Below, piece after piece: positions 1 through 64,000 of a stretch of 64,000 nt of DNA. Source of the DNA: a virus. The stretch is taken from positions 64,001 to 128,000 of IMG/VR virus record IMGVR_UViG_3300045988_160394; one strand, given 5' to 3'. The translations under genes were made by a program, and so were the position numbers. How positions within the stretch are numbered: position 1 is the stretch's first letter; every line of letters starts with the position of its first letter. The notes beneath the pieces were generated by a model. It saw nothing but the letters and a program-made list of their open reading frames with translations. It did not search any database and had not been told where the DNA came from.

Positions 1-125
1 GCAATAAAGCAGAAGGCGAACTTGACTTAAATAATATGACTTTTATAGTGAAAAGTATTGAAAATAATGATATTATTCGTGGCAGAATAGAACAGCATTA
101 TGTTTATATGCAAGAGGAGGAATAA
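1..125 (+). CDS. hypothetical protein, C-terminal part (partial at window edge)
   Basis: Frame 3 is open from the window edge to TAA 123-125. The tail ...IIRGRIEQHYVYM resembles ...ITGRIERHVVE of the next ORF, suggesting a paralogue. Confidence 0.4.
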   Translation, partial: NKAEGELDLNNMTFIVKSIENNDIIRGRIEQHYVYMQEEE

Positions 126-127
126 TC

Positions 128-379
128 ATGGGAAAAGAATATGTATATGTATTAATAGAAGAAAATGATTTAGAAAGTGAAAATTATAGTGAAGTAATAG
201 CTGTAATGAAAGATAAAAAAAAGATAAGAAAAGAATTAAAAGCTAGAGTAGAAGTAGCTAAAAATGATTTAAATTATAAAGAAGATAGAGATGAAATAGA
301 TGTTCAAGAAGATAAATTCTATGTAGAGAATAAAACATCTACTATAACAGGAAGAATAGAGAGACACGTTGTTGAATAG
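128..379 (+). CDS. hypothetical protein
   Basis: ORF track. GGAGG RBS 8 nt upstream of the ATG. TAG stop. Confidence 0.6.
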   Translation: MGKEYVYVLIEENDLESENYSEVIAVMKDKKKIRKELKARVEVAKNDLNYKEDRDEIDVQEDKFYVENKTSTITGRIERHVVE

Positions 380-394
380 AAAGGAAGAGATAAT

Positions 395-934
395 ATGATA
401 ATTAATGAAGTATTTAAAAATGAACAAGAACAATTATTAAATTCTATTGAAAATTTAGCCACTTATAAATGTATAGATAACTTTTTTGATTATATAAGAA
501 AAGATCCAGAAGAAGATGAAGAAGGATATCTTACATTAGAAGGAACTTTTATAACAAAATTAAATAAAGATGTTAATGGCTTTATAAAAGAAATAGCTAA
601 AGATTATTATGACAAATTATCTAAAGAGAAAGTTATTGAAGATTTAATAAAACTTTTAGATGAAGGTTCATCTTCTATAGACTATTGTATTGATTGTGGT
701 GATGGTTCTTATCTAATAGATGATTATTGTACAGAACAAGAAGCCTATCCACTAATAAAGCAATTTATGCTTAAAACATTAAATTCTATTATAAAAGAAA
801 GAAATGAAAAAGATAAGGAAAGAAGAATTAAGGCACTTATCAATACTATTGATTATACTTCAAATAGTATTGAAGACAACAAGAAAAGGTTAAAAGAAGC
901 TCAAGAAGAATTAGAAAAATTAAGAGCTGAATAA
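395..934 (+). CDS. hypothetical protein
   Basis: ORF track. AGGAAGAG RBS. TAA stop. Confidence 0.6.
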   Translation: MIINEVFKNEQEQLLNSIENLATYKCIDNFFDYIRKDPEEDEEGYLTLEGTFITKLNKDVNGFIKEIAKDYYDKLSKEKVIEDLIKLLDEGSSSIDYCIDCGDGSYLIDDYCTEQEAYPLIKQFMLKTLNSIIKERNEKDKERRIKALINTIDYTSNSIEDNKKRLKEAQEELEKLRAE

Positions 935-962
935 AATAATAATTAAAAAGGAGACGATTGAT

Positions 963-1514
963 ATGAAGAATATTTATAGAAACTCAATAGTATTAGGTGA
1001 TTTAGACTATGTTTTATTAAGTTATTTTGATAATATAGATGATAAGATAAGTACTTTAGCTTATAATGATAAATTATTGCCTTTAAGTCAAAGCGATAAT
1101 GGAGCAACAACTATTAATAGCTTACATGTAGTTAATGACTTAATGAAAAGAATACTTAAATTAAAAATAGCTAACAATGGACATTTAGAAAATACTTGTT
1201 TTATAACTATACCTGATAAGTTATGCAAAGCTATACAAAAAGGTTCATATAAAACATGGATAAAGAATAATGGAGTGGCTGGTAATGGTAATAAATTATC
1301 AGAAGTAGAAGTAAAAGAATGGACAGTATTTGCTAATTTATATTCAGAGTTATTTATGGATATAAACTTTAGAAATATAGCACATTATTCTATAAAAGCT
1401 CCTAGATATAATGTTACTTATGTTAATAAACATAAAGAGCTAATAAAGAAGATGAAAGCACATATAAATGCACATAAAGAGCAAGTAATTCATAATTTAA
1501 TAGCTGGAATTTAG
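963..1514 (+). CDS. hypothetical protein
   Basis: ORF track. AAGGAGA RBS. TAG stop. Confidence 0.6.
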   Translation: MKNIYRNSIVLGDLDYVLLSYFDNIDDKISTLAYNDKLLPLSQSDNGATTINSLHVVNDLMKRILKLKIANNGHLENTCFITIPDKLCKAIQKGSYKTWIKNNGVAGNGNKLSEVEVKEWTVFANLYSELFMDINFRNIAHYSIKAPRYNVTYVNKHKELIKKMKAHINAHKEQVIHNLIAGI

Positions 1515-1524
1515 AGGTGGTATT

Positions 1525-1911
1525 ATGATTAAGAATATAGAAAGTCTTCAAAAGATCTTAGAAGAAAGATGGTGCGTACGTAGCATAGAAGAATGTGAAA
1601 AGATATGGCTGAAATATTCTGAAATATATTTAAATGAAAAATGTGGCTATATAAGATCTGATAGAGAATGCTTTGAAGAATCTTTAAATATGGAAGTCAT
1701 TTTAGCTTTAGCAGAAAATTTAGATTTCTTATCTGAATATGCTAAAAACAAAATAAGTCTTCTTAAACAGTTTTCAAATCTTTATGATGATGTAGCAAAA
1801 GATGAAAAAACAAATGAAGATAAAGTAATAAGGTATAAAGAAATAAGCATACTATATTCAGCATTCATAAAAGATATAATAGCCTTAGATGCTTATCATT
1901 ATATACAGTAA
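1525..1911 (+). CDS. hypothetical protein
   Basis: ORF track. GAGGTGG RBS. TAA stop. Confidence 0.6.
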   Translation: MIKNIESLQKILEERWCVRSIEECEKIWLKYSEIYLNEKCGYIRSDRECFEESLNMEVILALAENLDFLSEYAKNKISLLKQFSNLYDDVAKDEKTNEDKVIRYKEISILYSAFIKDIIALDAYHYIQ

Positions 1912-2044
1912 TGAGAAGAGATTTATATGTATGGTATAAGTCGGTATTAGAGAAGCATATATTAAAAATATGTAAAGATATATAAACATTAAATTCTAAG
2001 GGAGGTACTAAATTCCTCCTTTAGAAAAAAATATAAAAAAAGTA

Positions 2045-2073
2045 TTTACAAACATAAATAAATTTGATATATT
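2045..2073 (+). promoter_or_regulatory. sigma70-like promoter upstream of the tRNA array
   Basis: TTTACA (2045-2050), a 17-nt spacer, then TATATT (2068-2073), about 55 nt upstream of the first tRNA. AT-rich DNA yields many chance matches. Confidence 0.4.
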
Positions 2074-2128
2074 ATTTGTGGGACAAGTTTTAACAAATAA
2101 TATCGTAAATAAATATCAAATTTAAATT

Positions 2129-2247
2129 GCGGGTTTCACGTAGTTTGGTTAGCGTTCTGGTCTTCAAAACCAGTGACAGGCACCATGTTCGACATGCTTT
2201 AATGTTTTGGTTATAAGTCTGCGGGGGTTCGAATCCCTCAACCCGTG
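2129..2247 (+). tRNA. suppressor-type tRNA, anticodon UCA (reads UGA), Trp-like, with a ~49-nt insertion between the anticodon and T arms
   Basis: Acceptor GCGGGTT/AACCCGT. D arm ACGT..GCGT with a GG loop. Anticodon arm CTGGT-CTTCAAA-ACCAG, giving anticodon TCA. T arm GGGGG-TTCGAAT-CCCTC. Discriminator G. No encoded CCA. The anticodon arm closely resembles bacterial tRNA-Trp, CCGGU-CUCCAAA-ACCGG. Confidence 0.75.
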
Positions 2248-2317
2248 GTCTCTCATTTAGTAAGCCTCCACGTTGGCGAGAGACGGAAACAAAATTACTA
2301 TTTTGGCTAATTACTAA
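2248..2317 (+). ncRNA. HDV-like (theta-type) self-cleaving ribozyme, copy A, abutting the tRNA(UCA) 3' end
   Basis: Nested double pseudoknot readable by eye.
- P1: GTCTCTC (2248-54) / GAGAGAC (2278-84).
- P2: TTAGTAA (2257-63) / TTACTAA (2311-17).
- P3: GCC/GGC with L3 TCCACGTT.
- P1.1: GG (2285-86) pairs with CC in L3.
- P4: AAAAT-TACT-ATTTT.
- J4/2: GGCTAA with candidate catalytic C 2307.
The core AGCCTCC..TGGCG......GGAAACA parallels the HDV genomic ribozyme, AGCCUCCUCGCUGGCGCCGGCUGGGCAACA. Confidence 0.8.
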
Positions 2318-2339
2318 GAAATCTTTATGGAGGGTTTAT

Positions 2340-2966
2340 ATGGAAGGTTATATTTATAAAATAACTAATAGCTTAAATAATAAATGTTATATAGGCAAAA
2401 CATATAAATCTATCCAACAAAGATGGAAAGAACATTTAAAATCCTGTAAAAAAGGAGAATGTTCTAATAGACCTTTATACAAGGCTATTAATAAATACGG
2501 TGTTGGCAACTTTTCTATAGAAGAATTAGGAAAGTTTGAAGAAGGTATTTTAGAAGAAAAAGAAATATATTATATAGATAAATATGATTCATATAATAAT
2601 GGCTATAACGCTACATTAGGTGGAGATGGGAAAAGATATTTCCAATATACCGATAAAGAAGTTATAGATGAATACCTTAAAACTAAAAACTTAAATATAA
2701 CATCAAAATACTTCAATTGTGATGTAGATACTATAAAAAGAATATTAGAATCTAATAGTATCGAAACATTAACAGCTAAAGAATCTATAAAAAATACTTA
2801 TGGAAGAACAGTATTAAAATATTCTTTAGATGAAGAGTTAATAGCTAAATATGAAACAGTTTCTGACGCAGCTAAAGAATTTGATAAAGGCTCTCCTGGT
2901 TCAATATCAAGATGTTGCAGAGGATTAAGAAAGACATATAAAGGTTTCATATGGAGATATTCTTAG
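2340..2966 (+). CDS. GIY-YIG homing endonuclease (I-TevI-like, free-standing)
   Basis: The N-terminus GYIYKITN...CYIGKT...RWKEH...YNATLGGDG carries the GIY-YIG motifs. GGAGGG RBS. TAG stop. No in-frame TGA. Confidence 0.85.
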   Translation: MEGYIYKITNSLNNKCYIGKTYKSIQQRWKEHLKSCKKGECSNRPLYKAINKYGVGNFSIEELGKFEEGILEEKEIYYIDKYDSYNNGYNATLGGDGKRYFQYTDKEVIDEYLKTKNLNITSKYFNCDVDTIKRILESNSIETLTAKESIKNTYGRTVLKYSLDEELIAKYETVSDAAKEFDKGSPGSISRCCRGLRKTYKGFIWRYS

Positions 2967-3014
2967 TAATAAAGACTTTTTCATACATACATTTCTCATA
3001 ATTGAGTAATATAG

Positions 3015-3040
3015 GTCACAAGTTGAAATATATTTGTGAC
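3015..3040 (+). other. 7-bp hairpin 4 nt upstream of the ribozyme B cleavage site
   Basis: GTCACAA-12 nt-TTGTGAC, followed by TAGC and then ribozyme position G1 (3045). It would form the 3' end of the endonuclease mRNA after cleavage. Confidence 0.5.
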
Positions 3041-3044
3041 TAGC

Positions 3045-3122
3045 GTCTTTCAACTAACAAGCCTCCTCGTGGCGAAAGATGGAAACAGATAGAAGTAAAA
3101 TAATTATCTGGCTAATTGTTAG
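3045..3122 (+). ncRNA. HDV-like (theta-type) self-cleaving ribozyme, copy B
   Basis: - P1: GTCTTTC (3045-51) / GAAAGAT (3074-80), with a G1-U wobble as in HDV.
- P2: CTAACAA (3054-60) / TTGTTAG (3116-22).
- P3: GCC/GGC with L3 TCCTCGT.
- P1.1: GG (3081-82).
- P4: GATA..TATC.
- J4/2: TGGCTAA (C 3112).
The stems differ from copy A only by compensatory changes. Confidence 0.8.
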
Positions 3123-3129
3123 AAAATAT

Positions 3130-3204
3130 TGCGGTATAGCCAAGTGGAAAGGCAGCTGACTTTGACTCAGCTATGCGTAGGTTCAATTCCTACTACCGCT
3201 GCCA
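3130..3204 (+). tRNA. tRNA-Gln (UUG)
   Basis: Cloverleaf with anticodon arm GCTGA-CTTTGAC-TCAGC and T arm GTAGG-TTCAATT-CCTAC. U1/U72, G73, encoded CCA. Confidence 0.8.
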
Positions 3205-3208
3205 ATAA

Positions 3209-3285
3209 TGTGGTGTAGCTCAATCGGTTAGAGCATACGTCTGATAAGCGTAAGGTTACAAGTTCAATTCTTGTCACCACAACCA
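3209..3285 (+). tRNA. tRNA-Ile (GAU)
   Basis: Acceptor TGTGGTG/CACCACA. Anticodon arm TACGT-CTGATAA-GCGTA. T arm ACAAG-TTCAATT-CTTGT. Encoded CCA. Confidence 0.8.
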
Positions 3286-3341
3286 CAACTAGATTAAAAT
3301 ATTCTAGTAAAAATATATGGTGTATATATTTGCGATGTAAA

Positions 3342-3434
3342 TAAGATAAAGCTCAGCCAGGTTAGAGCACATGGGTTATTATGAGGCATTGTAATAATAC
3401 TTTGGAGTCGTGGGTTCAAATCCCACTATCTTAT
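3342..3434 (+). tRNA. tRNA-like gene with an aberrant, elongated anticodon region (pseudo- or non-canonical tRNA)
   Basis: The acceptor TAAGATA/TATCTTA, D arm GCTC-AGCCAGGTTA-GAGC and T arm GTGGG-TTCAAAT-CCCAC are good. There are 41 nt between the D and T arms instead of about 23. That region folds as CATGG..CTTTG plus a TTATTA/TAATAA helix with an 8-10 nt loop containing CAT. Confidence 0.4.
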
Positions 3435-3443
3435 TTATATTAA

Positions 3444-3520
3444 TGCGGTATAGCTTAGTTGGTAAAAGCCCTCGATTCATAACCGAGAGATCACAAGTTC
3501 GAATCTTGTTACCGCAACCA
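3444..3520 (+). tRNA. tRNA with CAU anticodon (elongator Met, or Ile2 if lysidine-modified)
   Basis: Acceptor TGCGGTA/TACCGCA. Anticodon loop TTCATAA. T arm ACAAG-TTCGAAT-CTTGT. Encoded CCA. No initiator features. Confidence 0.8.
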
Positions 3521-3663
3521 TTATATTAAAGGTTGATTCTCCAGCCTGGAGGTGAGAAGTTGATAAAACACTCACTAAACGCCATAAAAGGTAATCACGA
3601 ATGTGAGCGTGTGATTAACTATTTTATATAGTAGAAGAGTCCCTTATCTTCCTCTATTGTTAT

Positions 3664-3738
3664 GGGAATATAGTACAAAGGTTAGTACAATCGGCTGTTA
3701 ACCGATAGATCCTGGTTCGATTCCATGTATTCCCGCCA
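3664..3738 (+). tRNA. tRNA-Asn (GUU)
   Basis: Acceptor GGGAATA/TATTCCC. Anticodon arm ATCGG-CTGTTAA-CCGAT. T loop TTCGATT. Encoded CCA. Confidence 0.8.
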
Positions 3739-3840
3739 TTTACTTACTCTCACATATATCATAAATATATAATTAAATTTTTATTCAACAAAAAGTGTGC
3801 ACTTTATTTAACACAATGACATACTTAAACCCCTGTAATG

Positions 3841-3867
3841 AGAAGTCTCGAAAGAGGCTTCTTTTTA
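3841..3867 (+). terminator. rho-independent terminator closing the tRNA array
   Basis: AGAAGTCTC-GAAA-GAGGCTTCT followed by TTTTT. Confidence 0.7.
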
Positions 3868-3909
3868 TATAGATGGTCTTTTCAAATTAATATAAGGAGA
3901 ATGATTGAT

Positions 3910-4383
3910 ATGAATAATGTTATTGAAATTGATTTAGATAATCTTAATTCAAATGAAAACCAATCATTATTAGAAGTTATTAATAAGCTTAATGATAATG
4001 TTAAGGTTAGATTTAATTTTGATTATGAAGAAATTCTAGACATGTTTTATTTTTATGTTAAAATAAATAATGAGCATGTCCAAGATATAGAATCCTATTC
4101 ATGTATAGATCCAGAGATTACTTTAAAAGAAGATGGTAATATTTATTTTGATTTAGGATTTATAGATGATGAAGAAGATATTTCAGATATTAAGTTTTTA
4201 ATAGCTGAATTTAAACAAATGTTTGGAATAAACTTAAAAAGGCAAGTAAGATTAAAACAGTTATTACAAGTAATGTTTATGAATTGTAATGAATGCATCT
4301 TACAAAATAATTTTGTTTCTGTCAGTTACTATTATGAAAATTATAATAATAGCTGGTTAAAAAAATATATAGAAAATAATTAA
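3910..4383 (+). CDS. hypothetical protein
   Basis: The ORF-track entry 3838.. is trimmed to ATG 3910. This start has an AAGGAGA RBS about 10 nt upstream, and the upstream part of the track ORF overlaps the terminator hairpin. Confidence 0.55.
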   Translation: MNNVIEIDLDNLNSNENQSLLEVINKLNDNVKVRFNFDYEEILDMFYFYVKINNEHVQDIESYSCIDPEITLKEDGNIYFDLGFIDDEEDISDIKFLIAEFKQMFGINLKRQVRLKQLLQVMFMNCNECILQNNFVSVSYYYENYNNSWLKKYIENN

Positions 4384-4406
4384 GATATGATTAGGAGGAA
4401 TTAGAT

Positions 4407-5231
4407 ATGAAAAATGTATGTATCAAATGTGGAAATGAAAACGAAAGAGCTTTCGTAGAAGGAAAATCAGAAGTATTACATGGAGTAACTTATGTTGCTT
4501 GCAAGGCTTGTGGTAACGTAATGCTTAAAATAGAAGGTAGAAAAGGATTATTACCTACACCTGAATATGATTCAATAATAACTAGATTAATGATGGCTGA
4601 CGCAGCTAAAGCTTGTGGATTACCATCTAATGTTGTAGCTATTAATGAAGAAGAATTAGTTAACAAATTCAATGAATATCTTGATTCATTAAAAGAAGAA
4701 AACTTAGAAGATGAATATGAAGATCCATGTGAAGATTGTGATGGTTATGGCGAAGATTGCTATGAGTGTGTATATGGAGATTATGAAGAAGAGGATGAAG
4801 AAGATTCAGATGAAACTATAGATGTAGAAGAAGCTATTTGTGGAGTTATCAACGGAATGATTAAAGCAATAAGATCTTCTTGTGAAGAGAATGAAGAAAA
4901 GACAACTTTAAAAATTAATAAAGACGGCTTTAATGTACAATTTAACGAAGGTAAGCTTAATGCTCCAATAGTATTTGGACCAGTTACAACTCCTGTAATA
5001 GAACCATTTACTTTTGCTAAAAAGCAACAAGCTCAACCAAATACTGTACACAGCACTAAAGAATCTTCTTCTGTATGCTACATGGCTATAACAACTAGTG
5101 GAGAAACTATTGTTAAACATGTAGTTAGTAGAGAATCTTTCTTAGATTACTTAAACAGAAATAGAATTGATGTTAAAGAAATCTATAGATGTGAAAAAGA
5201 AATAGTTAACAAAGAAACTAGATACGTTTAA
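4407..5231 (+). CDS. hypothetical zinc-ribbon protein with an acidic middle region
   Basis: CxxC...CxxC at the N-terminus. AGGAGG RBS. TAA stop. Confidence 0.6.
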   Translation: MKNVCIKCGNENERAFVEGKSEVLHGVTYVACKACGNVMLKIEGRKGLLPTPEYDSIITRLMMADAAKACGLPSNVVAINEEELVNKFNEYLDSLKEENLEDEYEDPCEDCDGYGEDCYECVYGDYEEEDEEDSDETIDVEEAICGVINGMIKAIRSSCEENEEKTTLKINKDGFNVQFNEGKLNAPIVFGPVTTPVIEPFTFAKKQQAQPNTVHSTKESSSVCYMAITTSGETIVKHVVSRESFLDYLNRNRIDVKEIYRCEKEIVNKETRYV

Positions 5232-5254
5232 TAGCTAATTCAATATAATAATAT

Positions 5255-5288
5255 ACACGGGGATTTTAATCTCCGTGTATTATTTTAT
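5255..5288 (+). terminator. rho-independent terminator
   Basis: ACACGGGGA-TTTTA-ATCTCCGTGT followed by a T-rich tract. Confidence 0.6.
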
Positions 5289-5395
5289 TTAAATTTTAAT
5301 AAAAAACAAAACTACTTATTCCCATATATGAAAATATATAGTATACTTAGTTTATAAGTTTTAAAAAAATTAAAAAATAAAAAGGTGAGTGTATT

Positions 5396-6172
5396 ATGGA
5401 TAGTGGAAAAATGTTTTTATGCTATGTACCTAAAAAGCATATTACAGATGCTTTAATAGATCAGGTAGACTGATTAATTGAAAACGAATATAGCAATTAT
5501 AATGATTGCGTTATTATAGATAATATAAGTAAGGGATATAGAATATATCCTAATGATTTAAAAGCTATGATGTCTAGATGTAGTTATAGTGAATTATTAG
5601 ATAATATATATGATAATATAAATAAAAATAAAACATCAATTATTTTAAATGATTTTGATATAGATATAGATGATTTAAAAGATGTTTATTCAGAAATTAT
5701 AAAAGAAAAGAATATAACCATTATTATTTTTAATAGCATTAGAACTGATAATGAAGATAAACTTATGATTAAAATTAAAAAAGATTTAAAAGAATTAAAA
5801 GAAGATAAGTGATCTGAATTAAAATCAGAAATCCTTGAACATATTGATGAATATATGGATAGATTTGATTCAAATAATGAAATTTTTGATCCAGAAGAGG
5901 ATAGTGACGATGAAGGGTTACAAGAATTATTAGATTTAATTAGCAAAGAATTATCAGAAGAATGTGAAGAAGATGAAGAATCTTATAATAGATTTGCTTT
6001 AAAAAGTATTAAAGAAAGTTATACTTATCAAAAGAAACAGGATGTATTATCAGTTTCTTTAACTACTGGTAACGACTTAATATTATCTGATGGAGAAGAA
6101 CAAATATTAATAAAAAATAATATGATTAATCATTTGTTAGAAACAATAGAACATATTAGAGGGAAAAAATAA
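5396..6172 (+). CDS. hypothetical acidic protein (two in-frame TGA codons)
   Basis: ATG 5396 with an AAAGGTGAG RBS. One frame joins an unlisted 5' part to ORFs 5567..5812 and 5855..6172 through TGA 5471-73 and TGA 5810-12. TAA stop. Confidence 0.6.
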
Positions 6173-6196
6173 AGTTCAAGGGGAGAATGCAAAAAT

Positions 6197-6877
6197 ATGA
6201 TTAAAGAAGAATATGGTTATTATGAAGATTTAAAAGAATACAGTAATGAGGCAATAGTAAAAAGAATACAGGAAACAGATGATCCTAGACTATGAGATGA
6301 ATTAGATAAAAGAACTAAAAGAGTATTTAGCTCAGTAATGAGAGATGAAGTTCATCCTTATTATAAAGAAAATATGAGAGATGATATCTTAAGCGTATTA
6401 AGAATAGGGTGAGTAAAAGCTGTTAAGACATATGATGAGTCAAAAGCTACAGCTGAATTTGTTCCTTATTGTAGTTTTATTATGTGACAAAATTATAGAA
6501 TGTTTGCTAGAAGAATTACTAAAGAAAAAGTAGGTAATTCAGTTAGAGACGAACCATTATCATGTGTATCAGCAGATGGTTATTCAGATAATGAAAAGAT
6601 GTCACAAGGTTGTATAGACATAATCATGAAACATGATTGTGAAGAATATAAAGCTATAGAATCAAAAGACTTTGTTAATAGCTTATTAGAAAAACTTAAA
6701 GAACATGATGAAGTTCAATATTTGATTATTAAGAAACATTGTATTGAAGGAATAACTCAAAAAGAGTTAGGACAAACATTACAAATGTCGCAATCATATA
6801 TATCAAGAAATATAAAAAAGGGAATGGCATTCTTAAAACAAGAGTTAATACTTGAAGGACAGAAATTAAAGATGTAA
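6197..6877 (+). CDS. sigma-70 family RNA polymerase sigma factor (three in-frame TGA codons)
   Basis: ATG 6197 with an AGGGGAGA RBS. TGAs lie at 6293, 6410 and 6485. Read-through gives a region-2-like segment, LRIGWVKAVKTYDESKATAEFVPYCSFIMWQNYRMFARR. A region-4 HTH, GITQKELGQTLQMSQSYISRNIKKG, follows. Confidence 0.75.
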
Positions 6878-6898
6878 AATTAAATTAGATAAAATAAA

Positions 6899-6927
6899 GG
6901 AACCAGATTTTATTGCTGGTTCTTTTT
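6899..6927 (+). terminator. rho-independent terminator
   Basis: GGAACCAG-loop-CTGGTTC followed by TTTTT. Confidence 0.65.
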
Positions 6928-6973
6928 ATTGTTTAATTTAAAAGAATATTATTATTTAGGAGGATGATTGAAA

Positions 6974-7600
6974 ATGGGAGTTATGCCAATGATAGTAGAA
7001 AAAGAAGGAAATATAGAAAGAACTTATGATCCTTACTCAAGATTATTAAAAGAAAGAATAATAATGGTGGAAGGAGCAATAAATACTCAAATGGCAAATA
7101 TAATAGTAGCTCAATTACTATTATTAGAAATGCAAGATCCAGATGCTGATATTACTATGTATATAAACTCACCAGGTGGAGAAGTTATGGCTGGATTAGC
7201 AATAGCTGATACAATGGAATTTATATCTTGTGATGTAGTAACATTAGGAATAGGAATGCAAGCTAGTATGGGTTCATTCTTATTAGCATCAGGAACTCAA
7301 GGAAAAAGATATGCTTTAAAAAGAAGTTCAATAATGATTCATAGATTATCAAGTGGAACTAATGGTGATTATCATAGCATAGAAGCTAATTTTGAACACA
7401 TAAAGAAATTACATGAGGATTTAACTAAAGATTATGTTAGATTATCAGGAGGAAAAACTTCATACGAAAAATTCCAAGAATTAATGAGATATGATAATTG
7501 GTTATCTCTTGAAGACGCTATTAAATATGGAATAATAGATCATATTATCTCAGATAGAAAATCTTTTAAAAAGGCTCTAGATGGTGACAAAGATGAATAA
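6974..7600 (+). CDS. clpP: ATP-dependent Clp protease proteolytic subunit ClpP
   Basis: Catalytic contexts are present: GMQASMGSFLL (Ser), IMIHRLS (His) and a C-terminal ..LEDAIKYGIID. The start is set at ATG 6974, 10 nt after AGGAGG. Confidence 0.9.
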   Translation: MGVMPMIVEKEGNIERTYDPYSRLLKERIIMVEGAINTQMANIIVAQLLLLEMQDPDADITMYINSPGGEVMAGLAIADTMEFISCDVVTLGIGMQASMGSFLLASGTQGKRYALKRSSIMIHRLSSGTNGDYHSIEANFEHIKKLHEDLTKDYVRLSGGKTSYEKFQELMRYDNWLSLEDAIKYGIIDHIISDRKSFKKALDGDKDE

Positions 7601-8408
7601 AGATATATTAATAGCTAAGAATGATTTTGAAGGGGTAGCTTCTGCTATCATTCTTCATCATTTATTCAATGGACAAGTAGAAATAAAGTTTTATCCTTAT
7701 AATGAACCAATAGATAAAATAGAAACAGAAAGTTGTGATATGATTTATTTATTAGGTTTAAATAAAAACAATTTAACAGGAGAGTATGATAATATAACAT
7801 GTTTAGGTTCACCAGAAGAAGTTATTGATTTAGCTAAAGCAACTAATCCTAAACTATTTAAGAATAGTAAGTTACAAGAATTCTGTAGACATACTATTGC
7901 TTATTTAGATTGGTCATGGAAAGATAAAGAATTATATTACGGAAAGAATATAGATGAATTAAGTAAATATTACAATAAAGCAAAATTAGTAGAAACTATT
8001 TCTAAAAGGATAGCTAATAAACAAGAATTAGTTACTGATGTTGAAAGACAATTAATAGTTTTCTCTAAAAAGCTTATAAGTGATTATATAGATAAAAAGA
8101 ATTATAATGTTACTTTCTTAAATGGGAAGAAAATAATATATACTTTTAGTGAAATAAATGAAATAGAATTAGCTAATAAATTAATAGAAAAAGAAGATGC
8201 AGATATGATTATAATAGCTAATTTAAACAATGGTATTGCTAGAATAAAAGCTAAAAAAGCTAAAGAATTTGAATCAGTGATATTAAATCAAGATGGAAGA
8301 GTTCATAGTAATGGTGGTACTATAAAAATAAAATCAGAGGTTATTGACGAAATAAATAATATAGTCTTTACAGATTATTTATTAAAGATATTGACAGGAG
8401 GAAATTAA
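7593..8408 (+). CDS. hypothetical protein between clpP and clpX
   Basis: ORF track. The start is ambiguous (7581 or 7593). The N-terminus KNDFEGVASAIIL faintly resembles DHH motif I. Confidence 0.5.
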   Translation: MNKDILIAKNDFEGVASAIILHHLFNGQVEIKFYPYNEPIDKIETESCDMIYLLGLNKNNLTGEYDNITCLGSPEEVIDLAKATNPKLFKNSKLQEFCRHTIAYLDWSWKDKELYYGKNIDELSKYYNKAKLVETISKRIANKQELVTDVERQLIVFSKKLISDYIDKKNYNVTFLNGKKIIYTFSEINEIELANKLIEKEDADMIIIANLNNGIARIKAKKAKEFESVILNQDGRVHSNGGTIKIKSEVIDEINNIVFTDYLLKILTGGN

Positions 8409-8410
8409 AT

Positions 8411-9637
8411 ATGAGAGTATGCTGTTTTTGTGGAAAGAAAATAGAAACAAAAGAAAATGAAGACGTAAAAATAGATGATATAATGATGATATCTCAAGAC
8501 GAAGACTATGCTATTTGTGGTCAATGTTTAAAAGAAGGATATTCAACATTATTAGAAGCTATGAAAGAAGAGGAAATAGAAATAGATGAGGATTTAACTC
8601 CTAAAAATCTTAAAGACAGATTAGATCAATGGATAATAGGTCAAGATTTAGCTAAGAAAAGATTAGCAATAGCTATTTATGACCATTATAAAAGAATACA
8701 TCAACCTGTTAATATTGATGATGATGTAGTAATAGAAAAATCTAATATTATATTAATTGGTTCTACTGGTAGTGGTAAAACAGCTTTATTAAAAGCTTTA
8801 TCTAAAGAATTAGATTTACCTTTATTAATAGAAGATGTTACTACTATAACTACTACTGGATATCAAGGTAGAAACATAGAAGATGTATTAAGTGGATTAC
8901 TTTCTGAAACTAATGGAGACGTAGATCTTGCTCAACAAGGTATAGTTTTATTAGATGAAGGTGATAAATTAAGAAAACAACCTGACGCTTCTGGTAATAG
9001 AGATGTAAAAGGAGAAGGAGTTCAACAAGGATTATTAAAAGTTGTTGAAGGTGGTGTATTTGATGTTAAATACAAAGGTATGCCAATTAAATTTGATACA
9101 TCTAATGTTTTATTTATATTAGCAGGTGCTTTTGAAGGTATAGAAAAGATAATAGCTAAAAGACAAAAAGAAAAAGCAAACATTAAAACAAATGGAGGAT
9201 TTTTAGCTCCTATAGCATCAGCAAAAGATGAAAAAGGTTTTAATGATTATATTCTTGATGTTAAGCATATAGATTTAAAAAATTATGGAATGATGCCAGA
9301 ATTATTAGGTAGATTCCCAGTTATAACTCCATTACAAGAATTATCAGTAGAAGCTTTAGTTGAAATACTAACTGAACCTAAGAATGCTATAGTTAGTCAA
9401 ATTAAAAAAAGCTTTGGATTTGATAATGTAGAAATAGAGTTTACTAAAGGTGCTTTACAAGCTATAGCTAAAAAAGCAAAAGAAAGACAAATAGGAGCTA
9501 GAGCGTTAAGAAGTATTATAGAAGAAATAATCGAAGATGCTAAGTTCGAATGTCCAGGATCAGATATTAAAAAAGTAATAATCAATGATTATTTACAATT
9601 AAAATATATAAAAAATGAAGAAGAAAAAGAAATTTAA
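8411..9637 (+). CDS. clpX: ATP-dependent Clp protease ATP-binding subunit ClpX
   Basis: N-terminal C4 zinc finger (CCFCG...CGQC). Walker A GSTGSGKT. Pore loop GYQGRN. Walker B LLDEGDK. Confidence 0.9.
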
Positions 9638-9663
9638 ATTTTAGAATATTGGAGGTAACAATA

Positions 9664-10380
9664 ATGGAAAATTTCATTAACGAACAAATCGAAATCTTAA
9701 AAAAGGAAATGGAATCTTTAAGTGATCCATATCAAAAAGCACATATAAGAGTGCTATTAATAACTGCTTTAAGTGGTTTATCAGCTATAGGGGATGTTTC
9801 TGAATTACCTATCGAAACTGGTAAAGAAACTATAAAAGAAGATAAGGTTAAGAAAACTTCTAAGGCTAAGAAGGAAGAAAAGAAAGAAACAAAATCAACT
9901 AAGACTTCTAAAAAAGAAACTAAAGAAGAAGTTAAGGAAGAAGTAGTTGAAGAAACTCCAGTTGAATCAGCTGAAGAAAAGATAGATGAACCTATTCCAG
10001 TAGATTTAGATGCTAGTGCAGAAGAAGAAGCTGTTGAACCTATCATAATCGAAACTGAAGAAGGAGATCTAGATATTACAGAAGCTTATATGAAGTTAAA
10101 ATCTATAGAAGATGAAGACTTAAGAGCTGAAATCGCTATGAACTTAACATACTATAACTTACTACCAACTTATGAAACTTTAAATAAGTTAGCTGATGGA
10201 GAAATGAAGATGAGATTAGCTTCATATATCCAAGATTATGGTTTAGAAGAAATAAATGCTGCTATAAATGACTTAACAGATGGTCAATTCTCAGACATTT
10301 ATGAATTCGTTAACGATGATAATGTAGAAGGAATAGTTTCTCAACTAGATGAAATGGCTAGTGATGGAGAAGAAGAGTAA
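9664..10380 (+). CDS. hypothetical K/E-rich, highly acidic protein
   Basis: ATG 9664 after GGAGGT. Low-complexity KKE/EEV tract. TAA stop. Confidence 0.55.
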   Translation: MENFINEQIEILKKEMESLSDPYQKAHIRVLLITALSGLSAIGDVSELPIETGKETIKEDKVKKTSKAKKEEKKETKSTKTSKKETKEEVKEEVVEETPVESAEEKIDEPIPVDLDASAEEEAVEPIIIETEEGDLDITEAYMKLKSIEDEDLRAEIAMNLTYYNLLPTYETLNKLADGEMKMRLASYIQDYGLEEINAAINDLTDGQFSDIYEFVNDDNVEGIVSQLDEMASDGEEE

Positions 10381-10450
10381 AAATACTTGCAAATAGGACA
10401 AGTTAAATATAAAATATAATAGAGGATTACTTCTCTATAATCATAGTATT

Positions 10451-10481
10451 GCCCCCAACAATAAATAACGGGGGCTTTTTT
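10451..10481 (+). terminator. rho-independent terminator
   Basis: GCCCCC-13 nt-GGGGGC followed by TTTTTT. Confidence 0.7.
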
Positions 10482-10536
10482 AATGTACAAAATGAATTAT
10501 AAAAAAAATAAATTGAAAAATCAGGAGGATTTAATT

Positions 10537-11331
10537 ATGAATATCGTATTATTACAAGGAAGAATACCATTTGAACCAAACTTTTTCGAGGCTAAAGATG
10601 ACAAGAAGGCATTTGCTACTTTTACACTTGCTGTTAATACAGGAGTAAAAGATGATGACACAGGTTATTATAAAGAAGATTTATTCAGATGTACAACATC
10701 AGGTGGATGGGCTGAAAACTTACACAAGAATTGGAACAACAAAATGATTGTTGATGTTTATGGAAAATTAGTAATGGGTAAGGATTACGAAAAAGATGGA
10801 GAGATCGTTAAAGGACAACCAGAATTAAGAGTATTATCTATTCATAGCTACAATACATTAGATGTTACTGTTGTAAGAGCTAAAATTCCTAACTTTGAAA
10901 ATGCTATATACTTCAAAGAAGCTGAAGGAGATAAAAAAGCATTTGCTAATGTTAAATTAGCAATATCAACAGGAGTTAAAGAAGGAGATTACTATAAAGA
11001 AAGAATAGTAACTGCTAAAGCTTTTGGTGGTACAGCAGAATTCTTAAATAAATACTATCAAAATGGAGACTTCATAACAGTTGAAGGGAAGTATGTTGAT
11101 GGTCAAGATTATGAAAAAGATGGTGAAATGGTTAAAGCTATGCCTGAATTAATAATCAATAACATTCACGGATTCCCAAGAAGAAAAGAAGGAGAAGACG
11201 AAGGAAAGAGTAAGAGCCCTGCTAAGAAAGCACCTGGAATAGCAAAAGGAGCAGGATCTAAAACACCTGGCGTAGGCACAAAGAAAATAGGTGGAGGTCT
11301 TAAAAAACTAGGTGGCTTAAAGAAGAAATAA
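10537..11331 (+). CDS. ssb: single-stranded DNA-binding protein, tandem OB folds, basic C-terminal tail
   Basis: ATG 10537 after AGGAGG. There is an internal duplication: DDKKAFATFTLAVNTGVKDD..YYKE versus GDKKAFANVKLAISTGVKEGDYYKE, and GKDYEKDGEIVKGQPEL versus GQDYEKDGEMVKAMPEL. Confidence 0.6.
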   Translation: MNIVLLQGRIPFEPNFFEAKDDKKAFATFTLAVNTGVKDDDTGYYKEDLFRCTTSGGWAENLHKNWNNKMIVDVYGKLVMGKDYEKDGEIVKGQPELRVLSIHSYNTLDVTVVRAKIPNFENAIYFKEAEGDKKAFANVKLAISTGVKEGDYYKERIVTAKAFGGTAEFLNKYYQNGDFITVEGKYVDGQDYEKDGEMVKAMPELIINNIHGFPRRKEGEDEGKSKSPAKKAPGIAKGAGSKTPGVGTKKIGGGLKKLGGLKKK

Positions 11332-11357
11332 TATTATAGGAGTGATACTTAGTGAGT

Positions 11358-11783
11358 ATGGATAAAATAGACCAATTAATTGAAGATGGTATCAAAGAAA
11401 TAGATGCCGAAATAAAAAAAGATGATGATATAAGAGAGTTTGCTGAGTATCTTGCTAGAAACTTAGCTCAAACTCCAGTTTTAAGAGTTAACATTGCAAA
11501 TAAAGTTTTCATTCTATCAATGAGAATGGTTAAATTAACAGATGGAAGTGGTAGAACAGAAATTTTATTAGCTGCTGCTGATGAAGTAAAACAAAAATTG
11601 TATGGTAACACATATACACCTGCTTTATATACTGCTGAATTCAATGATATGTATACACTAGAAGAAAACTGTCAAACTTTATTATCAGCTTTTATTGGTC
11701 ATGTTACTGGCAATATGAAAATAGAAACTCTTGAAGAAGATGACGGAGTAGCTAAGGTTGCTAGAGAAAAAGACATGGAATAA
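11358..11783 (+). CDS. hypothetical protein
   Basis: ORF track. The start is ambiguous (GTG 11352 or ATG 11358). Confidence 0.5.
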   Translation: MDKIDQLIEDGIKEIDAEIKKDDDIREFAEYLARNLAQTPVLRVNIANKVFILSMRMVKLTDGSGRTEILLAAADEVKQKLYGNTYTPALYTAEFNDMYTLEENCQTLLSAFIGHVTGNMKIETLEEDDGVAKVAREKDME

Positions 11784-11851
11784 TTATATAAGAGAGTTAT
11801 TGCTTTTAATAGCTCTCTTGTATTAACATTTTTGTTATGGAGGAGATTTGT

Positions 11852-13804
11852 ATGGAAAAGAAAAAATTGACTTTAAAATCTAAAAAAACACAAGTAGAGA
11901 AAAGTCAAATACCTGATGTTCCTGTATCAGATGTAACAATAGATACACTTTCTGATAGAGATCATGTTAGATTAAGAAGAGGAATGTACCTTCCTAATAT
12001 GAATTATTGTGCATATGAAATTATGGATAACTCAGTTGATGAATTTATGGCTGGTGTTTGTAAAAACATATTATTACAAATAGAACCAGATAAGAAAATG
12101 ATTATTCAAGATGACGGTAGAGGAGTTCCTTTACAACCATCTAAACAAGATCCTAATAAGCCAATGGTTCAAGTTGCATTAGGAGAATTAAAATCAGGTG
12201 GTAAATTCAATCAAAAGAAAGATAATGCTGTTAAGACAGGTGGTTTACATGGAACAGGAGCTTCAGCAGTTAACTTTACTTGTGATGAGTTCAAAGCTGT
12301 TGTTACTCAAAATGGAGAACAATATGAAATAGCATGGACTAAAGGATTATTAACTGAACCACTTAAACATATAGGTTCTGCTCCAGAAGGATTAGAACAT
12401 GGTACATTAATCGAACTTAAACCTGATATGGGAATATGGGGCGAAAGTGATTATGATTTAAAAGCTATCGAAAAGAGAGCTGAACAATTAACATTTTTAA
12501 ATGCAGGATTAAATATTATTTTAGACATAGATTATAACAATGTCAAAATAGAAAAAGAAATATGTAATCCAGAAGGATTACCAGCTTATATATTAAAACT
12601 TTCTGAAAAGAAAGAATCTATTGTAGATCCAATTAGTATAAGTGGTAAATTTAATCATCCTAAATTAGGTGATGTAGATGTAGAAATAGCTTTATCTTAT
12701 AACACTGGTTATAATGAAGAAATATATGCATTTACTAATAATATCCCTAATCCATTAGGAGGACATCATTTAACAGGCTTTAAAGAAGGATTATATAAAT
12801 CAATAAACAATTATTATATAGATAATACAAAAGGTAAAACTGTTGATTTAGAATCATCTGATTGTAGAGAAGGATTAATAGCAGTAATATCTGTTAAACT
12901 AGCCGATCCAGTTTTCGATGGACAAGGTAAAGCTAAATTAGATATGCCAGCTATAAGATCTATAGTTAAAGATTCTGTAATTGAAATGATGGATGATTAT
13001 TTAGATAAGAATCCTAATCAAGCTAAATTAATAGTTGCTAAAGCATTACAAGCTCAATTAACTAGAGAATCTGTAAGAAAAGCTAGAGAGACAACTAGAG
13101 CAGGTAAAAACGCTTTTACAGGAAAACCTCCTAAATTAGCAGGATGTACTAGTAAAAATCCAGAAGAATGTGAATTATGGATAGTTGAAGGAGATTCAGC
13201 TGCTGGTACTGCAAAGAAAGCTAGAGATAAGAAAACTCAAGCTATTTTACCTATATTCGGTAAGATAAATAATCCTTATAATATAACATTAGAAGAGTGT
13301 TATAAATCTCCTAAGCTAAAAGATGCTATAACAGCATTTGGTACAGATATAGGAGAGAACTTTAATATAGAAAACTTAAATTATCATAAAATAATAATAA
13401 TGTCAGATGCCGATGTCGATGGACTTCATATTCAAACATTATGGATGGCATTTATGTATAAATTCTTTAGACCAATCGTAGAAGCTGGTCATTTATATCT
13501 ATCTTGTCCACCTTTATTTAAAGTTACTAAAGGTAAGAAAGAAAAATTCTGTTATACTGTAGAAGAAAAAGATCAAGCTATAGCTGAATTTGGTGGTGGA
13601 GAAGCACAAAGATATAAAGGATTAGGAGAAATGAATGAAAAAGAATTAGGCCCATCTACTATGGATATTGATACTAGAGTACTAATTCAAGTTACTTGTG
13701 AAGATGCAGAATCTGCTGAATCAATATTAGATATATGTATGGGTAATGACGCATCATTAAGAAAAGACTTATTATTAAGTGATGTCGATATGGATTTAGT
13801 ATAG
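11852..13804 (+). CDS. gyrB: type IIA topoisomerase (gyrase/topo IV) subunit B
   Basis: GHKL ATPase motifs (EIMDNSVDE, GLHGTGASAVN). TOPRIM ELWIVEGDSAAGTAK. IMSDADVDGLHIQTL. Confidence 0.9.
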   Translation: MEKKKLTLKSKKTQVEKSQIPDVPVSDVTIDTLSDRDHVRLRRGMYLPNMNYCAYEIMDNSVDEFMAGVCKNILLQIEPDKKMIIQDDGRGVPLQPSKQDPNKPMVQVALGELKSGGKFNQKKDNAVKTGGLHGTGASAVNFTCDEFKAVVTQNGEQYEIAWTKGLLTEPLKHIGSAPEGLEHGTLIELKPDMGIWGESDYDLKAIEKRAEQLTFLNAGLNIILDIDYNNVKIEKEICNPEGLPAYILKLSEKKESIVDPISISGKFNHPKLGDVDVEIALSYNTGYNEEIYAFTNNIPNPLGGHHLTGFKEGLYKSINNYYIDNTKGKTVDLESSDCREGLIAVISVKLADPVFDGQGKAKLDMPAIRSIVKDSVIEMMDDYLDKNPNQAKLIVAKALQAQLTRESVRKARETTRAGKNAFTGKPPKLAGCTSKNPEECELWIVEGDSAAGTAKKARDKKTQAILPIFGKINNPYNITLEECYKSPKLKDAITAFGTDIGENFNIENLNYHKIIIMSDADVDGLHIQTLWMAFMYKFFRPIVEAGHLYLSCPPLFKVTKGKKEKFCYTVEEKDQAIAEFGGGEAQRYKGLGEMNEKELGPSTMDIDTRVLIQVTCEDAESAESILDICMGNDASLRKDLLLSDVDMDLV

Positions 13805-13816
13805 GAGGTAATTGAT

Positions 13817-14050
13817 ATGGCAGAAAGAATTATACAAAAAGAATTAGCAGAAGCTATGGCTCCAAGATATAAATCTTATGGTTTATATGTTGTTAAAGAT
13901 AGAGCTTTACCTAGCTTATATTCTGGTTGTAAACCCGTTCTTCAAAGATCATTGTACTCAATGTTTGAAATGGGATTAAAAAGTACAGCTAAGATAAAAA
14001 AATCTGCTAGAGTTGTTGGAGATGTAATAGGTAAATATCATCCACACGGT
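13817..14050 (+). CDS. gyrA: type IIA topoisomerase subunit A, exon 1
   Basis: Ends ...VIGKYHPHG, then runs into intron sequence. The canonical motif continues as HPHGD at 15311. Confidence 0.85.
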
Positions 14051-15310
14051 TGTTGAAAAATAGTATATATTTTGCAATAATTTATTTTTCATTCATATAG
14101 TAAATATATAAACAGAATTTATTATAAGAATGGAGAAATAATTTTATGAAAAAAACAGAATTTAATGAAACACAAATAAAAGATATAGTTGAAAGATATA
14201 AAAATGGAGAAGCTATTATGAACATTAGAAAAGATTATAATGTTAGTCATAGTACTATTAATAGAGTATTAAAAGAAAATAACGTTGCAATTAGAGGTAA
14301 TAGGAAACATTTTTATAACGAAGATATTTTAAAAAAAATAAATACAGCTGAAAAAGCTTATTGAATAGGATTTATTACAGCAGATGGTTATATTAATGAA
14401 GATAGAAATTTTATGAGAATAAAGCTTCAAGAAAAAGATAAAGATCATTTATATAAATTTATGAAATTTATCGGAGGAGATGAAGGTATGATAAAATATG
14501 AATTTCATAATATAACTGGTAATAAACAATGATATATAGAAGTTAGTGGTAAGACTTTTATTAAGTCGTTAGTAGAATTAGGAATAAGACAGAAAAAAAG
14601 TTCTAATGAGCAATGGTGTAATAAGATTCCAGAAAAATATATAAAAGATTATATAAGAGGAATAATAGATGGAGATGGGCATATATCTTTGGAAAATAAA
14701 AGATTTGACATATGTAATTCAGAATCGTTATTAATACAATTGCAAAATTTCCTAATAAAAGAATATAATACTTCAAAAACAAAAATATATGATCATTGTA
14801 ATACAAAAAGATTGTTTGTAACAGTTAATGCTACAGATATATTGTTTGATTTATATTATAAAAAGTGTGTATCATTAGATAGAAAATATAAAACTGTTAA
14901 AATATTAAAGCAATTAATAGAACTATAATTGCCGTGTATAAATAGGGTAAAATCGGTTCCGACAGCTTAAACAAAAAGATGGATGGTTTAAGTATGGTGG
15001 TATATAAAGAAGAGAGGCTTAATTGCTAATACCGAGGTAAAGATAAGTTTAAAACCTTATGCTCACCGTAACGCATAGACATTGAAACTTTATTAAATTA
15101 AAGAATATAATATGTCCAAGAGTGCCCTACACAGAATTGAAAAATATTCTCCTAGGTCAAGTAATAGCTTGATGTGAAAATGTATGCTAGGCTGGACTAG
15201 AATTAACTAGTCGATGAGGTTAGTTATTAACCAAATGAGTGAAAACTCCAGAGTCAGGTGTAGGAATAGACCTACTATTAATAGATAAAAAGCCCTGAGA
15301 TAATAACATT
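14051..15310 (+). mobile_element. group I intron interrupting gyrA between HPHG and D
   Basis: Exon homology resumes exactly at 15311. The 5' exon ends in T and the intron ends in G. A GC-enriched, helix-rich block (14929-15310) lies downstream of the embedded endonuclease ORF. Confidence 0.75.
14146..14928 (+). CDS. intron-encoded LAGLIDADG homing endonuclease with an N-terminal HTH (two in-frame TGA codons)
   Basis: TGA 14362-64 and TGA 14530-32 join ORFs 14146..14364 and 14689..14928 in one frame. Two LAGLIDADG motifs appear: (W)IGFITADGYI and IRGIIDGDGHI. Confidence 0.8.
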
Positions 15311-17550
15311 CGGATGTATCTGTATATGATACTATAGTTAGAGCTTCTCAAAAGTGGAATATGAGATATCCAATCGTAGATATGCCATCAAATAATGGTT
15401 CTATAGATGGAGATGGAGCAGCTGCTATGAGATATACAGAATGTAGACTAACAGCTTATGGCGAAAAGTTATTAGAAGGTATAAATAAAGAAACAGTTGA
15501 TTTTAAACCTAACTATGATAACTCAGAAACAGAACCTGTTGAACTACCATGTATGCTACCTAACTTATTAGCTAATGGAGTAGAAGGTATAGCAGTTGGT
15601 ATGGCTGCGAATATACCTCCTCATAATTTAACAGAGCTATTAACAGCTGCTAGAAGAATAATAAGTGATGCTAAAGAAGAAAAAGAAACTTCTTTAGAAG
15701 ATTTAATGACTATAATAAAAGGACCAGATTTCCCTGGCGGTGGTATTATAGTTAACAAGAAAAATCTTAAAACAGCTTTTGCTACTGGTAAAGGTAGAAT
15801 AACTTTAAGAGGTAAAACTGATATAGTAGAAGATAAAAAAGGACATAAAACAATAAATATAACTGAAGTCCCTTATCAAGTTAAACCTATTGAATTAGTT
15901 AATAAAATATATACTCTTGCTAGAGATGGGAAAATAGAAGGTATTAAAGAAGTTGAAGATGAATCAGATAAGAACGGTATGTGTTTATCTGTAAAACTTA
16001 AAAAATCAGCTAATCCAACTTTAGTATTAAATAATTTATACAAGTTAACAGATTTACAAAAGAATATAAACTATAATATGAATGCATTAATAGGTGATAC
16101 TCCTGTTGATGTAACATTATTAGATTATTTAAATGAGTATTTATCTAACTCATTAAATATCTTATTAAGAAGAACTAACTTTGATCGTGATAAAGATATG
16201 AAAAGAATATCAAACTTAGAGGTTATATTCTTATATCTTGAAAACAAAGAAGATATAGTTGCAATAATTGCTTCATCAGATAATCCAGAAGAAGAATTAA
16301 AAGAAAAATATGAATTAGCTGATGAACAAATTAGCTTTTTATTAAATACTAGATTAGGTTCTTTAAAGAAAGCTAGTATTTCTAAATATCAAGAAGAATA
16401 TGACCAGTTAAATGAAAATGTAACTGAATATACAAAGATATTAGAAGATGAAGGATATGCTTTAGATGTTCTTTCTAAAGAATTATCTGAATTACAAGAA
16501 CAATTTGGAGATGAAAGAAGAACTCAAATTGAATTAGACGTTAATGGAGATATTGCAGAGGAAGATTTAATTCCAGATGAACCATTAGTTGTTACAATTA
16601 CATCTGATGGCTTAATAAAAGCTGTTGATGAAAAAGAATATAGTACTCAAAAGAGAGGTGGAAAAGGAACTAAAGCAGCATCTACTAAAGATGATGAAAT
16701 AGTAACTGATCTATTCTCTATTAATAGCAAAGATGATATCTTATTTATGACTGATAAAGGAAGATGTCATAAGTTAAAAGGATATTCTATACCTAAAGTA
16801 GGTAAGAATGCTAAAGGAAGACATATTAATAACTTTATTAAGTTAGAAGAAGGCGAAAATATAGTATCTGTTATGCCCGTAAAAATTAAAGATGAAGCAG
16901 AACATTCTATACTATTTGTAACAGCTTTAGGACAAATTAAGAGATTATCTATAAGCGAATTAGGTTCTAGATATACAGCTATTAAAGTTCTAAAGATAAA
17001 AGATGGAGATGGTCTTCAAACTTGTTTAAAAGTTAATGAAGGTCAAGATGTTATGCTTTGTACAGCAAAAGGTCAATCAATAAGATTTACTGTATCAACA
17101 GAAACTAAAAAGCCAATTAGACCTCAAGGAAGAACTGCTTCTGGAGTTATAGGTATAAAAGTAGCTGAAGATGACTATGTTATCGGAGCAACTATCATAG
17201 ATGATGAATCTAATATCTTAACTTTAACTAGCAATGGTTTAAGTAAGCAAACAAAAGGTGCTGCTTGGGAAGCTAAGCAAAGAGGTGGAAAAGGAATACT
17301 TTGTCATAAAATAACAGAGAAAACAGGAGACTTAGTTTCAGTATTATCTGTTAAAGAAGATGATGAATTATTTGTTGGAACTGAATCTGGTAAAATAATC
17401 AGATTAAAAGCTAATTCTATAGCAACTTCAGGAAGATCTGCTATAGGAAGTAAAGCTATTAAGTTAGATGAAGGTGATTATGCATTTACAGCATCTTTAG
17501 CTCCAGCTAACAATGAAGAAGTTGAATTAGAAACTACAGAAGAGGCGTAA
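15311..17550 (+). CDS. gyrA: type IIA topoisomerase subunit A, exon 2 (2-nt frame offset at 15359-15364)
   Basis: 15311-15358 encodes DVSVYDTIVRASQKWN, matching DSAVYDTIVRMAQPFS. The rest, MRYPIVD...AAAMRYTECRL with the catalytic Tyr, is read from ATG 15361 in a different frame, to TAA 17550. Confidence 0.8.
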
Positions 17551-17591
17551 AACCCTCTTCTTAATATATACACATGGGGGAGTGATATTAA

Positions 17592-18692
17592 GTGGTTAAG
17601 ATTAATAAGATGAGTCTAGAAATAGGAGACGTATTAGAAAAAATAATACCATTCTATGAAACTGATTTCGGCAATATGATTAATGCTAGAGAACTTCATG
17701 AAGCTTTAGGTGTTAAGAAGAAATATACTGATTGGATTAAATATTATACCAAAACATATAGTGGTTACAATTTTGGTACAAGTTCTGATTTACCTGAAAT
17801 AGTAGAAGAATATGATTATTTCTTATATGAAATACCTGCTGCTCAAAAGAAAGGTAAGAAAATAGAATACATGATTAGTATAGACATGGGTAAAGAATTA
17901 GCTATGATGTCTAGATGTGAAATGGGATCTGAAATAAGAAAATATTTTATTAATGCAGAAAAAGCATTAAGAAAAATGACTAATACTTTAGTAGATTCAG
18001 ATTTATCAGCAGAACAAAAGATAGCAGAAGCGTTAATACTTTCTCAACAAATACTAAATAAAACAACTCTTGATATTAAAAAAGCTAATAGAAATAGAGA
18101 TTATAACAAAAAAGTGAATGTTAAATTAAGAAGAGAAATTAAATCTCTTAAGAGAGAAATTAATGAACTTCTTGAAAATAAAGAAAATAATAATGGAACA
18201 ACTGTTGACAATTCTGATATAATAGAAGAAATGAATTATATGGAAGGTAATTTAGAAAGATTAGAAGAAGAAAATCTAAGATTAAAAACAAGATTAAACA
18301 ATATAATCAGTTTCAAAATTACTGGAAAGGCATTACTAGATTCTTTAGCTAATGCTGATATAACAAGAAGACAGAAGTTTGCATTTAATGAAGAAGGCAA
18401 AAAGAAAGCTAAAATAAAAGCATATGTATTTAGAAAAGATAGCATATTAAAATCAGGAATAGTAATTGGTGAAAATTCTAAAAAGAAATTCATTGATAAT
18501 ATTCATGTTAATGATATTCATATTGCTCTAAATAAATATGTAGAAGAATTAAAGAAGCTTGTTAGTGAAGAAGCTTTTGAAGAATATTTTGAAGCTATAG
18601 CTGACAGAGTTGCTGAGTATTCAAGAAGTGTAAGCATGGAAAAAGAAAATGATACAGAAACTTCTGATGAAAAAGAAGAAGTATTATTTTAA
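17592..18692 (+). CDS. AntA/AntB-type antirepressor-like protein with a coiled-coil C-terminal part
   Basis: The N-terminus ...INARELHEALGVKKKYTDWIKYY resembles the AntA domain. GTG start 10 nt after GGGGGAG. Confidence 0.5.
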   Translation: MVKINKMSLEIGDVLEKIIPFYETDFGNMINARELHEALGVKKKYTDWIKYYTKTYSGYNFGTSSDLPEIVEEYDYFLYEIPAAQKKGKKIEYMISIDMGKELAMMSRCEMGSEIRKYFINAEKALRKMTNTLVDSDLSAEQKIAEALILSQQILNKTTLDIKKANRNRDYNKKVNVKLRREIKSLKREINELLENKENNNGTTVDNSDIIEEMNYMEGNLERLEEENLRLKTRLNNIISFKITGKALLDSLANADITRRQKFAFNEEGKKKAKIKAYVFRKDSILKSGIVIGENSKKKFIDNIHVNDIHIALNKYVEELKKLVSEEAFEEYFEAIADRVAEYSRSVSMEKENDTETSDEKEEVLF

Positions 18693-18705
18693 AAGTTATT
18701 AACGA

Positions 18706-18728
18706 AGTAGGAAGAAACCTACTTTTTG
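18706..18728 (+). terminator. rho-independent terminator
   Basis: AGTAGG-AAGAAA-CCTACT followed by TTTTT. Confidence 0.6.
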
Positions 18729-18766
18729 TTTCTTCTTACTTTTTATATATATAAAGAGGTGAAAAA

Positions 18767-19093
18767 ATGTATACAGATACTCAACAGGCTATAAGAAATT
18801 CTCTATGGAACTTTATGGGCTCGTTATTAACTGCATCAATGTATGAAGATAAAAGAAATAAGGAAAGTGTAACAGCTGTCTTTTCTGAAGAGCTATGTAA
18901 GTTTTGTAAAGATGAGAATGACAAAATAGACATATTAGCAGCTAAACCTATTTTAAAATCATCTATATGGGTGTTGCAAAATAGAAAGGCAGAAATAGAA
19001 TCTCTACCTGTAAAATCAGAAGCTATTAATAAGACAATAGAAGAACTGGATAATTTAATAGCCTCTTTAGATATGTATGTTAATAAAATATAA
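18767..19093 (+). CDS. hypothetical protein
   Basis: ORF track. AGAGGTGA RBS. Confidence 0.55.
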   Translation: MYTDTQQAIRNSLWNFMGSLLTASMYEDKRNKESVTAVFSEELCKFCKDENDKIDILAAKPILKSSIWVLQNRKAEIESLPVKSEAINKTIEELDNLIASLDMYVNKI

Positions 19094-19128
19094 CATGGAT
19101 ATTATAAGATTATAGGAGGAGTAATTGT

Positions 19129-19773
19129 ATGACAATGAGTTTAGCAGAGAAAAGAAAGAAAATGTCCCAAATGATGGGGAAAATAAATGATAAGGTAGGT
19201 AAACAAGTAATAGGATTTGCATCAGATCCTGTTATGAAAGATAGATTAACTATCCAATGGATACCTATGCCATCATTAAGAGTTAATGAAGTAACTGGTG
19301 GTGGAATACCTAAAGGTAAGATAAGTGTTGTAGCTGGTGATTCAGATTCAGGTAAAACATCTTTAATGTTAGAAACTATAGGGTTAAACATGAAGAATAA
19401 TCCTGACTTTATGGCTTTATGGTTAGAATCAGAAGAATCTCTAGAGTTAGAAGCTTTAGAAAATGTTTTTGGTATTGATTTAGATAGATTCGTAGTAATA
19501 TATCTAGATAGAGATGGAGCAGCAGAAGTAGCTTTAGATAGATTAGAAGCTGCTTTAGGTATGGGTGTATTCGATATGTGTGTAATAAACTCATTAAAAT
19601 GTTTAACACCATCTACTGAATTTGAAAAAGCTATGGGTGAAGCTACTATAGGTATACAAGCTAGAATGAATGGTAAACTTATGAGAAAGATGACTACGTT
19701 AATAGCAGAACACGGTTGTGCTTTTGTATTAATAAACCATCTTACTACTGAGATAGGTAAAATGCATGGAGAT
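19129..19773 (+). CDS. recA: RecA/UvsX-like recombinase, exon 1
   Basis: Walker A GDSDSGKTS. Walker B CVINSLK. QARMNGKLMRKM. Ends ...EIGKMHGD before intron sequence. Confidence 0.8.
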
Positions 19774-20931
19774 TTTGCGTTAGCTGGATAATTAGTGATA
19801 TCTCATATAATAAGATATGAGGTGATAAAATTGAGATATAAATGGACTCAAAAAAAAGTAGATTTATTAAAAAAATATTATGAAGAAGGTTTAAGTAATA
19901 AAGAAATAGCTAATAAAATGGGTACTACTGTTCATAGTGTTTCTGGGAAAGCTAAAGAACTTAAATTGAGAAAAAATTTATCAAAAGTATATAATTTATT
20001 AACTGATAAAGAAAAAGAATATATAAAAGCCAATAGTTTAAAAAAATCTATCACTCAGATAGCAAAAGATCTGAATAGAGATAAAGAAACAATAAATAAG
20101 TATATTAAACAAAATAATTTAGTTACAAAATTTAATTTATTTGATCATTTAATGACTAATGAGGAATTTGTTAAAGATTTTAAAAATCCTTCATTATCAC
20201 ATGCTTTTTTAGGTAGAAAATATAATGTTACTGATTGAGTTATAAGAAAATGAAGGTTAGCAAACATAGGTAATTACAAACAAATGACAGATACTTATTT
20301 ATGTAAGTCAACTTCTGAATTAGAGGTTGAAAAAATATTAGAAGAATTAGATTTGGCTTATATTTATGAAAAGAAAATTCTTGATTGAAAAGTAGATTAT
20401 TACTTAGGCTTTAAAACTATAATAGAAGTTCAAGGTGATTACTGGCATAATCTTGATAAGGTAAAAGAAAAAGATAAACGTAAATTTAAAGAACTTCGAG
20501 ATAATGGATTTACTATTATAGAAATATGAGAAAGTGAATTATCAAATATAGATTTAATAAAAACTAAGATATTATCCAATTTTAGGGTCTCCCTTAAGGA
20601 GTAATTCTTAAGTAAAAAACTTGGTGAACTGTTTGCTTAACAGGTGTGCAATTAACGTTAAAGTAGCTATAGTAAATGATAGTTAATAATTGTGCTAACA
20701 GGGAACATTGCTAACGGCAATCCTGTGCCAAGACTTATTATCATGATAAGTAAGGTCAAGAGACTATCGAAAACAAATAATAAATATAACTCCTATAAGG
20801 AGAATAAGGTATTGTAGGATACACGAAGTGAGTAGAGTACGGTAGAGATAAGCACTACTGGAAGTGCCAAGTCCCTTATTAGTATTAAGGGTAAAGATAT
20901 AGTCCGACATCATAAAATAATTGTGATGTTG
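19774..20931 (+). mobile_element. group I intron interrupting the recA-like gene
   Basis: Exon 2 resumes at 20932, giving GD|PLVLAGGRAIRYSS. The 5' exon ends in T and the intron ends in G. AAGATATAGTCCGAC (20894-20908) matches the J8/7-P7 consensus of group I introns (Tetrahymena AAGATATAGTCGGAC). Confidence 0.8.
19831..20604 (+). CDS. intron-encoded homing endonuclease, N-terminal HTH plus C-terminal Vsr-like PD-(D/E)XK domain (four in-frame TGA codons)
   Basis: TGAs at 20236, 20251, 20386 and 20527. Read-through gives ...VDYYLGFKTIIEVQGDYWHNLDK...LRDNGFTIIEIWESEL, which resembles Vsr FVHGCFWH...VWECEL. The start is ambiguous (TTG 19831 after GAGGTGA, or GTG 19795). TAA stop at 20602-04. 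Confidence 0.65.
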
Positions 20932-21528
20932 CCATTAGTTTTAGCTGGAGGTAGAGCTATAAGATATTCTTCTATGCTTACTTTAGATATAAGAAAAAGA
21001 TCTATTCAAGAAGCAGATCCTGTATCTAGAGATGAAGGTATGAAGATAGGAGTTACTATAAATAAAAATCACTGTAGACAAGATAGAATGCCTTATTTAA
21101 AAACAGAATATTTCGTTGTTTATGGACAAGGTACAGAACGTTCTATAGAAATAATAGAATTAGCTGAAAAGTGTGGTATTCTAACTAAAAAAGGTTCTTG
21201 GTATAGAGAATATTCAGGAGAAACTGATAGTAAAGGAAATCCTATAGAAAGAATTTTATCAGATGGAACTAAAGCTGCTTGGAATGGTATGAAAAATACT
21301 AGAGCATATATCTTAAGTCATCCAGAATATTTTGATTATCTAGTAAATAAAGTTGAAAACTTTGGTCAAATAGATGTCGAAACTCTATCAGAAGAAGAAA
21401 TTCAAAGATTAGAAGAAGAACATAAGTTAGAAGAAGCTTCAGCTAGTGAACAAGATATAACTCTTGATGATATAATACAAGATCCTGATACAACTGAAAC
21501 AAAAAAATCTACTAAGAAAAAGAAATAA
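20932..21528 (+). CDS. recA: RecA/UvsX-like recombinase, exon 2
   Basis: PLVLAGGRAIRYSSMLTLDIRKRS matches RecA ..TTGGnALKFYaSvRldiRR. Acidic C-terminal tail. TAA stop. Confidence 0.8.
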   Translation, partial: PLVLAGGRAIRYSSMLTLDIRKRSIQEADPVSRDEGMKIGVTINKNHCRQDRMPYLKTEYFVVYGQGTERSIEIIELAEKCGILTKKGSWYREYSGETDSKGNPIERILSDGTKAAWNGMKNTRAYILSHPEYFDYLVNKVENFGQIDVETLSEEEIQRLEEEHKLEEASASEQDITLDDIIQDPDTTETKKSTKKKK

Positions 21529-21582
21529 TATATAGGTGGTTTAATAGCCACCTATTATAATTACTTTTAAGGAGGAGATAGT

Positions 21583-22233
21583 ATGAGTTGTGAATTTGGG
21601 TATACAGATTGTAAAAATGAAGGAAAAAGATGTGATTTGTGTTTTGATGCATCAAATTATGTCCCTGCTAAACCTAAAACTCAAGGACTAAGAAAGAGAA
21701 ATACAGAAAAAGCAACTGGTAGAATGGGAGAATATTTCGAAAGAAATAATAATAAGGCTGTTAAAAATAATATTCAATCAGTTGTAACTAGTATGACACC
21801 TAACTCAGGAGCGGGTAAGGTTAAAGGTGATCAACAGATCACTGGTATGATTAGGATAATGGAAGAATTAAAGACTCAAGATCCTCACCGTGCAAGAGGT
21901 CATAATCAATTTACTATTCAACGTAAATGGTTAGATAAATTAGATAGAGAAGCTCCTGTTGAAAATATGGAATTCTGGTATCTAAAGTTTGCTTTTTGTG
22001 ATACAGATAGTAATCATTATATAGTCTTTGACGCAGATCAAATGAGAGATATGGTTGCTACTTTAATACACGACAGAAAGAAAGTAAATGATGCTGATGC
22101 TAAAGTAAAAGTAGCAGATACTAGAAGAGTATTAGCAGAAGCAGAATCAACAAAACTATTTGCAGAAGTTGAATACTTAAAAGCTATTTTAAACAAAGAA
22201 GGAATTGAGTACGATGATTATTCAGGACACTAA
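21583..22233 (+). CDS. putative PD-(D/E)XK nuclease / Holliday-junction-resolvase-like protein
   Basis: The pattern GEYFE...TPNSGAGKVKGD...IMEELK resembles the Hjc-type E..SG..D..ExK arrangement. The gene sits between two RecA-like genes. Confidence 0.35.
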   Translation: MSCEFGYTDCKNEGKRCDLCFDASNYVPAKPKTQGLRKRNTEKATGRMGEYFERNNNKAVKNNIQSVVTSMTPNSGAGKVKGDQQITGMIRIMEELKTQDPHRARGHNQFTIQRKWLDKLDREAPVENMEFWYLKFAFCDTDSNHYIVFDADQMRDMVATLIHDRKKVNDADAKVKVADTRRVLAEAESTKLFAEVEYLKAILNKEGIEYDDYSGH

Positions 22234-22933
22234 TTTACAAGAAAAAATATCTAAATCTATTTTAAAATATGAAGAGGTTTTTGGAGGCAAATATAAGATG
22301 GAACAAAAATATTTGTTGACTGGGAATAGCGTTTTAAATGAAATGCTACATGGTGGTTATAAAAAAGGTACTAGCACTGAAATAAGTGGTATGAGTGATA
22401 CAGGTAAAACTTTTTTAGCTATTAAAGCTATATTAGAAGCTCAAAAAGAAAATAAGATGACTATTTATATAGATACTACTTTAAAATTAACAAATGATGT
22501 TCTAACTGATAATAATATAGATCCAGATGGTGTAATTATTATTAGATCAAATAAAGCTGATAGTTTAGGACCTACACTTAAATCTATAATTGAACCTTAT
22601 TCTGATGAAATAGGCTTAATAATTATAGATGATTTAGCAGGCTTAACAACTTCTTATGAACAAGAATCTTCTATTAAAAAGAATACTGATATTCATAGAA
22701 GCAAAGTTGTAAAATCTTTATTGATGAGAATAAGCAATCTTATTAGAAATACTGAAATAACTTGTTTAGTAATTAATCAAGAAAGAAGCAATTTTGATAA
22801 CGAAGATATAGAAGTAGTATCTTCTTTTGAAAAATGAATTCAAATGTGTTGTGACACTAGAATCAAGCTTGTTATTGATGAAGATGGAGATGCTTGTGTA
22901 GATGTTAAATTTAAAGAAAAGAGGTTAAAGTAA
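22214..22933 (+). CDS. RecA-superfamily ATPase paralogue (RadB/Sak4-like; one in-frame TGA)
   Basis: Walker A SGMSDTGKT. Walker B LIIIDDLAGL. TGA 22835-37 extends ORF 22205..22837 to TAA 22931-33 (...SSFEKWIQMCCDTRIKL...). Confidence 0.6.
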
Positions 22934-23145
22934 TGCCAGAAAAATATAGAGGTAGAAAATCTATAACCTTTGAAGTTTTAAGAAATATTTTAAGAATATC
23001 AGAAAATGACAACATAGAAATAATAGATGTAATTAGAACTGATGAAGATAGAACAAGAGATACTTTTTCAGTTCTTTTATCATCTAATGGGGAAACAGAA
23101 TACACTAAAAGAGTTAGAGAAGGTTGTAGGTTTCCTGAAGTTTAA
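22933..23145 (+). CDS. hypothetical protein
   Basis: The ATG overlaps the preceding TAA (TAATG). ORF track. Confidence 0.45.
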   Translation: MPEKYRGRKSITFEVLRNILRISENDNIEIIDVIRTDEDRTRDTFSVLLSSNGETEYTKRVREGCRFPEV

Positions 23146-23163
23146 TAAAAAGGGGGATTTTAT

Positions 23164-23760
23164 ATGTATCACAAAATATACTTTAAACATGGTACTATGT
23201 TCAGTGGTAAAAGCCTTAATTTAATTTCAACTGCTAAAACATATGAATATAACAAAAATAATGTTCTTATAATTAAACCTGTTAAAGACACTAGAGATCC
23301 TGGAGTAATTAAATCAAGAATGTCTAATGAAGAATTAGATTGTATAACTATAAAAGAATCTGATTGCAAGAATATTGTATCTATTATAGAATCTTATCCA
23401 AAGAAAATAGATGTTATTTTAATAGATGAAGTTCAATTCTTTCCTGTAGAAGGAATAGATGAACTTGTAAATGTATCTAAAATAGCACCAGTAATTTGTT
23501 ATGGATTAAAGACAAGCTATACAGGAGAATTATTCCCTTCAGTTGCAAAATTATTAGCTATTGCAGAAGACGTTCAAGAGATAAAAACTGTATGTAGACA
23601 TTGTAGCAAGAAAGCTACGCATAATCTTTTACTACGAAATTGTAAGCCAATTTATAATGGCGATATGATTAACGTAGAAGGAGAAAATGTTAATGAAGAA
23701 TATCAACAGGTTTGTAGATATCATTTCTATAATCCAGTGTTAGGAGCTAATAATGATTAA
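23164..23760 (+). CDS. tdk: thymidine kinase
   Basis: P-loop GTMFSGKS. LIDEVQFF. C-terminal zinc motif CRHC...CRYH. Confidence 0.9.
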   Translation: MYHKIYFKHGTMFSGKSLNLISTAKTYEYNKNNVLIIKPVKDTRDPGVIKSRMSNEELDCITIKESDCKNIVSIIESYPKKIDVILIDEVQFFPVEGIDELVNVSKIAPVICYGLKTSYTGELFPSVAKLLAIAEDVQEIKTVCRHCSKKATHNLLLRNCKPIYNGDMINVEGENVNEEYQQVCRYHFYNPVLGANND

Positions 23761-24013
23761 GATATATATAAGATATTTTGTTGATAAGAAATGTGTAGTA
23801 GATAAAATTACTCTAGAAGATAAAATATTGACAGAGTATGATATTAAAAAAGGTTGTATAGATTTTTCTCCATTTGAACCTTATTCAGGAGAAGAATGTC
23901 TTGTTATTAAAACATTTATGAAAGAAGACGGTTATATGGAAGTAAAAGAAGAAACTTTAAAGACAATTTACAAACAGAAAAATGGTATAAATTATTTATA
24001 TTTTAATAAATAG
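23753..24013 (+). CDS. hypothetical protein
   Basis: ORF track. Overlaps the tdk stop. Confidence 0.5.
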   Translation: MIKIYIRYFVDKKCVVDKITLEDKILTEYDIKKGCIDFSPFEPYSGEECLVIKTFMKEDGYMEVKEETLKTIYKQKNGINYLYFNK

Positions 24014-24021
24014 GAGGAATT

Positions 24022-24327
24022 ATGATGGAAATAGGAATGGATTTTAGCGAAGCTTTATTATGTTTAAAACAAGAAAAGAAAATGGCAAGATACAGTTGGA
24101 ATGGTAAAGGACAATGGGTTGTCATGATGCCAGGACTATATTTAGAAGCAGGATTATGTAATGGTAGGACTAGAAAACATTTAGGAGATAATGTGCCATT
24201 AGATTCTCAACCATACTTTGTTCTAAAAAATGCACAAGATAAATGGCAACCAGGATGGGTACCAAGTACTGGTGATTTGTTAGCAAATGATTGGTACGAA
24301 GTTAAAGGAGAGAATAATAATGATTAA
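24022..24327 (+). CDS. DUF2829-family protein (Tad2-like fold family)
   Basis: MDFSEALLCLKQEKKMARYSWNGKG matches the characteristic DUF2829 N-terminus (fgeAl.alk.Gkkv.R.gWng). Confidence 0.6.
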   Translation: MMEIGMDFSEALLCLKQEKKMARYSWNGKGQWVVMMPGLYLEAGLCNGRTRKHLGDNVPLDSQPYFVLKNAQDKWQPGWVPSTGDLLANDWYEVKGENNND

Positions 24328-24622
24328 AGATGAATTTAAGTCAAGTGATGTAATTAATAAACCTATTATTTTATGTGATTGTCCTGAATTAGAAAATACA
24401 ACTTTCAGAGTTGCACTAGGTGCAATTAAATCAAATAATAAAAAAGCAATTAAACTTCCTGAATGGGATGGCTGTTGGATATGGGATAACAACACAATTA
24501 TGATTTGTTGCCATGATGGAAGTAAATTAGATATTAGAAGAACAAATGATGTATATTATACCTTAACAAATATATGTAGAGAAGATTGGATGGTATACAG
24601 AATTGAAGAGGTGGATAAATAA
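24320..24622 (+). CDS. second, divergent DUF2829-like protein
   Basis: FRVALGAIKSNNKKAIKLPEWDG repeats the same motif pattern. ATG 24320 follows GGAGAG. Confidence 0.4.
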   Translation: MIKDEFKSSDVINKPIILCDCPELENTTFRVALGAIKSNNKKAIKLPEWDGCWIWDNNTIMICCHDGSKLDIRRTNDVYYTLTNICREDWMVYRIEEVDK

Positions 24623-25041
24623 TGAATGCTATAGATTTTAGTAAAAAAATAAAAGAAATGGATAAATCAAATAGATTATCTTTTCCAGGCATATATAGAC
24701 ACTTTAAAAAATTCAAAAATGGAGAAGAAATGCTTTATGTTCTTACTGCATGTTCTTGTCCTAGAGATAGTTTTAAAGAGTTCTTTGAAGCAGAACAATG
24801 TGATGAAGTTGAACATTTAAGATTTCATCATACAGAATTAGGACATGATATCGACATAGTAAGGTTTGGTAATAGATATTATCATGATTCTAAAGTAGAA
24901 GAAGAAATATTACCTATATATACAGCATTATATGGAGATAGAAAAACTTATGTAAGACCTTTATCAATGTTTTTATCTAAAACAGATAAAGAAAAATATC
25001 CAAAAGCTACTCAAGAATATAGATTAGAAAAAGTTAAATAA
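24622..25041 (+). CDS. DUF1653-family protein
   Basis: GIYRHFK....PIYTALYGDRKTYVRPLSMF matches the DUF1653 signature. Confidence 0.55.
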   Translation: MNAIDFSKKIKEMDKSNRLSFPGIYRHFKKFKNGEEMLYVLTACSCPRDSFKEFFEAEQCDEVEHLRFHHTELGHDIDIVRFGNRYYHDSKVEEEILPIYTALYGDRKTYVRPLSMFLSKTDKEKYPKATQEYRLEKVK

Positions 25042-25092
25042 CAGAATAGTTAATTGATAATATAGATAATTGGAATTAGGAGGAATAAAACC

Positions 25093-27285
25093 ATGAGAAC
25101 AATGTTATTATTTAGAGGAGCCCCAGGTTGTGGGAAATCTACTCTTATTAAAGAATTAGGAATAGAACCTTATACATTATCAGCTGATGATATAAGATTA
25201 TTATTACAATCACCTCAGCTTAATGTAGATGGAACTTATTCTATTTCACAAGATAGCGAAAGTAAGACTTGGGAAATATTATTCGAAGCATTAGAAAATA
25301 GAATGTCTAGAGGAGAGTTTGTTGCTATAGATGCTACTAACTCAAAAACATCTGATATGACAAGATATAGAGATTTAGCAGATCAATATAGATATAGAAT
25401 TTATATAAAAGATTTAACAGATCTTCCTATAGAAGAATGTAAAAGAAGAAATGCTAATAGATTACCTGAATATAAAAGAGTACCAGAAGAAGTTATTGAT
25501 AATCAATATGCTAGATTCGCTACTCAAGGTATTCCAGGAAGAATTAAAAAGCTAGTAACAGATGATATTATAAAAGAAATGTCATTTGATATTATAGATT
25601 TCTCAGATTATGAAGCAGTACATGTTATAGGTGATATTCATGGATGTTATTCTGCATTAAAACAACTTATGGATGAAATATGGAATGAAAATCATTTATA
25701 CATTTTTACTGGAGACTATCTAGATAGAGGTATAGAAAATGCAGAAACTTTAAATTTTATATTTGATTTATCTGAAAATAAGAATACAATATTCTTAGAG
25801 GGTAATCATGAATTAGGTTTAAGAAACTGGGCAAATGATTTACCTGTTAAATCTAGAGAATTTAATAAAAGAACATTACCTCAAATAGATGGTAGGGTTA
25901 GTAAAAAGAAAGCTAGAATGTTCTGTAGGAATTTAAGACAATTTGCTTACTTTAAATATGGAGAAAATGTTATATTGTGTACTCATGGAGGTGTTCCTTT
26001 AGTTCCAGATAAATTATTATTTTTTCCAACTAGAAACTTTATAAATGGTATAGGAACATATCAAGAAGCTTTAGATGTAGATATGGCTTTTGAAACAAAT
26101 ATGCCAGAAAACTATATTCAAATTCATGGACATAGAAATATGGATGATATCCCTATAAATTCTACAGGAACATGGAGAAGTTTTAACTTAGAAGGTCAAG
26201 TAGAATTAGGTGGAGAATTAAGAGCCGTGTCTTTCTTTAAAGAAAATAAAATAAAAACTCATGAAATAAAAAATGATGTTTTTAGAACATATGAAGCAGA
26301 TATTCCTGATAGAGTATATAAAGAAATGACAGATGAAATGATGTTTGACATTATGGATTCTAATGAAATGGTTACTAGAAAAACATTTAAGAATGGTATG
26401 TGTAGTTTTAACTTTAAACAAACTGTATTCCAAGGAAGATTATGGGATACAGCAACTGTTAAAGCAAGAGGACTATTTTTTGACGTTGAATCAAAGAAGA
26501 TAGTATTAAGAAGTTATGATAAATTCTTTAACATTGGGGAGAGAACAAATACAAAGATCCACAACTTAAGAAATAATTTAACCTTCCCAGTTAAAGAATT
26601 TTTAAAATATAATGGCTATTTAGGGTTAGTAGGACTTCATAATGATGAATTTGTATTCGCTTCTAAATCTTCTATTAAGAATGAACATTCTAAATGGTTA
26701 GAAGATATATTTATGTTAAGAACTACTGAAGAACAAAGAAAAGCTATAAAAGAATTTATAAAAGCTACAAATACAACATTTGTATTTGAAGTGATAGACC
26801 CAGAAAATGATCCGCACATTATAAAATATAAAGAAAAAGATATAATATTATTAGATATTGTATTAAATAAACCTATATTTGAAAAAGTTCCTTATGAATC
26901 AGCTATTATGCTTGCTAAAAAGTTTGGACTTAAATATAAAGAATTAGTTAATGAATTTGACAACTGCTTAGATTTTTATACTAATTATTTAGAAACTTTA
27001 AAACCAGATTATCTTTACAATAATAAAGAAATAGAAGGTTTTGTAATAGAAGATAGTGAAGGCTTTATGACTAAGTCAAAGCTAACTTTCTATAAACAAT
27101 GGAAAATGTTAAGGGATTTAGCTCATAGATATCTTAAATATGAGCATATTAAATCAACATCTGCTTTAACTACTCCAGAAATGAATTATTTCTATGGATG
27201 GTTAAAGGATCAACCAAAAGAAGAAGTAAAAGGCAAAGATATCATATCACTTAGAGATATGTTTTATAAAAATTTTAAAAAATAA
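25093..27285 (+). CDS. pnkp: trifunctional RNA repair enzyme: polynucleotide kinase, metallophosphatase, RNA ligase (bacterial Pnkp architecture)
   Basis: N-terminal P-loop GAPGCGKST. Central calcineurin-type motifs GDIHGC, GDYLDRG, GNHE. C-terminal nucleotidyltransferase domain with a KYNGY (KxxG-type) motif. Confidence 0.75.
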   Translation: MRTMLLFRGAPGCGKSTLIKELGIEPYTLSADDIRLLLQSPQLNVDGTYSISQDSESKTWEILFEALENRMSRGEFVAIDATNSKTSDMTRYRDLADQYRYRIYIKDLTDLPIEECKRRNANRLPEYKRVPEEVIDNQYARFATQGIPGRIKKLVTDDIIKEMSFDIIDFSDYEAVHVIGDIHGCYSALKQLMDEIWNENHLYIFTGDYLDRGIENAETLNFIFDLSENKNTIFLEGNHELGLRNWANDLPVKSREFNKRTLPQIDGRVSKKKARMFCRNLRQFAYFKYGENVILCTHGGVPLVPDKLLFFPTRNFINGIGTYQEALDVDMAFETNMPENYIQIHGHRNMDDIPINSTGTWRSFNLEGQVELGGELRAVSFFKENKIKTHEIKNDVFRTYEADIPDRVYKEMTDEMMFDIMDSNEMVTRKTFKNGMCSFNFKQTVFQGRLWDTATVKARGLFFDVESKKIVLRSYDKFFNIGERTNTKIHNLRNNLTFPVKEFLKYNGYLGLVGLHNDEFVFASKSSIKNEHSKWLEDIFMLRTTEEQRKAIKEFIKATNTTFVFEVIDPENDPHIIKYKEKDIILLDIVLNKPIFEKVPYESAIMLAKKFGLKYKELVNEFDNCLDFYTNYLETLKPDYLYNNKEIEGFVIEDSEGFMTKSKLTFYKQWKMLRDLAHRYLKYEHIKSTSALTTPEMNYFYGWLKDQPKEEVKGKDIISLRDMFYKNFKK

Positions 27286-27366
27286 TTCAAGACGAAATGG
27301 CAAGAGTCTTGCGTTAGTTATACGCTTTTATAAAAATAAAACATACCTCTAAGATAATATAGATTA

Positions 27367-27399
27367 CCCGTAGGCACCCCTTCCAGCCTACGGGATTTT
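27367..27399 (+). terminator. stem-loop / weak terminator
   Basis: CCCGTAGG-12 nt-CCTACGGG followed by ATTTTA. Confidence 0.45.
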
Positions 27400-27495
27400 A
27401 TATGCTGATAAGTATATTTATATAAATTGAATATAGCTATTAACATATAAAACTGGTTAATGCCATTGAAAACAATAGAAAGGAAGTGTTTTTTA

Positions 27496-27669
27496 ATGGA
27501 TAAAATCATAGATGAATTAATACAAAATTATAATCTATCAGATTATGAAGCCTTAGCTATTACAGGCGTAATAGGTATGGTTGCTACAAGTGATAGCAAT
27601 ATAAAAGAAGTATACAATAGATTTGATAATAACTTAAAACCGATTATAAATAAAATATTAAATAAATAG
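27496..27669 (+). CDS. hypothetical small protein
   Basis: ATG 27496 after GAAAGGAAG. In frame with ORF-track entry 27460... Confidence 0.45.
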   Translation: MDKIIDELIQNYNLSDYEALAITGVIGMVATSDSNIKEVYNRFDNNLKPIINKILNK

Positions 27670-27679
27670 GAGGATAAAA

Positions 27680-28336
27680 ATGATAAGACAAAGAATATTG
27701 AAATTATTTAGAAAATTGAATTTAAGTAATCCTCTAGAATATGCAAGAGAATTATTGGCTCCATTATGCAAAGAGAAGTTAGATGAAATGATATTAGAAT
27801 GTAAAGACTGTAAAACATGTTCTAATTGTAATAAGAAAATAACTATAGGTAATCCAAATGCTAATTATCTTATTATAAATGATAATGCTACTGATAATGA
27901 AGAAATAAATGAATATTTAAAAGATATTATTAGAGTAGCAGAAATACCTGAGGATGATGTTTTTATTATAAATTCAATTAGTTGTGTTTTAAAAAAGACA
28001 TTTGGAGATGAGACAATAATAAGATTACCAACAAGAAGCGAAGCTATGAATTGTAAACACTTTGTTGATTATGCTATAAGATTTGTTAATCCTAGAGTTA
28101 TAATCTGTATGGGTGCAACAAGTTTAGCTATGTATCGAAATGATATTTCAGTCGAAGATGTTAAAGGAAAATTTATTAATATAAATGGTTACAAAGCAAT
28201 AGTTACACATTCAGTTAAAGACTTATTTGGTTTTACAGAATATTATTCTGAAAATCAAGTAGAAGAAATAACTGAATCTGTTTTAAATGATGTTATAGAA
28301 GCTAAAAGATATATAGATACATTAAGAAAGGAGTAA
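27680..28336 (+). CDS. uracil-DNA-glycosylase-superfamily-like protein (family 4-like, degenerate motifs)
   Basis: N-terminal Cys cluster CKDCKTCSNC and the overall layout resemble the phage SPO1-type UDG-related protein. The canonical GEAPG motif is not seen. Confidence 0.35.
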   Translation: MIRQRILKLFRKLNLSNPLEYARELLAPLCKEKLDEMILECKDCKTCSNCNKKITIGNPNANYLIINDNATDNEEINEYLKDIIRVAEIPEDDVFIINSISCVLKKTFGDETIIRLPTRSEAMNCKHFVDYAIRFVNPRVIICMGATSLAMYRNDISVEDVKGKFININGYKAIVTHSVKDLFGFTEYYSENQVEEITESVLNDVIEAKRYIDTLRKE

Positions 28337-28343
28337 TTTTACT

Positions 28344-28997
28344 ATGTCTAAAGGTAAATTAATAATATTAGAAGGAGTCGATTGTTCAGGCAAAAGCTCA
28401 GTTTTAAATAAATTAAAAAAGGCATTACCAGTTATATATGGACAAGATCAACAATTTGTCTTTTCAAGAGAACCAGGCAGTTTACTACCTGAAGCGGAAG
28501 AAGCTGAAGAAATTAGAGAAGGAATATTAAATGGATTTGATTTAACTACAGAGCAACAAGCTGAATTGTTTGCTGAGTCTAGATTAATTCATACTAAAGC
28601 TATTATTGAATACTTAAATAAAGGCATTAATGTCGTTTTAGATAGATATTTATTAAGCTCATTAGTTTATCAAGGTAATCTGTTAGGTTATGAGAAAATA
28701 CATGATATGAATAAAAAAACAGAGGATCTTTTAATAGCTAATGATATTATATATAATAATATTATCTTAGACATCAATGAAGAAACTTATTATAAAAGAA
28801 TTAATGCTAGAAAAGAAGATAAAGACGCATTAGAAACTGTTGATGAAAAGATTATTGAAGACAGATTATTTGTATTTAATAATCTAAGAGAAGGAAAAAT
28901 AATAAATGGTTATATCTATAAAGTCAATGCTAATGGAGAAGATTTTGCTCGTATATGTATTGATGTTATAAATAAAATATATCAAATTTGCAAATAA
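28344..28997 (+). CDS. tmk: thymidylate kinase
   Basis: P-loop EGVDCSGKSS. DRYLLSSLVYQG. Confidence 0.85.
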   Translation: MSKGKLIILEGVDCSGKSSVLNKLKKALPVIYGQDQQFVFSREPGSLLPEAEEAEEIREGILNGFDLTTEQQAELFAESRLIHTKAIIEYLNKGINVVLDRYLLSSLVYQGNLLGYEKIHDMNKKTEDLLIANDIIYNNIILDINEETYYKRINARKEDKDALETVDEKIIEDRLFVFNNLREGKIINGYIYKVNANGEDFARICIDVINKIYQICK

Positions 28998-29009
28998 GGA
29001 GGAATTGAA

Positions 29010-30038
29010 ATGAGTAGTTTTTTAAAAGGTGGAAGTTTTAAACCTTTATCAAAAAAGGAAGATACTTCTGCTACAACTAAAAAAACAGCATCACCTTTTT
29101 TAAAAAAGAAAACATTAGGTGGTTTAACAAAAAAGAAAGAAGACCCTGTAAAAGAAGAAATAATCGAAGAAAAAGAAGTTAAAGAAGAGAAAGAAGAAGT
29201 ATCTACAAAAACTGTAGGTAAAACATTAAATCCTAAAAAGAAATTAACTTTAGGAGCTAAAAAAGAATCTGTTAAAGAAGAGAAAGTTGTTGAAGAGAAA
29301 AAAGAAACTCCTGTTGTAGAAGATAAAACAGAAGTAAAAGAAGTAGAGTTAAAGGAAGAAGTTAAAAAGGTTAAAGAAGAAACTGTTAAAGAAACAGAAA
29401 CTAAACCCGAAACTGTAACTAAAGAAGAACCAGAACCACAAGAGAAAGTTACTAAAAAATCTACTAAGAAAACAACTAAAAAGAATGCTTCTAAAAAGAC
29501 AGAAGAAAAAGAATCAGTTGAATTAACTGTTCCTGAAGTTGATGAGAGTAGAAGAGTTTCTATAGAAGAAATGGATGAAATAATGAGACCTATTGTTGCA
29601 CCAACAACTGCTTCATGGGAAGAAGAAAAGAAGTCTGTTTTAGAAGCTTTAGAAAAGATTAAAGTAGAACAAGATATGCCAATGACACAAGTAAAAAGCT
29701 GTTTATCTGAATTAGATGCATTAAAGTTCGAAATATTAGCAAAACAACATGATGCAGAAACTAATTATGATGGAACTAAGCAAAACTATGATACTGTTAA
29801 AGCAATAGCTATAGCTAATGGTAATGGCACTAATGCTGAAACAAGAAAAGCTATTGGTATATTAGCATGTAAGAATTACACTACTCCAACAGGACAAGTA
29901 GTAGATTTAAATCAATATATGCTATTAATAGAAGAAAGACATAAATTCTATCAAAAAGTAGTAGAAATTATAGATTTTAAAAGATATAGCTTAGTTAATT
30001 ATAACGAAGCTCTTAAAATAGAAGCAAAAGGTTTATAA
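29010..30038 (+). CDS. hypothetical protein, K/E-rich N-terminal half
   Basis: ORF track. AGGAGG RBS. Low-complexity KEEVKE tracts. Confidence 0.55.
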   Translation: MSSFLKGGSFKPLSKKEDTSATTKKTASPFLKKKTLGGLTKKKEDPVKEEIIEEKEVKEEKEEVSTKTVGKTLNPKKKLTLGAKKESVKEEKVVEEKKETPVVEDKTEVKEVELKEEVKKVKEETVKETETKPETVTKEEPEPQEKVTKKSTKKTTKKNASKKTEEKESVELTVPEVDESRRVSIEEMDEIMRPIVAPTTASWEEEKKSVLEALEKIKVEQDMPMTQVKSCLSELDALKFEILAKQHDAETNYDGTKQNYDTVKAIAIANGNGTNAETRKAIGILACKNYTTPTGQVVDLNQYMLLIEERHKFYQKVVEIIDFKRYSLVNYNEALKIEAKGL

Positions 30039-30061
30039 TAATTTAATAGGAGTGAATAAAT

Positions 30062-30823
30062 ATGACATTAAAGAAAATAGATGTATCAACTGATATTACT
30101 GCTAAATTAGCTAAAGAATTACCTGAATACGTTATTCAAGAAAAAGATATGGGTAAGGGTGGTTCTTTAAGCTATGTATCAGGAGCTACTGTAACAGATA
30201 TATTAAATTCTGTTTTTGGTCCATTAAATTGGGATTCTTATGTTGTAGAACAATTTATACAAGAAAGTATTCCATTCTTCCAAAAAGTAACTAAATGGTA
30301 CAATCCACCTCAAGAATTAATAACTATTAATGATAAAGGTGAAAAAGGAGTATGGTTACAACAAGCACCTGTTGCTTGGGTAAAGGTAAGACTTATATTA
30401 AGAACAGTTGATGAACATGGTAATGTAAATCAAACCATAAAAGAATCTTTTGGTTCTAAATCTGTTATAGGTAAACAATCAGAACAAGAGCATATATTTA
30501 AATCAGCTCAAACAGATGCTCTTAAAAAGGCAGCATCATATTTAGGAATAGGTCTTCAATTATATAGAAACGAAGAGACTCAATTCTATTTTGAAGCTAT
30601 TAATAAACCTGTTATTTGGACAGAAGATTTAAGAAACGAATCTCCTTTATGGAGTAACTTATTAAAAGTTATAGATGATAAAGGTATAGATTTTGCTGAT
30701 GTAAATCAACTAGTTGAAGAAGCTACAGAAAGTCAATATATTGATATATTTACTTTACCTGAATCATATATGGAAGGATTTATCGAATACATTAATGATT
30801 TAGAAATGGATGAGGAGGAATAG
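30062..30823 (+). CDS. Rad52/Sak-family single-strand annealing protein
   Basis: GGSLSYVSGATVTDILNSVFGPLNWD ... KSAQTDALKKAASYLGIGLQLY are Rad52-type motifs. Confidence 0.65.
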   Translation: MTLKKIDVSTDITAKLAKELPEYVIQEKDMGKGGSLSYVSGATVTDILNSVFGPLNWDSYVVEQFIQESIPFFQKVTKWYNPPQELITINDKGEKGVWLQQAPVAWVKVRLILRTVDEHGNVNQTIKESFGSKSVIGKQSEQEHIFKSAQTDALKKAASYLGIGLQLYRNEETQFYFEAINKPVIWTEDLRNESPLWSNLLKVIDDKGIDFADVNQLVEEATESQYIDIFTLPESYMEGFIEYINDLEMDEEE

Positions 30824-30826
30824 TTT

Positions 30827-31054
30827 ATGGCTATTTTTATAGATGAAAACATGCTTCACTGTCCTAATGCTGACTGTAGAGGAATAGAATTTGAAAAGGT
30901 AGTTATAAAAGCCTTTAATGTTGGTCCTAAGAACAAAGAGTTTGCAAAAACTATGTTATTAGAAGCTAATAGCAGAGTTTTATTAAAATGTATTAAATGT
31001 GGTCAAACAATAGACACAAAGGATTATGATTTAAGAGAATTAAATCAAGAATAA
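30827..31054 (+). CDS. small zinc-ribbon protein
   Basis: CPNADC ... CIKCG pairs. Confidence 0.5.
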   Translation: MAIFIDENMLHCPNADCRGIEFEKVVIKAFNVGPKNKEFAKTMLLEANSRVLLKCIKCGQTIDTKDYDLRELNQE

Positions 31055-31060
31055 TAAATA

Positions 31061-31088
31061 AGATAGGGTATAATGCCCTATCTTTAAT
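31061..31088 (+). terminator. stem-loop / terminator
   Basis: AGATAGGG-TATAATG-CCCTATCT followed by TTAATT. Confidence 0.5.
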
Positions 31089-31108
31089 TAAGTTAGGAGA
31101 GAATTATT

Positions 31109-31831
31109 ATGAAAAAATTACATCCTGAAAAAGGACTTAGAATTTTTGATATTAAATGGGAAGTTAAAACAGCAGGACCAAGTCCTAATGATAACAAAAG
31201 AATAGAAGTGTTTTTGTTAGGATGTAAAAAAGCAATGAGTGGTAATCCTTGCAAAGGCTGTTTTAATAGCATGACTTGGGATAAAAGTATAGCAGAATGG
31301 TCTAGAGATCCAATTGAAGTTGCTGACATGATAATTGAAAGATGTGATCCTGATAATAAATATATTACTATTGGCGGAGGAGAACCTACAGATCAATTAG
31401 AATATTTAATACCTCTTGTAAAAAAATTAAAAGAAAATGGATTTCATATTTTAATGTATACATGGAGAAATTTAAGAAATGAATTAATAGCTAAACCATT
31501 AACTACTTTCTCAGATGGAGCTACAAATCCTAAAGCTTTCAATAGAGGAATAAAAGATCAGTTAGAAGAAATAATGAATTACTTGGACATTATTATAGAT
31601 GGAGAATTTATTCAAGAAGAAAAGTTATGGGACCCAAATGATGAAGAGAATTCAGCTAGAAATTTTATTGGCTCTGGAAATCAAATTATATGGGATGTTC
31701 CATATAGATGTGGGCATGCATTAAGAGATATAAAATCTGTTAGTTTAATTGACGATGATGATGAAAAAGATGCTCTTTATTATCAATTAAATAAAAATAT
31801 AGAAGATTGTGAAATCTATTATTTAATATAG
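31109..31831 (+). CDS. radical-SAM activase-like protein (NrdG/QueE-like, atypical Cys spacing)
   Basis: VFLLGCKKAMSGNPCKGCFN (compare NrdG GCxHxCxGCfN) and GGGEPT. Confidence 0.45.
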   Translation: MKKLHPEKGLRIFDIKWEVKTAGPSPNDNKRIEVFLLGCKKAMSGNPCKGCFNSMTWDKSIAEWSRDPIEVADMIIERCDPDNKYITIGGGEPTDQLEYLIPLVKKLKENGFHILMYTWRNLRNELIAKPLTTFSDGATNPKAFNRGIKDQLEEIMNYLDIIIDGEFIQEEKLWDPNDEENSARNFIGSGNQIIWDVPYRCGHALRDIKSVSLIDDDDEKDALYYQLNKNIEDCEIYYLI

Positions 31832-31835
31832 AGAG

Positions 31836-32693
31836 GTGATTGAATTGACATATAAAATTGTAAATAGGTATGGTGAGATATTTGTTGTAACAGATAAGAA
31901 ATATGATAATAAAACTATTACTGTAAATATTTCTAGTATTGTATTAACAGATACAATTACTGTTTTAAAAACTATGCCAATAAAAGAAGATTTTGTTTGG
32001 ACGTTATTCTTTAATGAAGAAAACAGCCAATTATATATGAAACTTATAACAGAATCTATGACTTTTCAAACCAAAATGGATCTAGATAAAACTATTGAAG
32101 AACTAGTTAAATGTGTAGAAGAGAATAAGACTTTAAGCAATTGTATTTATATAAATGAAATTATAAATAAATTATATAATGATGCTTTTAAATTCTTTTT
32201 TGAAGATAACATAGTTCTTTTGTCTAATCACATAGTTAAAGATATAGCATACGTATATAATTTAAATAATAAAAATATAGGTTGTGCATCTAGATTTATA
32301 ATTACTCCTACCTGTTGTTATCTTTTAGAATACGAAGGTAGAGGAAAAGATGTAGAAGATATGAAATATATAGAAGTGATAATAGGAAAAAAGAGAATCC
32401 AATTTTTAAAATCTAAGATAGAAGAATCTTTCTTTTCAATTATTGGATACTATGAAGTTACTGGTATATTGGGGCAAATATGTGACTTAGATGAAGTAAA
32501 AAAAGAACGCATAAATATAGAAGAAGTAACTCCTTTAAAGGTAAAACCAAATTTAATATCTTTAATTGATATGAAAGATTATGTTGTTAGCTCTAACAAT
32601 GTCGAAACCTTATTGAGTTATAAAAAGACTATGAAACCTTCAGTATCTATGATTAATATTAATAAGTATATATTAAAAGATTTTATGATTTAA
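31836..32693 (+). CDS. hypothetical protein
   Basis: ORF track. Confidence 0.5.
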   Translation: MIELTYKIVNRYGEIFVVTDKKYDNKTITVNISSIVLTDTITVLKTMPIKEDFVWTLFFNEENSQLYMKLITESMTFQTKMDLDKTIEELVKCVEENKTLSNCIYINEIINKLYNDAFKFFFEDNIVLLSNHIVKDIAYVYNLNNKNIGCASRFIITPTCCYLLEYEGRGKDVEDMKYIEVIIGKKRIQFLKSKIEESFFSIIGYYEVTGILGQICDLDEVKKERINIEEVTPLKVKPNLISLIDMKDYVVSSNNVETLLSYKKTMKPSVSMININKYILKDFMI

Positions 32694-32707
32694 AGGAGGA
32701 TATTGAT

Positions 32708-34303
32708 ATGTTATTTAAAGATGAACTAGTGTCTTTGTTAAAAGCTAGACAACCTGGTATTTGGATTAATACTACAGAAGAAAAAGAAGCAGTTATAGCT
32801 ATTAGAAATGCAGTTGCAGAAGTAGCAGAATATGATGATATATATCTTTGGTCTATGAATGAAGGTATATATCAATTAGTAGAGGGTGAAGAAAAATTAA
32901 CATATGATCAAGTTTCTGCTAATCCTGGATTTGCTGAATTAAGTAAATACTTAAAAGAAAGTAATGATAAAGATTTAAATTTATCAAGAGTATGGGTATT
33001 AAGAGATTATCATTTAACTTTTAATAATCCAGTTTCAATAAGAGTTATTAGAGATTTAAAGGAATCTCCTTTAAGTAAATATACTCCAATAATAATAATT
33101 TCACCTGATATAGATATACCATTTGAATTATCTCATTTGTTTACTGTATTAAATTATGATACTCCATCTATTGAAGATATTGAAGAATTAGTAAAAGCTT
33201 GGTGTAATGCAAAAGACCAAGAAGAATTATCTGAAGAAGATATAAAAACAGTTGGGAAAAGATTATATGGTTTTCATAGATGTGAAATTATTAAAATGTT
33301 AAACTTATCTTTAGTTAAGTATGGTAAAATAAGTTTAGACATAATTAATGAGAAGAAAATAGAAAGTATTTCTGAATCAGGAGTTTTAGATTATAAAGTT
33401 CCTAAAGCTAATTTAGATAATGTAGGAGGAAATGAAAAATTCAAAGAATGGGTTGAAGTAATAGAATCTTGCATGACTGAAGAAGCCAGAGAATACGGGA
33501 TACCAGCTCCAAAAGGATATTTATCTGTTGGTATACCAGGATCAAGTAAAACTTACAGTGCAGAAGCATTAGCTGGCAAATGGAATGTTCCGTTTATAAA
33601 ATTAAATATGTCTAAGATAAATAGTAGATATAGTGGTGAAACAGAAAGAAATATGGCTAAAGCCTTAAATCTTGTTAAATCTTGTGCACCATGCGTATTT
33701 TTAATAGATGAAATAGAAAAAGCTTTAGGTGGTTATGCTTCATCTAATAATTCAGATTCTGGAGCAATAGCTAGAGCATTTGGTTTAGTATTAGAATTCT
33801 TAAACGATAACGATAATGGTGTATTTGTAGTTATGACTTCTAATGATGTAAGTCAATTACCACCAGAGTTAACTAGAGCAGGTAGATTAGATGCTACTTG
33901 GTATTTCTCATTACCTACTTTATCTGAAAGAAAAGAAATATTTAAGATACATTTAAATAGAATAGGTAAAGAAGTAGACGAAGAAACTATTAATAAAATA
34001 GCAGAAGAAACAGTTGCTTATACTGGAGCAGAAATAGAATCAATAGTAAAAGCTGCTTTAAGAAGAGCATTTATGTTAAAAGTTAAAAAAGGTATAGACA
34101 ATGGAATAGATTATGATATATTATTAGAATCTAAAAACGAAGTTGTACCTGTAGCTTTATCTTCTAGAGAAAAAATAATAGCTTTAGAGAATTGGTCATA
34201 CGGTAGAGCTTTAAGAGCTAGTGATTCATCAGAAGATGAAGAAATAATTGAAAATGAAAAGAAAAGTTCAACACCTGTTTTTAAATTTAAAAAGAAAAAA
34301 TAG
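32708..34303 (+). CDS. AAA+ ATPase (FtsH/Cdc48-type ATPase domain)
   Basis: Walker A GIPGSSKT. Walker B VFLIDEIEKA. TSNDVSQLPPELTRAGRLD. Confidence 0.8.
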   Translation: MLFKDELVSLLKARQPGIWINTTEEKEAVIAIRNAVAEVAEYDDIYLWSMNEGIYQLVEGEEKLTYDQVSANPGFAELSKYLKESNDKDLNLSRVWVLRDYHLTFNNPVSIRVIRDLKESPLSKYTPIIIISPDIDIPFELSHLFTVLNYDTPSIEDIEELVKAWCNAKDQEELSEEDIKTVGKRLYGFHRCEIIKMLNLSLVKYGKISLDIINEKKIESISESGVLDYKVPKANLDNVGGNEKFKEWVEVIESCMTEEAREYGIPAPKGYLSVGIPGSSKTYSAEALAGKWNVPFIKLNMSKINSRYSGETERNMAKALNLVKSCAPCVFLIDEIEKALGGYASSNNSDSGAIARAFGLVLEFLNDNDNGVFVVMTSNDVSQLPPELTRAGRLDATWYFSLPTLSERKEIFKIHLNRIGKEVDEETINKIAEETVAYTGAEIESIVKAALRRAFMLKVKKGIDNGIDYDILLESKNEVVPVALSSREKIIALENWSYGRALRASDSSEDEEIIENEKKSSTPVFKFKKKK

Positions 34304-34346
34304 ATGTTGCTTATATAAATATTAATTTTAATAGGAGATGATAATT

Positions 34347-34742
34347 ATGTCAGTATGGACAAGAGTACAAACTAAAGTATTAAATGAAAATGTAGATATG
34401 GGTATCTTAGAAGAAGCCTTAAATGATTTAGAATTATCACTAGATAAAACAGTAACTAGAGTAGAAAATAGCTATGGTCATTCTAGTGTAACAGCAGGAT
34501 TAAAATATAAAGGAAGAAATATAGATATGGGTATCGTTGTTAATAGTAAAAAAGGTATTACTTTAGCAGGAGATACTTATAGATCAGGTATAGTTGGAGA
34601 TAATCAAGCTGATAAATTAATCAATATGATATCTCAAGCATATCAAAAAGTTAAATTAACAAGAGATTTAGAATTAGAAGGTTGGACTATTACATCTAAG
34701 AATGTTGATGGTAAAATAGTTCTAGACTGTATCCATCTTTAA
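34347..34742 (+). CDS. DUF1257-like protein
   Basis: The N-terminal pattern SVWTRVQTKVLNENVDMGILEEALNDLEL resembles DUF1257. It is a neighbour of the AAA+ ATPase. Confidence 0.45.
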   Translation: MSVWTRVQTKVLNENVDMGILEEALNDLELSLDKTVTRVENSYGHSSVTAGLKYKGRNIDMGIVVNSKKGITLAGDTYRSGIVGDNQADKLINMISQAYQKVKLTRDLELEGWTITSKNVDGKIVLDCIHL

Positions 34743-34766
34743 TCTATAAATAGGGAGGTCTAGAAT

Positions 34767-35246
34767 ATGGCTAACATGTGTTATTTTAACTTAAAAGTTA
34801 TAGGAGATCTTAAAAATCTTCAAAAGTTTGAAGAAATATTAACAGCAGATTATGATTATGACAATCCAATAGCTTGTGAATCTGAGCATCTTTTTAGAAT
34901 ATATGACCCTAAAAAGATTAAATTGGGTAATGATTATGATATATATGCTGGGGAATGTGCTTGGTCTGCTTTTTCTTGTATGTTAGACAAATCTTCTAGA
35001 TCTAACTATGCTTGTTTAAAGAGGAATTATCCTGAAAAGTTTAAAGGAACTACAATAGACGAAGTGTCAAAAAAATTAAATCTAAAAATAGAAGTTTTTT
35101 CAGAAGAAACAGATTTCACTGAGCACATTATTGTTGATAATGGTGATATAGTTTTAAACGAAGAAAAAGATTTTGAAGAAAGATATATCGAAGAAACTGA
35201 TTCTTATATAAAAATTGGTGGACACGAATGGGAATTTACGATATAA
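34767..35246 (+). CDS. DUF1281/Api92-like protein
   Basis: MANMCYFNLKVIGD resembles the DUF1281 N-terminus (M.NWC.N.L.v.G). Confidence 0.4.
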   Translation: MANMCYFNLKVIGDLKNLQKFEEILTADYDYDNPIACESEHLFRIYDPKKIKLGNDYDIYAGECAWSAFSCMLDKSSRSNYACLKRNYPEKFKGTTIDEVSKKLNLKIEVFSEETDFTEHIIVDNGDIVLNEEKDFEERYIEETDSYIKIGGHEWEFTI

Positions 35247-35262
35247 AAAGGAGGAATTAATC

Positions 35263-35463
35263 ATGAAGAGAGTAGAAATAACTATAAATTCAGATGGTAG
35301 TACAGAATTAGATTTTAAAGAAGGATTCTCAGGAATGAGTTGTGTAGAAAAATCTAAGCAAATAGAATTAATGATAGGTGGTGGTTCTGTTGAAAGACAA
35401 GAAAAGCCAGAATACTATGAATCTGAAAGTAGCATAGATTTAGGTGTAGATATATTTAGATAA
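35263..35463 (+). CDS. DUF2997-like small protein
   Basis: ATG 35263 after AGGAGG. VEITINSDGSTELDFKEGFSGMSCVEKSKQIE matches the DUF2997 pattern. Confidence 0.5.
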   Translation: MKRVEITINSDGSTELDFKEGFSGMSCVEKSKQIELMIGGGSVERQEKPEYYESESSIDLGVDIFR

Positions 35464-35465
35464 GA

Positions 35466-35488
35466 GGCACATTCTGATGTGCCCTTTT
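35466..35488 (+). terminator. rho-independent terminator
   Basis: GGCACAT-TCTG-ATGTGCC followed by CTTTT. Confidence 0.6.
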
Positions 35489-35516
35489 AGTTCAAAATTA
35501 GAAGGAGGATATTAAC

Positions 35517-37418
35517 ATGACAAAAACAGAAGTATTGGCAACAGCTAATGATGAGCAACAAGAGGCTATTAAACATCAAGAAGGTGCGTGTATTATAATT
35601 GCTGGTCCAGGTAGTGGAAAGACAAAGACAGTAATATCAAGAACTCAATATATGATATTAAATGGAGTAGATCCATCTCAAATATGTCTTTTTACTTTTA
35701 CAAATAAAGCAGCCAATGAAATGAAAGAAAGAATTAGATCTGCTGTAGGAGATCTAGCTGATAATATAACTTGTGGAACTTATCATTCAGTTGCACATAG
35801 ACTATTAAGAAAATACGCAACTCATATTGGATTTAATAAAAATTTTACTATATTAAGTCCTGATGATTGTAAAAAAATCTTAAAGAAAATTGGTAAACAA
35901 AGAGGTGTAGAAGAAGATATCTTATCTCTTTATATATCAGCTAAAAAGGATAAAGTTATTTCACCTGAAAGAGCTTTAACTGATGCAAAGAATGAAGCCG
36001 AAAAGGTTATGGCTAATGCTTATATAGATTATCAAAACGATCTAAAACGTCAAATGGCTATGGACTTTGATGACTTAATAATAAATACAATAAAATTATT
36101 ACAAAACTGCCCTGAAGTAAAGAAAACTATTAATAATAAATGGAGATATATTACTGCTGATGAAGCACATGACTCTTCTCCTAGAGATTTAATGTTAATA
36201 AGATTGCTTGGCGGTGATTCTGAAAATGTTTGTTTTATTCTAGATGATCATCAAAGTATATATGGTTTTAGAGGAGCAGATATAGAAGCAGTTATGAATG
36301 TAAGAAATGTCTATAAAGATATAAGTATCTTTAATTTATCAAGAAATTATAGATGTTCTCAAACAATAGTTGAAGCTAGTAAATCTTTAATAGCTAAAAA
36401 TACTGCTTTGATAGAAAAGAGAATTGTAGCTGCTAGAGATTATAAAGGTAGTCCTATTATAGTTTCTAGAGTTAAAAATCCTCAACAAGAAGCTGCTAGA
36501 GTAATACAATATGTACAAGCATTAAGAAAAAAGGGTTTAAAATATAAAGATATTGCTGTATTATATAGAATGTCATCTGCTTCTAGAGTATTAGAACAAG
36601 CTTTCAATACAGCTAAGATACAATGTAAAATCGTAGGAGGAACTCCTTTCTTTAATAGAGCAGAAATACAAGATATATTATCTTATTTAAGATTGCTTGT
36701 TAATGAATATGATTTTACAGCTTTTAAAAGAGCAATCACTGTTCCCAAAAGAGGGATCGGTGAAAAAACTATAGAAAAGATAGATGAATTTGCAAGAAAT
36801 TATCCAGGTGGAGCTATTTCAATCAGAAAAGCTATAGAGGAAATAGATCTTTCAGGTAAAGCTCAAAAAACAATTAAAGATTTTGTTGATTACCTAAATG
36901 AATTAGAGATAGCTATGGTTAATATGTCTCCAAAAGATTTAATCTTAAAGATATGTAAAGATATAGATATTACAAATTATCTTCAAACAAATCCTGATTA
37001 TAAAAAGAATTGGGAAGATAGAATAGGTAATGTAAAAGAGCTATTAAATGTAGCAGCAGAATATGCAGATATTCAAGAGCTTATAAGTCAAGCATCTTTG
37101 TATGCTGATACAGATGGCGAAGAAGAAGAAAAACAAGATGCAGTTAATTTATTAACTATGCATAGTTCTAAAGGGTTAGAATATAAAGCAGTTATTATAG
37201 TTAACTGTAATGAAGGAACTTCTCCTCATTATAAATCTTTAGGTATAAAGAAACAATTAGAAGAAGAAAGAAGACTTTTCTATGTTGCTATGACTAGAGC
37301 AAAAGATTACTTATTTATGACTTTCCCTGATTGTGTTTTAGTTCAAGGACAATTACAATATGCAAAGCCATCTAGATTTTTAAATGAAATAGATAAAAAA
37401 TATATCTATAGAAACTAA
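35517..37418 (+). CDS. uvrD: UvrD/PcrA-family (SF1) DNA helicase
   Basis: AGPGSGKTKT, TFTNKAANEM, YGFRGA, LTMHSSKGLEY, YVAMTRAK. Confidence 0.9.
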   Translation: MTKTEVLATANDEQQEAIKHQEGACIIIAGPGSGKTKTVISRTQYMILNGVDPSQICLFTFTNKAANEMKERIRSAVGDLADNITCGTYHSVAHRLLRKYATHIGFNKNFTILSPDDCKKILKKIGKQRGVEEDILSLYISAKKDKVISPERALTDAKNEAEKVMANAYIDYQNDLKRQMAMDFDDLIINTIKLLQNCPEVKKTINNKWRYITADEAHDSSPRDLMLIRLLGGDSENVCFILDDHQSIYGFRGADIEAVMNVRNVYKDISIFNLSRNYRCSQTIVEASKSLIAKNTALIEKRIVAARDYKGSPIIVSRVKNPQQEAARVIQYVQALRKKGLKYKDIAVLYRMSSASRVLEQAFNTAKIQCKIVGGTPFFNRAEIQDILSYLRLLVNEYDFTAFKRAITVPKRGIGEKTIEKIDEFARNYPGGAISIRKAIEEIDLSGKAQKTIKDFVDYLNELEIAMVNMSPKDLILKICKDIDITNYLQTNPDYKKNWEDRIGNVKELLNVAAEYADIQELISQASLYADTDGEEEEKQDAVNLLTMHSSKGLEYKAVIIVNCNEGTSPHYKSLGIKKQLEEERRLFYVAMTRAKDYLFMTFPDCVLVQGQLQYAKPSRFLNEIDKKYIYRN

Positions 37419-37439
37419 TAAATTGGAGGAGGCAAATAT

Positions 37440-37715
37440 ATGACTTTTGAAAAATATTGTAATGGAGTAATTGAAGATTTTATTGAAGATGTTGAGTTAA
37501 AACTATGTCTAGAACTAACTCAAGATCAGAAAGATGATATTTATACAGCTATGGAAGAACATAAAGAATGTTTTGAAGAAGAATATGAATCTTTCTGTAA
37601 AGAAGACGCTGAAATGATTATTTCTGTTATATATTCTGAATCAGTTGCTATAGAATGTATGAATTGTAATGAAACAATTATAGATACTGATGTTTTGTTT
37701 TTAGGTAATGAATAA
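37440..37715 (+). CDS. hypothetical acidic protein
   Basis: ORF track. GGAGGAGG RBS. Confidence 0.5.
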   Translation: MTFEKYCNGVIEDFIEDVELKLCLELTQDQKDDIYTAMEEHKECFEEEYESFCKEDAEMIISVIYSESVAIECMNCNETIIDTDVLFLGNE

Positions 37716-39382
37716 TGATAGAAGTAAAAGATTATGGACATTATTATAATGTATCATTCAATGGAGATAAGGATAATTATCATAAATTTTTTAACTTTAT
37801 GGTATCTAAAGATGATATTGTAAAATTAAAAAAGAAAACTGGATGAAAGATGCCTAAATGTTATTTACCTGAATTAGAAGAAACATTTAATAATGTTGTT
37901 GAATTAATAGCTAATCCTTGGGATTATATAGGGGAAGGTTTAAAACTTTCTCCATATTGTTATCAAAAAGAAACAATTAAATTTGGAGTAGATAATAAAA
38001 AAGGTCTATTAATTTTGCCTTGTGGTTCTGGTAAAACACCTATTCTTGTAGGTATATATCATGAACTTAGAAAGAATAATTTAACTACTAAACCAGGAGC
38101 AATTATTGTTAAAGCATCTTTAAAGTATCAATGAGTGAAAGAAGTAGAAAAATTTTCAGATTATATAGCAAAAGCCATAGAAACTCCTTCTAAAGTTAAA
38201 AAGAAATTTGATGAGCAATTTGAAAACGCTGATTTATTTATATTAAATTATGAAACATTAAAGAATAAACAAGTAGCTGCTAAGTTAAGAGAGAAGAATG
38301 TAGAAGTAATGCTATTAGACGAAATACATTACATAAACAATCATACCTCTGCTAGAAGTAAAGCTGCTTATGAATTTAATGATTTGAAGTATTTAATAGG
38401 GGCTACTGCTACGCCAATTACTAATAACCCAGAAAATTTATTTGGAATATTTAATCTTATAGAAAAAGATCTATTCCAGTCCCACAGTAAATTTGCTAGG
38501 TCATATATAAAATATGCTGGTTATGGAAGAGTAGCTGGTTGCAAAAATGAAGATCATTTAAAGAAGAAGATAGCTCCATATATATTTATTAAAAGCGAAG
38601 CAGATGTTGCTGATCAATTGCCATCTCTTGTTGTTAATCAAAAATATTGTTATATTACTAGTCCTATTATGCAAGAAACTAATGCTAAATTGTTTGAGGA
38701 ATTAGATGTAGTCAATAATCAAATTAAACAATTAGAGAAAAGATATCCTAATCCAAAAGATTTAGAATCTAATGAAGAGTTTTTAACAGCTAAAGGTAAG
38801 GTAATGGCATATCAAACTTTTCTACAAGAATTAGTAGACGATCCTAGATTATTAAATGAATCAGAAAGTAATTTAGCTAAACAATATCATTGTCAAGAAG
38901 AATCTCCTAAGTTAAAAATGCTATTTGAACTAGTAGAAGAAATAACTGAAGCTGGTAGTAAAGTATGCATATTTACTAAGTATGTTCGTATGCAAAACAT
39001 ATTACAAAGGGAATTGGAAAGATATTTCGATTTTAAATGTGTTATAATTAATGGCAGTATGACTCCAGAAGAAAGATACGAAGCTGCTTATACTAAATTT
39101 GGAGACAATGATGATTATAAAGTATTGATAGGTACTGATGCTATGGCAGAAGGAATATCTTTATCTAAGTGTAATTATCTTATAGAATATGATTTAGCAG
39201 ATTCATATGCCATTCAGACACAAAGACATGGTAGAATAAAAAGAGCTAATTCAGTTCATAAAACTGGATACGTATATCAATTGATATGCGTAGATAGTTG
39301 GGATGAAGTACAGCAAAAGATAATAGCTAAAAAAGAGAATTATGATAATAATTTAATACAGAATATAGGAGAGTGAAAATAA
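37715..39382 (+). CDS. SNF2-family helicase (three in-frame TGA codons)
   Basis: ATG 37715 (TAATG overlap). TGAs at 37847, 38132 and 39374 join an unlisted 5' part to ORFs 37850..38134 and 38135..39376. PCGSGKT. ASLKYQ[W]VKEVEKF matches the SNF2 QW..E motif. LLDEIHYI. Motif VI QRHGRIKR. True stop TAA 39380-82. Confidence 0.8.
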
Positions 39383-39434
39383 TGTCACAAATAAAAGAGT
39401 GTTTGATTATTTCTTATAAAGTAAGGTGTATAAT

Positions 39435-39968
39435 ATGTCTATAAAACCATTAGATAATAAGGAAGGCTTCATATTTAATGTAAATGAAGGATCTTTTAAT
39501 AAAAGTATAGAATCTTTAGTAAATTTTATAGAAGATTCTAAAGATAATGTTCTTCAAGATGATTATTATGGTTTCTTTCCTAGAGAAATTTTTGATGGTC
39601 ATGGAGACTCTTTTGATGGTTTAACTTATGAAGAAAGATCCCAAAGAAAATATGAAAAACATAGACAGCTTTTTTATTTAATGTCTTCAAGAGATGATTT
39701 AATGGAATGTATTCCTAAAGAATTAAGAGATAGGATAATTCAAAACAAAAAATGGCTTGATGAAAATTACAATTTTAATAATATGTTAGATATAATTAGA
39801 TATGAATGTTTAGAAGCTATGGAAAAAGGTTATCCTTTTAAGCTTGAAGAGAATACTGAAGGTATTATAAAGTTAATAGTTGAAGATATAATATCTAAAA
39901 ATCAACAATATGTAAAAGAAAATTATAGTGATAAAGGTATAGATGTAAATTCTATAGATTTTGATTAA
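39435..39968 (+). CDS. hypothetical protein
   Basis: ORF track. The start is ambiguous (GTG 39426 or ATG 39435). Confidence 0.5.
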   Translation: MSIKPLDNKEGFIFNVNEGSFNKSIESLVNFIEDSKDNVLQDDYYGFFPREIFDGHGDSFDGLTYEERSQRKYEKHRQLFYLMSSRDDLMECIPKELRDRIIQNKKWLDENYNFNNMLDIIRYECLEAMEKGYPFKLEENTEGIIKLIVEDIISKNQQYVKENYSDKGIDVNSIDFD

Positions 39969-39970
39969 AT

Positions 39971-39994
39971 AGCTCCTTATTATAGGAGCTTTTA
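39971..39994 (+). terminator. rho-independent terminator
   Basis: AGCTCC-TTATTATA-GGAGCT followed by TTT. Confidence 0.5.
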
Positions 39995-40026
39995 TATATA
40001 AATAATAAAATTAGGGGGAATAAACC

Positions 40027-40992
40027 ATGAGTAAAGTTACAGAAAAGAATACAAAAAAAGAAATATTAGAAGCGTTAAGAGCTACAGAAGCAGAATTAAA
40101 AGCTGCTAGAGAAGCTACTACAACTACTGCTGATACAGTAGAAAAGAAGAGAAAAGAAACTGTAAAAGAGGTTGCTAAAAAAGTAGCTGAAGAAGAAATC
40201 TTAAATCCTGTAGTTATTGAAAAATACAAATCTTTAAAGGAAGCTAATGAAATGCTTGAAAAAGAGTTAGAAGAAACTCATGAAATTAAGAAAACTGTTG
40301 ATACTTTAGAAGCTCTTTACGTTGTTCATGCTAAGAAAGAAGCTGAATTAAAAGAAGAATATGCTCAATTAAAAGCTAATTTAGAAAAAGAACATCAAGC
40401 TAAGAAAGTAGCTATGATAGAAGAATATAAAGAAGAAGAAATACTACGTAAAAAAGCTATAGCAGATTTAAAAGAAGAATTCGTTGAAGAAAAGAAATCA
40501 TTAGAACTTGCAAGAAAAAGAGAAGAAGAAATATATGAGTATAACTTAAAAAGAAAAAGAGCAAAAGAAAATGATAACTGGGAAGATGTAAAAGCAACAA
40601 GAGAAAAAGAATTAGCTGATAGAGAAGCTGCTGTTGCAAAAAGAGAAATCTCTATGAACGATTTAGAAGATAGAGTAATGAAAGCTGAAAGCGAAATTAG
40701 CAGAGTAGAAAAAGAAAAAGAAGAAGCTATCGCTCAAGCTTTTAAAGAAGGAGAAAATAAAGCAGAAAAAGTTTGTGCTATAAAAGAAGCAGCTGTTAAG
40801 AAAGATGCTGAATGGCAAAAGAAAATTGCTGACGAAAAGATTTCAAACCTTCAAATAGCAGTAGATCATAAAGATGAAGAAATAGATTCATTAAAAGCTA
40901 AATTAGATGAAGCTTATACAAGAATTCAAAATATGGCTATAGCTCAATCTAACGCTAATGGTAGAACAATCCCTCAAGAAACTACTAAATAA
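40027..40992 (+). CDS. K/E-rich coiled-coil protein
   Basis: ORF track. GGGGGA RBS. Heptad-like KE-rich composition throughout. Confidence 0.55.
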   Translation: MSKVTEKNTKKEILEALRATEAELKAAREATTTTADTVEKKRKETVKEVAKKVAEEEILNPVVIEKYKSLKEANEMLEKELEETHEIKKTVDTLEALYVVHAKKEAELKEEYAQLKANLEKEHQAKKVAMIEEYKEEEILRKKAIADLKEEFVEEKKSLELARKREEEIYEYNLKRKRAKENDNWEDVKATREKELADREAAVAKREISMNDLEDRVMKAESEISRVEKEKEEAIAQAFKEGENKAEKVCAIKEAAVKKDAEWQKKIADEKISNLQIAVDHKDEEIDSLKAKLDEAYTRIQNMAIAQSNANGRTIPQETTK

Positions 40993-41003
40993 TTTTAAAA
41001 TAT

Positions 41004-41038
41004 AAACAAGCCCTCTAGATAAGAGGGTTTGTTTTGTT
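41004..41038 (+). terminator. rho-independent terminator
   Basis: AAACAAGCCCTCT-AGAT-AAGAGGGTTTGTTT followed by TGTT. Confidence 0.7.
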
Positions 41039-41085
41039 ATATAATACTTTATACAACTTAGGAATGGAGGGGGATCATTTCAAGC

Positions 41086-41334
41086 ATGAAAAAAGTATTA
41101 GTAGAAGAAGAATTCTTATCTAATCAAGGATGTTCTGAAGAATATGAATGAGCCTCTTATGAATTATATGTAGATGGCGAAGAAGTATTAAATTTTAAAC
41201 ATAATACTGAAGTTCCAGAAGAAAATACATTATTTCATAATTTTAAAGACTGTCTTAATATTCTTCCTTTATTAGAAACATTCTATAATTTAGGAAAAAA
41301 CAATATAGATATAGAATTTAAATTGAAAGAATAA
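41086..41334 (+). CDS. hypothetical small protein (one in-frame TGA; absent from the ORF track)
   Basis: ATG 41086, about 11 nt after GGAGGGGGA. Open for 83 codons through TGA 41149-51 to TAA 41332-34. Confidence 0.5.
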
Positions 41335-41352
41335 AAAAGGAAGGTGATTGAT

Positions 41353-41949
41353 ATGTCAATCAATAGAGATGAATTTACTAATTTTATTGATGAATTTTTA
41401 ATGCAAGAAGAAGCTAAAGAATTACAAATCAAAATAACAGGAGAAGAAGAAAAAGATGCTCCTATGATAGATTCTATGCAGAAAGCAAACTATTTCTTAA
41501 AGCTTGTTAAGAACATAGAAGCTGATATGAAAGTAATCAATGAATTATGTGATGAAGAAATCAAAAAAACAACTGATAGAGTTAATGCTTATAGAGAAGC
41601 ACAATTGCTACCTTTAGCAAGAACTATTAATTATTACAGTAAATTATTACAAAACTATGCAGAAAACCAATTAATAGATAGTAAAAAAAGAAGTGTTAAA
41701 CTACCAAACGGTACTTTATCTATTTCTAAACAAGCACCAACATATGATTATGAAGATGAAACTATTATGGATTGGTTATTACAAAATAAAATAGAAAAAT
41801 ATATAACTACAAAAATAGAAAATAAATTAGATAAAAGAGAATTTAAAAAAGCTATAGAACTTGATGATGAAGGAAATGCTATTATTGAAGGTAAAGTTAT
41901 CCCAGGACTAACTATTACTCCAAAAGAAGATAAATTCACAATCAGATAA
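41353..41949 (+). CDS. gam: Mu Gam-like host-nuclease inhibitor protein
   Basis: Coiled-coil N-terminus (ANYFLKLVKNIEADMKVINE...RVNAYREAQLLPL) and KKRSVKLPNGTLSISK are typical of the Mu Gam family. Confidence 0.55.
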   Translation: MSINRDEFTNFIDEFLMQEEAKELQIKITGEEEKDAPMIDSMQKANYFLKLVKNIEADMKVINELCDEEIKKTTDRVNAYREAQLLPLARTINYYSKLLQNYAENQLIDSKKRSVKLPNGTLSISKQAPTYDYEDETIMDWLLQNKIEKYITTKIENKLDKREFKKAIELDDEGNAIIEGKVIPGLTITPKEDKFTIR

Positions 41950-41966
41950 AAAAAGGAGCTGAGTTC

Positions 41967-43115
41967 ATGGCTAGAATTCCTGAAGGGTTTATAGAAGAAT
42001 TAAAAAATAAAACAGATTTAGTAAGGTATGTCAAGCAATACACTCAGCTTAAAAAAGTAGGTAGAGGTGTATGGCAAGGACAATGCCCTCACCCAAAACA
42101 TTCTGATAGCACTCCATCTTTTACTGTATGGGAAAAACAAAAAAGTTGGGCTTGTTTTGGATGCCATAAAGGCAAGAAAGGCCAAGATGGTAATGTTGGT
42201 TCAGATATTATAGCTTTTATTCAATGGATACAAAATGTTGATTTTAGAAAAGCTATTGAAATATTAGCTGAATGGAATAACGTAAGTATTCCTACAGATG
42301 AACATCAAAAGCTATATGATCAAAATTATAAGTTAGCAAGAAAATATCAACAAGACCTTTACAACAAATATGAATATGTTTTAGACTATTTATATGATAG
42401 AGGTCTAGATGATATTGATATTGAACATTGGATGATAGGTTATGATAATTTTACAAACAGGATTGTTTTTCCTTTGTTTGATAGATATAATAATATTATT
42501 GGTTTTAATAAAAGAGTTATCGATCCTGATTATAAAGGAGGAGATAAATACGTTAACTCTTCTAATTCTAAAATTTTTAATAAATCATATTTCTTATATG
42601 GCATGCAAGAAATTGATAATGATTTTGATGAGATTAGAATTACTGAAGGATCATTTGACGTTATATTAGGAAGAAAATATGGGATTAAAAATCTTGTTGC
42701 TTCTCTTGGAACATCTTTTACCGAACATCATGCTGAAATTATTGCTAAGACAGGAAAAACACCTGTTTTGATATTTGATGGCGATGAAGCAGGTAACAAG
42801 GCTTTAAAAAAGGCTTTATTTTATTTTGAACAATTAGGAGTTTATTGTAAAATAGTAAATTTACCTAAAGGAAAGGATTTAGCTAATATGACAGATGATA
42901 TAGGTTATAATGTTAATGCGTATATAAAAGAAAAATCTATGACGGCTGGATATTTTATAGTTAAAGATATTATACAACAATATCAATCATCTCTGTATGA
43001 ATTAAAATTAAAAACTATCCCTCAATTAGAAAAAGCTTTAGAAAATATACCTTTATCAGAAAAGAAACCAATAAAAAATTTCATTAAAGATGAAATTAAT
43101 CTTACAATAGAATAG
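41967..43115 (+). CDS. dnaG: DnaG-type DNA primase
   Basis: CHC2 zinc finger CPHPKHSDSTPSFTV...CFGCHKG. TOPRIM ITEGSFDV ... IFDGDEAG. Confidence 0.85.
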   Translation: MARIPEGFIEELKNKTDLVRYVKQYTQLKKVGRGVWQGQCPHPKHSDSTPSFTVWEKQKSWACFGCHKGKKGQDGNVGSDIIAFIQWIQNVDFRKAIEILAEWNNVSIPTDEHQKLYDQNYKLARKYQQDLYNKYEYVLDYLYDRGLDDIDIEHWMIGYDNFTNRIVFPLFDRYNNIIGFNKRVIDPDYKGGDKYVNSSNSKIFNKSYFLYGMQEIDNDFDEIRITEGSFDVILGRKYGIKNLVASLGTSFTEHHAEIIAKTGKTPVLIFDGDEAGNKALKKALFYFEQLGVYCKIVNLPKGKDLANMTDDIGYNVNAYIKEKSMTAGYFIVKDIIQQYQSSLYELKLKTIPQLEKALENIPLSEKKPIKNFIKDEINLTIE

Positions 43116-43131
43116 AGGAGAGAGTAATATA

Positions 43132-43668
43132 ATGTTATCTAAAGAATCATTATGTTTCACATGTGATAATAGAAAAATTTGTAGACATTTTTATAATGCA
43201 AATATGGAGTTTTCTTTATCTATAGAAATAAAACAATGTGATAATGTGAAATTAAAAGAGAATTTTCCTAAAATAAATTCAACATTAATAGCAAATGGAG
43301 AACCTAAAACTGCTTTATTAAATACTACTCCTTCTTTATCAGAAGGCTATGTAGATTTAAAACAATATGACACTATAGGTAAAGTATCTATAGAAAAATT
43401 AGAAGTTGAAAAAAGTCTTTGTGAAATATGTAAAAATAAAAAACCAATCACTGAATTACTTAAATGTAATAAATGTGGAAAAACAGTTTGTCAATCTTGT
43501 AGTAATACATTTAAAGATATAGATACTAAGGAATTAGAAACTATATGTTATGAATGTAAACCTGATGACAAATCTATTGATTGGGATATAAAAAGTTTTG
43601 TAGAAGAGGAAGATAAAAATGGAAGAAAGAACAATAAATCATCTAGTACAAAATCTAAAAAATCATAA
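43132..43668 (+). CDS. Cys-rich zinc-finger protein with a basic tail
   Basis: Several CxxC pairs (CEICKNK...CNKCGKTVCQSC...CYEC). Confidence 0.5.
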   Translation: MLSKESLCFTCDNRKICRHFYNANMEFSLSIEIKQCDNVKLKENFPKINSTLIANGEPKTALLNTTPSLSEGYVDLKQYDTIGKVSIEKLEVEKSLCEICKNKKPITELLKCNKCGKTVCQSCSNTFKDIDTKELETICYECKPDDKSIDWDIKSFVEEEDKNGRKNNKSSSTKSKKS

Positions 43669-44401
43669 AGATGCTGTAATTATATATGGGAATAGAACAG
43701 ATTTTAACACTTTAAAAATCGATGAATCAACTAAAGATGATTATAGTAGAAAAAAAATGATAAAAGAACCTAATGAGTTCTGGAAATACTATAAAGAAAA
43801 GATTTATGACCAAGATAGTGTTAAAACTCCATCCTGTATAGATGAAGCAATTAATGCATTTATCGAAACAGGTACAGTTAAACTTCTAATTAATCTTAAT
43901 TATACAGATCATATCAATGGTGTTGATGTAATTAATTTAAAAGGTAGAGCAAAACATTTAAGATGTATGTCTTGTAATAAAGATTTTGAAATAACAGATA
44001 ATTTATTAGAAGAAGCTATTAATGGAGAATCTATTCTTAAATGTGATGAATGTGGAGGAAAAATATCTCCAACAGTCATGATGTTTAATGAAAAATATAA
44101 GGACGAGCATATACAAAAAATAAAAGATGCTATATTTAAAGAAGATGAAAAATTCAATATATTATTGAATACACATACTTTAATATTTATAGACGTTGAC
44201 TTTGGTGAAAATTATTTAGACGAAGTAATAGAAAGTTATTCAGCTATTAAGTCTAATGTAGAATCAGATGATGAACATTTTTATACTGTAATGATATGTA
44301 ATAAAGATGGTATATCTATAGACTATTATAAACCTGAATTTGCTACGTATGAAGATATAGCAGATTCTGTTACTAGACTAAATAATTTATTATTAGACTA
44401 A
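43619..44401 (+). CDS. SIR2-like domain protein (degenerate NAD-binding motif)
   Basis: LRCMSCNKDFEI...CDECGGKISPTVMMFNEKY matches the Sir2 zinc-ribbon/FGE segment. The N-terminal GAGIS motif is replaced by IIYGNRTD. Confidence 0.4.
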   Translation: MEERTINHLVQNLKNHKDAVIIYGNRTDFNTLKIDESTKDDYSRKKMIKEPNEFWKYYKEKIYDQDSVKTPSCIDEAINAFIETGTVKLLINLNYTDHINGVDVINLKGRAKHLRCMSCNKDFEITDNLLEEAINGESILKCDECGGKISPTVMMFNEKYKDEHIQKIKDAIFKEDEKFNILLNTHTLIFIDVDFGENYLDEVIESYSAIKSNVESDDEHFYTVMICNKDGISIDYYKPEFATYEDIADSVTRLNNLLLD

Positions 44402-44442
44402 GGTATTAAAATATTTAATATAATAAAAAAGGGGTTTTAGTT

Positions 44443-44781
44443 ATGACAGTAAATGAAATTGAAGTATTTGAATTCCTTAAGGCAAAGTCAAGAATAAAGA
44501 ATCTAGATATCAATGATCTTCAATCTTTACTGACTAACGCCTCAAAAGGTAAAACATTTAAAAATTATACAATAAAGATGTTGAACAAAGGTTCATCAAT
44601 TCTTATACATGACTCTTTAACAAATAATAATACGTTATTGTCATGTGTATGTGACATATGTAAAGACTATCCTAAGAATTGTTCACAAATAAGAAAACAA
44701 TTAGGATTAGATAGTATGTCAAATAATTGTGCTGAATGTTATGTAAAACATATAGAAAGAATTAATAAAGGTGAAATTTAA
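44443..44781 (+). CDS. hypothetical protein
   Basis: ORF track. Confidence 0.5.
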   Translation: MTVNEIEVFEFLKAKSRIKNLDINDLQSLLTNASKGKTFKNYTIKMLNKGSSILIHDSLTNNNTLLSCVCDICKDYPKNCSQIRKQLGLDSMSNNCAECYVKHIERINKGEI

Positions 44782-44794
44782 GGAGGAATTTACA

Positions 44795-45070
44795 ATGAAT
44801 AAAATGGAATTAGTATCAAGAATGGCTGAGAAATCAGGATTAACTAAAAAGGACTCAGAAGCTGCATTAAAAGCTTTCATCGAATCTGTAGAAGAAACAT
44901 TAGTAGCTGGAGATAAAGTTCAATTAATAGGATTTGGTACTTTTGAAACAAGAGAAAGAGCTGCTAGAGAAGGTAGAAACCCTCAAACTAAAGAGGTAAT
45001 TCATATACCTGCTTCAATAGCTCCTGCATTCAAAGCTGCTAGCACTTTAAAAGAAAAATTAAACAAATAA
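44795..45070 (+). CDS. hup: DNA-binding protein HU
   Basis: MNKMELVSRMAEKSGLTKKD...GFGTFETRERAAREGRNPQTKE..IPAS..PAFKA. ATG 44795 after AAGGAGG. Confidence 0.9.
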   Translation: MNKMELVSRMAEKSGLTKKDSEAALKAFIESVEETLVAGDKVQLIGFGTFETRERAAREGRNPQTKEVIHIPASIAPAFKAASTLKEKLNK

Positions 45071-45098
45071 TGTTTGTTTAAATATAATTAATTAATAT

Positions 45099-45128
45099 AG
45101 GCTAAGGTAATACTTAGCCTTATTTTTT
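45099..45128 (+). terminator. rho-independent terminator
   Basis: GGCTAAG-GTAATA-CTTAGCC followed by TTATTTTTT. Confidence 0.75.
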
Positions 45129-45140
45129 GGAGGTATATTA

Positions 45141-45788
45141 ATGTTAATGGATAATGTAAAACAAGTATTTATTGTTCCGTATGATAAAACAACTGATATT
45201 AGTAATGGATTTACTAGACAAAAACATGACGCATCTATTTGAAAAAAATATAATGATATAGGAAAATTTATTGATATTGATGTTGCAAATGATAATATAG
45301 CTATGCAACAAATAACACCTTTTACAATAATAAAAAGAGGTAATAAATATTTAACAACTGTATTTAATCAAAATGGATTTGAAAAATTATCTATTGGAAT
45401 AGGCAATAATATAGAAACTCAAGATGGAGTTTCATCACCTTTGTTTAATGGGGCTGTTAGAACTTTATTAGAAAGTGTAAATATAGATTGTTTAGTTCCA
45501 TTAATCCATGTAGGTACAGTTAGAGATAAAAATAAACTTCCTAATTATATTGGATATGTTTTTGTATTTAATGATATAGCAGAATCTGTTGTATATAAAG
45601 ACAAAATTGCTTATAAAAGTGGTGGTTGTAATTATTATACAAACAATGTTGATAATCACGATAAAGATGATATATCATATGAAATAAAAGGTGAATGGTT
45701 AACAATTGATGAATTAATTAATAAATATGGTAAACTTGATACTTGGACTCGTCATATTGTCAGCTATTTAGTAGATTCTGACTTCTAA
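45141..45788 (+). CDS. hypothetical protein (one in-frame TGA)
   Basis: ATG 45141 after GGAGG. TGA 45240-42 joins an unlisted 5' part to ORF 45303..45788. Confidence 0.55.
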
Positions 45789-45880
45789 TTATGGTATTAT
45801 ATTCAAACAACAATAATGATTAACGGATAATGATTATCCATATAATAATAAGTACCGAAAAAAATTAGGGGGAGGAAAAA

Positions 45881-48013
45881 ATGATGAATCATATTATATT
45901 AAAAAGAGATGGAAGCGAAACTGCTTTTGACTCAAAAAAAATTAAAAATGCTATATTAAAAGCCATGAAAAATGGTAGTGGAATAATAAAGAAAGGCATA
46001 GCTGAACAAATAGCTAATGAAGCAGAAAATGCATTATTCCAATCTGATAATTTACCTACAACTGTAGACCAAGTAGAAGATTATGTTTACTTTGCTTTAT
46101 TAGAATACGGTGAAGACTTAACAGCTAAGTTATATGAAGGATATAGAACCGTACAAGCTTTTAAAAGAAACATTAATACTACTGATGAATCTATATTAGA
46201 ATTAGTTAGTTATAATAATAAAGACGTAATGGAAGAGAACTCTAATAAAAATGCTAGACTAGCTTCTACTCAACGTGATTTAATAGCTGGAGAAGTTAGT
46301 AAAGATATTTCTAGAAGAGTTTTAATTCCAGCAGAATTTGTACAAGCTCATGATGAGGGTATAATACATTGGCATGATATGGACTATAGTTTACAGCCTA
46401 TATTTAACTGCTGTTTATTAAACTTAGAGGATATGCTAGATAACGGAACTGTTATAAATGAGAAACTAGTAGAGTCTCCTAACAGTTTTGCTACAGCATG
46501 TACTATAACTACTCAAATAATGGCTCAAGTATCTTCAGGCCAATATGGTGGTCAATCTATAACCATTAAGCATTTAGCTAAATATTTAAGAAGAAGTAGA
46601 GTTAGATACTATAAGTTATTAAAAGAAACAATAAAAGACGCTAAGGTGTTAAAAGATACACTTGATGTATTATGTAAACAAGAACTTAAAGACGGTATCC
46701 AAACTATTAGATATCAATTAAGTACTCTTCAAACAAGTAACGGGCAAAGTCCTTTCTGCACAATCTATTTAGAGGTAGAAGTGGGAGATCCTTATGAAGA
46801 AGAATGTGCGGCTATCATTGAAGAGATGTTACATCAAAGAATAACTGGAATGAAGAATGTTAATGGTCAAGAAATAGGAGAAGCTTTCCCTAAACTTGTT
46901 TACCTATTAGACGAAGATAATTGTTTAGAAGGAGGCAAATATGACTATTTAACTAAATTAGCTGCTGAATGTACAGCTAAAAGACTTGTTCCTGATTATC
47001 AATCTAAATTAATGATGATGAAGAACTATGAAGGAGAATATTTCCCTCCTATGGGTTGTCGTTCACATTTATCACCTTGGAAAGATGAAAATGGAAAATA
47101 CAAATGGTATGGTAGATTCAATCAAGGTGTTGTATCTATAAACTTACCTCAAATAGGTATTTTAGCTAAAGAAGATCCAGCTATATTCTGGGACTTATTA
47201 GATGAAAGATTAGATCTTTGTAAGAGAGCTTTATTAAAGAGACATGAGCTATTAAAAGGAACATTAAGTGATGTTTCTCCTATCCATTGGCAACATGGAG
47301 CTATTGCTAGACTTAAACCAGGCGAAAAGATAGACAAATATCTTATGGATGGATATTCTACATTATCTTTAGGTTATGTAGGAATTCACGAAATGGTTCA
47401 AGCATTAATAGGTGAATCACATACAACTAAAAAAGGTGAACAATTAGCTGTTGCTGTTATGGAACATTTAAATAACAAATGTAAAGAATGGAAAGCAGAA
47501 ACTGGTTTAGGATTTAGTTTATATGGTACTCCTGCTGAAAGTTTAGTATATAGATTCTGTAGATTAGACAAAGAAAGATTTGGAGAAATTCCTAATGTAA
47601 CAGATAAGTTATATTATACTAATAGCTATCATGTTAATGTACGTGAAGAAATAGATGCCTTTGATAAATTAAAATTTGAAAGTCAATTCCACGATATATC
47701 TTTAGGAGGATGTATTTCATATATAGAAACTCCTAACTTAGTAAACAATACAGAAGCGATAGAAGATGTAATAAGATATGGTTATAGACATATACAATAC
47801 TTTGAAATCAACTCTAGACCAGACGTTTGTTATAAATGTGGGTATAGAGGAGAAATGCAAATAAATGAAAATTTAGAATGGTATTGTCCTTGTTGTGGAA
47901 ATAACGATCAAAATCAAATGCAAGTAATGAGACGTACTTGCGGCTATATTGGCTCTAGTTTCTGGAACAAAGGAAAGACTCAAGAAATTAAAGAAAGAGT
48001 ATTCCATTTATAG
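45881..48013 (+). CDS. nrdD: anaerobic ribonucleoside-triphosphate reductase (class III)
   Basis: N-terminal ATP-cone. C-terminal zinc ribbon CYKCGY...CPCCG. Glycyl-radical motif RRTCGYIG. Confidence 0.95.
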   Translation: MMNHIILKRDGSETAFDSKKIKNAILKAMKNGSGIIKKGIAEQIANEAENALFQSDNLPTTVDQVEDYVYFALLEYGEDLTAKLYEGYRTVQAFKRNINTTDESILELVSYNNKDVMEENSNKNARLASTQRDLIAGEVSKDISRRVLIPAEFVQAHDEGIIHWHDMDYSLQPIFNCCLLNLEDMLDNGTVINEKLVESPNSFATACTITTQIMAQVSSGQYGGQSITIKHLAKYLRRSRVRYYKLLKETIKDAKVLKDTLDVLCKQELKDGIQTIRYQLSTLQTSNGQSPFCTIYLEVEVGDPYEEECAAIIEEMLHQRITGMKNVNGQEIGEAFPKLVYLLDEDNCLEGGKYDYLTKLAAECTAKRLVPDYQSKLMMMKNYEGEYFPPMGCRSHLSPWKDENGKYKWYGRFNQGVVSINLPQIGILAKEDPAIFWDLLDERLDLCKRALLKRHELLKGTLSDVSPIHWQHGAIARLKPGEKIDKYLMDGYSTLSLGYVGIHEMVQALIGESHTTKKGEQLAVAVMEHLNNKCKEWKAETGLGFSLYGTPAESLVYRFCRLDKERFGEIPNVTDKLYYTNSYHVNVREEIDAFDKLKFESQFHDISLGGCISYIETPNLVNNTEAIEDVIRYGYRHIQYFEINSRPDVCYKCGYRGEMQINENLEWYCPCCGNNDQNQMQVMRRTCGYIGSSFWNKGKTQEIKERVFHL

Positions 48014-48028
48014 AAAGAAGTGTTTTAA

Positions 48029-48535
48029 ATGTATTATGCACAAATAAGGCGTAGTGATACAGCTAATGGCCCTGGCGTTAGAGTTTCTCTTTTTGTAAGT
48101 GGATGTACACATAATTGTAAAGGTTGTTTCAATAAAGAACAACAATCATTTACTTATGGTAATATTTTTACACAAGAAGAAGAAAATAAAATTATAGAGT
48201 TAGTTAAAAGAGAAGGAATAAGAGGTATTAACATTTTAGGAGGAGAGCCTATGCAACAAATCATGGACTCTACTCTAGTTAATCTCTTAAAAAGAATTAA
48301 ATCTGAAACAAATAAATCTATATGGCTATGGTCAGGATATCTTTATGAAGATATTATAGCTGATAAAAAAAGATTAGAAATCTTAAAGTACGTAGATGTA
48401 CTAGTGGATGGACAATTCAAAGAACAATTAAAAGACATAAGATTAAAACATAGAGGTTCTTCTAATCAAAGAATCATAGATGTACAACAATCTTTAAAAA
48501 ATAATGTTATAATAGAAAAGGAAGAGCTTTATTAG
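48029..48535 (+). CDS. nrdG: anaerobic RNR activating protein (radical SAM)
   Basis: GPGVRVSLFVSGCTHNCKGCFN. GGEP. Confidence 0.9.
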   Translation: MYYAQIRRSDTANGPGVRVSLFVSGCTHNCKGCFNKEQQSFTYGNIFTQEEENKIIELVKREGIRGINILGGEPMQQIMDSTLVNLLKRIKSETNKSIWLWSGYLYEDIIADKKRLEILKYVDVLVDGQFKEQLKDIRLKHRGSSNQRIIDVQQSLKNNVIIEKEELY

Positions 48536-48572
48536 CTTCTTCCTTATTTTATTTCGCTTAGGAGGATTTTAT

Positions 48573-49070
48573 ATGTTAAACAAAATTAAATTACCAATCA
48601 AAGTATTAAGAGATGATGTTATAATACCAAACTATGCTCATGGTGTAGAAGATAGCGGTATGGATTTATATACTGCTGCAATAGCTGTTAAAGTAAATGG
48701 AGAATGGGTAGAATCAGATGAATACACATTATCTCCAAACGAAACAGTTTTAATTAAGACAGGAATAGCAGCTGCTGCTCCAATAGGAACAGAATTACAA
48801 GTTAGACCTACTTCAGGTAATAGCTTAAAAACAATGTTAAGAGTTGCTAATGCTCCTGGAACAATAGATGCAGGATATAGAAACGAAATTGGTGTCATAA
48901 TTACTAATACTGGTACAACTAATGTAACTATAAGTAAAAACGATAAAATAGCTCAAATGGTTTTAGTACCTATTTTACATGCAGATATACAAGTTGTAGA
49001 TGAACTTCCAACATCAGATAGAGGTTTAGATGGTTACGGATCTACTGGTACTATAAAAGACATTAAATAG
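48573..49070 (+). CDS. dut: dUTP diphosphatase (trimeric type)
   Basis: GMDLY, RPTSGNSLK, IDAGYRNEIGV, SDRGLDGYGSTG. Confidence 0.85.
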   Translation: MLNKIKLPIKVLRDDVIIPNYAHGVEDSGMDLYTAAIAVKVNGEWVESDEYTLSPNETVLIKTGIAAAAPIGTELQVRPTSGNSLKTMLRVANAPGTIDAGYRNEIGVIITNTGTTNVTISKNDKIAQMVLVPILHADIQVVDELPTSDRGLDGYGSTGTIKDIK

Positions 49071-49078
49071 GTTTTATT

Positions 49079-49456
49079 ATGATATATACAACTTATTTGA
49101 GTAATATAAAATCTATACCAGATAATACTGTAAAAATACTCATAATGAGATATAAACCGAAATGGTTATATAAATATAATGATGACATTGCTTGGGAGCC
49201 ATTATTAGCTCCTAGAATGTTTGATGAGTATAAGTTTGATAACAATATATCAAAACAAGAATTGTTTGATGATTATTACGATTATTTAGAGAATAGCGAG
49301 ATTCCTAGTAAAGTTACATCTAAAATAATTGACTATATAAAAGAAGGCAAAAATGTTTGTTTTATATGTTGTGAAAAAGAATTATATGATTGCCATAGAA
49401 GAGTATTGGCAGAATGTATTTCTAAAAAAACAAACGTAGAATGGAAAGAATTATAA
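49079..49456 (+). CDS. DUF488-family protein
   Basis: FICCEKELYDCHRRVLAECI matches the DUF488 C-terminal signature. Confidence 0.5.
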   Translation: MIYTTYLSNIKSIPDNTVKILIMRYKPKWLYKYNDDIAWEPLLAPRMFDEYKFDNNISKQELFDDYYDYLENSEIPSKVTSKIIDYIKEGKNVCFICCEKELYDCHRRVLAECISKKTNVEWKEL

Positions 49457-49527
49457 AACGGATTTAAGATTTAATAAAGAAAGGTGGTGGACCTGTTGTA
49501 AAATATATAATAAAGCAACAGGAAACA

Positions 49528-49773
49528 ATGACAAAAGTAAAGTGTGACTTAACAGGATGTAAGTACAATAGTAGCTGCTGTTCATCTCCGCATGATTCAG
49601 TAGAAACATATTGCACTAAAGAGAGTATAGCGTTAGTAGTTGATGAGGATTTCTTATCTATGGATTGTCAAGAATACGTAGATGAATATGATAAAGAAAT
49701 AGAATGTAAATCTTGTCAAATGAAAAAATATGGAGGGATAAAATTCCCAAATAAAATAAATTTTAAATTATAG
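49528..49773 (+). CDS. DUF1540-like Cys-rich protein
   Basis: VKCDLTGCKYNSSCCSS pattern. Confidence 0.45.
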   Translation: MTKVKCDLTGCKYNSSCCSSPHDSVETYCTKESIALVVDEDFLSMDCQEYVDEYDKEIECKSCQMKKYGGIKFPNKINFKL

Positions 49774-49834
49774 TATATAGCCTCATATGTGAAGTAATAT
49801 TCTATTGAATATATTTCACTGGAGGTAATGTGTT

Positions 49835-50080
49835 ATGAACGAAAAATTTAAAAATTATGGATTATGGGTTTCTTTATTCGCTTTACTAGGATTATTCTTA
49901 TCTGATATGAGTTGAATGCCTCATAACTATGATATGTATGTATCAATAATACTAAGTATCTTAGTCGGTTTAGGAATAGTTTCTAGCCCTGAAAAAGGAA
50001 AGTGGTATGGTGATAAACAAGATCAACTTCCACAAGAAAATGAAGAACCTAAAGACATATCTGAAAAAGACAAAAAGTAG
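49835..50080 (+). CDS. holin (phi LC3-type; one in-frame TGA; absent from the ORF track)
   Basis: ATG 49835 after GGAGGT. MNEKFKNYGLWVSLFALLGLFLSDMS[W]MPHNYDMYVSIILSILVGLGIVSSPEKGKWYGD has two TM segments and a charged tail. TGA 49913-15. TAG stop at 50078-80. Confidence 0.6.
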
Positions 50081-50085
50081 TTAAA

Positions 50086-50112
50086 GGACAGGTTTTATAC
50101 CTGTCTTTTTTA
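50086..50112 (+). terminator. rho-independent terminator
   Basis: GACAGGT-TTTAT-ACCTGTC followed by TTTTTT. Confidence 0.75.
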
Positions 50113-50142
50113 TTGCAACAAAACATGAGGAGGGAGTAAGAT

Positions 50143-53100
50143 ATGCAGAATAAATATATACCGTCTCATTTACATACTACTACAGGTAGTATAGGAGACT
50201 CAATAATAAAAATACCAGAACTAATTAAAAAAGCTAAACAACTAGATTTGCCTGCAATCGCCATCACTAATCATGGGTCTATGGCAGATATGTATGATTT
50301 TTATTTTGAATGCGTTTCTAACAATATAAAACCTATTATTGGATGTGAAGTATATACAACTGATGATATGGATTATAAAGAAAAAGATGCAAGACGAAAT
50401 GGACATCTAGTTATTTTAGCAAAGGATAACAATGGATTAAAGAATTTACTATCTATAACAGCCGCTGCACAATTACAAGGTTTTTATTATAAGCCTAGAA
50501 TTGATTATAACTTCTTAGAATCTACTGATACTTCTGGTTTAATAGCTACAACAGCTTGTGCAGGAAGTGATGTTAATCAATTGATATTACAAGATAAAAT
50601 AGAAGAAGCTAAAGAATTGATATTAAGGATTAATAATATATTTGAAACGTTCTTTTTAGAAATCCAACCAGGTGATTTCGATGAACAGAAAAAAATAAAT
50701 AAGCAATTGATAAAATTCAGCAATGAATTAAAGATACCATTAATAGCTTCTAATGATATACATTATTTAAATGCAGAAGATTTTATAGCACATGATGCTC
50801 ATGTTAAAAGCTATAGAAAACAGAAGTTGAATGATACGCTTTATTATCCTGATACTTGTTATTATTTAATGACAAGAGAAGAATTATTTGAAGCGTTATC
50901 TAAATATGTAAATGAAGATATTGCAAATACGGCTATTAATAATACTTTATTATTAAATGATATGTGTAACGTTGTTATAGATGTAAATGAATTAAATCTA
51001 CCTACTTTTCAGTGTCCACAAAAAATGACACCAAAAGCTTATCTAGAATATATCTGTTTACAAAAAATAGATAAAATAAAAGATAAGATTTGTGATGTAG
51101 TAGAGTATACAGATAGAATGTATATGGAGCTAGAAGTAATAGATAAATTAGGGTTCTGTTCTTATTATTTAATAGTAAGAGACTTTATGGAATATGCAAG
51201 AGAAAATAATATACCATATGGACCAGGCAGAGGTTCTGTATGTGGTTCATTAGTAGCTTATTTAGCAGGATTAATAAAGATAGATGCTATTAAATATAAT
51301 CTGTTATTTGATAGATTTTTATCTATTCATAGAACTGGTTCTATTCCTGATGTTGATTCAGATTTTGGATCATCAGGAAGACAAATGATGTTCGACTATG
51401 TTGTTAATAAGTATGGAGCAGATCATTGTGCAGCAGTTTCTACATTCCAAATGAGAAAAGCAAAATCAGCTATTAAAGATGCAGCTAGAATGTTAGACTT
51501 AGTTGAAGAAGGAGAGTGTATAGCTAAACTTATTCCTATGGTCTATTATGATGATGATGGAGATAAATTAACAGATTTATCTATAGAGGATTCTTTAAAA
51601 GCTGTTGAGGAATTAAGAGAATTTAAAGAAATATATCCTAAAATATTTGATATAGCCATGAAGATGGAAGGATTACCTAGATCTTCATCTATACATGCTG
51701 CTGGAACATTAATAGCTAAAACTCCATTGCATGATTTAATACCTATGATTAAGAAAAAAGATAGTGACTTATTAAATGCTACTAGTTTCGATTTATCTCA
51801 AGCAGAGAAAATGAAATTAGTTAAATATGATTTCTTAGGGTTATCTACTTTAGATGTATTAGAAGAAACTAAGAAAACAACAGGTTATTATTTTGATATA
51901 GAATTTGATAAATATGATGATGAAAATGTATGGAAGTTAATAGGTTCTAGAAATACTACAGCTTTATTCCAAATAGCTTCTTCTACTTATAAACAAAGAA
52001 TGTGGAGATTAAAACCACAAACAATAGAAGAATTAGCTGCTTGTTTAGCATTAGTTAGAGGACCTTGTATTTCAGCTAAAACAGATCAAACATATATAAG
52101 AATATTAGAAGGTAAAGAAGAAGTAAAAACAATTCATCCTTTTTATGATAATGCCGTTAAAGATACATTAGGTATTATGATATATCAAGAACAATTAATG
52201 GAATGTTGTCATAATTTTGGTTTACCTTTACATGTATGTTACGATATAATGAAAGCAGCGGCTAAAAAGAAGTTTGATAAACTTGAAAGTTATGAACAAG
52301 AATTGTGGGAATTGGCCGAACCACATATGAGTAAAGAAACTTTCGATATTATCTTTAAGATAATAGTTGATTCTGGATTATATTCATTTAACAAATCACA
52401 TGCAGTTGCTTATGCTACTTTATGTTATGAAACAGCATATTATAAATACTATTATCCTAAAGAATATTTAGCAGCTGAACTTACTAACATTTTTACATCT
52501 GTTGCAGCAGACAAAAGAAAAGAAAGAGTTGCTGAAACTGTTAAAGACTGTAGAAGATTAGGTATTAAATTTTTACCTATAACAGCACAAGATTCTGAAT
52601 GGAAATTTAAAGTCGAAGGTGATTCTATAAGAATAGGTATGTGTTCCATATCTTCTTTTGGTGAAAAAGCTTATAACGCCTTTTCTTTAGTTGAGGATAA
52701 AACAAGTATTGAATCCGTTTTTGAATCTGTTAATAAAACAACCTGTAATAAAAAAGCTTTTAATGCTTTAATATTTGCAGGTGCTTTTGGTGATAGAACT
52801 CAAGCATATTTAAAATATTGTGAATTAAGAGATGAATCACCAGTAGATGAAATAGTTTTTCATAAAACATTACGTGTTAATATATATGAAGATGATAGAG
52901 AAATAGAAGAAAAACTATTATCTTATAATTTTATATATAATCTAACAAACAATTTAAATGCTTTCGGATACAAGAATTTAAAGAAGAAAGCAGAGTTTTA
53001 TTGCGATGCTTTAATTACAAGAGTAAAAACAAAGAATGATAAGAATAAAAATAAAATGGCATGGATAACATTAGAGACAGGAGACGGCATTATAGAAGGT

Positions 53101-53217
53101 GTCGTCTTTGCTAATGTATATGCTAAATATAGAGCTCTTATTAAAAAAGATTCTTTTGTAAAAATTAAAGCAAGAAAAGAAGATGATGAAACTTGTTTTG
53201 TTAGTAGCATAGAATAG
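50143..53217 (+). CDS. dnaE: DNA polymerase III alpha subunit (DnaE-type)
   Basis: PHP domain HLHTTTGSIGDS...ITNHGSM. Polymerase core GPGRGSVCGSLVAYL, IPDVDSDF. C-terminal OB region. Confidence 0.9.
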   Translation: MQNKYIPSHLHTTTGSIGDSIIKIPELIKKAKQLDLPAIAITNHGSMADMYDFYFECVSNNIKPIIGCEVYTTDDMDYKEKDARRNGHLVILAKDNNGLKNLLSITAAAQLQGFYYKPRIDYNFLESTDTSGLIATTACAGSDVNQLILQDKIEEAKELILRINNIFETFFLEIQPGDFDEQKKINKQLIKFSNELKIPLIASNDIHYLNAEDFIAHDAHVKSYRKQKLNDTLYYPDTCYYLMTREELFEALSKYVNEDIANTAINNTLLLNDMCNVVIDVNELNLPTFQCPQKMTPKAYLEYICLQKIDKIKDKICDVVEYTDRMYMELEVIDKLGFCSYYLIVRDFMEYARENNIPYGPGRGSVCGSLVAYLAGLIKIDAIKYNLLFDRFLSIHRTGSIPDVDSDFGSSGRQMMFDYVVNKYGADHCAAVSTFQMRKAKSAIKDAARMLDLVEEGECIAKLIPMVYYDDDGDKLTDLSIEDSLKAVEELREFKEIYPKIFDIAMKMEGLPRSSSIHAAGTLIAKTPLHDLIPMIKKKDSDLLNATSFDLSQAEKMKLVKYDFLGLSTLDVLEETKKTTGYYFDIEFDKYDDENVWKLIGSRNTTALFQIASSTYKQRMWRLKPQTIEELAACLALVRGPCISAKTDQTYIRILEGKEEVKTIHPFYDNAVKDTLGIMIYQEQLMECCHNFGLPLHVCYDIMKAAAKKKFDKLESYEQELWELAEPHMSKETFDIIFKIIVDSGLYSFNKSHAVAYATLCYETAYYKYYYPKEYLAAELTNIFTSVAADKRKERVAETVKDCRRLGIKFLPITAQDSEWKFKVEGDSIRIGMCSISSFGEKAYNAFSLVEDKTSIESVFESVNKTTCNKKAFNALIFAGAFGDRTQAYLKYCELRDESPVDEIVFHKTLRVNIYEDDREIEEKLLSYNFIYNLTNNLNAFGYKNLKKKAEFYCDALITRVKTKNDKNKNKMAWITLETGDGIIEGVVFANVYAKYRALIKKDSFVKIKARKEDDETCFVSSIE

Positions 53218-53269
53218 CTCTTTTATAGGGCTATTCAGTACATAACCAAATAAAGAAGGAGGATTAGAT

Positions 53270-54628
53270 ATGTTATATGCATTTACAAGTATAACTAAAA
53301 GTATAAATATTTTAATGAATTACAATAAAACTATTAATGAAAAAACTGATATAGAAAAAGCAAAAGTTAGGCTATTAAATGAACTATCTTTAATAAAGAA
53401 AATGTCAAAAGAATTAACATTAATTTTATATAGAGAACAAGATAAAAACATTTGTGATGAGCTTTATGATGGAGTTAATGCTTTAATATATATAGCTAAA
53501 AACATAACAACAATAGATCAAGTAAAAGATACAATAAATAAATTAACTGAATTTGATTGTTTAGAAGAATTTAATAATATGAATCTTTATAGAACTGATT
53601 TATGTTCTCCTAGCTATGAAATGTCAAACTATGATAGATATATGGGAGAAGAAGAATTAACAACTAAAGAATGTTCTCAAATTTTAACACACATCAATAA
53701 AACTAGAGCATTTAATATTATGAATACTAGAGCAGGAAAAGGTATAACATTTAGTAAATTAAAAAACCAAGAACATGATAAAATTATTACATATGGATTA
53801 GAACATAGAGATATTTATAACGATTTAAAAGAACGTTGTGATAAAACTATAAAAGGTAGATTAGTAGGTTCAAGAATCTCTAATGAAGTCTTTGATGTTA
53901 TGTATTTAAATCCTGAAGTATCATGGGTAGGTGAATTAACTAACGTAGGGAATTTAGCAGAAAAAAGAGAAAAAAGTTGTTTAAGATATCATACTAAGTT
54001 ATTAAGACCAAATGGAATAGTTATCTATAAAATACCTTTCTCTAGATTAACTAATGATATAGCATATAACATTGCAAAGATGTTTAATGATGTACAAGTA
54101 ATAAAAAGAGAAGATAATAGAATACAAGAGATTTTAATCTTTGGTATAAAAGATCAATCTCCTCAACCTAAAGAAGATATCTATGAATATTTAAAGAATT
54201 TAGAATATAATCAAATAGATGACGATTTAGAATTAACATATGAATTACCTCAAGGAGGAATTAAAACTCCTGATATATTTAGAGGTAGTGAATTAGATAA
54301 AGATGATATGTCTAATTTAATTCTTAATAGTGGTCTTATAGATAATTTCTGGAATGAAATAGATGCAAGTAAGCAACAAGAAGAAGCTAGACCATTAATG
54401 CCTTTTAATATGGGGCAAATAGGATTAGTCCTTACATCAGGATGTTTAGACGGCTTAGTTGAAGAATATGAAGGACAATATCATGCTATAAAAGGTATGG
54501 TTGTTAAAGTAAGAAGTAATAATGTTTCTAGTGAAAGAAGTAATGAAGAAATAGATATAGAAACAGTTTCAAATAAAGTACAAATAAATATAGTTACACC
54601 AGATGGTGAATTTGTTGAATTAGCATAA
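53270..54628 (+). CDS. methyltransferase-fold protein with degenerate motifs (DUF6094-like)
   Basis: FNIMNTRAGKG (compare DPxAGxG), ITYGLE, FDVMYLNPEV (NPPY replaced by NPEV), LLRPNGIVIYKIP. Confidence 0.4.
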   Translation: MLYAFTSITKSINILMNYNKTINEKTDIEKAKVRLLNELSLIKKMSKELTLILYREQDKNICDELYDGVNALIYIAKNITTIDQVKDTINKLTEFDCLEEFNNMNLYRTDLCSPSYEMSNYDRYMGEEELTTKECSQILTHINKTRAFNIMNTRAGKGITFSKLKNQEHDKIITYGLEHRDIYNDLKERCDKTIKGRLVGSRISNEVFDVMYLNPEVSWVGELTNVGNLAEKREKSCLRYHTKLLRPNGIVIYKIPFSRLTNDIAYNIAKMFNDVQVIKREDNRIQEILIFGIKDQSPQPKEDIYEYLKNLEYNQIDDDLELTYELPQGGIKTPDIFRGSELDKDDMSNLILNSGLIDNFWNEIDASKQQEEARPLMPFNMGQIGLVLTSGCLDGLVEEYEGQYHAIKGMVVKVRSNNVSSERSNEEIDIETVSNKVQINIVTPDGEFVELA

Positions 54629-54645
54629 TAAAGGAGGAATGAAAA

Positions 54646-57600
54646 GTGGACTTATTTAGAATATCTGCAAATGGACTAGGCAGTATTTATTCTGATACTG
54701 TTATATTAGATAGTTATGAAAATGAAATAGTATTCTTTTCAGCTGTAGCTTACAATCCATTAATACAAGCTACAGTAAAACAAGTCTCAAAAGCAGGTTC
54801 ATTTGTATATGTTACTAATTCAGGTTCTTACAAATGTCCTAGACAAGGTTACAATACATCTATAAAAAGAGAATCAAATAGTGAATATTCTCATGTAGTA
54901 GCTTATGCAAAAGACAAGGTAGAATATAGAGAAGACGGATCAGAATTAATAAGAGTATATATATATTGTAAAGATGAATCTGAATTAGTAGAGAAGACTT
55001 ATGATAAATTAGTTAAGTATTCATCTATACCCGTACTTGATGAATGGAAAAGCTATGTTTGTGAAAAATTAATAGCTAATAGATTTTTAAAAAAATTAAG
55101 CGTAAAAACAAATAATAATTCTTTTTCATCAAATTGTTATAAATTAATATGTAATAAAGATTCTATAAAAACAATTATTCAAAGAGGCTTAAAAGAAAAA
55201 GCTATTAATATTAAAGGTAATAACAATCCTTCTGCATTAATGTCAGAAATAAAAGGATTAGATGCTTACTTATCTACATTTGGAGAAATATTGGCTCATA
55301 AAATACAAACAGCTTTTAGACCAAGATTTATTCCAGGAGAAGATAAGTATGATGACTTTACTAATTATTTAGATGATTATGTGTATGATGAAGCTAATAT
55401 TGAAGTATTTGAAGCTCAAAAATCAGTTATTCAAGCGATAACTAATAGTTTAAAAGTACATGACTCTGCTTTCTTAATAGCTGAAATGGGTGGAGGAAAA
55501 ACTTTAATGGGAGCTTCTATTCCATATGTTCATCATGCTAATAGAAATAAAGGTTATAATTCTATAGTAATGTGTCCTTCTCATTTAGTTAATGTTTGGG
55601 ATAGAGAAATTACTGAAAGAATACCTAATGCTAAAGCTTATATCATAAGAGATTATAAAGAACTTATAGACTTAGAACCTAAGCTAAGAAATAAGAATAA
55701 AGTTGAAAATTCTTATGTTATAATTTCTAAAGAAAGAGCTAAATTAGGTTATGATGTAAGACCTGCCGCTATCTGGAGCCGAAGTAAAAATACCTTTGTA
55801 TGTCCAGAATGTGGACAACCTTTATATACAAAAGAGTATGAAGGTAGTGGCAGACATAAAAGAGTAGTTCATGTTCCTTTTAATGAAACTAGTATGTTAA
55901 AACAATTAGCTTACAATAAAAGATGTATGAATGAAATAAAGAAATGGAATGCTAAAGAAGGTAAGTACGACGTTGTACATTGTAATGCTTCTTTATGGAC
56001 TCCATTAAATAAAGAAGACCAAGACCATAAATGGTTAAAGTTAGGTTCTGAAGGTTGGACTTATAAAGACCACGTAGTTACTCTAGTAAATAGATTAACT
56101 AGTTTAGAATCATTAACAAAAAAAGAATCTGCTTTATTAGCTAAACTTATGGAACAGTATGAGCTAATACAAGCAGGAGAAGAACCTTTTTCTAATTATA
56201 AAGGAATAAGAAAATATCCTATAGCAAAGTATATAAGAGAGAGAATGAACAATGTATTCGACTATTGTATAGTAGATGAATGTCATGAAATGAAAGGCTT
56301 AACTGAACAAGGTCAAGCCGCTGCTGATTTAATTTCATCTTCTAAAAAATCTATTTTATTAACTGGTACGCTATTAAATGGATATGCAGATGGTTTATAT
56401 TATTTATTATGGAGAACCGTTCCTAGATTAATGAGAAAAGAAGGTTTTAAATTCTCTGATGAAGGAGAGTTTGCTAGAATATACGGAGTTCATTCTAGAG
56501 AGTCTAGATTCTTAATGAGAAATGGATTAAGACAAAGACGTGTAGGATCTATCAAAGAAAAGAGATTACCAGGGGTATCCCCACTAGCATTTACAAAATT
56601 CTTATTAGAATACGCAGTGTTCTTATCTTTATCAGATATGTCAACAGGATTACCAGGATATGAAGAAATTCCTGTACCCGTTGCTATGGATTATGAATTA
56701 TTTAATGCTTACAGTCAATTTGAAGAAGCTTTTACTTCTTATGTTAGAGGAAGAGGAAGTAAGAAATGCATGGGGCCTTTCTTACAAAACTTATCAGCCT
56801 ATGCTGATTGCCCTCATATGGTTTCTCCTATTGTAGATCCTGATACTGGAGATATAGTATATACTCCTGTAGAATTGCCAAAACAACAAAGAAATAAAGA
56901 AGATGCTCTTTTAAGTTTAGTAGAAGAAAAAGTTAGAAATGGAGAAAAAGTTTTATTATACTATTCATGGGTTAATAAAACAGATGTTGGAGATTCATTA
57001 TTAAATCTATTAAAAGATAATGGTATAACAGCTTTTGAAATGAAATCGAATGTTACTTCTGATAAAAGAGAAGAATGGATAGAAAAGCATATAGCTAAGG
57101 GAATGCAAGTAATGATTTGTAACCCTAAATTGGTTGAAACAGGTTTAACACTGCTAGATTTTACATCCATTATATTTTATCAAATGGGATATAATTTATT
57201 TACTATGAGACAAGCTAGTAGAAGAAGCTGGAGGTTATCTCAAACAAAAGATGTTAAAGTATATTTTATGTATTATGAATCCTCTATTCAAGAACAAACT
57301 TTGAGTTTAATGGCTACTAAATTACAAGCTGCTATGGCACTTGAAGGTAAATTCTCAGAAGAAGGTTTAAGAGCAATGAGTAATAATGAAGATTTATTAA
57401 CTCAAATAGCTAATAATGTTGTAGAAGGAATAAAAGATACAGTTAATCAAGAAATCTTTAAAGCAACAGCTTTTATAAAATCAGATGAAGTAATTAATAG
57501 AGAACATTTGTTGCCTTCTTATATATTTAAAACTAATTTTAATGAATTAGGAGAACAATCAATATTCTCTAAGAAATCATTACAAGAAATACCTGATAGA

Positions 57601-57657
57601 AAAGTAGTTGATGTCAATGAAGATTTTTTAAAGAATCCTATATCTTTATTCCTATAA
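54646..57657 (+). CDS. SF2 (DEAD/SNF2-like) helicase with an inserted zinc ribbon
   Basis: GTG start after AAAGGAGG. Walker A AEMGGGKT. DEAH-type VDECHEMKG. CPECGQP. Motif VI QASRRSWRLSQTK. Confidence 0.75.
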   Translation: MDLFRISANGLGSIYSDTVILDSYENEIVFFSAVAYNPLIQATVKQVSKAGSFVYVTNSGSYKCPRQGYNTSIKRESNSEYSHVVAYAKDKVEYREDGSELIRVYIYCKDESELVEKTYDKLVKYSSIPVLDEWKSYVCEKLIANRFLKKLSVKTNNNSFSSNCYKLICNKDSIKTIIQRGLKEKAINIKGNNNPSALMSEIKGLDAYLSTFGEILAHKIQTAFRPRFIPGEDKYDDFTNYLDDYVYDEANIEVFEAQKSVIQAITNSLKVHDSAFLIAEMGGGKTLMGASIPYVHHANRNKGYNSIVMCPSHLVNVWDREITERIPNAKAYIIRDYKELIDLEPKLRNKNKVENSYVIISKERAKLGYDVRPAAIWSRSKNTFVCPECGQPLYTKEYEGSGRHKRVVHVPFNETSMLKQLAYNKRCMNEIKKWNAKEGKYDVVHCNASLWTPLNKEDQDHKWLKLGSEGWTYKDHVVTLVNRLTSLESLTKKESALLAKLMEQYELIQAGEEPFSNYKGIRKYPIAKYIRERMNNVFDYCIVDECHEMKGLTEQGQAAADLISSSKKSILLTGTLLNGYADGLYYLLWRTVPRLMRKEGFKFSDEGEFARIYGVHSRESRFLMRNGLRQRRVGSIKEKRLPGVSPLAFTKFLLEYAVFLSLSDMSTGLPGYEEIPVPVAMDYELFNAYSQFEEAFTSYVRGRGSKKCMGPFLQNLSAYADCPHMVSPIVDPDTGDIVYTPVELPKQQRNKEDALLSLVEEKVRNGEKVLLYYSWVNKTDVGDSLLNLLKDNGITAFEMKSNVTSDKREEWIEKHIAKGMQVMICNPKLVETGLTLLDFTSIIFYQMGYNLFTMRQASRRSWRLSQTKDVKVYFMYYESSIQEQTLSLMATKLQAAMALEGKFSEEGLRAMSNNEDLLTQIANNVVEGIKDTVNQEIFKATAFIKSDEVINREHLLPSYIFKTNFNELGEQSIFSKKSLQEIPDRKVVDVNEDFLKNPISLFL

Positions 57658-57781
57658 TTCCTGTTAATATAATAATAAGAAGATAGAATTTTATATCGAA
57701 TAATACTTTTTTGATTTTTAATACTTTATAATAGATATAAAAGATTCTATCTTTTTATTTTTATTTAAGGAGGAATTTAAA

Positions 57782-58090
57782 ATGGCTTTACATTTAAAAA
57801 GAATAACAGATCCGTATTTTTGTTGTCATTGTGACATAACTAGAAAAATGCTTGTTTATGGAGACTATTATTATGAGGATGATGAAGACGGATTTATTGT
57901 AGATTATAACTATTATTATGATAGAAAGATGGCTCAGAAAACTGCTGAAGCTTTACAAAATCCAGAGATTCAACATGCTTTAGATTCTATGTCTTATAAA
58001 ATGCAAATGAGAGAAGCAGAAAGAGCATTTTTTGATAAGAATTTATTTAAAAGAAAAATAGCTACAGATATGGTTCATAAGGAGGAATAA
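57782..58090 (+). CDS. hypothetical protein
   Basis: ORF track. AAGGAGG RBS. Confidence 0.5.
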   Translation: MALHLKRITDPYFCCHCDITRKMLVYGDYYYEDDEDGFIVDYNYYYDRKMAQKTAEALQNPEIQHALDSMSYKMQMREAERAFFDKNLFKRKIATDMVHKEE

Positions 58091-58092
58091 TA

Positions 58093-61000
58093 ATGCCACC
58101 TATTAATAAGATACCATTTAAAGTGAAATTAATGTCAGAATCATTAGCTGGCAAAAGTTATGATAAATCTAATATATCAAAACAATTTATTGTAATACAC
58201 AATATGGTTGGAACATCTGAAAGTTCCCTAAAATATTGGAATAGTGGCTCAGGTGGTCAATACACTTCTGCACATTATTGTGTAGATGATAAAGAAATTT
58301 GGCAAACTTTAAAAGATCAATGAGCAGGTCGACATTGTGGGAAACCTAGTCCTTGGGCAACTTTAAAGGGATGTAATAATAATACCTCTATTGGTATAGA
58401 AATAGCAGATATGCTTTGTAACCAAAAACAAGCTGTAGATAATGCTATTGATGTCGCTAGACATTTAGCAAAAGTTCATGGGATTCCATATGAAAATATT
58501 GTTAGACATAAGGATGTGTCTAATACTGATTGCCCAAAATGGATAGAAAGTCATAATTTATGGGATTATTTTAAAAAAGAAGTAGAAAGAAGAGATCAAG
58601 AAAACGTAGAATTGTGTTATGATCCTTCTACCGCAATATCTGGAGATGTTACACCAGGAGACAACGGTACTGCGTCACCAGAGACAGGTGGAAGTCAAAC
58701 TCTTCCTAACTTTGATAATAGGGAAGATTGAACAAATCTAAAAGAAATAAAAGGTGTTGTATTAGTTTGCATGCCTCCTCAACATTTTACTACTTTAAAA
58801 GATAAAGATGAAAAATGGGCAAAAGAAAAGTATGCTAAGGAGTTCCATTTTCTATATGATACTGAATGGAAAGAAGGTAAAGAAAAAACCTTAATAGCTA
58901 GATCATTGTTAGATAATGATAGGCACACTTATATAGAAAGAGCTTTATATAATAATAAAGCAGAAAAATCAGTATTAAGTGTAGGTATGTTTTTACCTCC
59001 TATGTTAGATGATTATCCAGCCTATGAAAAAAAATTAATAGATAATTTAGGCAAAGTAATTTATGAGAATAAATTAAACACTAAAGATCTATGGAGAGAA
59101 TTTGATTTCAATAGGACACCATCACCATTTATGTATCTTGATAGAGAACAATGGAAAAAGTTTTTAAGAGAGATAGATAAGCAAGTTAAATGGAGATATG
59201 AGAAATTTGGAGAACCTCTTCAACCAGAGAAAGATCCAACTCAAGATAATACTGATTATTCAAATATAAAAGAGAATATAGGTAAAGAAACAGTTACTTC
59301 AAGATATTGCTTATTAAGAGCAAATCCTAGCATGACTAGCCCAATAATACTGGCTTTAGAAAAGGATGTGCCTTTAACAATTACAGATGCAGATACTAGA
59401 GGCTATTATAAAGTTAAATTAGCAACAAATCAAAAAGAAGGTTGGTTAGTCGCTAAGAGCGTTAAAATAGAAAAAGAAGAAGAAAAAGCTACTTTAAAAC
59501 CATTAGTATTAGCTGCTGTTAAAGAAAAAGATATTCCTCAGCCAGAGATAACTCCAACTATGACTCATGACCAATATTTAAAATGGAAAGAACTAACCGA
59601 TCCTAAATTAATAGATGAATTTGTTGGAGAGTGTGAACCTTACGATAAAGGACTAAAAGAAATCATAGATTCAGCTGTTAAAAATGATGATAGATTAACA
59701 TCTTTAACTAAGAATATGGAAACAGAGAATAACTCTACTATTAATTATTCAGTTACAGAAGCATCACCAGGAGATTCTGGTCATTGTGTTAAGCCTTCTG
59801 CTGAACTTAATGTATTAATAAAACCTAGAGAATCTATAAAAGTAGATCCTGTTTATCCTGATTTAATTGTTCCTCCAAATTACACTCCAACTGATTATAA
59901 TATAAGGTCTCAAAATTCTATTCCTATGGCTACATTAGAAGACGGATCTTTAATAAAAGACGCTAAAGATTTCGATAATGATCAATTAACGTTTGATTAT
60001 GAGCTATTAAATGATAAGAAAAAGATATCTAAAGGTAAACCTATTAACTATTTGGACCCTTATCCATATGATGATAAAATAATAGAACTAGAAAAACATC
60101 ATCCTAAAGTAAAGATAGATGAAATAGAAGCTAGACTATATGAAAGCAATCATCCAGGGGACCCTAGTTCACAACCAATGGCTAAAAATTTTGCATTGGT
60201 TTATGATGCTATGTTAAAACAATCTAGTAGTATAGAGAAAAGACTTGTGAAGATAGAAAATGTATTAGCTAATGTATTACGTAATCAAGGTAGAATTGGT
60301 TCAAGAATAAACGTAAATTGTGTTTATTATGGAGGTCAAGACTCCTTTGGAAAATATAAAACAATTAGATGTTTATGTGATGATAGAATACATGATGCAA
60401 GTTCTGTTACATTAGACCAATGTTTATCTTGTACTAGATACGAACCTATCTTAGGACAAGTATATGATATTCTAGATGATACAGGTATGAATGGAACTGT
60501 ATTCTTAGATAACATGCAAATGGGTTATATGAATTTAGATGATTTAAAAAATCTTAATAGAGTTGAAAAAAGATGTACTTCTAATGAATATGCAAATGTT
60601 AATAAAGAGATGGAAAAACCAGAATCTCAAATTAAGAGATGGGAAGAATCTGATAAGAAGATATATATAGAATCTCTTAAGAAAAAGATTACTGACGAAA
60701 AGGAATTAGATAAAAAGATAAAAGAGATAAAACAAGAAGATTATAGCTTCAAAATGAATTGGTATGAGCAAGATTTAGATGTTCAAGAACCAGATGTAAA
60801 ACCTTATCCATTAGAGGGAATTAAAGCTAGGTATAAAAAAATAAATCTAAGTAATCCAGGAGAAGAATCAGATAACTATCTAGAAAAAGAATCTGTATTA
60901 GATGATTCTACAGATCAAGATACTATAAAAGATATGACTGATTTAGAGAAATTAAATAATGGAGAATGGGTTGATACTAGAGAGGAAGCTGATACTACTG

Positions 61001-62247
61001 AAATAAATAAATATTCTTCTGAAGATTATTATTTTGAAGATTTTAATATAACTAGAGCAAGTAGTGGTGTAGGCTCATCACCTAGTGGAGTATTTGGAGC
61101 AGAAGCTCGTAAAAAAATTGTTGAGAAGGCTAAAGAAATTGTTCAATTACATGCAGAAGGCAAAGCAGGATATTCTCAAGGATCACCTCCTGGAAATAGA
61201 ACTGTTAATGACGAACACCGTATAATGGGTAGTAATTCTGTATTAAGTAATGTAGTAGTTTATGATTGTTCTTCATTTGTTTCTTGTTGCTATAAATATG
61301 CTGGATTAAATAGTATGTATAATAAAACTACTTACGATCAAGTAGCAGCAATGACAAGTAAAAAAATGCCTGAACAATTTTGGTTAGCAAATGCAGAAGG
61401 AGTAAAAAAAGCGTTACCAGGGGATTTAATGTTTAAAACCTCAGGTATATCAATGTCAGAAAGCAATATAGGTTCTTATGTTGATACAGAGCATGTAATG
61501 ATATATATAGGAGATAACAAAGTAGCACATGCTTCAAGTGGTAATAGACCAGTTCCAAAACAAATACCTATAGATAATGTTGATTATTATTTAAATTCAA
61601 GACATTTCTTTGCAAGACCTTGGGATTTAATAGAAGCTGATAAACAAGCTCAAGCTAATGGAGTTATAGGTGGAGGAGCTGAAGCAGTAGGAAACATAGT
61701 TACATCTAAAGGAGAAAACTTTGGCTATGTATACTCTTTCCCTAAAGCAGTTTGTTCTGTATATACCGATACTAATAAAGGTGCAAGTGGTGCTATGTGT
61801 ATACCAAGCGAAAGTAATATAGTAGCAGCTCATAATATGCCTTATGAAACAGTTATTTATATTAAAGAACTTGATGGAAAAGGCGGAGGAGGAACTGTTG
61901 CATTTAAAAACTGGTTAGGTATAACTACTCATACTAAAAATTTAGGTCAAGTCAATAACGGAGTCTTTATCGTTGGTGATACTGGTGGTCCATACTTTGA
62001 CTTTGATATATGTACAAATAAGTTTTCTAACAAAGGGAATATGGATGTTTTAGTGTTAGAATGGGGTAAATCAAAAATTCCTTTCTGGTCTTTCACAGAT
62101 GCAATTAACAATGAAGGTAGAGCTTTCCCTAAATATCCAGATGCTATTAGATCATATAAACGTATGAATGGAACAACAATTAACTTCTTTAAATTCAAAG
62201 ATAAAGATAAAGGATTAAGTCAAAGTTCAAAATGGACTTCTATTTAA
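58093..62247 (+). CDS. 1385-aa multi-domain peptidoglycan hydrolase: amidase_2/PGRP, SH3b-like, NlpC/P60, 3D-like domain (two in-frame TGA codons)
   Basis: TGA 58321-23 and TGA 58729-31 join ORFs 58093.., 58411.. and 58771..62247 in one frame.
- Amidase: VIHNMVG...SAHYCVDD...DQ[W]AGRHCG...NNTSIGIEIAD...RHKDVSNTDCP.
- SH3b-like: RYCLLRAN...GYYKVKL...GWLVAKSV.
- NlpC/P60: YDCSSFVSCCYKYAG...GDLMF...HVMIYIG.
- C-terminal 3D-like: VGDTGGPYFDFDI. Confidence 0.75.
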
Positions 62248-62266
62248 AAAAATTTTTTTAAAAAGT

Positions 62267-62351
62267 GAATAATCTTAGAGAGAAGTCATATAGTAAAATC
62301 ATGAGAGTAATCTTTACGACTCATAAACTCTCTCTCGATTATTCTTTTTTT
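62267..62351. terminator. long imperfect hairpin flanked by A and T runs; candidate bidirectional terminator
   Basis: GAATAATC..GAGAGA... / ...TCTCTC GATTATTC followed by TTTTTTT. It is preceded by AAAAATTTTTTTAAAAA, so a U-run exists in both orientations. Confidence 0.55.
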
Positions 62352-62397
62352 GATCTTTTGATATTTTGAACACGATTATGCTTATTTTTGTCTGCAT
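62314..62397 (-). CDS. possible 27-aa minus-strand micro-ORF
   Basis: The reverse complement reads TAGGAGGTTTAATT ATG CAG ACA..., encoding MQTKISIIVFKISKDQKKNNRERVYES*. It has a strong RBS at 7-nt spacing. It is the only plausible minus-strand gene in the window. There is no homology evidence. Confidence 0.25.
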   Translation of the reverse strand: MQTKISIIVFKISKDQKKNNRERVYES

Positions 62398-62441
62398 AAT
62401 TAAACCTCCTAACTAACTTTAATTTGATATATAAATTAGAA

Positions 62442-62473
62442 AGAACACCTGAACGGATGGGTGTTCTTTTTTT
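62442..62473 (+). terminator. rho-independent terminator without an obvious upstream plus-strand gene
   Basis: AGAACACC-loop-GGTGTTCT followed by TTTTTTT. Confidence 0.55.
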
Positions 62474-62559
62474 ATATATGAATATACTAATATTAGACAA
62501 AGGTCAACTAGTTAAACTTAGCCGAAGGGCATTTGAATAATAAATAGGAGGAATAAGTT

Positions 62560-62688
62560 ATGGCTTTGTATCCAAATAAGTTTTCAAGTGATTCTTCATT
62601 AAAACCTAAAAAGGAGGCGAAGAAGATGGCTTGTAAAGGAAAAAAGAAAACTACTAAAAGCGGCAAATGTGGAAAAGGAGGTAAATAA
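62560..62688 (+). CDS. possible 42-aa lysine-rich peptide
   Basis: ATG 62560 after TAGGAGGAATAAGTT. MALYPNKFSSDSSLKPKKEAKKMACKGKKKTTKSGKCGKGGK*. Below the ORF-track length cutoff. Confidence 0.35.
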   Translation: MALYPNKFSSDSSLKPKKEAKKMACKGKKKTTKSGKCGKGGK

Positions 62689-62690
62689 TT

Positions 62691-63017
62691 ATGATAGGTA
62701 ACATAGTATATCTTCATTTATTTAAATTACCTGAAACATTAGCTGTTAAACAATCATTAGACAAACATAGATTTGTTAAAATCATAGAAGAAACTCCTGT
62801 TCAAGGTGGTAAACAAGGAGAACAATATATAAAATATAAAGGTGAATCTTTATATGATAGTAAAAAAGTTTATGAATTTAATAATTATTTAAGTCCTTTT
62901 AATTATTCAACATTAGAAGATTTAGATAGTATTGTTGAAAGTTTAAAAAACATTTTGCTTCCTAGTAATTATGATGATATAATCAATATGATAAATGAAG
63001 TAAAGGCTATTAAATAA
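62691..63017 (+). CDS. hypothetical protein
   Basis: ORF track. AAGGAGGT RBS. TAA stop. Confidence 0.55.
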   Translation: MIGNIVYLHLFKLPETLAVKQSLDKHRFVKIIEETPVQGGKQGEQYIKYKGESLYDSKKVYEFNNYLSPFNYSTLEDLDSIVESLKNILLPSNYDDIINMINEVKAIK

Positions 63018-64000
63018 TTTATTATATGGGTGTCGAAAGACTCTTGTTGTTGGTGTACTACGGAGTGTCCCTTAAGCACTTTAAAACCATCAATGGGTAT
63101 GGACATTTAAAACCCATGCCACTGTTCCGTGAATGACGGGTATCGTAAGAGTAGAATATCATTCACTTGTATTGTATGCAATATTAGTCAAGGATAGAAA
63201 TGGCTTCTATCACGCTACTAAAAAGTAGTTGTCAGAGATGTAGGGTTGCCAAACTTACTAACTAATTAGCAAAACTAACTTCGGTATCAAATGATTCAAC
63301 TTTATAGCTAGTGTAATGTCCGTTAAGCATTTAAAAGCTATATGATCAATGAAACTTATGAAAGGCAGAATTATAAGTGGAGATCATCATTCAGGTTTAT
63401 AGTTAGATCCTGTTATGCTTACTTTATTGAATTATAAAATAATCTTTAAAAATAAAATTAATAATGGCGTTAATTGAAAATCTTTTATCACAATAAAACA
63501 ATAAAGGAAAAACATAAAAAAGCTATAATCATAACGATCATACTGATATTTCCTACGGGTTGTCAGTTAATAAATGGAGGCGAGTTGTCCGCAGAATTAA
63601 CCGTAATAGTGGGGATTAATACACTAGGCAATAAATCTACTCCTACATCTAATAGGGTTAGTAGTCTTAGAAAGACTATAATCTTAAAAGGGCAAGGTAA
63701 CAGCTAGAGCACAAATCCTAATCTGAGAAGTTAGGTCGCATTAAGTGGTAAGACACTATTTTTTAAATAAAATCAGTTACTAAAATCTTAATTGACGTGA
63801 GCATTCTTCTTCAGCTATTAATGAAGATGAAAATAAGTCTCTTCTCAGCAGTTGAGTATATGCTATGACTAGTAAAATAGTCTATCCAATATGAGGAGAA
63901 ATATCATATGCGTGGTGGATACAGGTGTATGACATATAGCAGGTCAGTTACCATCGCACTGGCTGTCAATTTAACCTGTAATTTTAATAGAGATCCCCCT
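63018..64000 (+). ncRNA. ORF-free, GC-enriched, helix-rich region: candidate large structured RNA or intron (truncated by the window end)
   Basis: No credible ORF in any frame, even with TGA read as sense. Many local hairpins:
- GTC-GAAA-GAC
- CATGGGT..ACCCATG
- GTGAATGA..TCATTCAC
- GATAGAA..TTCTATC
- TAGTCTT-AGA-AAGACTA
There is a long-range complement, CTGAGAAG (~63725) / CTTCTCAG (~63842), and a repeated motif GTCCnTTAAGCAyTTTAAAA. The strand assignment is assumed from context. Confidence 0.45.

What the first reader, a model, noticed from the sequence alone, without database searches (positions are those of the whole stretch)
2129..2247. Phage-encoded tRNA with anticodon UCA and tRNA-Trp identity marks, carrying a ~49-nt insertion
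The first gene of the tRNA array has a clean acceptor, D arm, anticodon arm and T arm. The anticodon loop is CTTCAAA, so the anticodon is UCA and reads UGA. The anticodon arm CTGGT/ACCAG and the G73 discriminator mirror bacterial tRNA-Trp (CCGGU-CUCCAAA-ACCGG, G73). This fits TGA being decoded as Trp.

The unusual feature is the 49 nt between the anticodon stem and the T stem (2175-2223). A class I tRNA-Trp has about 5 nt there. I could not find a convincing extra-arm helix by eye.

The window also encodes peptidoglycan hydrolases, so the host has a cell wall and is not a code-4 mollicute. That argues the recoding is a phage-driven function supplied by this tRNA.
Basis: partly seen in the sequence, partly recalled or inferred. 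Interest (0 to 1): 0.75.

Follow-up and report, generated by a model that had tools for sequence, protein, structure and literature searches.

The report
Phage UGA-reading tRNA with giant arm
A roughly 263-kb gut phage carries a tryptophan-type transfer RNA that reads the stop codon UGA and has a conserved, folded 49-base extra arm about ten times the usual size, which hides it from a standard tRNA finder.

Summary
Window 2129-2247 (+) is a tRNA gene: Rfam tRNA model 47.9 bits against a cut-off of 29. Its anticodon is UCA, its discriminator is G73, and exactly 49 nt (2174-2222) lie between the anticodon stem and the T stem. ARAGORN in default mode misses it.

The interpretation largely holds. 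None of 63 genes ends in TGA, and 16 in-frame TGA codons sit in 7 genes. They are conserved in related phages with protein conservation on both sides. One is TGG in a relative, and two align with Trp in solved homologues.

It is a three-helix arm, 49 nt long in every lineage found. Eight of its 14 base pairs show compensatory changes, and RNAalifold recovers it on a model-fitted alignment.

Directly 3' of G73 lies an HDV-like "theta" ribozyme, a described phage device for tRNA 3' ends, which is dispensable in relatives.

Best reading: an opal-suppressor tRNA-Trp that keeps a giant variable arm in the mature molecule. The arm's role is unknown, and excision is not excluded. The recoding and the ribozyme are known kinds. 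A variable arm of this size on a Trp-type tRNA appears undescribed.

The parts
2045..2073 (+). Sigma-70-type promoter-like site, TTTACA-17-TATATT with TG before the -10 hexamer, 56 nt upstream of the tRNA. Probable start of the tRNA-array transcript.
   Evidence: 10 of 12 consensus positions. This is a consensus match only. The sequence is conserved in L131.
2129..2247 (+). tRNA(UCA), 119 nt, with a 7/5 acceptor/T configuration and G73. Predicted opal-suppressor tRNA-Trp.
   Evidence: Rfam tRNA 47.9 bits. Conserved in L031, L032, L041, L038, L039, L040, L127, L128, L129, L134 and L135. The cloverleaf is 97% paired, with 18 pairs showing compensatory change.
2164..2166 (+). Anticodon TCA, which reads UGA, within the loop CTTCAAA (2162-2168).
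   Evidence: Sequence and the Rfam alignment. GTCTTCAAAAC is invariant in all seven variants.
2174..2222 (+). 49-nt variable arm.
- Linker: UGA.
- Helix 1: 2177-2181 with 2217-2221.
- 3' bulge: UAUAA, 2212-2216.
- Helix 2: 2182-2185 with 2208-2211.
- Internal loop: 2186-2190 opposite 2207.
- Helix 3: 2191-2195 with 2202-2206.
- Apical loop: GCUUUA, 2196-2201.
- C2222 acts as nucleotide 48.
   Evidence: The length is exactly 49 nt in all lineages. Eight of 14 pairs show changes on both sides, and all four pairs of helix 2 covary. RNAalifold recovers 13 of the 14 pairs. The apical CAUGCWUUWAUG is invariant.
2248..2317 (+). HDV-like (theta-type) self-cleaving ribozyme rz1. The predicted cleavage site is between 2247 and 2248, exactly 3' of G73.
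   Evidence: RF02682 at 31.4 bits, below the gathering score of 44. P1, P3, P1.1, P4 and the J4/2 GGCUAA with its catalytic C are readable. P1 and the P2 pseudoknot covary between copies. The context matches Kienbeck et al., PMC10879173.
2340..2966 (+). GIY-YIG homing-endonuclease gene inside the tRNA transcription unit. It is present or absent among near-identical phages.
   Evidence: phrog_314 and phrog_7168 homing endonuclease. PF01541 in L030 and L041. Absent in L031, L032, L038 and L131.
3045..3123 (+). Second HDV-like ribozyme, rz2, 6 nt upstream of tRNA-Gln. In L039 and L040 a copy of this type follows the tRNA(UCA) directly, after one C.
   Evidence: RF02682 at 36 bits, below the gathering score. 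Alignments.
3130..3738 (+). Rest of the tRNA array: Gln(UUG) 3130-3204, Ile(GAU) 3209-3285, a degenerate tRNA-like at about 3340-3435, Met(CAU) 3444-3520 and Asn(GUU) 3664-3738.
3840..3863 (+). Intrinsic-terminator-like hairpin followed by a T run. Probable end of the array transcript.
   Evidence: consensus match only.
5396..6172 (+). Gene of unknown function whose only two Trp codons are TGA (5471, 5810). A client of the suppressor.
   Evidence: Both TGAs are conserved in L036-L041 with protein conservation on both sides. TGA 5810 is conserved in all lineages.
6194..6877 (+). Sigma-factor-like gene (a Sigma70_r4 match just below Pfam's cut-off) whose only three Trp codons are TGA (6293, 6410, 6485). 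A client of the suppressor.
   Evidence: Codon 34 is TGA here and TGG in L128/L129. Codon 73 is TGA in every lineage.
14146..14928 (+). LAGLIDADG homing-endonuclease gene with 2 in-frame TGA codons (14362, 14530), interrupting the topoisomerase A-subunit gene.
   Evidence: The subunit gene is intact in L036.
19795..20604 (+). I-Bth0305I-like homing-endonuclease gene with 4 in-frame TGA codons, interrupting recA.
   Evidence: In the PDB 3r3p alignment a TGA position falls on Trp. RecA N- and C-terminal parts flank it.
22205..22933 (+). RecA/KaiC-like ATPase gene with one in-frame TGA (22835).
37850..39382 (+). SNF2-family helicase gene with in-frame TGA codons at 38132 and 39374.
   Evidence: TGA 38132 aligns with the Trp of 'SVLKNWEEE' in PDB 1z63..
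58093..62247 (+). Large protein with amidase, SH3 and NlpC/P60 cell-wall hydrolase domains, carrying 2 in-frame TGA codons (58321, 58729).
25093..27285 (+). Polynucleotide kinase / phosphoesterase / RNA ligase fusion. Possible accessory that heals the 2',3'-cyclic phosphate left by the ribozyme. This role is inferred.
   Evidence: phrog_8238 at E = 2e-213, plus kinase, phosphoesterase and ligase PHROGs. 37-45% identical to homologues in SPbeta-like Bacillus phages and in Staphylococcus phage Twort and related phages.

Best explanation
Window 2129-2247 encodes a functional opal-suppressor tRNA derived from tRNA-Trp.

1. It is transcribed early, from a host-type promoter, as the first gene of a tRNA operon (inferred).
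2. Its 5' end is made by RNase P (inferred).
3. In this genome its 3' end is cut exactly after G73 by the adjoining HDV-like ribozyme. The site is shown by sequence. Cleavage itself is inferred.
4. The 2',3'-cyclic phosphate left behind must then be removed and CCA added. Both steps are inferred. The phage kinase-phosphoesterase-ligase fusion is a candidate healing enzyme.
5. The tRNA is charged with tryptophan, by host TrpRS or by a phage TrpRS encoded outside the window (inferred). It reads UGA as Trp.
6. This allows translation of a minority of phage genes that carry in-frame TGA. These include a sigma-like factor that uses TGA for all of its Trp codons, several homing endonucleases, an SNF2 helicase and a cell-wall hydrolase. 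All phage genes in the window terminate with TAA or TAG.

The 49 nt between the anticodon and T arms is a three-helix, fixed-length variable arm. It emerges where class II tRNA arms do. I judge it most likely to be kept in the mature tRNA, at about 60%.

Its invariant apical hairpin and fixed length suggest that it is a recognition handle for a protein. Candidates are a synthetase, a sequestering or regulatory factor, or a protective factor. Its bulged base may also keep SerRS off. That role is conjecture.
For: tRNA identity
- Rfam 47.9 bits.
- The cloverleaf and arm are conserved in seven distinct variants from at least three lineages. 97% of cells are paired, 18 pairs show compensatory change, and 0 of 500 shuffles reach the observed values. 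Sliding the partners drops pairing to 36-46%. RNAalifold gives the same fold.

The arm
- It is 49 nt in every lineage.
- In helix 2 all four pairs covary; one takes C-G, G-C and U-A. In helix 3 two pairs covary, and in helix 1 two pairs covary.
- The flanking intergenic DNA and the ribozyme diverge while the arm stays almost invariant.
- My reading of the alignment is that the last arm nucleotide covaries with nucleotide 15: G15-C48 against A15-U48.

Trp origin
- G73 and U72 are present, with A1-U72 in L038-L040.
- Model R1 places the tRNA-Trp(CCA) of L132 first (50.1 bits) and that of L123-L126 third (48 bits) among other tRNAs; a tRNA-Ser(UGA) in L133 scores between them at 49.6 bits.
- The 3' acceptor strand of L128/L134 equals that of the L132 tRNA-Trp.

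UGA is sense and most likely Trp
- Of 63 genes, 49 end in TAA, 14 in TAG and none in TGA. There are 16 in-frame TGA codons in 7 genes.
- The TGA codons are conserved, with protein conservation on both sides.
- Sigma-like codon 34 is TGA here and TGG in L128/L129. Codon 98 is TGA here and TAT, TTT or CAA elsewhere.
- TGA aligns with Trp in 1z63 and in 3r3p.
- In cell-free tests, 13 of 13 phage tRNA(UCA) inserted Trp (PMC12636597).

Ribozyme: and the published theta-ribozyme context (PMC10879173).

Long arms are tolerated in translation: engineered aptamer hairpins in variable arms leave tRNAs active, and a bulge in the arm blocks SerRS (PMC7590224).
Against: - No RNA data exist, so the mature length is unknown. 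Retention of the arm is inferred only from its class II-like placement, its fixed length and the R15-Y48 covariation. A structured intervening sequence could show the same features.
- On a single sequence the arm folds no better than shuffled sequence.
- In L128 three arm pairs are broken.
- Covariation rests on only three independent lineages, and alignment A5 was fitted to the model.
[quoted passage not shown] The latter is established knowledge of class Ic synthetases and was not tested here. A 49-nt arm might therefore hinder charging by host TrpRS.
- No TrpRS, RF1 or CCA-adding enzyme was seen in the 64 kb examined.
- Both ribozyme copies score below Rfam's gathering threshold.
- The L123-L126 clade keeps conserved TGA codons, yet no tRNA(UCA) was found in the stretch fetched.
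Confidence: 0.6

Rival explanations
1. The 49 nt is an intervening sequence. The precursor is cut within the arm, by host RNase III or by an unidentified phage nuclease, at the bulge and loop that flank helix 2. The halves are then rejoined by the phage kinase-phosphoesterase-RNA ligase. The product is a tRNA with a short or class II-sized variable region. This would be protein-catalysed tRNA splicing in a bacterial system.
For: - The phage encodes a three-domain heal-and-seal enzyme at 25093-27285.
- RNA ligase genes are enriched in theta-ribozyme phages (PMC10879173).
- The arm has a bulge on the 3' strand and a loop on the 5' strand, separated by a helix of 3-5 bp. This is the topology of a relaxed bulge-helix-bulge motif.
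- Other tRNA genes in these arrays also carry odd insertions.
Against: - Length is fixed at exactly 49 nt and the apical hairpin is invariant, whereas introns usually vary in length.
- The bulges are 4-5 nt and 5-7 nt, and the central helix is 3, 4 or 5 bp in different lineages, so the strict 3-4-3 motif is not met.
- No splicing-endonuclease homologue was seen among the window proteins scanned.
- Cutting at the bulges would still leave an arm of about 23 nt.
- Kinase-ligase fusions of this type occur in many phages where tRNA repair explains them.
Confidence: 0.17
2. It is a selenocysteine or serine-accepting tRNA. The long arm and G73 recruit SerRS, so UGA is read as Ser, or as Sec after conversion.
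For: - The anticodon is UCA, the discriminator is G73 and the variable arm is long. These are the SerRS identity marks (PMC7609411).
- The same anticodon arm occurs in tRNA-Sec genes and in long-armed tRNA(UCA) genes on viral contigs.
Against: - The acceptor/T domain is 7/5, not 8/5.
- The D arm is normal, with a 4-bp stem and G18 and G19, not the 6-bp stem and 4-nt loop of tRNA-Sec.
- TGA positions correspond to TGG, Trp or aromatic residues in relatives and homologues, not to Ser, Cys or Sec.
- The arm is bulged a few pairs from its base, a feature shown to block SerRS in engineered tRNAs (PMC7590224).
- The best-matching other tRNAs include tRNA-Trp genes in first and third place.
Confidence: 0.04
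3. The host itself uses code 4 (TGA = Trp). The phage tRNA merely supplements a host tRNA, so no code switch takes place.
For: The genome has very low GC (28%), no gene ends in TGA, and TGA is sense.
Against: - TGA supplies only 16 of 161 Trp codons and is absent from 56 of 63 genes. In AT-rich code-4 bacteria TGA is the dominant Trp codon (established knowledge).
- The phage encodes amidase and NlpC/P60 wall hydrolases and an anaerobic ribonucleotide reductase. Its proteins resemble those of Bacillota phages.
- The pattern of a few recoded genes, including homing endonucleases, is the one described for phages of standard-code hosts (10.1101/2021.08.26.457843).
Confidence: 0.08
4. It is a tRNA-like RNA with a non-translational role, such as a decoy, a primer or a processing signal, or it is a decaying pseudogene. 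UGA would then be decoded by something else.
For: - ARAGORN rejects it.
- Degenerate tRNA-like sequences do occur in the same arrays, for example at 3340-3435.
- The L123-L126 clade has conserved TGA codons without this tRNA in the fetched stretch.
Against: - All four canonical arms are intact, covarying and under strong purifying selection in every lineage. The anticodon loop is invariant.
- It is the only tRNA in the window able to read UGA, and it co-occurs with TGA-containing genes.
- A CCA end is encoded in L031, L128, L134 and L135.
Confidence: 0.05

Closest known systems
Phage-encoded opal-suppressor tRNA-Trp(UCA) of TGA-recoded gut phages (Borges et al., bioRxiv 10.1101/2021.08.26.457843; Seki et al., PMC12636597)
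   Same: - Anticodon UCA with G73.
- A phage, probably of a standard-code Bacillota host, that never uses TGA as a stop.
- TGA concentrated in a subset of genes, including homing endonucleases and a wall hydrolase.
- Trp as the inferred meaning of TGA.
   Different: - Those tRNAs were found with standard detectors, and no long variable arm is mentioned in the texts searched.
- This one carries a 49-nt structured arm and escapes ARAGORN.
- Recoded genes here include early or middle functions (a sigma-like factor, a helicase), not mainly lysis and structural genes.
Theta ribozymes: minimal HDV-like ribozymes abutting phage tRNA 3' ends (Kienbeck et al. 2024, PMC10879173)
   Same: - A nested double-pseudoknot HDV-like fold.
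- The cleavage site lies at the tRNA 3' end, within +/-1 nt.
- The tRNA lacks an encoded CCA.
- A suppressor tRNA as partner, and an RNA ligase gene in the genome.
   Different: - Bacillota-type jumbo phage, whereas about 90% of the published hosts are Bacteroidota.
- Two copies occur in one operon, one of them ahead of a GIY-YIG gene.
- The ribozyme is dispensable: sister genomes have the same tRNA with an encoded CCA and no ribozyme.
- The sequences were not found in the held supplementary files.
Class II tRNAs (Ser, Leu, bacterial Tyr) and tRNA-Sec
   Same: A helical arm emerges after two or three unpaired nucleotides following the anticodon stem and ends one nucleotide before the T stem. 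That last nucleotide appears to act as nucleotide 48.
   Different: - Their variable regions are much shorter: at least 10 nt (PMC7609411), and in my recollection no more than the low twenties.
- They form a single hairpin. Here the region is 49 nt, with three helices, a bulge and an internal loop.
- The body and the inferred amino acid are Trp (class I), and the acceptor/T configuration is 7/5 rather than that of tRNA-Sec.
Engineered aptamer-tagged tRNAs (Mukai 2020, PMC7590224)
   Same: A protein-binding hairpin is mounted on the tip of a long variable arm of a suppressor tRNA. A bulge in the arm prevents SerRS charging, and the tRNA stays active in translation.
   Different: Those tRNAs are synthetic and built on a 9/3 allo-tRNA chassis. 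Here the arm is natural, on a 7/5 Trp-type body, and no binding partner is known.
Archaeal non-canonical tRNA introns (bulge-helix-bulge)
   Same: An insertion outside the anticodon loop, with bulges on opposite strands flanking a short helix.
   Different: - A bacterial virus, with no splicing endonuclease seen.
- Bulge sizes and central-helix length vary between lineages and do not fit the 3-4-3 rule.
- Length and apical sequence are conserved.

Membership tests
tRNA (Rfam RF00005) | Covariance-model score above the curated threshold over the full model | tested here: met
   47.9 bits against 29, model positions 1-71. Relatives score 41-50 bits.
tRNA (Rfam RF00005) | Cloverleaf with a 7-bp acceptor stem, 5-bp T stem, 5-bp anticodon stem and 7-nt loop, plus G18, G19 and a T-loop, kept by compensatory change | tested here: met
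   All four canonical helices are 97-100% paired, with 10 pairs showing changes on both sides. The RNAalifold consensus is the same.
Bacterial tRNA-Trp / opal-suppressor tRNA-Trp(UCA) | Discriminator G73 with U72 (A1-U72 in typical bacterial tRNA-Trp) | tested here: met
   G73 and U72 are invariant. Position 1 is A in L038-L040 and G (G.U) in the window, L127, L128 and L134.
Bacterial tRNA-Trp / opal-suppressor tRNA-Trp(UCA) | Anticodon NCA reading UGG or UGA, with U31-A39 closing the stem | tested here: met
   The sequence U-CUUCAAA-A is invariant.
Bacterial tRNA-Trp / opal-suppressor tRNA-Trp(UCA) | Class I variable loop of 4-5 nt | tested here: not met
   The variable region is 49 nt in every variant.
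Bacterial tRNA-Trp / opal-suppressor tRNA-Trp(UCA) | UGA is translated as tryptophan | tested here: met
   The evidence is indirect. A TGA/TGG alternation occurs at one codon between relatives. TGA aligns with Trp in 1z63 and 3r3p. No gene ends in TGA. No proteomic data are available.
Bacterial tRNA-Trp / opal-suppressor tRNA-Trp(UCA) | Aminoacylation by TrpRS | not testable with these tools
   This needs an in vitro charging assay or acid-gel Northern blots.
tRNA-Sec | 13-bp acceptor/T domain (8/5 in bacteria), 6-bp D stem with a 4-nt loop | tested here: not met
   The configuration is 7/5, with a 4-bp D stem and a D loop of 7-10 nt containing GG.
tRNA-Sec | UGA sites correspond to Cys or Sec positions in selenoprotein families | tested here: not met
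   The sites lie in a helicase, a sigma-like factor, homing endonucleases and a hydrolase. They align with Trp, aromatic or other residues.
allo-tRNA (Mukai et al., PMC5389517) | 8/4 or 9/3 acceptor/T configuration with a long variable arm | tested here: not met
   The configuration is 7/5.
HDV-like / theta ribozyme | P1, P1.1, P2, P3 and P4 nested double pseudoknot with a catalytic C in J4/2 | tested here: met
   All elements can be read in both copies. P1 position 5 (C-G against U-A) and the 7-bp P2 covary among copies. GGCUAA is invariant.
HDV-like / theta ribozyme | Score above the Rfam gathering threshold for a curated HDV-like family | tested here: not met
   RF02682 scores 31.4 and 36.0 bits against a threshold of 44. 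The E-values are 0.0019 and 0.00017 in a 2-kb search.
HDV-like / theta ribozyme | Cleavage site within +/-1 nt of a tRNA 3' end | tested here: met
   G1 of rz1 is 2248 and the tRNA discriminator is 2247. In L039 and L040 one C lies between them.
HDV-like / theta ribozyme | Self-cleavage | not testable with these tools
   This needs in vitro transcription and a cleavage assay.
Group I tRNA intron | Intron of at least about 140 nt in the anticodon loop with a P1-P9 core | tested here: not met
   The insert is 49 nt, lies in the variable region, and has no Rfam intron match at E <= 10.
Archaeal-type bulge-helix-bulge intron | Two 3-nt bulges on opposite strands separated by exactly 4 bp, with a splicing endonuclease present | tested here: not met
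   The bulges are 4-5 nt and 5-7 nt (with 0-2 nt opposite). The central helix is 4, 3 or 5 bp in the three lineages. No such nuclease appeared among the proteins scanned.

The most novel reading that the evidence does not exclude
The giant variable arm is a natural aptamer handle on a suppressor tRNA. A phage or host protein binds the invariant apical hairpin, held at a fixed distance from the tRNA body. Binding either sequesters the tRNA or recruits it to a dedicated TrpRS. This would set the time at which UGA changes from stop to Trp, and with it the translation of the TGA-only sigma-like factor and the downstream programme. It would be the natural counterpart of engineered aptamer-tagged tRNAs, and a concrete trigger for the phage code switch.
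Probability: 0.2. Interest if true: 0.85.

Novelty: new variant of a known kind. Interest (0 to 1): 0.62.

Why it matters
Many stop-codon-recoded phages have no detectable suppressor tRNA. Borges et al. proposed that non-canonical tRNA structures hide them from standard detectors. This locus is a concrete case: a covariation-supported opal suppressor that ARAGORN misses because of a 49-nt arm. Searching with models that allow such arms could close part of that gap.

A Trp-type tRNA that tolerates a three-helix arm of fixed length extends what translation systems appear to accept in nature. Tolerance depends on the arm being retained. The arm also points to an unknown partner that reads it, which could explain how the timing of the code switch is controlled.

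For genetic-code engineering, a natural UGA-reading tRNA with a large built-in handle is a candidate orthogonal or regulatable chassis.

The neighbouring region is also informative. Among near-identical genomes it varies in ribozyme copy number (0, 1 or 2), in the presence of the homing-endonuclease gene, and in whether CCA is encoded. This is a natural experiment on how theta ribozymes substitute for protein-based 3' processing.

Tried and rejected
- ARAGORN with introns allowed and lowered thresholds. It returns a tRNA-Leu(CAA) with a 39-nt anticodon-loop intron. I rejected this because its anticodon stem is mostly G.U and it ignores the perfect CUGGU/ACCAG stem that covaries in relatives.
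- Folding the insert alone. It folds no better than shuffles, so a single sequence is uninformative.
- The annotated phage collection searched with the DNA. No match. With the ligase protein the best hit is only 45% identical, so there is no annotated close relative.
- IMG/VR scans. I searched for the anticodon arm, for UCA loops followed 40-70 nt later by a T loop, and for two arm-specific patterns. These found tRNA-Sec genes, some phage tRNA(UCA) genes with 20-29-nt arms, and chance matches. None had this arm.
- GTDB genomes: only two chance matches.
- JGI metagenomes: one near-identical copy.
- A protein-based IMG/VR scan with the AAA ATPase: nothing.
- A search for other copies of the apical hairpin motif in the window: none beyond chance.
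- The amidase alignment. The TGA position falls on a variable column, so it says nothing about the amino acid.
- The supplementary tables of the theta-ribozyme paper. The sequences were not found in the text held.
- A pseudo-anticodon idea, that CCA is displayed in the arm for TrpRS. I rejected it because the CCA of helix 2 is not conserved in L128 or L134.
- My first idea that rz1 and the GIY-YIG gene form one mobile cassette. I weakened it because L032 and L038 have rz1 without the gene.
Full report
**The object**

Rfam's tRNA model matches window 2129-2247 (+) end to end at 47.9 bits, against a gathering score of 29 (E = 3.8e-7). The match has one long insertion between the anticodon and T arms. 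Read from the sequence:
- The acceptor stem is GCGGGUU/AACCCGU, with G1.U72.
- The D arm contains G18 and G19.
- The anticodon stem is CUGGU/ACCAG around the loop CUUCAAA, with anticodon UCA at 2164-2166.
- The T arm is GGGGG-UUCGAAU-CCCUC.
- The discriminator is G at 2247.

The variable region is 49 nt, 2174-2222. ARAGORN's default run finds the four downstream tRNAs (Gln, Ile, Met, Asn) but not this one. In relaxed intron mode it produces an implausible tRNA-Leu(CAA).

**Where it comes from**

The window is 28% GC with all genes on one strand. An exact-protein look-up places it on a 263,172-bp contig from ENA sample ERZ1756024. The relatives come from other ENA and Logan assemblies, one of them labelled a gut metagenome.

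The window holds replication and nucleotide-metabolism genes. These include topoisomerase II subunits, Pol III alpha, primase, UvrD-type and SNF2-type helicases, RecA, anaerobic ribonucleotide reductase with its activase, thymidine kinase and dUTPase. It also holds a kinase-phosphoesterase-RNA ligase fusion.

No annotated phage is close. The best protein identity is 45%, to SPbeta-like Bacillus phages. IMG/VR yielded one distant relative of the phage group (L132), and no copy of this tRNA was found there, including in the fetched part of L132.

**UGA is sense, and most likely Trp**

Under a model of 63 genes, 49 end in TAA, 14 in TAG and none in TGA. Sixteen in-frame TGA codons lie in seven genes, against 145 TGG codons. 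Joining reading frames across TGA restores recognisable proteins:
- an SNF2 helicase,
- a RecA/KaiC-like ATPase,
- a sigma-like factor,
- LAGLIDADG and I-Bth0305I-like homing endonucleases,
- a protein with amidase and NlpC/P60 domains.

The TGA codons at 5471, 5810, 6293, 6410 and 6485 are TGA in all the closer relatives that cover them. Amino-acid conservation continues on both sides.

Three further lines bear on the meaning of TGA. First, codon 34 of the sigma-like gene is TGA in the window lineage and TGG in L128/L129. Codon 98 is TGA here and TAT, TTT or CAA elsewhere. Second, TGA 38132 aligns with the Trp of 'SVLKNWEEE' in the Sulfolobus SNF2 structure 1z63. Third, one TGA of the recA-inserted endonuclease aligns with the Trp of 'EGWNVAFYLG' in 3r3p. 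A TGA in the amidase falls on a variable column and is uninformative.

Two genes, 5396-6172 and the sigma-like 6194-6877, use TGA for every Trp codon.

A code-4 host is unlikely. TGA is the minority Trp codon in a very AT-rich genome and is absent from 56 genes. The pattern matches what Borges et al. describe for TGA-recoded phages of standard-code hosts, including enrichment in intron-type endonucleases. In Seki et al., 13 of 13 phage tRNA(UCA) tested inserted Trp.

**Trp ancestry of the tRNA**

G73 and U72 are invariant. Position 1 is A in L038-L040 (A1-U72, the usual bacterial tRNA-Trp pair) and G elsewhere.

A covariance model built from the family (R1) was run over the held loci. After the seven true members, the tRNA-Trp(CCA) of L132 ranks first at 50.1 bits and that of L123-L126 third at 48 bits. 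A tRNA-Ser(UGA) in L133 scores between them at 49.6 bits. The 3' acceptor strand of the L128/L134 type equals that of the L132 tRNA-Trp.

**The 49 nt is a folded arm**

Alone, the insert folds no better than shuffled sequence. Homologues settle the matter. The tRNA sits just downstream of a conserved gene of about 183 codons, sometimes after one further small ORF. Seven distinct variants were recovered:
- the window type, identical in L031, L032 and L041;
- L038 and L040;
- L039;
- L127;
- L128, identical to L129;
- L134;
- L135.

Between the window type and the L128 and L134 types the tRNA body differs at many positions. The neighbouring protein is only 48-55% identical. Yet the variable region is exactly 49 nt in all of them, and the architecture is the same:
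1. a short unpaired linker, usually beginning UG;
2. helix 1, of 3-5 bp;
3. a 4-5-nt bulge on the 3' strand;
4. helix 2, of 3-5 bp;
5. an asymmetric internal loop, with 5-7 nt on the 5' side and 0-2 nt on the 3' side;
6. helix 3, of 5 bp;
7. a six-base loop, GCWUUW;
8. one unpaired base before the T stem.

On the model-guided alignment, 97% of cells are paired and 18 of 35 pairs show changes on both sides. None of 500 shuffles reaches the observed values. Sliding the partners by 1-3 columns drops pairing to 36-46%.

Within the arm, all four pairs of helix 2 covary. One column takes C-G, G-C and U-A. Two pairs covary in helix 3 and two in helix 1.

RNAalifold, given no structure, returns the cloverleaf plus the same three helices on that alignment, with a covariation term of -8.4 kcal/mol. 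The MAFFT alignment of five distinct sequences already gave the same direction.

My reading of the alignment adds one point. The last base of the region covaries with nucleotide 15 (G15-C48 against A15-U48). This is as expected if that base is nucleotide 48 of a canonical tRNA core.

Some caveats apply. Only three independent lineages exist, and the second alignment was fitted to the model. Three pairs at helix ends are broken in L128.

The apical CAUGCWUUWAUG is invariant and has no other copy in the window beyond chance.

**The 3' neighbour**

Starting at 2248, the base after G73, is an HDV-like ribozyme: RF02682 at 31.4 bits, below the gathering score of 44. A second copy lies at 3045-3123 (36 bits), 6 nt before tRNA-Gln.

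P1, P3, P1.1, P4 and the GGCUAA junction with its catalytic C can all be read. P1 and the 7-bp P2 pseudoknot covary between copies: UUAGUAA/UUACUAA against CUAACAA/UUGUUAG. This is the arrangement published as theta ribozymes. Their cleavage sites abut phage tRNA 3' ends, a fifth of the partner tRNAs are suppressors, and RNA ligase and CCA-adding genes are enriched in such phages (PMC10879173).

HDV-type cleavage leaves a 2',3'-cyclic phosphate on the tRNA (established chemistry). The kinase-phosphoesterase-ligase at 25093-27285 is a plausible healing enzyme, but that is inference.

The ribozyme is not essential to this tRNA. L031 and L131 have the identical tRNA followed by an encoded CCA and no rz1. 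L128, L134 and L135 likewise have an encoded CCA and no ribozyme. L032 and L038 have rz1 without the GIY-YIG gene. L039 and L040 have G73-C followed by an rz2-type copy. L127 has rz1 and the gene but no rz2.

A consensus promoter at 2045-2073 and a terminator at 3840-3863 bracket the array.

**What the arm does**

This is not shown. I favour retention in the mature tRNA for four reasons:
- the arm emerges at the class II position;
- nucleotide 48 appears to behave canonically;
- the length is fixed to the nucleotide across lineages whose arm sequences differ at about half their positions;
- the tip is invariant.

That pattern suits a structural element read by a partner at a set distance. It suits a spacer destined for removal less well.

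Engineered tRNAs with aptamer hairpins on the variable arm remain active, can be sequestered or recruited through the aptamer, and lose SerRS recognition when the arm is bulged (PMC7590224). Retention is therefore mechanically plausible, and the bulge near the base could protect against serylation despite G73.

The main rival is excision and re-ligation. The heal-and-seal enzyme, the bulge-helix-loop topology and the other odd tRNA genes in these arrays make it worth testing. However, the strict bulge-helix-bulge rule is not met and no endonuclease candidate was seen.

I reject tRNA-Sec or Ser identity on the 7/5 structure, the normal D arm and the Trp evidence. I reject a pseudogene or non-translational role on the selection pattern.

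**Known and new**

Phage opal suppressors, TGA-to-Trp recoding and theta ribozymes are all described. Among the tRNA literature I could search and the pattern scans of IMG/VR, JGI metagenomes and GTDB genomes, I found no tRNA with a variable arm of this size. I found no Trp-type tRNA with any long arm.

Several phage tRNA(UCA) genes with 20-29-nt arms did turn up on viral contigs, so long-armed UCA tRNAs may be a wider theme. I file this as a new variant of a known kind.

Noticed in passing
window 2248-3129; L031 6558-6706; L032 3543-3833; L038 8519-8811; L039 8765-8850; L127 5054-5776: The stretch between tRNA(UCA) and tRNA-Gln is a mosaic among near-identical phages. It has 0, 1 or 2 HDV-like ribozyme copies, with or without a GIY-YIG homing-endonuclease gene, and the tRNA has an encoded CCA, a single C, or nothing after G73. 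In L032 and L038 a short hairpin replaces the endonuclease gene.
   Followed up: partly
window 3045-3123: A second HDV-like ribozyme lies 6 nt upstream of tRNA-Gln, and no tRNA abuts its cleavage site. It would cut the spacer or mRNA away from the downstream tRNAs and stay attached to the tRNA-Gln leader.
   Followed up: partly
window 3340-3435; L041 2340-2428: A tRNA-like sequence with an intact acceptor stem, D arm and T arm but an expanded, non-canonical anticodon region (Rfam 16 bits). Its counterpart in L041 is called an 89-nt tRNA-Thr(UGU) with a 6-bp G.U-rich anticodon stem and a long arm.
   Followed up: partly
L123 1492-1567 and 2297-2385; L132 5540-5625: Sister clades carry further odd tRNA-like genes with 13-18-nt 'anticodon loops'. 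The L123-L126 clade keeps conserved in-frame TGA codons, but only a canonical tRNA-Trp(CCA) was found in the stretch fetched.
   Followed up: no
window 3521-3663: A deletion scar. L032 and L041 carry tRNA-Ser(UGA), a drum RNA (RF02958) and tRNA-Ser(GCU) here. The window keeps only the last roughly 30 nt of tRNA-Ser(GCU).
   Followed up: partly
window 63183-63266: A skipping-rope RNA (RF02924, 57.6 bits, above the gathering score). Another copy lies next to the tRNA array of the distant relative L132 (5976-6078).
   Followed up: no
window 19129-21528: recA is split into an N-terminal part (19129-19791) and a C-terminal part (20923-21528). Between them sits an I-Bth0305I-like homing-endonuclease gene carrying four in-frame TGA codons. 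Whether it lies in a group I intron was not checked.
   Followed up: partly
window 13805-15360: The topoisomerase A-subunit gene is interrupted by a LAGLIDADG endonuclease gene (14146-14928, two TGA codons). The subunit gene is intact (825 codons) in L036.
   Followed up: partly
window 6194-6877 and 5396-6172: A sigma-factor-like gene and its upstream neighbour use TGA for all of their Trp codons (3 of 3 and 2 of 2). One TGA in each gene is conserved across every lineage. This suggests translation gated by the suppressor.
   Followed up: partly
window 25093-27285: A 730-residue polynucleotide kinase / metallophosphoesterase / RNA ligase fusion (phrog_8238). It is a tRNA-repair type of enzyme that could also heal ribozyme-cut tRNA ends.
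   Followed up: partly
L133 4700-5200: In a distant relative, the 5' half of a tRNA gene (GGGGTTATAGCTCAGTTGGTAGAGCGGACGGATT...) is followed by an ORF with cysteine-pair and histidine motifs suggestive of an HNH endonuclease (not scanned against a family library). This may be an intron-interrupted tRNA.
   Followed up: no
L011, L013, L016, L022, L001 (IMG/VR contigs): Other viral contigs carry tRNA(UCA) genes with the same anticodon arm and variable arms of 20-29 nt, on bodies that do not look like tRNA-Sec. Long-armed UGA-reading tRNAs may be more widespread in phages.
   Followed up: no

Follow-up and report, generated by a model that had tools for sequence, protein, structure and literature searches.

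A predicted HDV-like ribozyme between an opal suppressor tRNA and a homing-endonuclease gene in an uncultivated phage

An HDV-like self-cleaving ribozyme was predicted at positions 2248-2317 (plus strand) of the window, the 64,000 nt stretch of uncultivated phage DNA analyzed here. The prediction draws on the fold, an Rfam model, a structural descriptor, covariation and a model built from other phages. The element directly follows an opal suppressor tRNA, tRNA(UCA), and opens a 734-bp block which also carries a GIY-YIG homing-endonuclease gene. The probability that it is a functional ribozyme, co-transcribed with tRNA(UCA) and freeing the tRNA from the endonuclease mRNA at the block boundary, was put at about 80%.

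Phage genome and opal suppressor tRNA

The window comes from a phage genome of approximately 263 kb with a G+C content of 28% and covers a replication and nucleotide-metabolism region. Its genes include those for gyrase B and A, Pol III alpha, NrdD, UvrD, a split RecA, ClpP, ClpX-like proteins and a primase, among others. The closest GenBank phages, human fecal contigs and phages of Bacillota, shared no more than 33% identity in Pol III alpha.

The tRNA(UCA) gene lies at 2129-2247 (plus strand). It was missed by ARAGORN and was recognized by the Rfam tRNA model (47.9 bits) and by its cloverleaf fold, the last position being the discriminator G73 (G2247). It is 119 nt long, with a G1.U72 pair and a 49-nt variable region (a 47-nt insertion relative to the Rfam tRNA model). 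The preliminary description of this DNA had proposed that this tRNA enables stop-codon recoding, and this is borne out by several genes that require UGA read-through, two of which are described here. An in-frame TGA at 38132-38134 (plus strand) of an SNF2 helicase gene aligns with the conserved Trp of motif LKNWEEE in the SNF2/Rad54-family helicase 1z63, and a 1388-codon ORF has an amidase domain that extends past an in-frame TGA at 58321. As one of these codons falls within a helicase motif and the other within an amidase domain, the genome needs tRNA(UCA). The amino acid is likely to be Trp, which is favored by the conserved-Trp alignment, by G73 and by G1.U72 (A1-U72 in the relatives L147 and L148). 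Recoding is sparse and not global, with in-frame TGA confined to a handful of genes in the window. Massive genome recoding was considered and rejected since ORFs of at least 100 aa under code 11 already fill 86% of the window. Ser and Sec were also considered as the amino acid, because a bacterial selC-like gene (L145) shares approximately 25 identical nt with the anticodon arm and the base of the variable arm.

Predicted fold of the ribozyme

The 70 nt from 2248 to 2317 can be folded into a complete HDV-type double pseudoknot, with base 1 directly 3' of discriminator G2247. The elements follow the full HDV order of P1, J1/2, P2, P3, L3, P3', P1', P1.1, P4, J4/2 and P2', and read from 2248 as GTCTCTC, AT, TTAGTAA, GCC, TCCACGTT, GGC, GAGAGAC, GG, AAACAAAATTACTATTTTGG, CTAA and TTACTAA (all on the plus strand). 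P1 starts at G2248 (G+1) and joins 2248-2254 (GTCTCTC) to 2278-2284 (GAGAGAC) with seven of seven pairs. J1/2 occupies 2255-2256. The P2 pseudoknot joins 2257-2263 (TTAGTAA) to 2311-2317 (TTACTAA), again with all seven pairs formed. P3 consists of 3 bp between 2264-2266 (GCC) and 2275-2277 (GGC) and encloses the 8 nt of L3 (2267-2274, TCCACGTT), in which the U-C-C-N-C-G signature is present as UCCACGUU. P1.1 consists of 2 bp, C2268 and C2269 with G2285 and G2286. P4 is a hairpin of 6 bp with a 4-nt loop (2290-2295 with 2300-2305). J4/2 (2307-2310) reads C-U-A-A, which fits C-N-A-A, and its first base, C2307, is the candidate catalytic cytosine.

Much of this had been foreseen. The preliminary description had claimed the double pseudoknot, a start immediately after the tRNA discriminator and a C at the position of catalytic C75; each element that it named was located, the helices pair perfectly, and C2307 is the C in question. 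By the Rfam tRNA model the tRNA ends at 2247 and the ribozyme begins at 2248, an offset of 0, which is within the ±5 nt used to define theta ribozymes. The label "minimal" did not hold in the sense of the literature, as the element is compact and has a real P4 helix. The presence of P1, of P2, of the P3/L3/P1.1 core and of the catalytic C supports the designation of 2248-2317 as a putative HDV-like ribozyme, and none of the helices or conserved nucleotides of the HDV core is missing.

Three features were counted against activity or set it apart from relatives. P4 is composed almost entirely of A-U pairs, G1 pairs with C where the canonical partner is U, and L3 has one extra U compared to most relatives. 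The commonest published theta sequence also has a G1-C pair (PMC10879173). The 70 nt were also considered as a terminator, which was rejected because they contain no T-run and no terminator-like site was called there, and as coding sequence, which was rejected because no ORF of 40 aa or more overlaps them.

Support for the fold

In an Rfam covariance search, the check named in the preliminary description, RF02682 (HDV-F-prausnitzii) aligned over its full length (1-74) to exactly 2248-2317. The coordinates were recovered end to end in a search of 301 nt (31.4 bits, E = 2.9e-4), with a score under the curated gathering score of 44 bits. A second element at 3045-3123 (36 bits) also scored under this value, and a default Rfam search of the window with gathering cut-offs reported no ribozyme.

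A structural descriptor was then used which demanded P3, the L3 signature, P1.1, P1 and P2 with no more than one mismatch each, G at +1 and C-N-A-A. It was matched at two places in the window, 2248-2317 and 3045-3122, and at none in 1000 dinucleotide-preserving shuffles (both strands). The fold exceeds chance. The nested helices alone gave -16.6 kcal/mol (z = -2.58).

A scan of IMG/VR with the core pattern returned more than 119 loci. From 56 of them, 119 ribozymes (75 unique) were collected with a covariance model whose seed was this lineage, and a further model, R2, was trained only on these foreign phage sequences. R2 scored 2248-2317 at 67.7 bits (E ~9e-12) and 3045-3122 at 69 bits, its architecture being inherited from the first model, built on the window's own sequences, so that the two are not fully independent. 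No other R2 match was present in the window at E <= 1.

Covariation was assessed in an alignment of four sequences, namely ribozyme no. 1 (2248-2317), its orthologue in the relative L141, the second window copy (3045-3122) and the L134 variant of that copy. All 95 of the 95 cells of the double pseudoknot form standard pairs. Two-sided changes are present in five pairs, of which P2 holds three and P1 and P4 one each. When the partners were slid by 1-3 columns as a control, pairing fell to 31-60% and two-sided changes fell to zero. The positions of P3, L3 and P1.1 are invariant in this alignment, so covariation evidence is absent for these three elements. A larger set of 64 parsed ribozymes, comprising 60 unique IMG/VR relatives and four from this phage group, contained 32 distinct P1 and 36 distinct P2 sequences with pairing retained. 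The mean number of pairs out of seven was 6.7 for P1 and 5.9 for P2, compared to 4.5 and 3.9, respectively, with mismatched partners. C-N-A-A was present in all 64, the parser itself having needed C-N-A-A to place J4/2. Judged from these sequences, the helices of ribozyme no. 1 are kept in relatives through compensatory changes.

The position beside a tRNA is also seen elsewhere, as among the 75 unique IMG/VR relatives at least 12 begin no more than 6 nt from the 3' end of a tRNA called by ARAGORN. The 8-nt L3 recurs in the tRNA-adjacent copies L003 and L071 and in some published minimal-drz entries.

Arrangement of the locus

A promoter-like site lies at 2045-2073 (plus strand), 55 nt upstream of tRNA(UCA). 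It was recognized by consensus match only and consists of TTTACA, 17 nt and TATATT, with TG before the -10 hexamer and 10 of 12 matches. Identical hexamers with the same spacing occur upstream of the tRNA in L141 and L147. Downstream, on the same strand, ribozyme no. 1 is followed by a 22-nt spacer (2318-2339) with the Shine-Dalgarno sequence GGAGGG (2329-2334), which begins 12 nt past the ribozyme. The GIY-YIG homing-endonuclease gene follows at 2340-2966 (208 aa; Pfam PF01541, E = 3.2e-9) and has homologues in phage tRNA arrays. Ribozyme no. 1, the spacer, this ORF and a 15-nt tail make up the 734-bp block (2248-2981, plus strand), which was delimited by presence and absence in sister genomes.

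To the right of the block is a spacer common to the sister genomes (2982-3044, plus strand), in which 3015-3021 pairs with 3034-3040 in a hairpin ending 4 nt before ribozyme no. 2. Ribozyme no. 2 (3045-3122, plus strand) is the predicted resident HDV-like copy, already described by its RF02682 and R2 scores and descriptor match. It is located 7 nt before tRNA-Gln, and every relative of type A, C, or D (see below) carries it. An array of tRNA-Gln, tRNA-Ile, tRNA-Met and tRNA-Asn, each with an encoded CCA, extends from 3130 to 3738 (plus strand), and the next terminator-like hairpin is downstream of it at 3840-3863.

No promoter or terminator was found between tRNA(UCA) and the endonuclease ORF, and the 22 nt between ribozyme and ORF leave no space for a separate promoter. 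Together with the promoter-like site at 2045-2073 and the distance to the next terminator-like hairpin, this indicates that a single transcript probably runs from tRNA(UCA) through the ribozyme and the endonuclease mRNA to the tRNA array.

Related genomes

Relatives were obtained only by exact-protein look-ups in ENA and Logan. ERZ1756024 and SRR14099252 are among the samples that contain this phage, and scaffold_5 of ERZ28582848 is of type D (see below). The locus gave no blastn match to GenBank phages, and neither the close-paralogue pattern nor a 22-mer of tRNA(UCA) gave any match in IMG/VR. By these searches the lineage is absent from the GenBank phage and IMG/VR collections searched.

Four configurations of the 3' flank of tRNA(UCA) were distinguished. 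Type C (the window, L131, L132, and L135) has G73, ribozyme no. 1, the GIY-YIG gene, the hairpin spacer, ribozyme no. 2 and tRNA-Gln. Type D (L133, L134, L136, and L146) has G73-CCA, the same spacer, ribozyme no. 2 and tRNA-Gln, with neither ribozyme no. 1 nor the endonuclease gene. Type B (L141) has G73, a ribozyme, a GIY-YIG gene whose product is 77% identical, 17 nt and tRNA-Gln, with no second ribozyme. Type A (L147) has G73-C and a resident-type ribozyme with no endonuclease gene. Type B looks like type C minus the tail, the spacer and ribozyme no. 2.

The near-identical sister genomes of types C and D differ here by one block, 2248-2981 (734 bp), which replaces a single C. The block is absent from type D as one piece, the junction reading ...CCCGTGCCATACATACATT..., and one base differs at the C/D junction. 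The remaining tRNAs of the array encode CCA and the difference between C and D is one block, so the missing CCA of tRNA(UCA) is tied to the block. The preliminary description was right that no CCA is encoded here, and the absence is secondary, sister genomes reading G73-CCA with no ribozyme at that point. The block-carrying genomes were assembled from several samples and are thus viable.

The L141 ribozyme also directly follows G73. It has two compensatory pairs in P2 and further compensatory pairs in P4, and G1-C is changed to G1.U. The L147 resident-type ribozyme begins one base after G73 and scores 70.3 bits. The endonuclease-side type (P1 GTCTCTC, its own P4 and C5-G33 in P1) is distinct from the resident type (P1 GTCTTTC), and the three ribozyme types are homologues at roughly equal distances from one another. 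The GTCTCTC type was found only with the endonuclease gene, in two right-hand contexts (type B in L141 and type C in the window).

In the more distant L148 and L149 a 75-nt tRNA(UCA) with CCA is followed by 31 nt and then by a GIY-YIG gene of 52% identity, with no ribozyme. Other endonuclease homologues lie in tRNA arrays with spacers of 110-130 nt, also with no ribozyme. The endonuclease family seems to home beside tRNA genes in the manner of T4 SegB. A ribozyme as general companion of the family was rejected, since L138-L140, L143, L144 and L148-L150 contain no HDV-like element; the ribozyme is a lineage-specific addition. As the type D tRNA end and L148/L149 lack a ribozyme there, it is not indispensable to the tRNA or to the endonuclease. 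The order seen in the window recurs in L018, in which a phage tmRNA ending in CCA is followed by an HDV-like element (A at +1) and by an HNH-like ORF below the Pfam cut-off.

Proposed function and alternatives

The following course of events is proposed. Transcription from the promoter-like site would yield an RNA containing tRNA(UCA) and the ribozyme. In the folded RNA, C2307 and a bound Mg2+ would catalyze a reaction in which the 2'-OH of G2247 attacks the phosphodiester between G2247 and G2248. Cleavage would leave, as 5' product, a tRNA ending at discriminator G73 with a 2',3'-cyclic phosphate and, as 3' product, an RNA that has a 5'-OH at the ribozyme and carries the GIY-YIG endonuclease mRNA. 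The cyclic phosphate would then be removed, possibly by a phage protein encoded at 25093-27285 (plus strand). This candidate RNA end-healing and sealing enzyme has matches to Pfam AAA_33, Metallophos and RNA_lig_T4_1 and relatives in the PDB, and combines a kinase, a lambda-phosphatase-like metallophosphoesterase and an Rnl1/Trl1-like ligase; from this domain composition it could remove the 2',3'-cyclic phosphate from the tRNA. CCA would be added last by a CCA-adding enzyme. None was seen in the window and for this reason the host enzyme is assumed.

The block lies exactly between G73 and the CCA encoded in sister genomes, which would make the ribozyme the RNA-level boundary of the inserted block. 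By cutting there it would keep the suppressor tRNA usable despite the insertion and make the insertion harmless. The block-carrying genomes retain TGA-interrupted genes, so the tRNA must still function, which argues that the junction is processed.

How the ribozyme came to this boundary is a separate matter. It may be the 5' module of a mobile unit of ribozyme and GIY-YIG gene which inserts by homing at the 3' end of the suppressor tRNA gene, the insertion being silenced by the RNA-level cut. This reading is tentative and was given somewhat less than an even chance. It fits the finding of the GTCTCTC type only with the gene in two right-hand contexts and the order of tmRNA, HDV-like element and HNH-like ORF in L018. 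The principal alternative, likewise possible but short of even odds, is that a resident theta-type element for tRNA maturation was joined by an endonuclease gene landing downstream. The 734-bp block would then be donor flank co-converted during homing and not a functional unit. The locus of L147, which lacks the endonuclease gene and has a ribozyme one base past tRNA(UCA), the near-equal distances between the three homologous ribozyme types and the endonuclease relatives in tRNA arrays lacking any ribozyme are all consistent with this, and free-standing homing endonucleases such as SegB are known to carry flanking DNA along (PMC2330249). Against it, the endonuclease-side ribozyme is a distinct type that accompanies the gene in both L141 and the window, the resident copy is still present in the window, and type D lacks the block as a single piece.

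A second alternative is that the ribozyme chiefly serves the endonuclease mRNA, giving it a defined 5'-OH and a cap-like 5' fold for stability or translation, with release of the tRNA as a by-product. The closeness of the Shine-Dalgarno sequence to the ribozyme, an ORF with no promoter of its own and the same gene order in L018 would suit such a role, and ribozymes that shape the 5' ends of mobile-element RNAs are known, for example in R2 (PMC3774820). This is unlikely, however, because homologues of the endonuclease with 49-53% identity are expressed from tRNA arrays that have no ribozyme and because the cleavage site matches the tRNA discriminator to the base, which an mRNA would not need. 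Lastly, an inactive relic or chance look-alike, a hairpin-rich spacer no longer cleaving, could account for the RF02682 score under the gathering threshold, the G1-C pair and the extra U in L3, but is very improbable given the absence of descriptor matches in 1000 shuffles, E ~1e-11 with the phage-derived model, the helices maintained by compensatory changes in L141, with an endonuclease only 77% identical, and the 8-nt L3 shared with tRNA-adjacent L003 and L071 and with published minimal-drz entries. Release of tRNA(UCA) by a functional ribozyme at the block boundary is accordingly the reading we prefer, and cleavage, end healing and CCA addition are the steps of it that we infer, together with the selective reason.

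Significance

It was not until 2024 that a role of ribozymes in the maturation of phage tRNAs was put forward (PMC10879173), and in cells this role is unproven. The present locus would widen the association beyond amber suppressors, so that it takes in an opal (UGA to Trp) suppressor as well as HDV-like ribozymes with a P4, of a kind which the published motif probably excludes. It also offers a natural experiment in the form of near-identical genomes of approximately 263 kb that differ only by the block of ribozyme and endonuclease gene. A comparison of tRNA ends and suppression between types C and D would be a direct in vivo test of ribozyme-made tRNA 3' ends. A further suggestion from the locus is that homing-endonuclease genes can move together with small self-cleaving ribozymes, which neutralize the insertion of these genes into RNA genes.

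Comparison with known systems

Theta ribozymes (Kienbeck et al. 2024, PMC10879173) are minimal HDV-like ribozymes associated with tRNAs in Caudoviricetes of the mammalian gut, and the preliminary description had correctly pointed to such elements beside tRNAs of recoding phages. Their cleavage site is located within ±5 nt of the tRNA 3' end, and within ±1 nt in 77% of cases (PMC10879173). Self-cleavage in vitro was shown for four tRNA/theta pairs and was lost on changing the catalytic C to U (PMC10879173). Suppressors associated with theta ribozymes are amber in 99.7% of cases, there is no code-4 genome among the phages with a theta-bearing suppressor tRNA, and RNA-ligase genes are strongly enriched in theta-carrying phages (PMC10879173).

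The window element resembles theta ribozymes in its HDV-like core with L3 U-CC-NCG, P1.1 GG and J4/2 CUAA, in a predicted cleavage site that abuts the 3' end of a tRNA with no encoded CCA, and in its setting beside a suppressor tRNA in a stop-codon-recoded phage which encodes a putative end-repair enzyme of RNA-ligase type. It differs in having a 6-bp P4 hairpin within a 20-nt P4 segment, compared to an L4 of 5-8 nt among the theta entries listed, and an L3 of 8 nt, compared to 7 nt. Among the published entries listed the 5-nt L3 tail ACGTT is confined to the less strict first-iteration list, and the exact window sequence was not found among the theta entries listed. The P4 helix with its 20-nt segment and the 8-nt L3 with its 5-nt tail probably place the element outside the strict theta search motif. 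Its suppressor tRNA is opal (UCA) and unusual in its 119-nt length, and the ribozyme is linked to a homing-endonuclease gene, endonucleases being unmentioned in PMC10879173. By position and predicted function it may be regarded as a theta-type ribozyme and a variant of the published class. To that class it adds the opal-suppressor context, the endonuclease linkage and the pair of genomes with and without the block.

The 8-nt L3 is shared with genomic HDV and with a few first-iteration minimal-drz entries (L003). The best Rfam match, the Faecalibacterium prausnitzii HDV ribozyme RF02682, is collinear from end to end in P1, P3, L3, P4 and J4/2; it is set apart by a score (31.4 bits) that falls short of the gathering score of 44 and by the shorter J1/2-P2 region of the window element. 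The R2 retrotransposon ribozyme is likewise part of a mobile element in a structural-RNA gene, is co-transcribed with it and makes an HDV-like cut at the 5' edge of the element, at the junction (PMC3774820), the cut in the present case being a proposal. R2 is a eukaryotic retroelement in 28S rDNA whose ribozyme-bearing RNA is the transposition intermediate, whereas the window holds a DNA-level endonuclease block in a phage tRNA locus. T4 segB is also a GIY-YIG gene between phage tRNA genes and polymorphic among related phages (PMC2330249), but no ribozyme has been described beside it. The window GIY-YIG protein is a distant relative of annotated phage GIY-YIG proteins, with no more than 38.5% identity.

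No report joining HDV-like ribozymes with phage homing endonucleases was found in the papers searched. In twin-ribozyme group I introns the GIR1 lariat-capping ribozyme lies just upstream of a homing-endonuclease ORF and makes the 5' end of the endonuclease mRNA. This ribozyme is of the branching type and lies within a self-splicing intron of eukaryotic rDNA, whereas the window has no intron and HDV-type cleavage is proposed. If the mobile-unit reading is true, it would be a third homing-endonuclease strategy beside self-splicing introns and inteins, and the DNA-element counterpart of the R2 ribozyme.

tRNA(UCA) and opal recoding

The tRNA(UCA) of the window (2129-2247, plus strand) has a variable region of 49 nt, which folds as a long arm. 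Over approximately 25 nt, covering the anticodon arm and the base of the variable arm, the tRNA matches a selC-like gene of bacterial origin exactly. A more distant phage (L148) encodes a tRNA(UCA) of ordinary size, 75 nt, with A1-U72 and G73. Trp and Ser are the candidate amino acids for the tRNA. In-frame TGA codons were found on the plus strand at 38132, 58321, 58729, 14362 and 14530. These fall in three ORFs, encoding an SNF2 helicase, an amidase-containing product and a LAGLIDADG endonuclease. The TGA at 38132 in the helicase occupies a conserved Trp position. The amidase-containing ORF is 1388 codons long and the LAGLIDADG ORF is located between gyrB and gyrA. The window genome shows only sparse opal recoding, and code 11 suffices for the rest of it.

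RNA repair protein and other features

A three-domain RNA repair protein is encoded at 25093-27285 (plus strand), comprising a polynucleotide kinase, a lambda-phosphatase-like metallophosphoesterase and an Rnl1/Trl1-like ligase. The protein could heal 2',3'-cyclic phosphate ends left by ribozyme cleavage. Alternatively, it could restore tRNAs that host defence nucleases have cleaved. The RecA gene is divided between an N-terminal ORF (19129-19791) and a C-terminal ORF (20923-21528), both on the plus strand and approximately 1.1 kb apart, probably due to an intron or homing-endonuclease insertion. An additional RecA-like ORF is present in the window at 22205-22837 (plus strand). A skipping-rope RNA (Rfam RF02924) was predicted at 63183-63266 (plus strand) with 57.6 bits, exceeding the gathering score.

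tRNA array and second ribozyme

A second HDV-like ribozyme is located at 3045-3122 (plus strand) and reads GTCTTTC-AA-CTAACAA-GCC-TCCTCGT-GGC-GAAAGAT-GG-(P4)-CTAA-TTGTTAG. It is preceded by a hairpin at 3015-3040, followed after 7 nt by tRNA-Gln and found in all close relatives. A tRNA-like cloverleaf at 3341-3432 (plus strand) has acceptor, D and T arms; a hairpin of 12 bp and a 4-nt loop takes the place of the anticodon arm. It was not called as a tRNA by ARAGORN or by Rfam. In L135, a relative of the window type, this hairpin is shortened by a 10-nt deletion. A 3' remnant of tRNA-Ser(GCU), GAGTCCCTTATCTTCCTC, lies at about 3639-3656 (plus strand), where approximately 0.5-1 kb is missing from the window array; the gene is intact in the near-identical sister phage L133 and in the relative L147.

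HDV-like ribozymes in other viruses

In the relative L141, the tRNA array contains a match to 'drum RNA' at 3691-3819 (51.5 bits, exceeding the gathering score) and a further HDV-like ribozyme at 3919-4033, both on the plus strand. This ribozyme has a long P4 insertion and starts 4 nt downstream of tRNA-Ser(GCU). Six HDV-like ribozymes are interleaved with tRNA genes within 1.3 kb of IMGVR_UViG_GVMAG-M-3300023210-15_000001 (7311-8596, minus strand), and five of these begin 4-10 nt downstream of the 3' end of a tRNA. In IMG/VR loci L012, L017, L028 and many others, gut-phage HDV-like ribozymes with P4 start directly after a short hairpin and not after a tRNA. The last bases of these hairpins are CCA or TCA; one example is GGCGCGGGTAACTCCGCGCCA followed by G. 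The hairpin upstream of the second window ribozyme resembles this context. In IMGVR_UViG_3300024259_000010 (1327-2357) an HDV-like element with A at +1 (1756-1825) directly follows a phage tmRNA with a CCA end, and an HNH_3-like ORF with a helix-turn-helix starts 12 nt past the element. This order of RNA gene, HDV-like element and endonuclease-like ORF is the same as that of the window.

Follow-up and report, generated by a model that had tools for sequence, protein, structure and literature searches.

A GIY-YIG homing endonuclease gene and a theta ribozyme probably invaded a phage tRNA operon as one cassette

Introduction

HDV-like ribozymes are found at the 5' end of the RNAs of R2, L1Tc and other non-LTR retrotransposons. 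Homing endonuclease genes are housed in group I introns or in inteins. In twin-ribozyme group I introns a GIR1 (lariat-capping) ribozyme lies upstream of the ORF that encodes the homing endonuclease (PMC2219692, PMC4167309). SegB of phage T4 is a free-standing GIY-YIG homing endonuclease whose gene resides inside a tRNA gene cluster (PMC2330249; PMC13096335). Theta ribozymes are a minimal HDV-like type, located at phage tRNA 3' ends and described in 2024 as tRNA 3'-processing elements (Kienbeck et al. 2024, PMC10879173). One and the same ribozyme sequence occurs beside tRNAs of many isotypes, the choice of tRNAs was left unexplained, and neither endonucleases nor the content downstream of the ribozymes are mentioned (PMC10879173).

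The window analysed here is a 64,000-nucleotide stretch of viral DNA (positions 64,001 to 128,000 of IMG/VR record IMGVR_UViG_3300045988_160394). It contains what is probably a phage tRNA operon invaded by a homing endonuclease cassette that carries its own theta ribozyme. The theta kind of ribozyme is known; new is its tie to a GIY-YIG endonuclease gene as a joint insertion, which is undescribed in the literature searched at the level of titles and abstracts. The few papers that name theta or HDV-like ribozymes together with homing endonucleases, or self-cleaving ribozymes together with GIY-YIG and phages, suggest no such link at that level.

The tRNA operon and its endonuclease gene

The operon would extend from a promoter near 2045 to a terminator near 3850, and the features of the window that bear on it are as follows.

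2045..2073, + strand: promoter-like site of the tRNA operon (TTTACA, 17 nt, TATATT, TG extension; consensus match only)
2129..2247, + strand: tRNA(UCA), opal suppressor (Rfam tRNA 47.9 bits; discriminator G2247)
2248..2981, + strand: 734-nt presence/absence cassette (copy A, ribosome-binding site, endonuclease gene, 15-nt tail)
2248..2317, + strand: theta (HDV-like) ribozyme copy A (predicted cleavage 5' of G2248; catalytic C 2307)
2329..2333, + strand: ribosome-binding site GGAGG (ATG 6 nt downstream; copy A ends 11 nt upstream)
2340..2966, + strand: GIY-YIG homing endonuclease gene, 208 aa (I-TevI-like catalytic domain, weak NUMOD1 match; intact)
2982..3044, + strand: resident spacer (hairpin 3015-3040, TAGC tail; present in endonuclease-less alleles)
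3045..3122, + strand: theta (HDV-like) ribozyme copy B, resident (predicted cleavage 5' of G3045; catalytic C 3112)
3130..3738, + strand: rest of the tRNA array (from tRNA searches and comparison with the related loci L020 and L022)
3130-3204, + strand: tRNA-Gln
3209-3285, + strand: tRNA-Ile
3336-3440, + strand: tRNA-like RNA
3444-3520, + strand: tRNA-Met
near 3640-3660, + strand: tRNA-Ser remnant
3664-3738, + strand: tRNA-Asn
3840..3863, + strand: terminator-like hairpin followed by a T run, operon end
25066..27285 (stop codon to stop codon), + strand: RNA-repair protein gene (AAA_33, Metallophos and T4-type RNA ligase domains)

The promoter-like site is kept in the relatives L015, L020 and L022. 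It is the sole good site of its kind and is located upstream of tRNA(UCA), and no consensus promoter-like site for the endonuclease gene is found between the tRNA and the ORF (2248-2340); co-transcription with the tRNA and processing by the ribozyme are therefore the natural reading. The tRNA itself, which was missed by ARAGORN, includes a conserved 46-nt insertion in the variable region and is near-identical in L015, L020 and L022. The RNA-repair protein encoded further downstream combines kinase (AAA_33), phosphoesterase (Metallophos) and T4-type RNA ligase domains and is a candidate for healing the ribozyme products, whose ends would be 2',3'-cyclic phosphate and 5'-OH.

The ORF at 2340-2966 is, as a preliminary description of the locus had proposed, a GIY-YIG homing endonuclease gene. 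Judged by its sequence it is intact and I-TevI-like, with predicted activity: it scores 37.4 bits against PF01541 (GIY-YIG; cutoff 22.6), residues 2-91 of the protein match residues 2-91 of the I-TevI catalytic domain (1mk0) with an E-value of 2e-12, and Y6, Y17, G19, R28, H32, E75 and N90 are invariant across 35 relatives. The NUMOD1 match (17.2 bits) lies under the cutoff of 22.8, and PF07453 is present in several of the relatives, which are found in phage tRNA arrays. The layout around GGAGG is identical in L015.

The two ribozymes

Copies A and B are confirmed by their sequences and covariation as HDV-like ribozymes of the theta kind under structural selection, and theta ribozymes of the same kind self-cleave in vitro (PMC10879173). 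Their coordinates and motifs had been read correctly in the preliminary description, as had the surroundings of copy B. Both copies parse fully into a nested double pseudoknot with P1, P1.1, P2, P3 and P4 in canonical order, and the minimum-free-energy fold recovers P1, P3 and P4. The stems of copy A are P1 GTCTCTC/GAGAGAC, P2 TTAGTAA/TTACTAA, P3 GCC/GGC, P1.1 CC/GG and P4 CAAAAT/ATTTTG; those of copy B include P1 GTCTTTC/GAAAGAT (G1.U), P2 CTAACAA/TTGTTAG and P4 CAGATA/TATCTG. The residues for predicted activity are present, with C2307 and C3112 inside GGCUAA and G2248 and G3045 at position +1. The core pattern occurs twice in the window and never in 100 shuffles, and a covariance model built for this family and run over the window returns just copies A and B (64.6 and 66.4 bits). 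In a 2-kb search both copies match the Rfam model RF02682 (HDV-F-prausnitzii) over its full length (copy A 31.4 bits, E 1.9e-3; copy B 36 bits, E 1.7e-4), and neither reaches the gathering score of 44 of this model, which represents a narrow subfamily.

Comparison of the stems of the two copies reveals seven pairs that are changed on both sides, one G-C pair that has become G.U and no broken pair. The proposal that the copies differ only by compensatory substitutions thus holds for the stems but not for the remainder of the molecule, where further differences lie in J1/2, in L3 (a 1-nt indel plus one substitution) and in the P4 loop (4 nt in copy A, 13 nt in copy B). Among ten family members, several of which were chosen by a descriptor that itself required pairing, 100% of cells pair and 17 of the 23 pairs covary, a value that none of 500 shuffles attains, which bears out the suggested selection on ribozyme structure. 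Both window copies retain a real P4 stem. Copy A departs from most relatives, in which G1 forms a G1.U pair, by its G1-C pair, and its L3 is 8 nt long. The ribozymes that copy A resembles most belong to its own phage group, namely copy B and L015 5419-5533, and are not those beside distant endonuclease relatives, a pattern that fits recombination between local ribozyme copies as well as import.

The two copies differ in their relation to tRNAs. The first base of copy A is the base right after the tRNA(UCA) discriminator, 0 nt from the tRNA end at 2247, which makes it tRNA-associated (cleavage site at most 5 nt from the tRNA 3' end). Copy B of the window is isolated by the same measure, whereas its ortholog in L020, at 1 nt, is tRNA-associated. 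Neither copy was found in the supplementary text of PMC10879173 as far as that text was available, and copy B, with its 13-nt P4 loop, may fall outside the RNArobo descriptor of Kienbeck et al. (2024), which has a short L4 and a short J1/2.

The cassette in close relatives

Positions 1-2247 and 2982 onward of the window are colinear with the sister strains L022 and L023 at 98.5-99% identity (blastn). Both strains lack exactly 2248-2981 and carry a single C in its place, with the spacer, the hairpin and copy B retained, and the L022-type allele around the cassette site reads …CCCGTGCCATACATAC…. These endonuclease-less sisters uphold the earlier idea that the endonuclease gene invaded the array. 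L015, the closest endonuclease-bearing relative, has the order tRNA(UCA), ribozyme, endonuclease gene (77% amino acid identity) and tRNA-Gln. Downstream of the endonuclease gene, neither the window nor L015 carries a flanking direct repeat of the tRNA 3' end, and the window/L022 junction is not a clean insertion, one C of L022 being replaced; the L022 allele may therefore have arisen from a window-like ancestor that lost ribozyme and endonuclease gene together.

Elsewhere, a blastn search of INPHARED phages with 1950-3800 gave just tRNA-level matches and no relative. Searches of IMG/VR returned nothing with the flanking proteins and the tRNA(UCA) 3' half as queries, and with the single endonuclease protein they returned three distant loci, all without tRNAs.

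Recurrence of the module

A same-strand tRNA is located no more than 200 nt upstream of the endonuclease relative in 61 of 80 metagenomic loci. When loci are selected by the endonuclease and made non-redundant, the tRNA immediately preceding the endonuclease gene has a ribozyme after it in 13/53 cases compared with 4/275 for other tRNAs (odds ratio 22, p 2e-8). In the full locus set before de-duplication the latter count is 6/331, and three of these six ribozymes actually precede a second endonuclease paralog. A ribozyme-selected IMG/VR sample gives the same picture, with a member of the endonuclease family no more than 150 nt after the tRNA and ribozyme in 11/31 cases versus 2/249 for ribozyme-less tRNAs (odds ratio 68, p 3e-10). 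An upstream ribozyme is missing from about two thirds of the related endonuclease genes, and some two thirds of the ribozymes lack an endonuclease gene downstream.

The junctions point to the two elements moving together. In at least six independent lineages, direct repeats of 12-17 nt of the tRNA 3' end enclose ribozyme and endonuclease gene, the first repeat ending at G1 of the ribozyme and the second beginning 0-12 nt past the stop codon; at endonuclease genes that follow a ribozyme-less tRNA the count of such repeats is 0/16. Presence/absence polymorphism of the GIY-YIG gene is seen between the window and L022/L023, in L222/L189, in L088/L145 and in L058 compared with 31 empty sites. In the tRNA-Met lineage, 31 IMG/VR contigs have an empty site in which the tRNA is followed directly by the same flank, with neither ribozyme nor endonuclease gene, and the filled allele is the empty one with 718 nt added. 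From sequence comparison, the upstream ribozyme and the endonuclease gene thus appear to form a recurrent mobile unit that would insert at exact tRNA 3' ends, and the enrichment, repeats and empty sites give strong backing to the earlier proposal of a ribozyme heading the mRNA of a mobile element.

The main alternative to a joint cassette is that theta ribozymes belong to the tRNAs and that the endonuclease gene inserts, or is tolerated, downstream of them, either as its recognition site includes conserved ribozyme DNA or as the position is harmless and transcribed; copy A would then have been there first and L022 would be a deletion derivative. Endonuclease-alone indels with the ribozyme in both alleles speak for such a separate invader, at 4 nt after the resident ribozyme in L222 versus L189 and at 11 nt in L088 versus L145, L161 and L115, and they indicate that ribozyme and endonuclease gene can also separate. 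The resemblance of copy A to other ribozymes of its own phage group points the same way, as do closely related endonuclease genes that follow different tRNAs and, within one subclass, different ribozymes. However, the window/L022 indel begins exactly at G1 of the ribozyme and not past it, the direct repeats in at least six lineages enclose both elements, the 31 empty sites are devoid of both, and ribozyme-only alleles are explained equally well by loss of the endonuclease gene. A separate invader is for these reasons considered unlikely.

Endonuclease identities of 48.1% versus 42.1% (amino acids, permutation p ~0.001) give a hint that endonuclease clade tracks ribozyme subclass, with phage relatedness as a confounder. 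The notion that the ribozymes are generic markers of the boundary between tRNA and non-tRNA sequence was not supported (another tRNA within 40 nt for 3/31 tRNAs with a ribozyme versus 56/244 ribozyme-less ones, p = 0.11). In the theta-less gaps between tRNA and endonuclease gene, Rfam in E-value mode detected no other known ribozyme class. These gaps include an int-alpA RNA match and some unclassified recurring motifs.

Copy B and the spacer

The ORF is flanked by copy A at +22 nt and by copy B at -78 nt. Copy B is preceded by the hairpin at 3015-3040 and TAGC, and it ends 7 nt before tRNA-Gln (3130). This layout, in which both copies look competent and the hairpin lies just before the 3' cut, had led to the idea that both ribozymes belong to the cassette as a bracket, shaped by evolution to release a separate mRNA from the tRNA precursor. 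That idea is very unlikely and is already largely refuted by L015, L020 and L022. The GIY-YIG-less relatives, whose comparison had been proposed, have spacer, hairpin and copy B in this position (L022 and L023), with copy B 100% identical to that of the window, or tRNA(UCA), one C and then the copy B ortholog (L020), which is 96% identical in flanks of just 72-82% identity. L015 conversely has the endonuclease gene and no equivalent of copy B, and in a set of about 87 related endonuclease genes just one more, that of L042, has a ribozyme downstream, which there follows a tRNA. The retention of copy B in L022 and L023 marks it as resident and the bracket as no conserved design.

It is scarcely credible that one or both copies are dead relics, with host RNases processing the transcript and no consequence for it, since the scores below the Rfam gathering threshold, the G1-C pair and longer L3 of copy A and the 62 nt that separate copy B of L022 from a tRNA with encoded CCA are set against compensatory changes that keep all pairs, an intact catalytic C and P1.1, and 96-100% conservation of copy B where flanks fall to 72-82%.

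The spacer at 2982-3044 and its hairpin may be a decayed tRNA(CAU), as the hairpin, with the loop CTCATAA, shares TCACAAGTT with the T-arm of tRNA-Met. The spacer folds with z = -2.1, its local alignment against 13 tRNAs gives p = 0.11, and Rfam detects no tRNA in it at E up to 10.

Proposed pathway and implications

In the favoured reading, the cassette consists of a theta ribozyme followed by a free-standing GIY-YIG gene and begins at the very base that follows the tRNA(UCA) discriminator. Copy A would cleave the primary transcript at its own 5' end (2247/2248), which would provide the correct 3' end of tRNA(UCA), ready for CCA addition, in place of a trailer of about 800 nt. The same cut would free the endonuclease mRNA with a leader made of the folded ribozyme and a 5'-OH. 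Copy B, which ancestrally perhaps processed the 3' end of tRNA(UCA) or of a tRNA that has since decayed, would cut at 3044/3045 to form the end of the endonuclease mRNA after the hairpin and would remain on the tRNA-Gln precursor until its removal by RNase P. Cassette-free alleles are presumably cut by the endonuclease close to the tRNA 3' end and would then be repaired from the filled allele, so that ribozyme and endonuclease gene are copied together.

A broader and more tentative proposal, which we put forward as a possibility rather than an expectation, is that theta ribozymes and GIY-YIG genes make up a widespread class of composite mobile elements that insert at phage tRNA 3' ends and whose ribozyme restores the end. 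If true, homing endonucleases would have, in addition to introns and inteins, a third means of residing harmlessly in an essential RNA gene, and this would add to the strategies of selfish endonucleases one in which a single self-cleavage, not splicing, silences the insertion. Many of the tRNA-associated theta ribozymes of gut phages would then be filled sites or ribozyme-only footprints of a cycle of invasion, endonuclease decay and loss, and not devices evolved by phages to regulate their tRNAs, and the presence of one ribozyme sequence beside many tRNA isotypes (PMC10879173) would be explained. The testable answer offered to the question of tRNA choice is that theta ribozymes travel with, or are left by, a homing endonuclease, an answer based on the odds ratios of 22-68, the joint insertion polymorphisms, the direct repeats and the empty sites. 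The arrangement would also be a natural design for the expression of a protein from inside a tRNA operon.

Comparison with described systems

The ribozymes share their fold and conserved core with the theta ribozymes of PMC10879173, as well as a cleavage site that abuts the tRNA 3' end (copy A, and the copy B ortholog in L020) and the setting of a suppressor tRNA in a stop-codon-recoded phage with RNA-repair genes. They are unlike them in being tied to a GIY-YIG gene, with the ribozyme behaving as part of the insertion, and in keeping a real P4 stem in both window copies. Moreover the suppressor reads UGA, whereas 99.7% of the suppressors in PMC10879173 are UAG suppressors with no code-4 case among the suppressor-associated ribozymes. 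T4 SegB offers the parallel of a free-standing GIY-YIG gene among phage tRNA genes that is variably present between related phages and for which co-conversion of the flanking tRNA-region DNA is expected; the family here is I-TevI-like by sequence. No ribozyme is known beside segB.

The likeness to twin-ribozyme introns is one of functional analogy only. In both cases a small ribozyme just 5' of the ORF would cleave to form the 5' end of the endonuclease mRNA within the transcript of a host RNA gene. GIR1 makes a lariat cap, whereas the HDV-like ribozyme would leave a 5'-OH, and between 1900 and 3900 Rfam detects, at E-values of up to 10, neither a group I intron nor GIR1. Twin-ribozyme introns are nucleolar and splice the host RNA, whereas the present case is bacterial and phage-borne and the host RNA would be rescued by cleavage at its 3' end.

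As in R2 and L1Tc, an HDV-like ribozyme would free the RNA of a mobile element from a co-transcript with a host gene and stay as the folded 5' end of the mRNA. In contrast to these retrotransposons, the element here is a DNA-based homing element with no reverse transcriptase, its host gene is a tRNA gene and not an rRNA gene, and the cut would also serve the host RNA upstream. With endonucleases housed in introns and inteins it would share the pairing of a selfish gene with a self-processing element that makes the insertion phenotypically silent, and it would differ from them in relying on one self-cleavage at the gene boundary in place of excision and re-ligation.

Operon layout and the endonuclease

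The window has a G+C content of 28% and belongs to a 263-kb phage contig (ENA ERZ1756024 NODE_19). Positions 2045-3863 read in sequence as a single operon, from a promoter-like site to a terminator-like hairpin, and a scan of the interval between tRNA(UCA) and the endonuclease ORF found no promoter-like site.

Predicted features of the operon, 5' to 3' (window coordinates)
2045-2073, promoter-like site, TTTACA-17 nt-TATATT
2129-2247, tRNA(UCA)
2248-2317, ribozyme copy A
2329-2333, GGAGG ribosome-binding site
2340-2966, endonuclease ORF
Between the ORF and copy B, 78-nt tail with hairpin
3045-3122, ribozyme copy B
3' of copy B, in this order, tRNA-Gln, tRNA-Ile, tRNA-like RNA, tRNA-Met, tRNA-Asn
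3840-3863, terminator-like hairpin

The preliminary assignment of the ORF to the GIY-YIG homing endonucleases is borne out: its GIY-YIG domain exceeds the Pfam cutoff, residues 2-91 align to residues 2-91 of the I-TevI catalytic domain (E 2e-12), and Y6, Y17, G19, R28, H32, E75 and N90 are invariant across 35 relatives. A NUMOD1 match is weak. The product is thus a predicted homing endonuclease.

Several other RNAs of the array are unusual. The tRNA(UCA), not detected by ARAGORN and scoring 47.9 bits with Rfam, carries a 46-nt variable-region insertion (folding z = -0.6) that is almost invariant in three comparison contigs (L015 3792-3909, L020 5675-5793, L022 6167-6285). The tRNA-like RNA (3336-3440; z = -3.85; kept in L022) has acceptor, D and T arms but a long hairpin of about 12 bp, closed by a 4-nt loop, replaces the anticodon arm. 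The make-up of the array is changing (window 3444-3520 and about 3640-3660; L022 6745-6890): tRNA-Met (window 3444-3520) is missing in L022 and present in L023, and of tRNA-Ser(GCU), intact in L020, only the 3' end is left in the window (CCCTTATCTTCCTC, about 3640-3660) and only the 5' part in L022. A weak drum RNA match (RF02958, 39.2 bits, gathering score 43) lies inside the array of L020 (6071-6193), with similar sequence in that of L015 (about 5190-5300). Elsewhere in the window, a skipping-rope RNA (RF02924) at 63183-63266 exceeds its gathering score with 57.6 bits.

The two ribozymes

Copies A and B are assigned by their predicted fold to the theta ribozymes, a minimal HDV-like class located directly at phage tRNA 3' ends, four members of which have been shown to self-cleave in vitro (PMC10879173). 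Both match the full length of RF02682, the Rfam family of the F. prausnitzii HDV ribozyme, below its gathering score of 44 (31.4 bits for copy A, 36 bits for copy B), and both parse as P1, J1/2, P2, P3, L3, P1.1, P4 and J4/2 with the catalytic C. The window holds two occurrences of the core pattern, and 100 shuffles produced none. Between the copies, seven stem pairs are altered on both sides, one G-C becomes G.U and none is broken, so that the preliminary description of a genuine pair with structure-conserving changes holds, except that the copies do not differ only by compensatory substitutions, as their unpaired parts vary too. In an alignment of ten relatives every one of the 23 pairs is maintained and 17 show covariation, a level reached in none of 500 shuffles, although the figure is partly circular because several of the sequences were selected for pairing. 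A covariance model of the theta ribozyme, R1, was built without P2; among 18 R1 hits that the first descriptor missed or parsed differently, a looser parse handled 10, which were mostly P2-paired (five at 6/7 and one each at 7/7, 6/6 and 4/5). R1 found no ribozymes in the window besides copies A and B, also with filters off across the tRNA array.

A theta subclass found between tRNA and endonuclease gene has UUC rather than UCC in L3 and GU rather than GG in P1.1 (…CCTTCACGTGG…GTTTTTACTAA). Every example seen (L037, L040, L043, L044, L046, L075, L077, L082, L085, L102) lies upstream of an endonuclease gene, and these genes are slightly closer to each other. In L042 a theta ribozyme (1348-1403) ends 10 nt 5' of a ROOL RNA (1413-2012; RF03087, 291.9 bits), which suggests that the ROOL 5' end there may be formed by ribozyme cleavage.

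Comparison within the same phage

Contigs of the same phage in other samples were found by look-up of a neighbouring 183-aa protein. Two of them, L022 and L023, align colinearly to the window (98.5-99% identity) and lack exactly 2248-2981 (734 nt comprising copy A, the ribosome-binding site, the endonuclease gene and 15 nt), for which they have a single C. Their tRNA(UCA), with encoded CCA, is followed by the same 62-nt hairpin spacer, an identical copy B and tRNA-Gln; this is what occupies the position in relatives without the GIY-YIG gene, a comparison that the preliminary description had proposed. In the more distant L020, tRNA(UCA) and one C precede a ribozyme that shares 96% identity with copy B, the surrounding DNA being only 72-82% identical. 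In L015, the closest relative with the endonuclease (77% aa identity), the order is tRNA(UCA), ribozyme, endonuclease gene, 5 nt, tRNA-Gln, and both spacer and copy B are lacking. These comparisons show that copy A is gained or lost jointly with the endonuclease gene in this phage, whether or not copy B is flanked by them: copy B is a resident element, constrained independently of the endonuclease, and the bracket of two ribozymes is not a conserved design. The double-cut bracket proposed earlier is thereby set aside, as copy B occurs without the endonuclease in L022/L023 and the endonuclease without copy B in L015.

Recurrence of the ribozyme-endonuclease module

Relatives of the endonuclease at 35-50% identity were fetched from metagenomes, giving 80 loci, 61 of which have a same-strand tRNA whose end lies no more than 200 nt before the gene. 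About a third of those have an R1 ribozyme that begins 0-2 nt 3' of that tRNA and ends 11-68 nt before the start codon. With near-duplicates removed, a ribozyme follows the tRNA next to the endonuclease gene in 13 of 53 loci against 4 of 275 other tRNAs of the same loci (odds ratio 22, p 2e-8); in the full tally, not de-duplicated, 6 of 331 other tRNAs have one, three of the six preceding a second endonuclease paralog. To counter the bias of selecting by endonuclease, ribozymes were sampled from IMG/VR by core pattern, and 49 were kept as satisfying the fold. The endonuclease family lies 8-68 nt downstream in 16 of these 49, and after de-duplication it follows 11 of 31 tRNA-ribozyme units against 2 of 249 tRNAs without ribozyme (odds ratio 68, p 3e-10). 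The predicted arrangement, a homing-endonuclease cassette with a ribozyme at its head, has support well beyond this locus.

Other RNA motifs were seen at the same position 5' of related endonuclease genes: an int-alpA RNA (RF02996) directly upstream in L078 (1055-1121; 38 bits, gathering score 35.8), motifs like it in L057, L031/L032 and L044, and two further recurring unclassified motifs (L049/L054/L070 and L030/L093).

One mobile unit or two

In at least six lineages with different tRNAs (L058/L190, L099, L075, L137/L147, L222, L067), the terminal 12-17 nt of the tRNA recur immediately 3' of the endonuclease stop codon, the first repeat copy ending exactly at ribozyme G1; such a repeat is absent from all 16 endonuclease genes located behind a ribozyme-less tRNA. 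In the tRNA-Met lineage, 31 IMG/VR contigs have an empty site, with the tRNA joined straight to the downstream flank and no ribozyme core within 200 nt downstream. Five of these were aligned to the filled allele: they hold no endonuclease gene, the filled allele equals the empty one plus 718 nt, identity left of the insertion reaches 99.9%, and the left edge is ribozyme G1 immediately after the tRNA, as in the window. Repeats and empty sites count for ribozyme and endonuclease moving as one unit, and with the recurrence of the module they favour the earlier proposal of a ribozyme at the head of a mobile-element mRNA. Against a strict unit count the window cassette itself, which has no flanking repeat, and indels confined to the endonuclease gene, located 4 and 11 nt past a ribozyme that both alleles share (L222 versus L189; L088 versus L145, L161 and L115). 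Such indels fit either loss of the endonuclease, with the ribozyme staying behind, or an endonuclease gene that invaded by itself.

Proposed processing

The most likely mechanism draws on sequence and established HDV-like ribozyme chemistry. Copy A would cleave at 2247/2248, regenerating the tRNA(UCA) 3' end at the discriminator and freeing an endonuclease mRNA whose folded leader bears a 5'-OH. Copy B would cleave at 3044/3045, past the hairpin, and RNase P would next strip it from tRNA-Gln. To mature, tRNA(UCA) would still require cyclic phosphate removal and CCA addition. A 739-aa protein (25066-27285) with polynucleotide kinase (AAA_33), calcineurin-like phosphoesterase and T4-type RNA ligase domains is a predicted RNA end-healing and sealing enzyme that could heal ribozyme-made ends; the classical role of such proteins is repair of nuclease-damaged tRNAs.

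UGA recoding and intervening elements

UGA is partly read as sense in this phage, as several long ORFs carry in-frame TGA (5381-6172, 6173-6877, 14128-14928, 19792-20604, 37709-39382, 58081-62247). A TGA in the L015 endonuclease gene (4610-4627) aligns with a Trp of the window protein, which suggests that UGA may specify Trp. Related endonuclease genes of other phages also have in-frame TAG or TGA.

The phage genome is rich in intervening elements. RecA is seemingly split (region 19108-21528), its N-terminal part (19108-19788) and RecA_C (20836-21525) being separated by a TGA-rich ORF; GyrA (region 14128-17550) begins at profile position 48, directly 3' of another TGA-containing ORF; and Cpn60 with a Hom_end intein lies farther upstream in the same contig (L021). 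In L018 (1-2906) a LAGLIDADG ORF interrupts RtcB, a ligase that joins 2',3'-cyclic phosphate and 5'-OH ends, and the split gene adjoins a tRNA array holding a related endonuclease gene. Another tRNA array (L057 2655-3571) has three group I intron matches.

Relation to known systems

The ribozyme class itself is already known, and its description addresses neither endonucleases nor the genes that lie 3' of the ribozymes (PMC10879173). Full-text searches combining ribozyme and endonuclease terms gave no ribozyme-endonuclease link as judged from titles and abstracts, and the ribozyme-headed homing-endonuclease cassette appears to be undescribed so far. In the published survey 99.7% of the suppressor-associated theta ribozymes adjoin UAG suppressors, so that a ribozyme beside a UGA suppressor, as in the window, is rare there (PMC10879173). 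Known parallels are T4 SegB, an endonuclease in a tRNA cluster (PMC2330249), the twin-ribozyme introns, with a lariat-capping ribozyme upstream of an endonuclease ORF (PMC2219692, PMC4167309), and the HDV-like ribozymes of R2 and L1Tc (as cited in PMC10879173).
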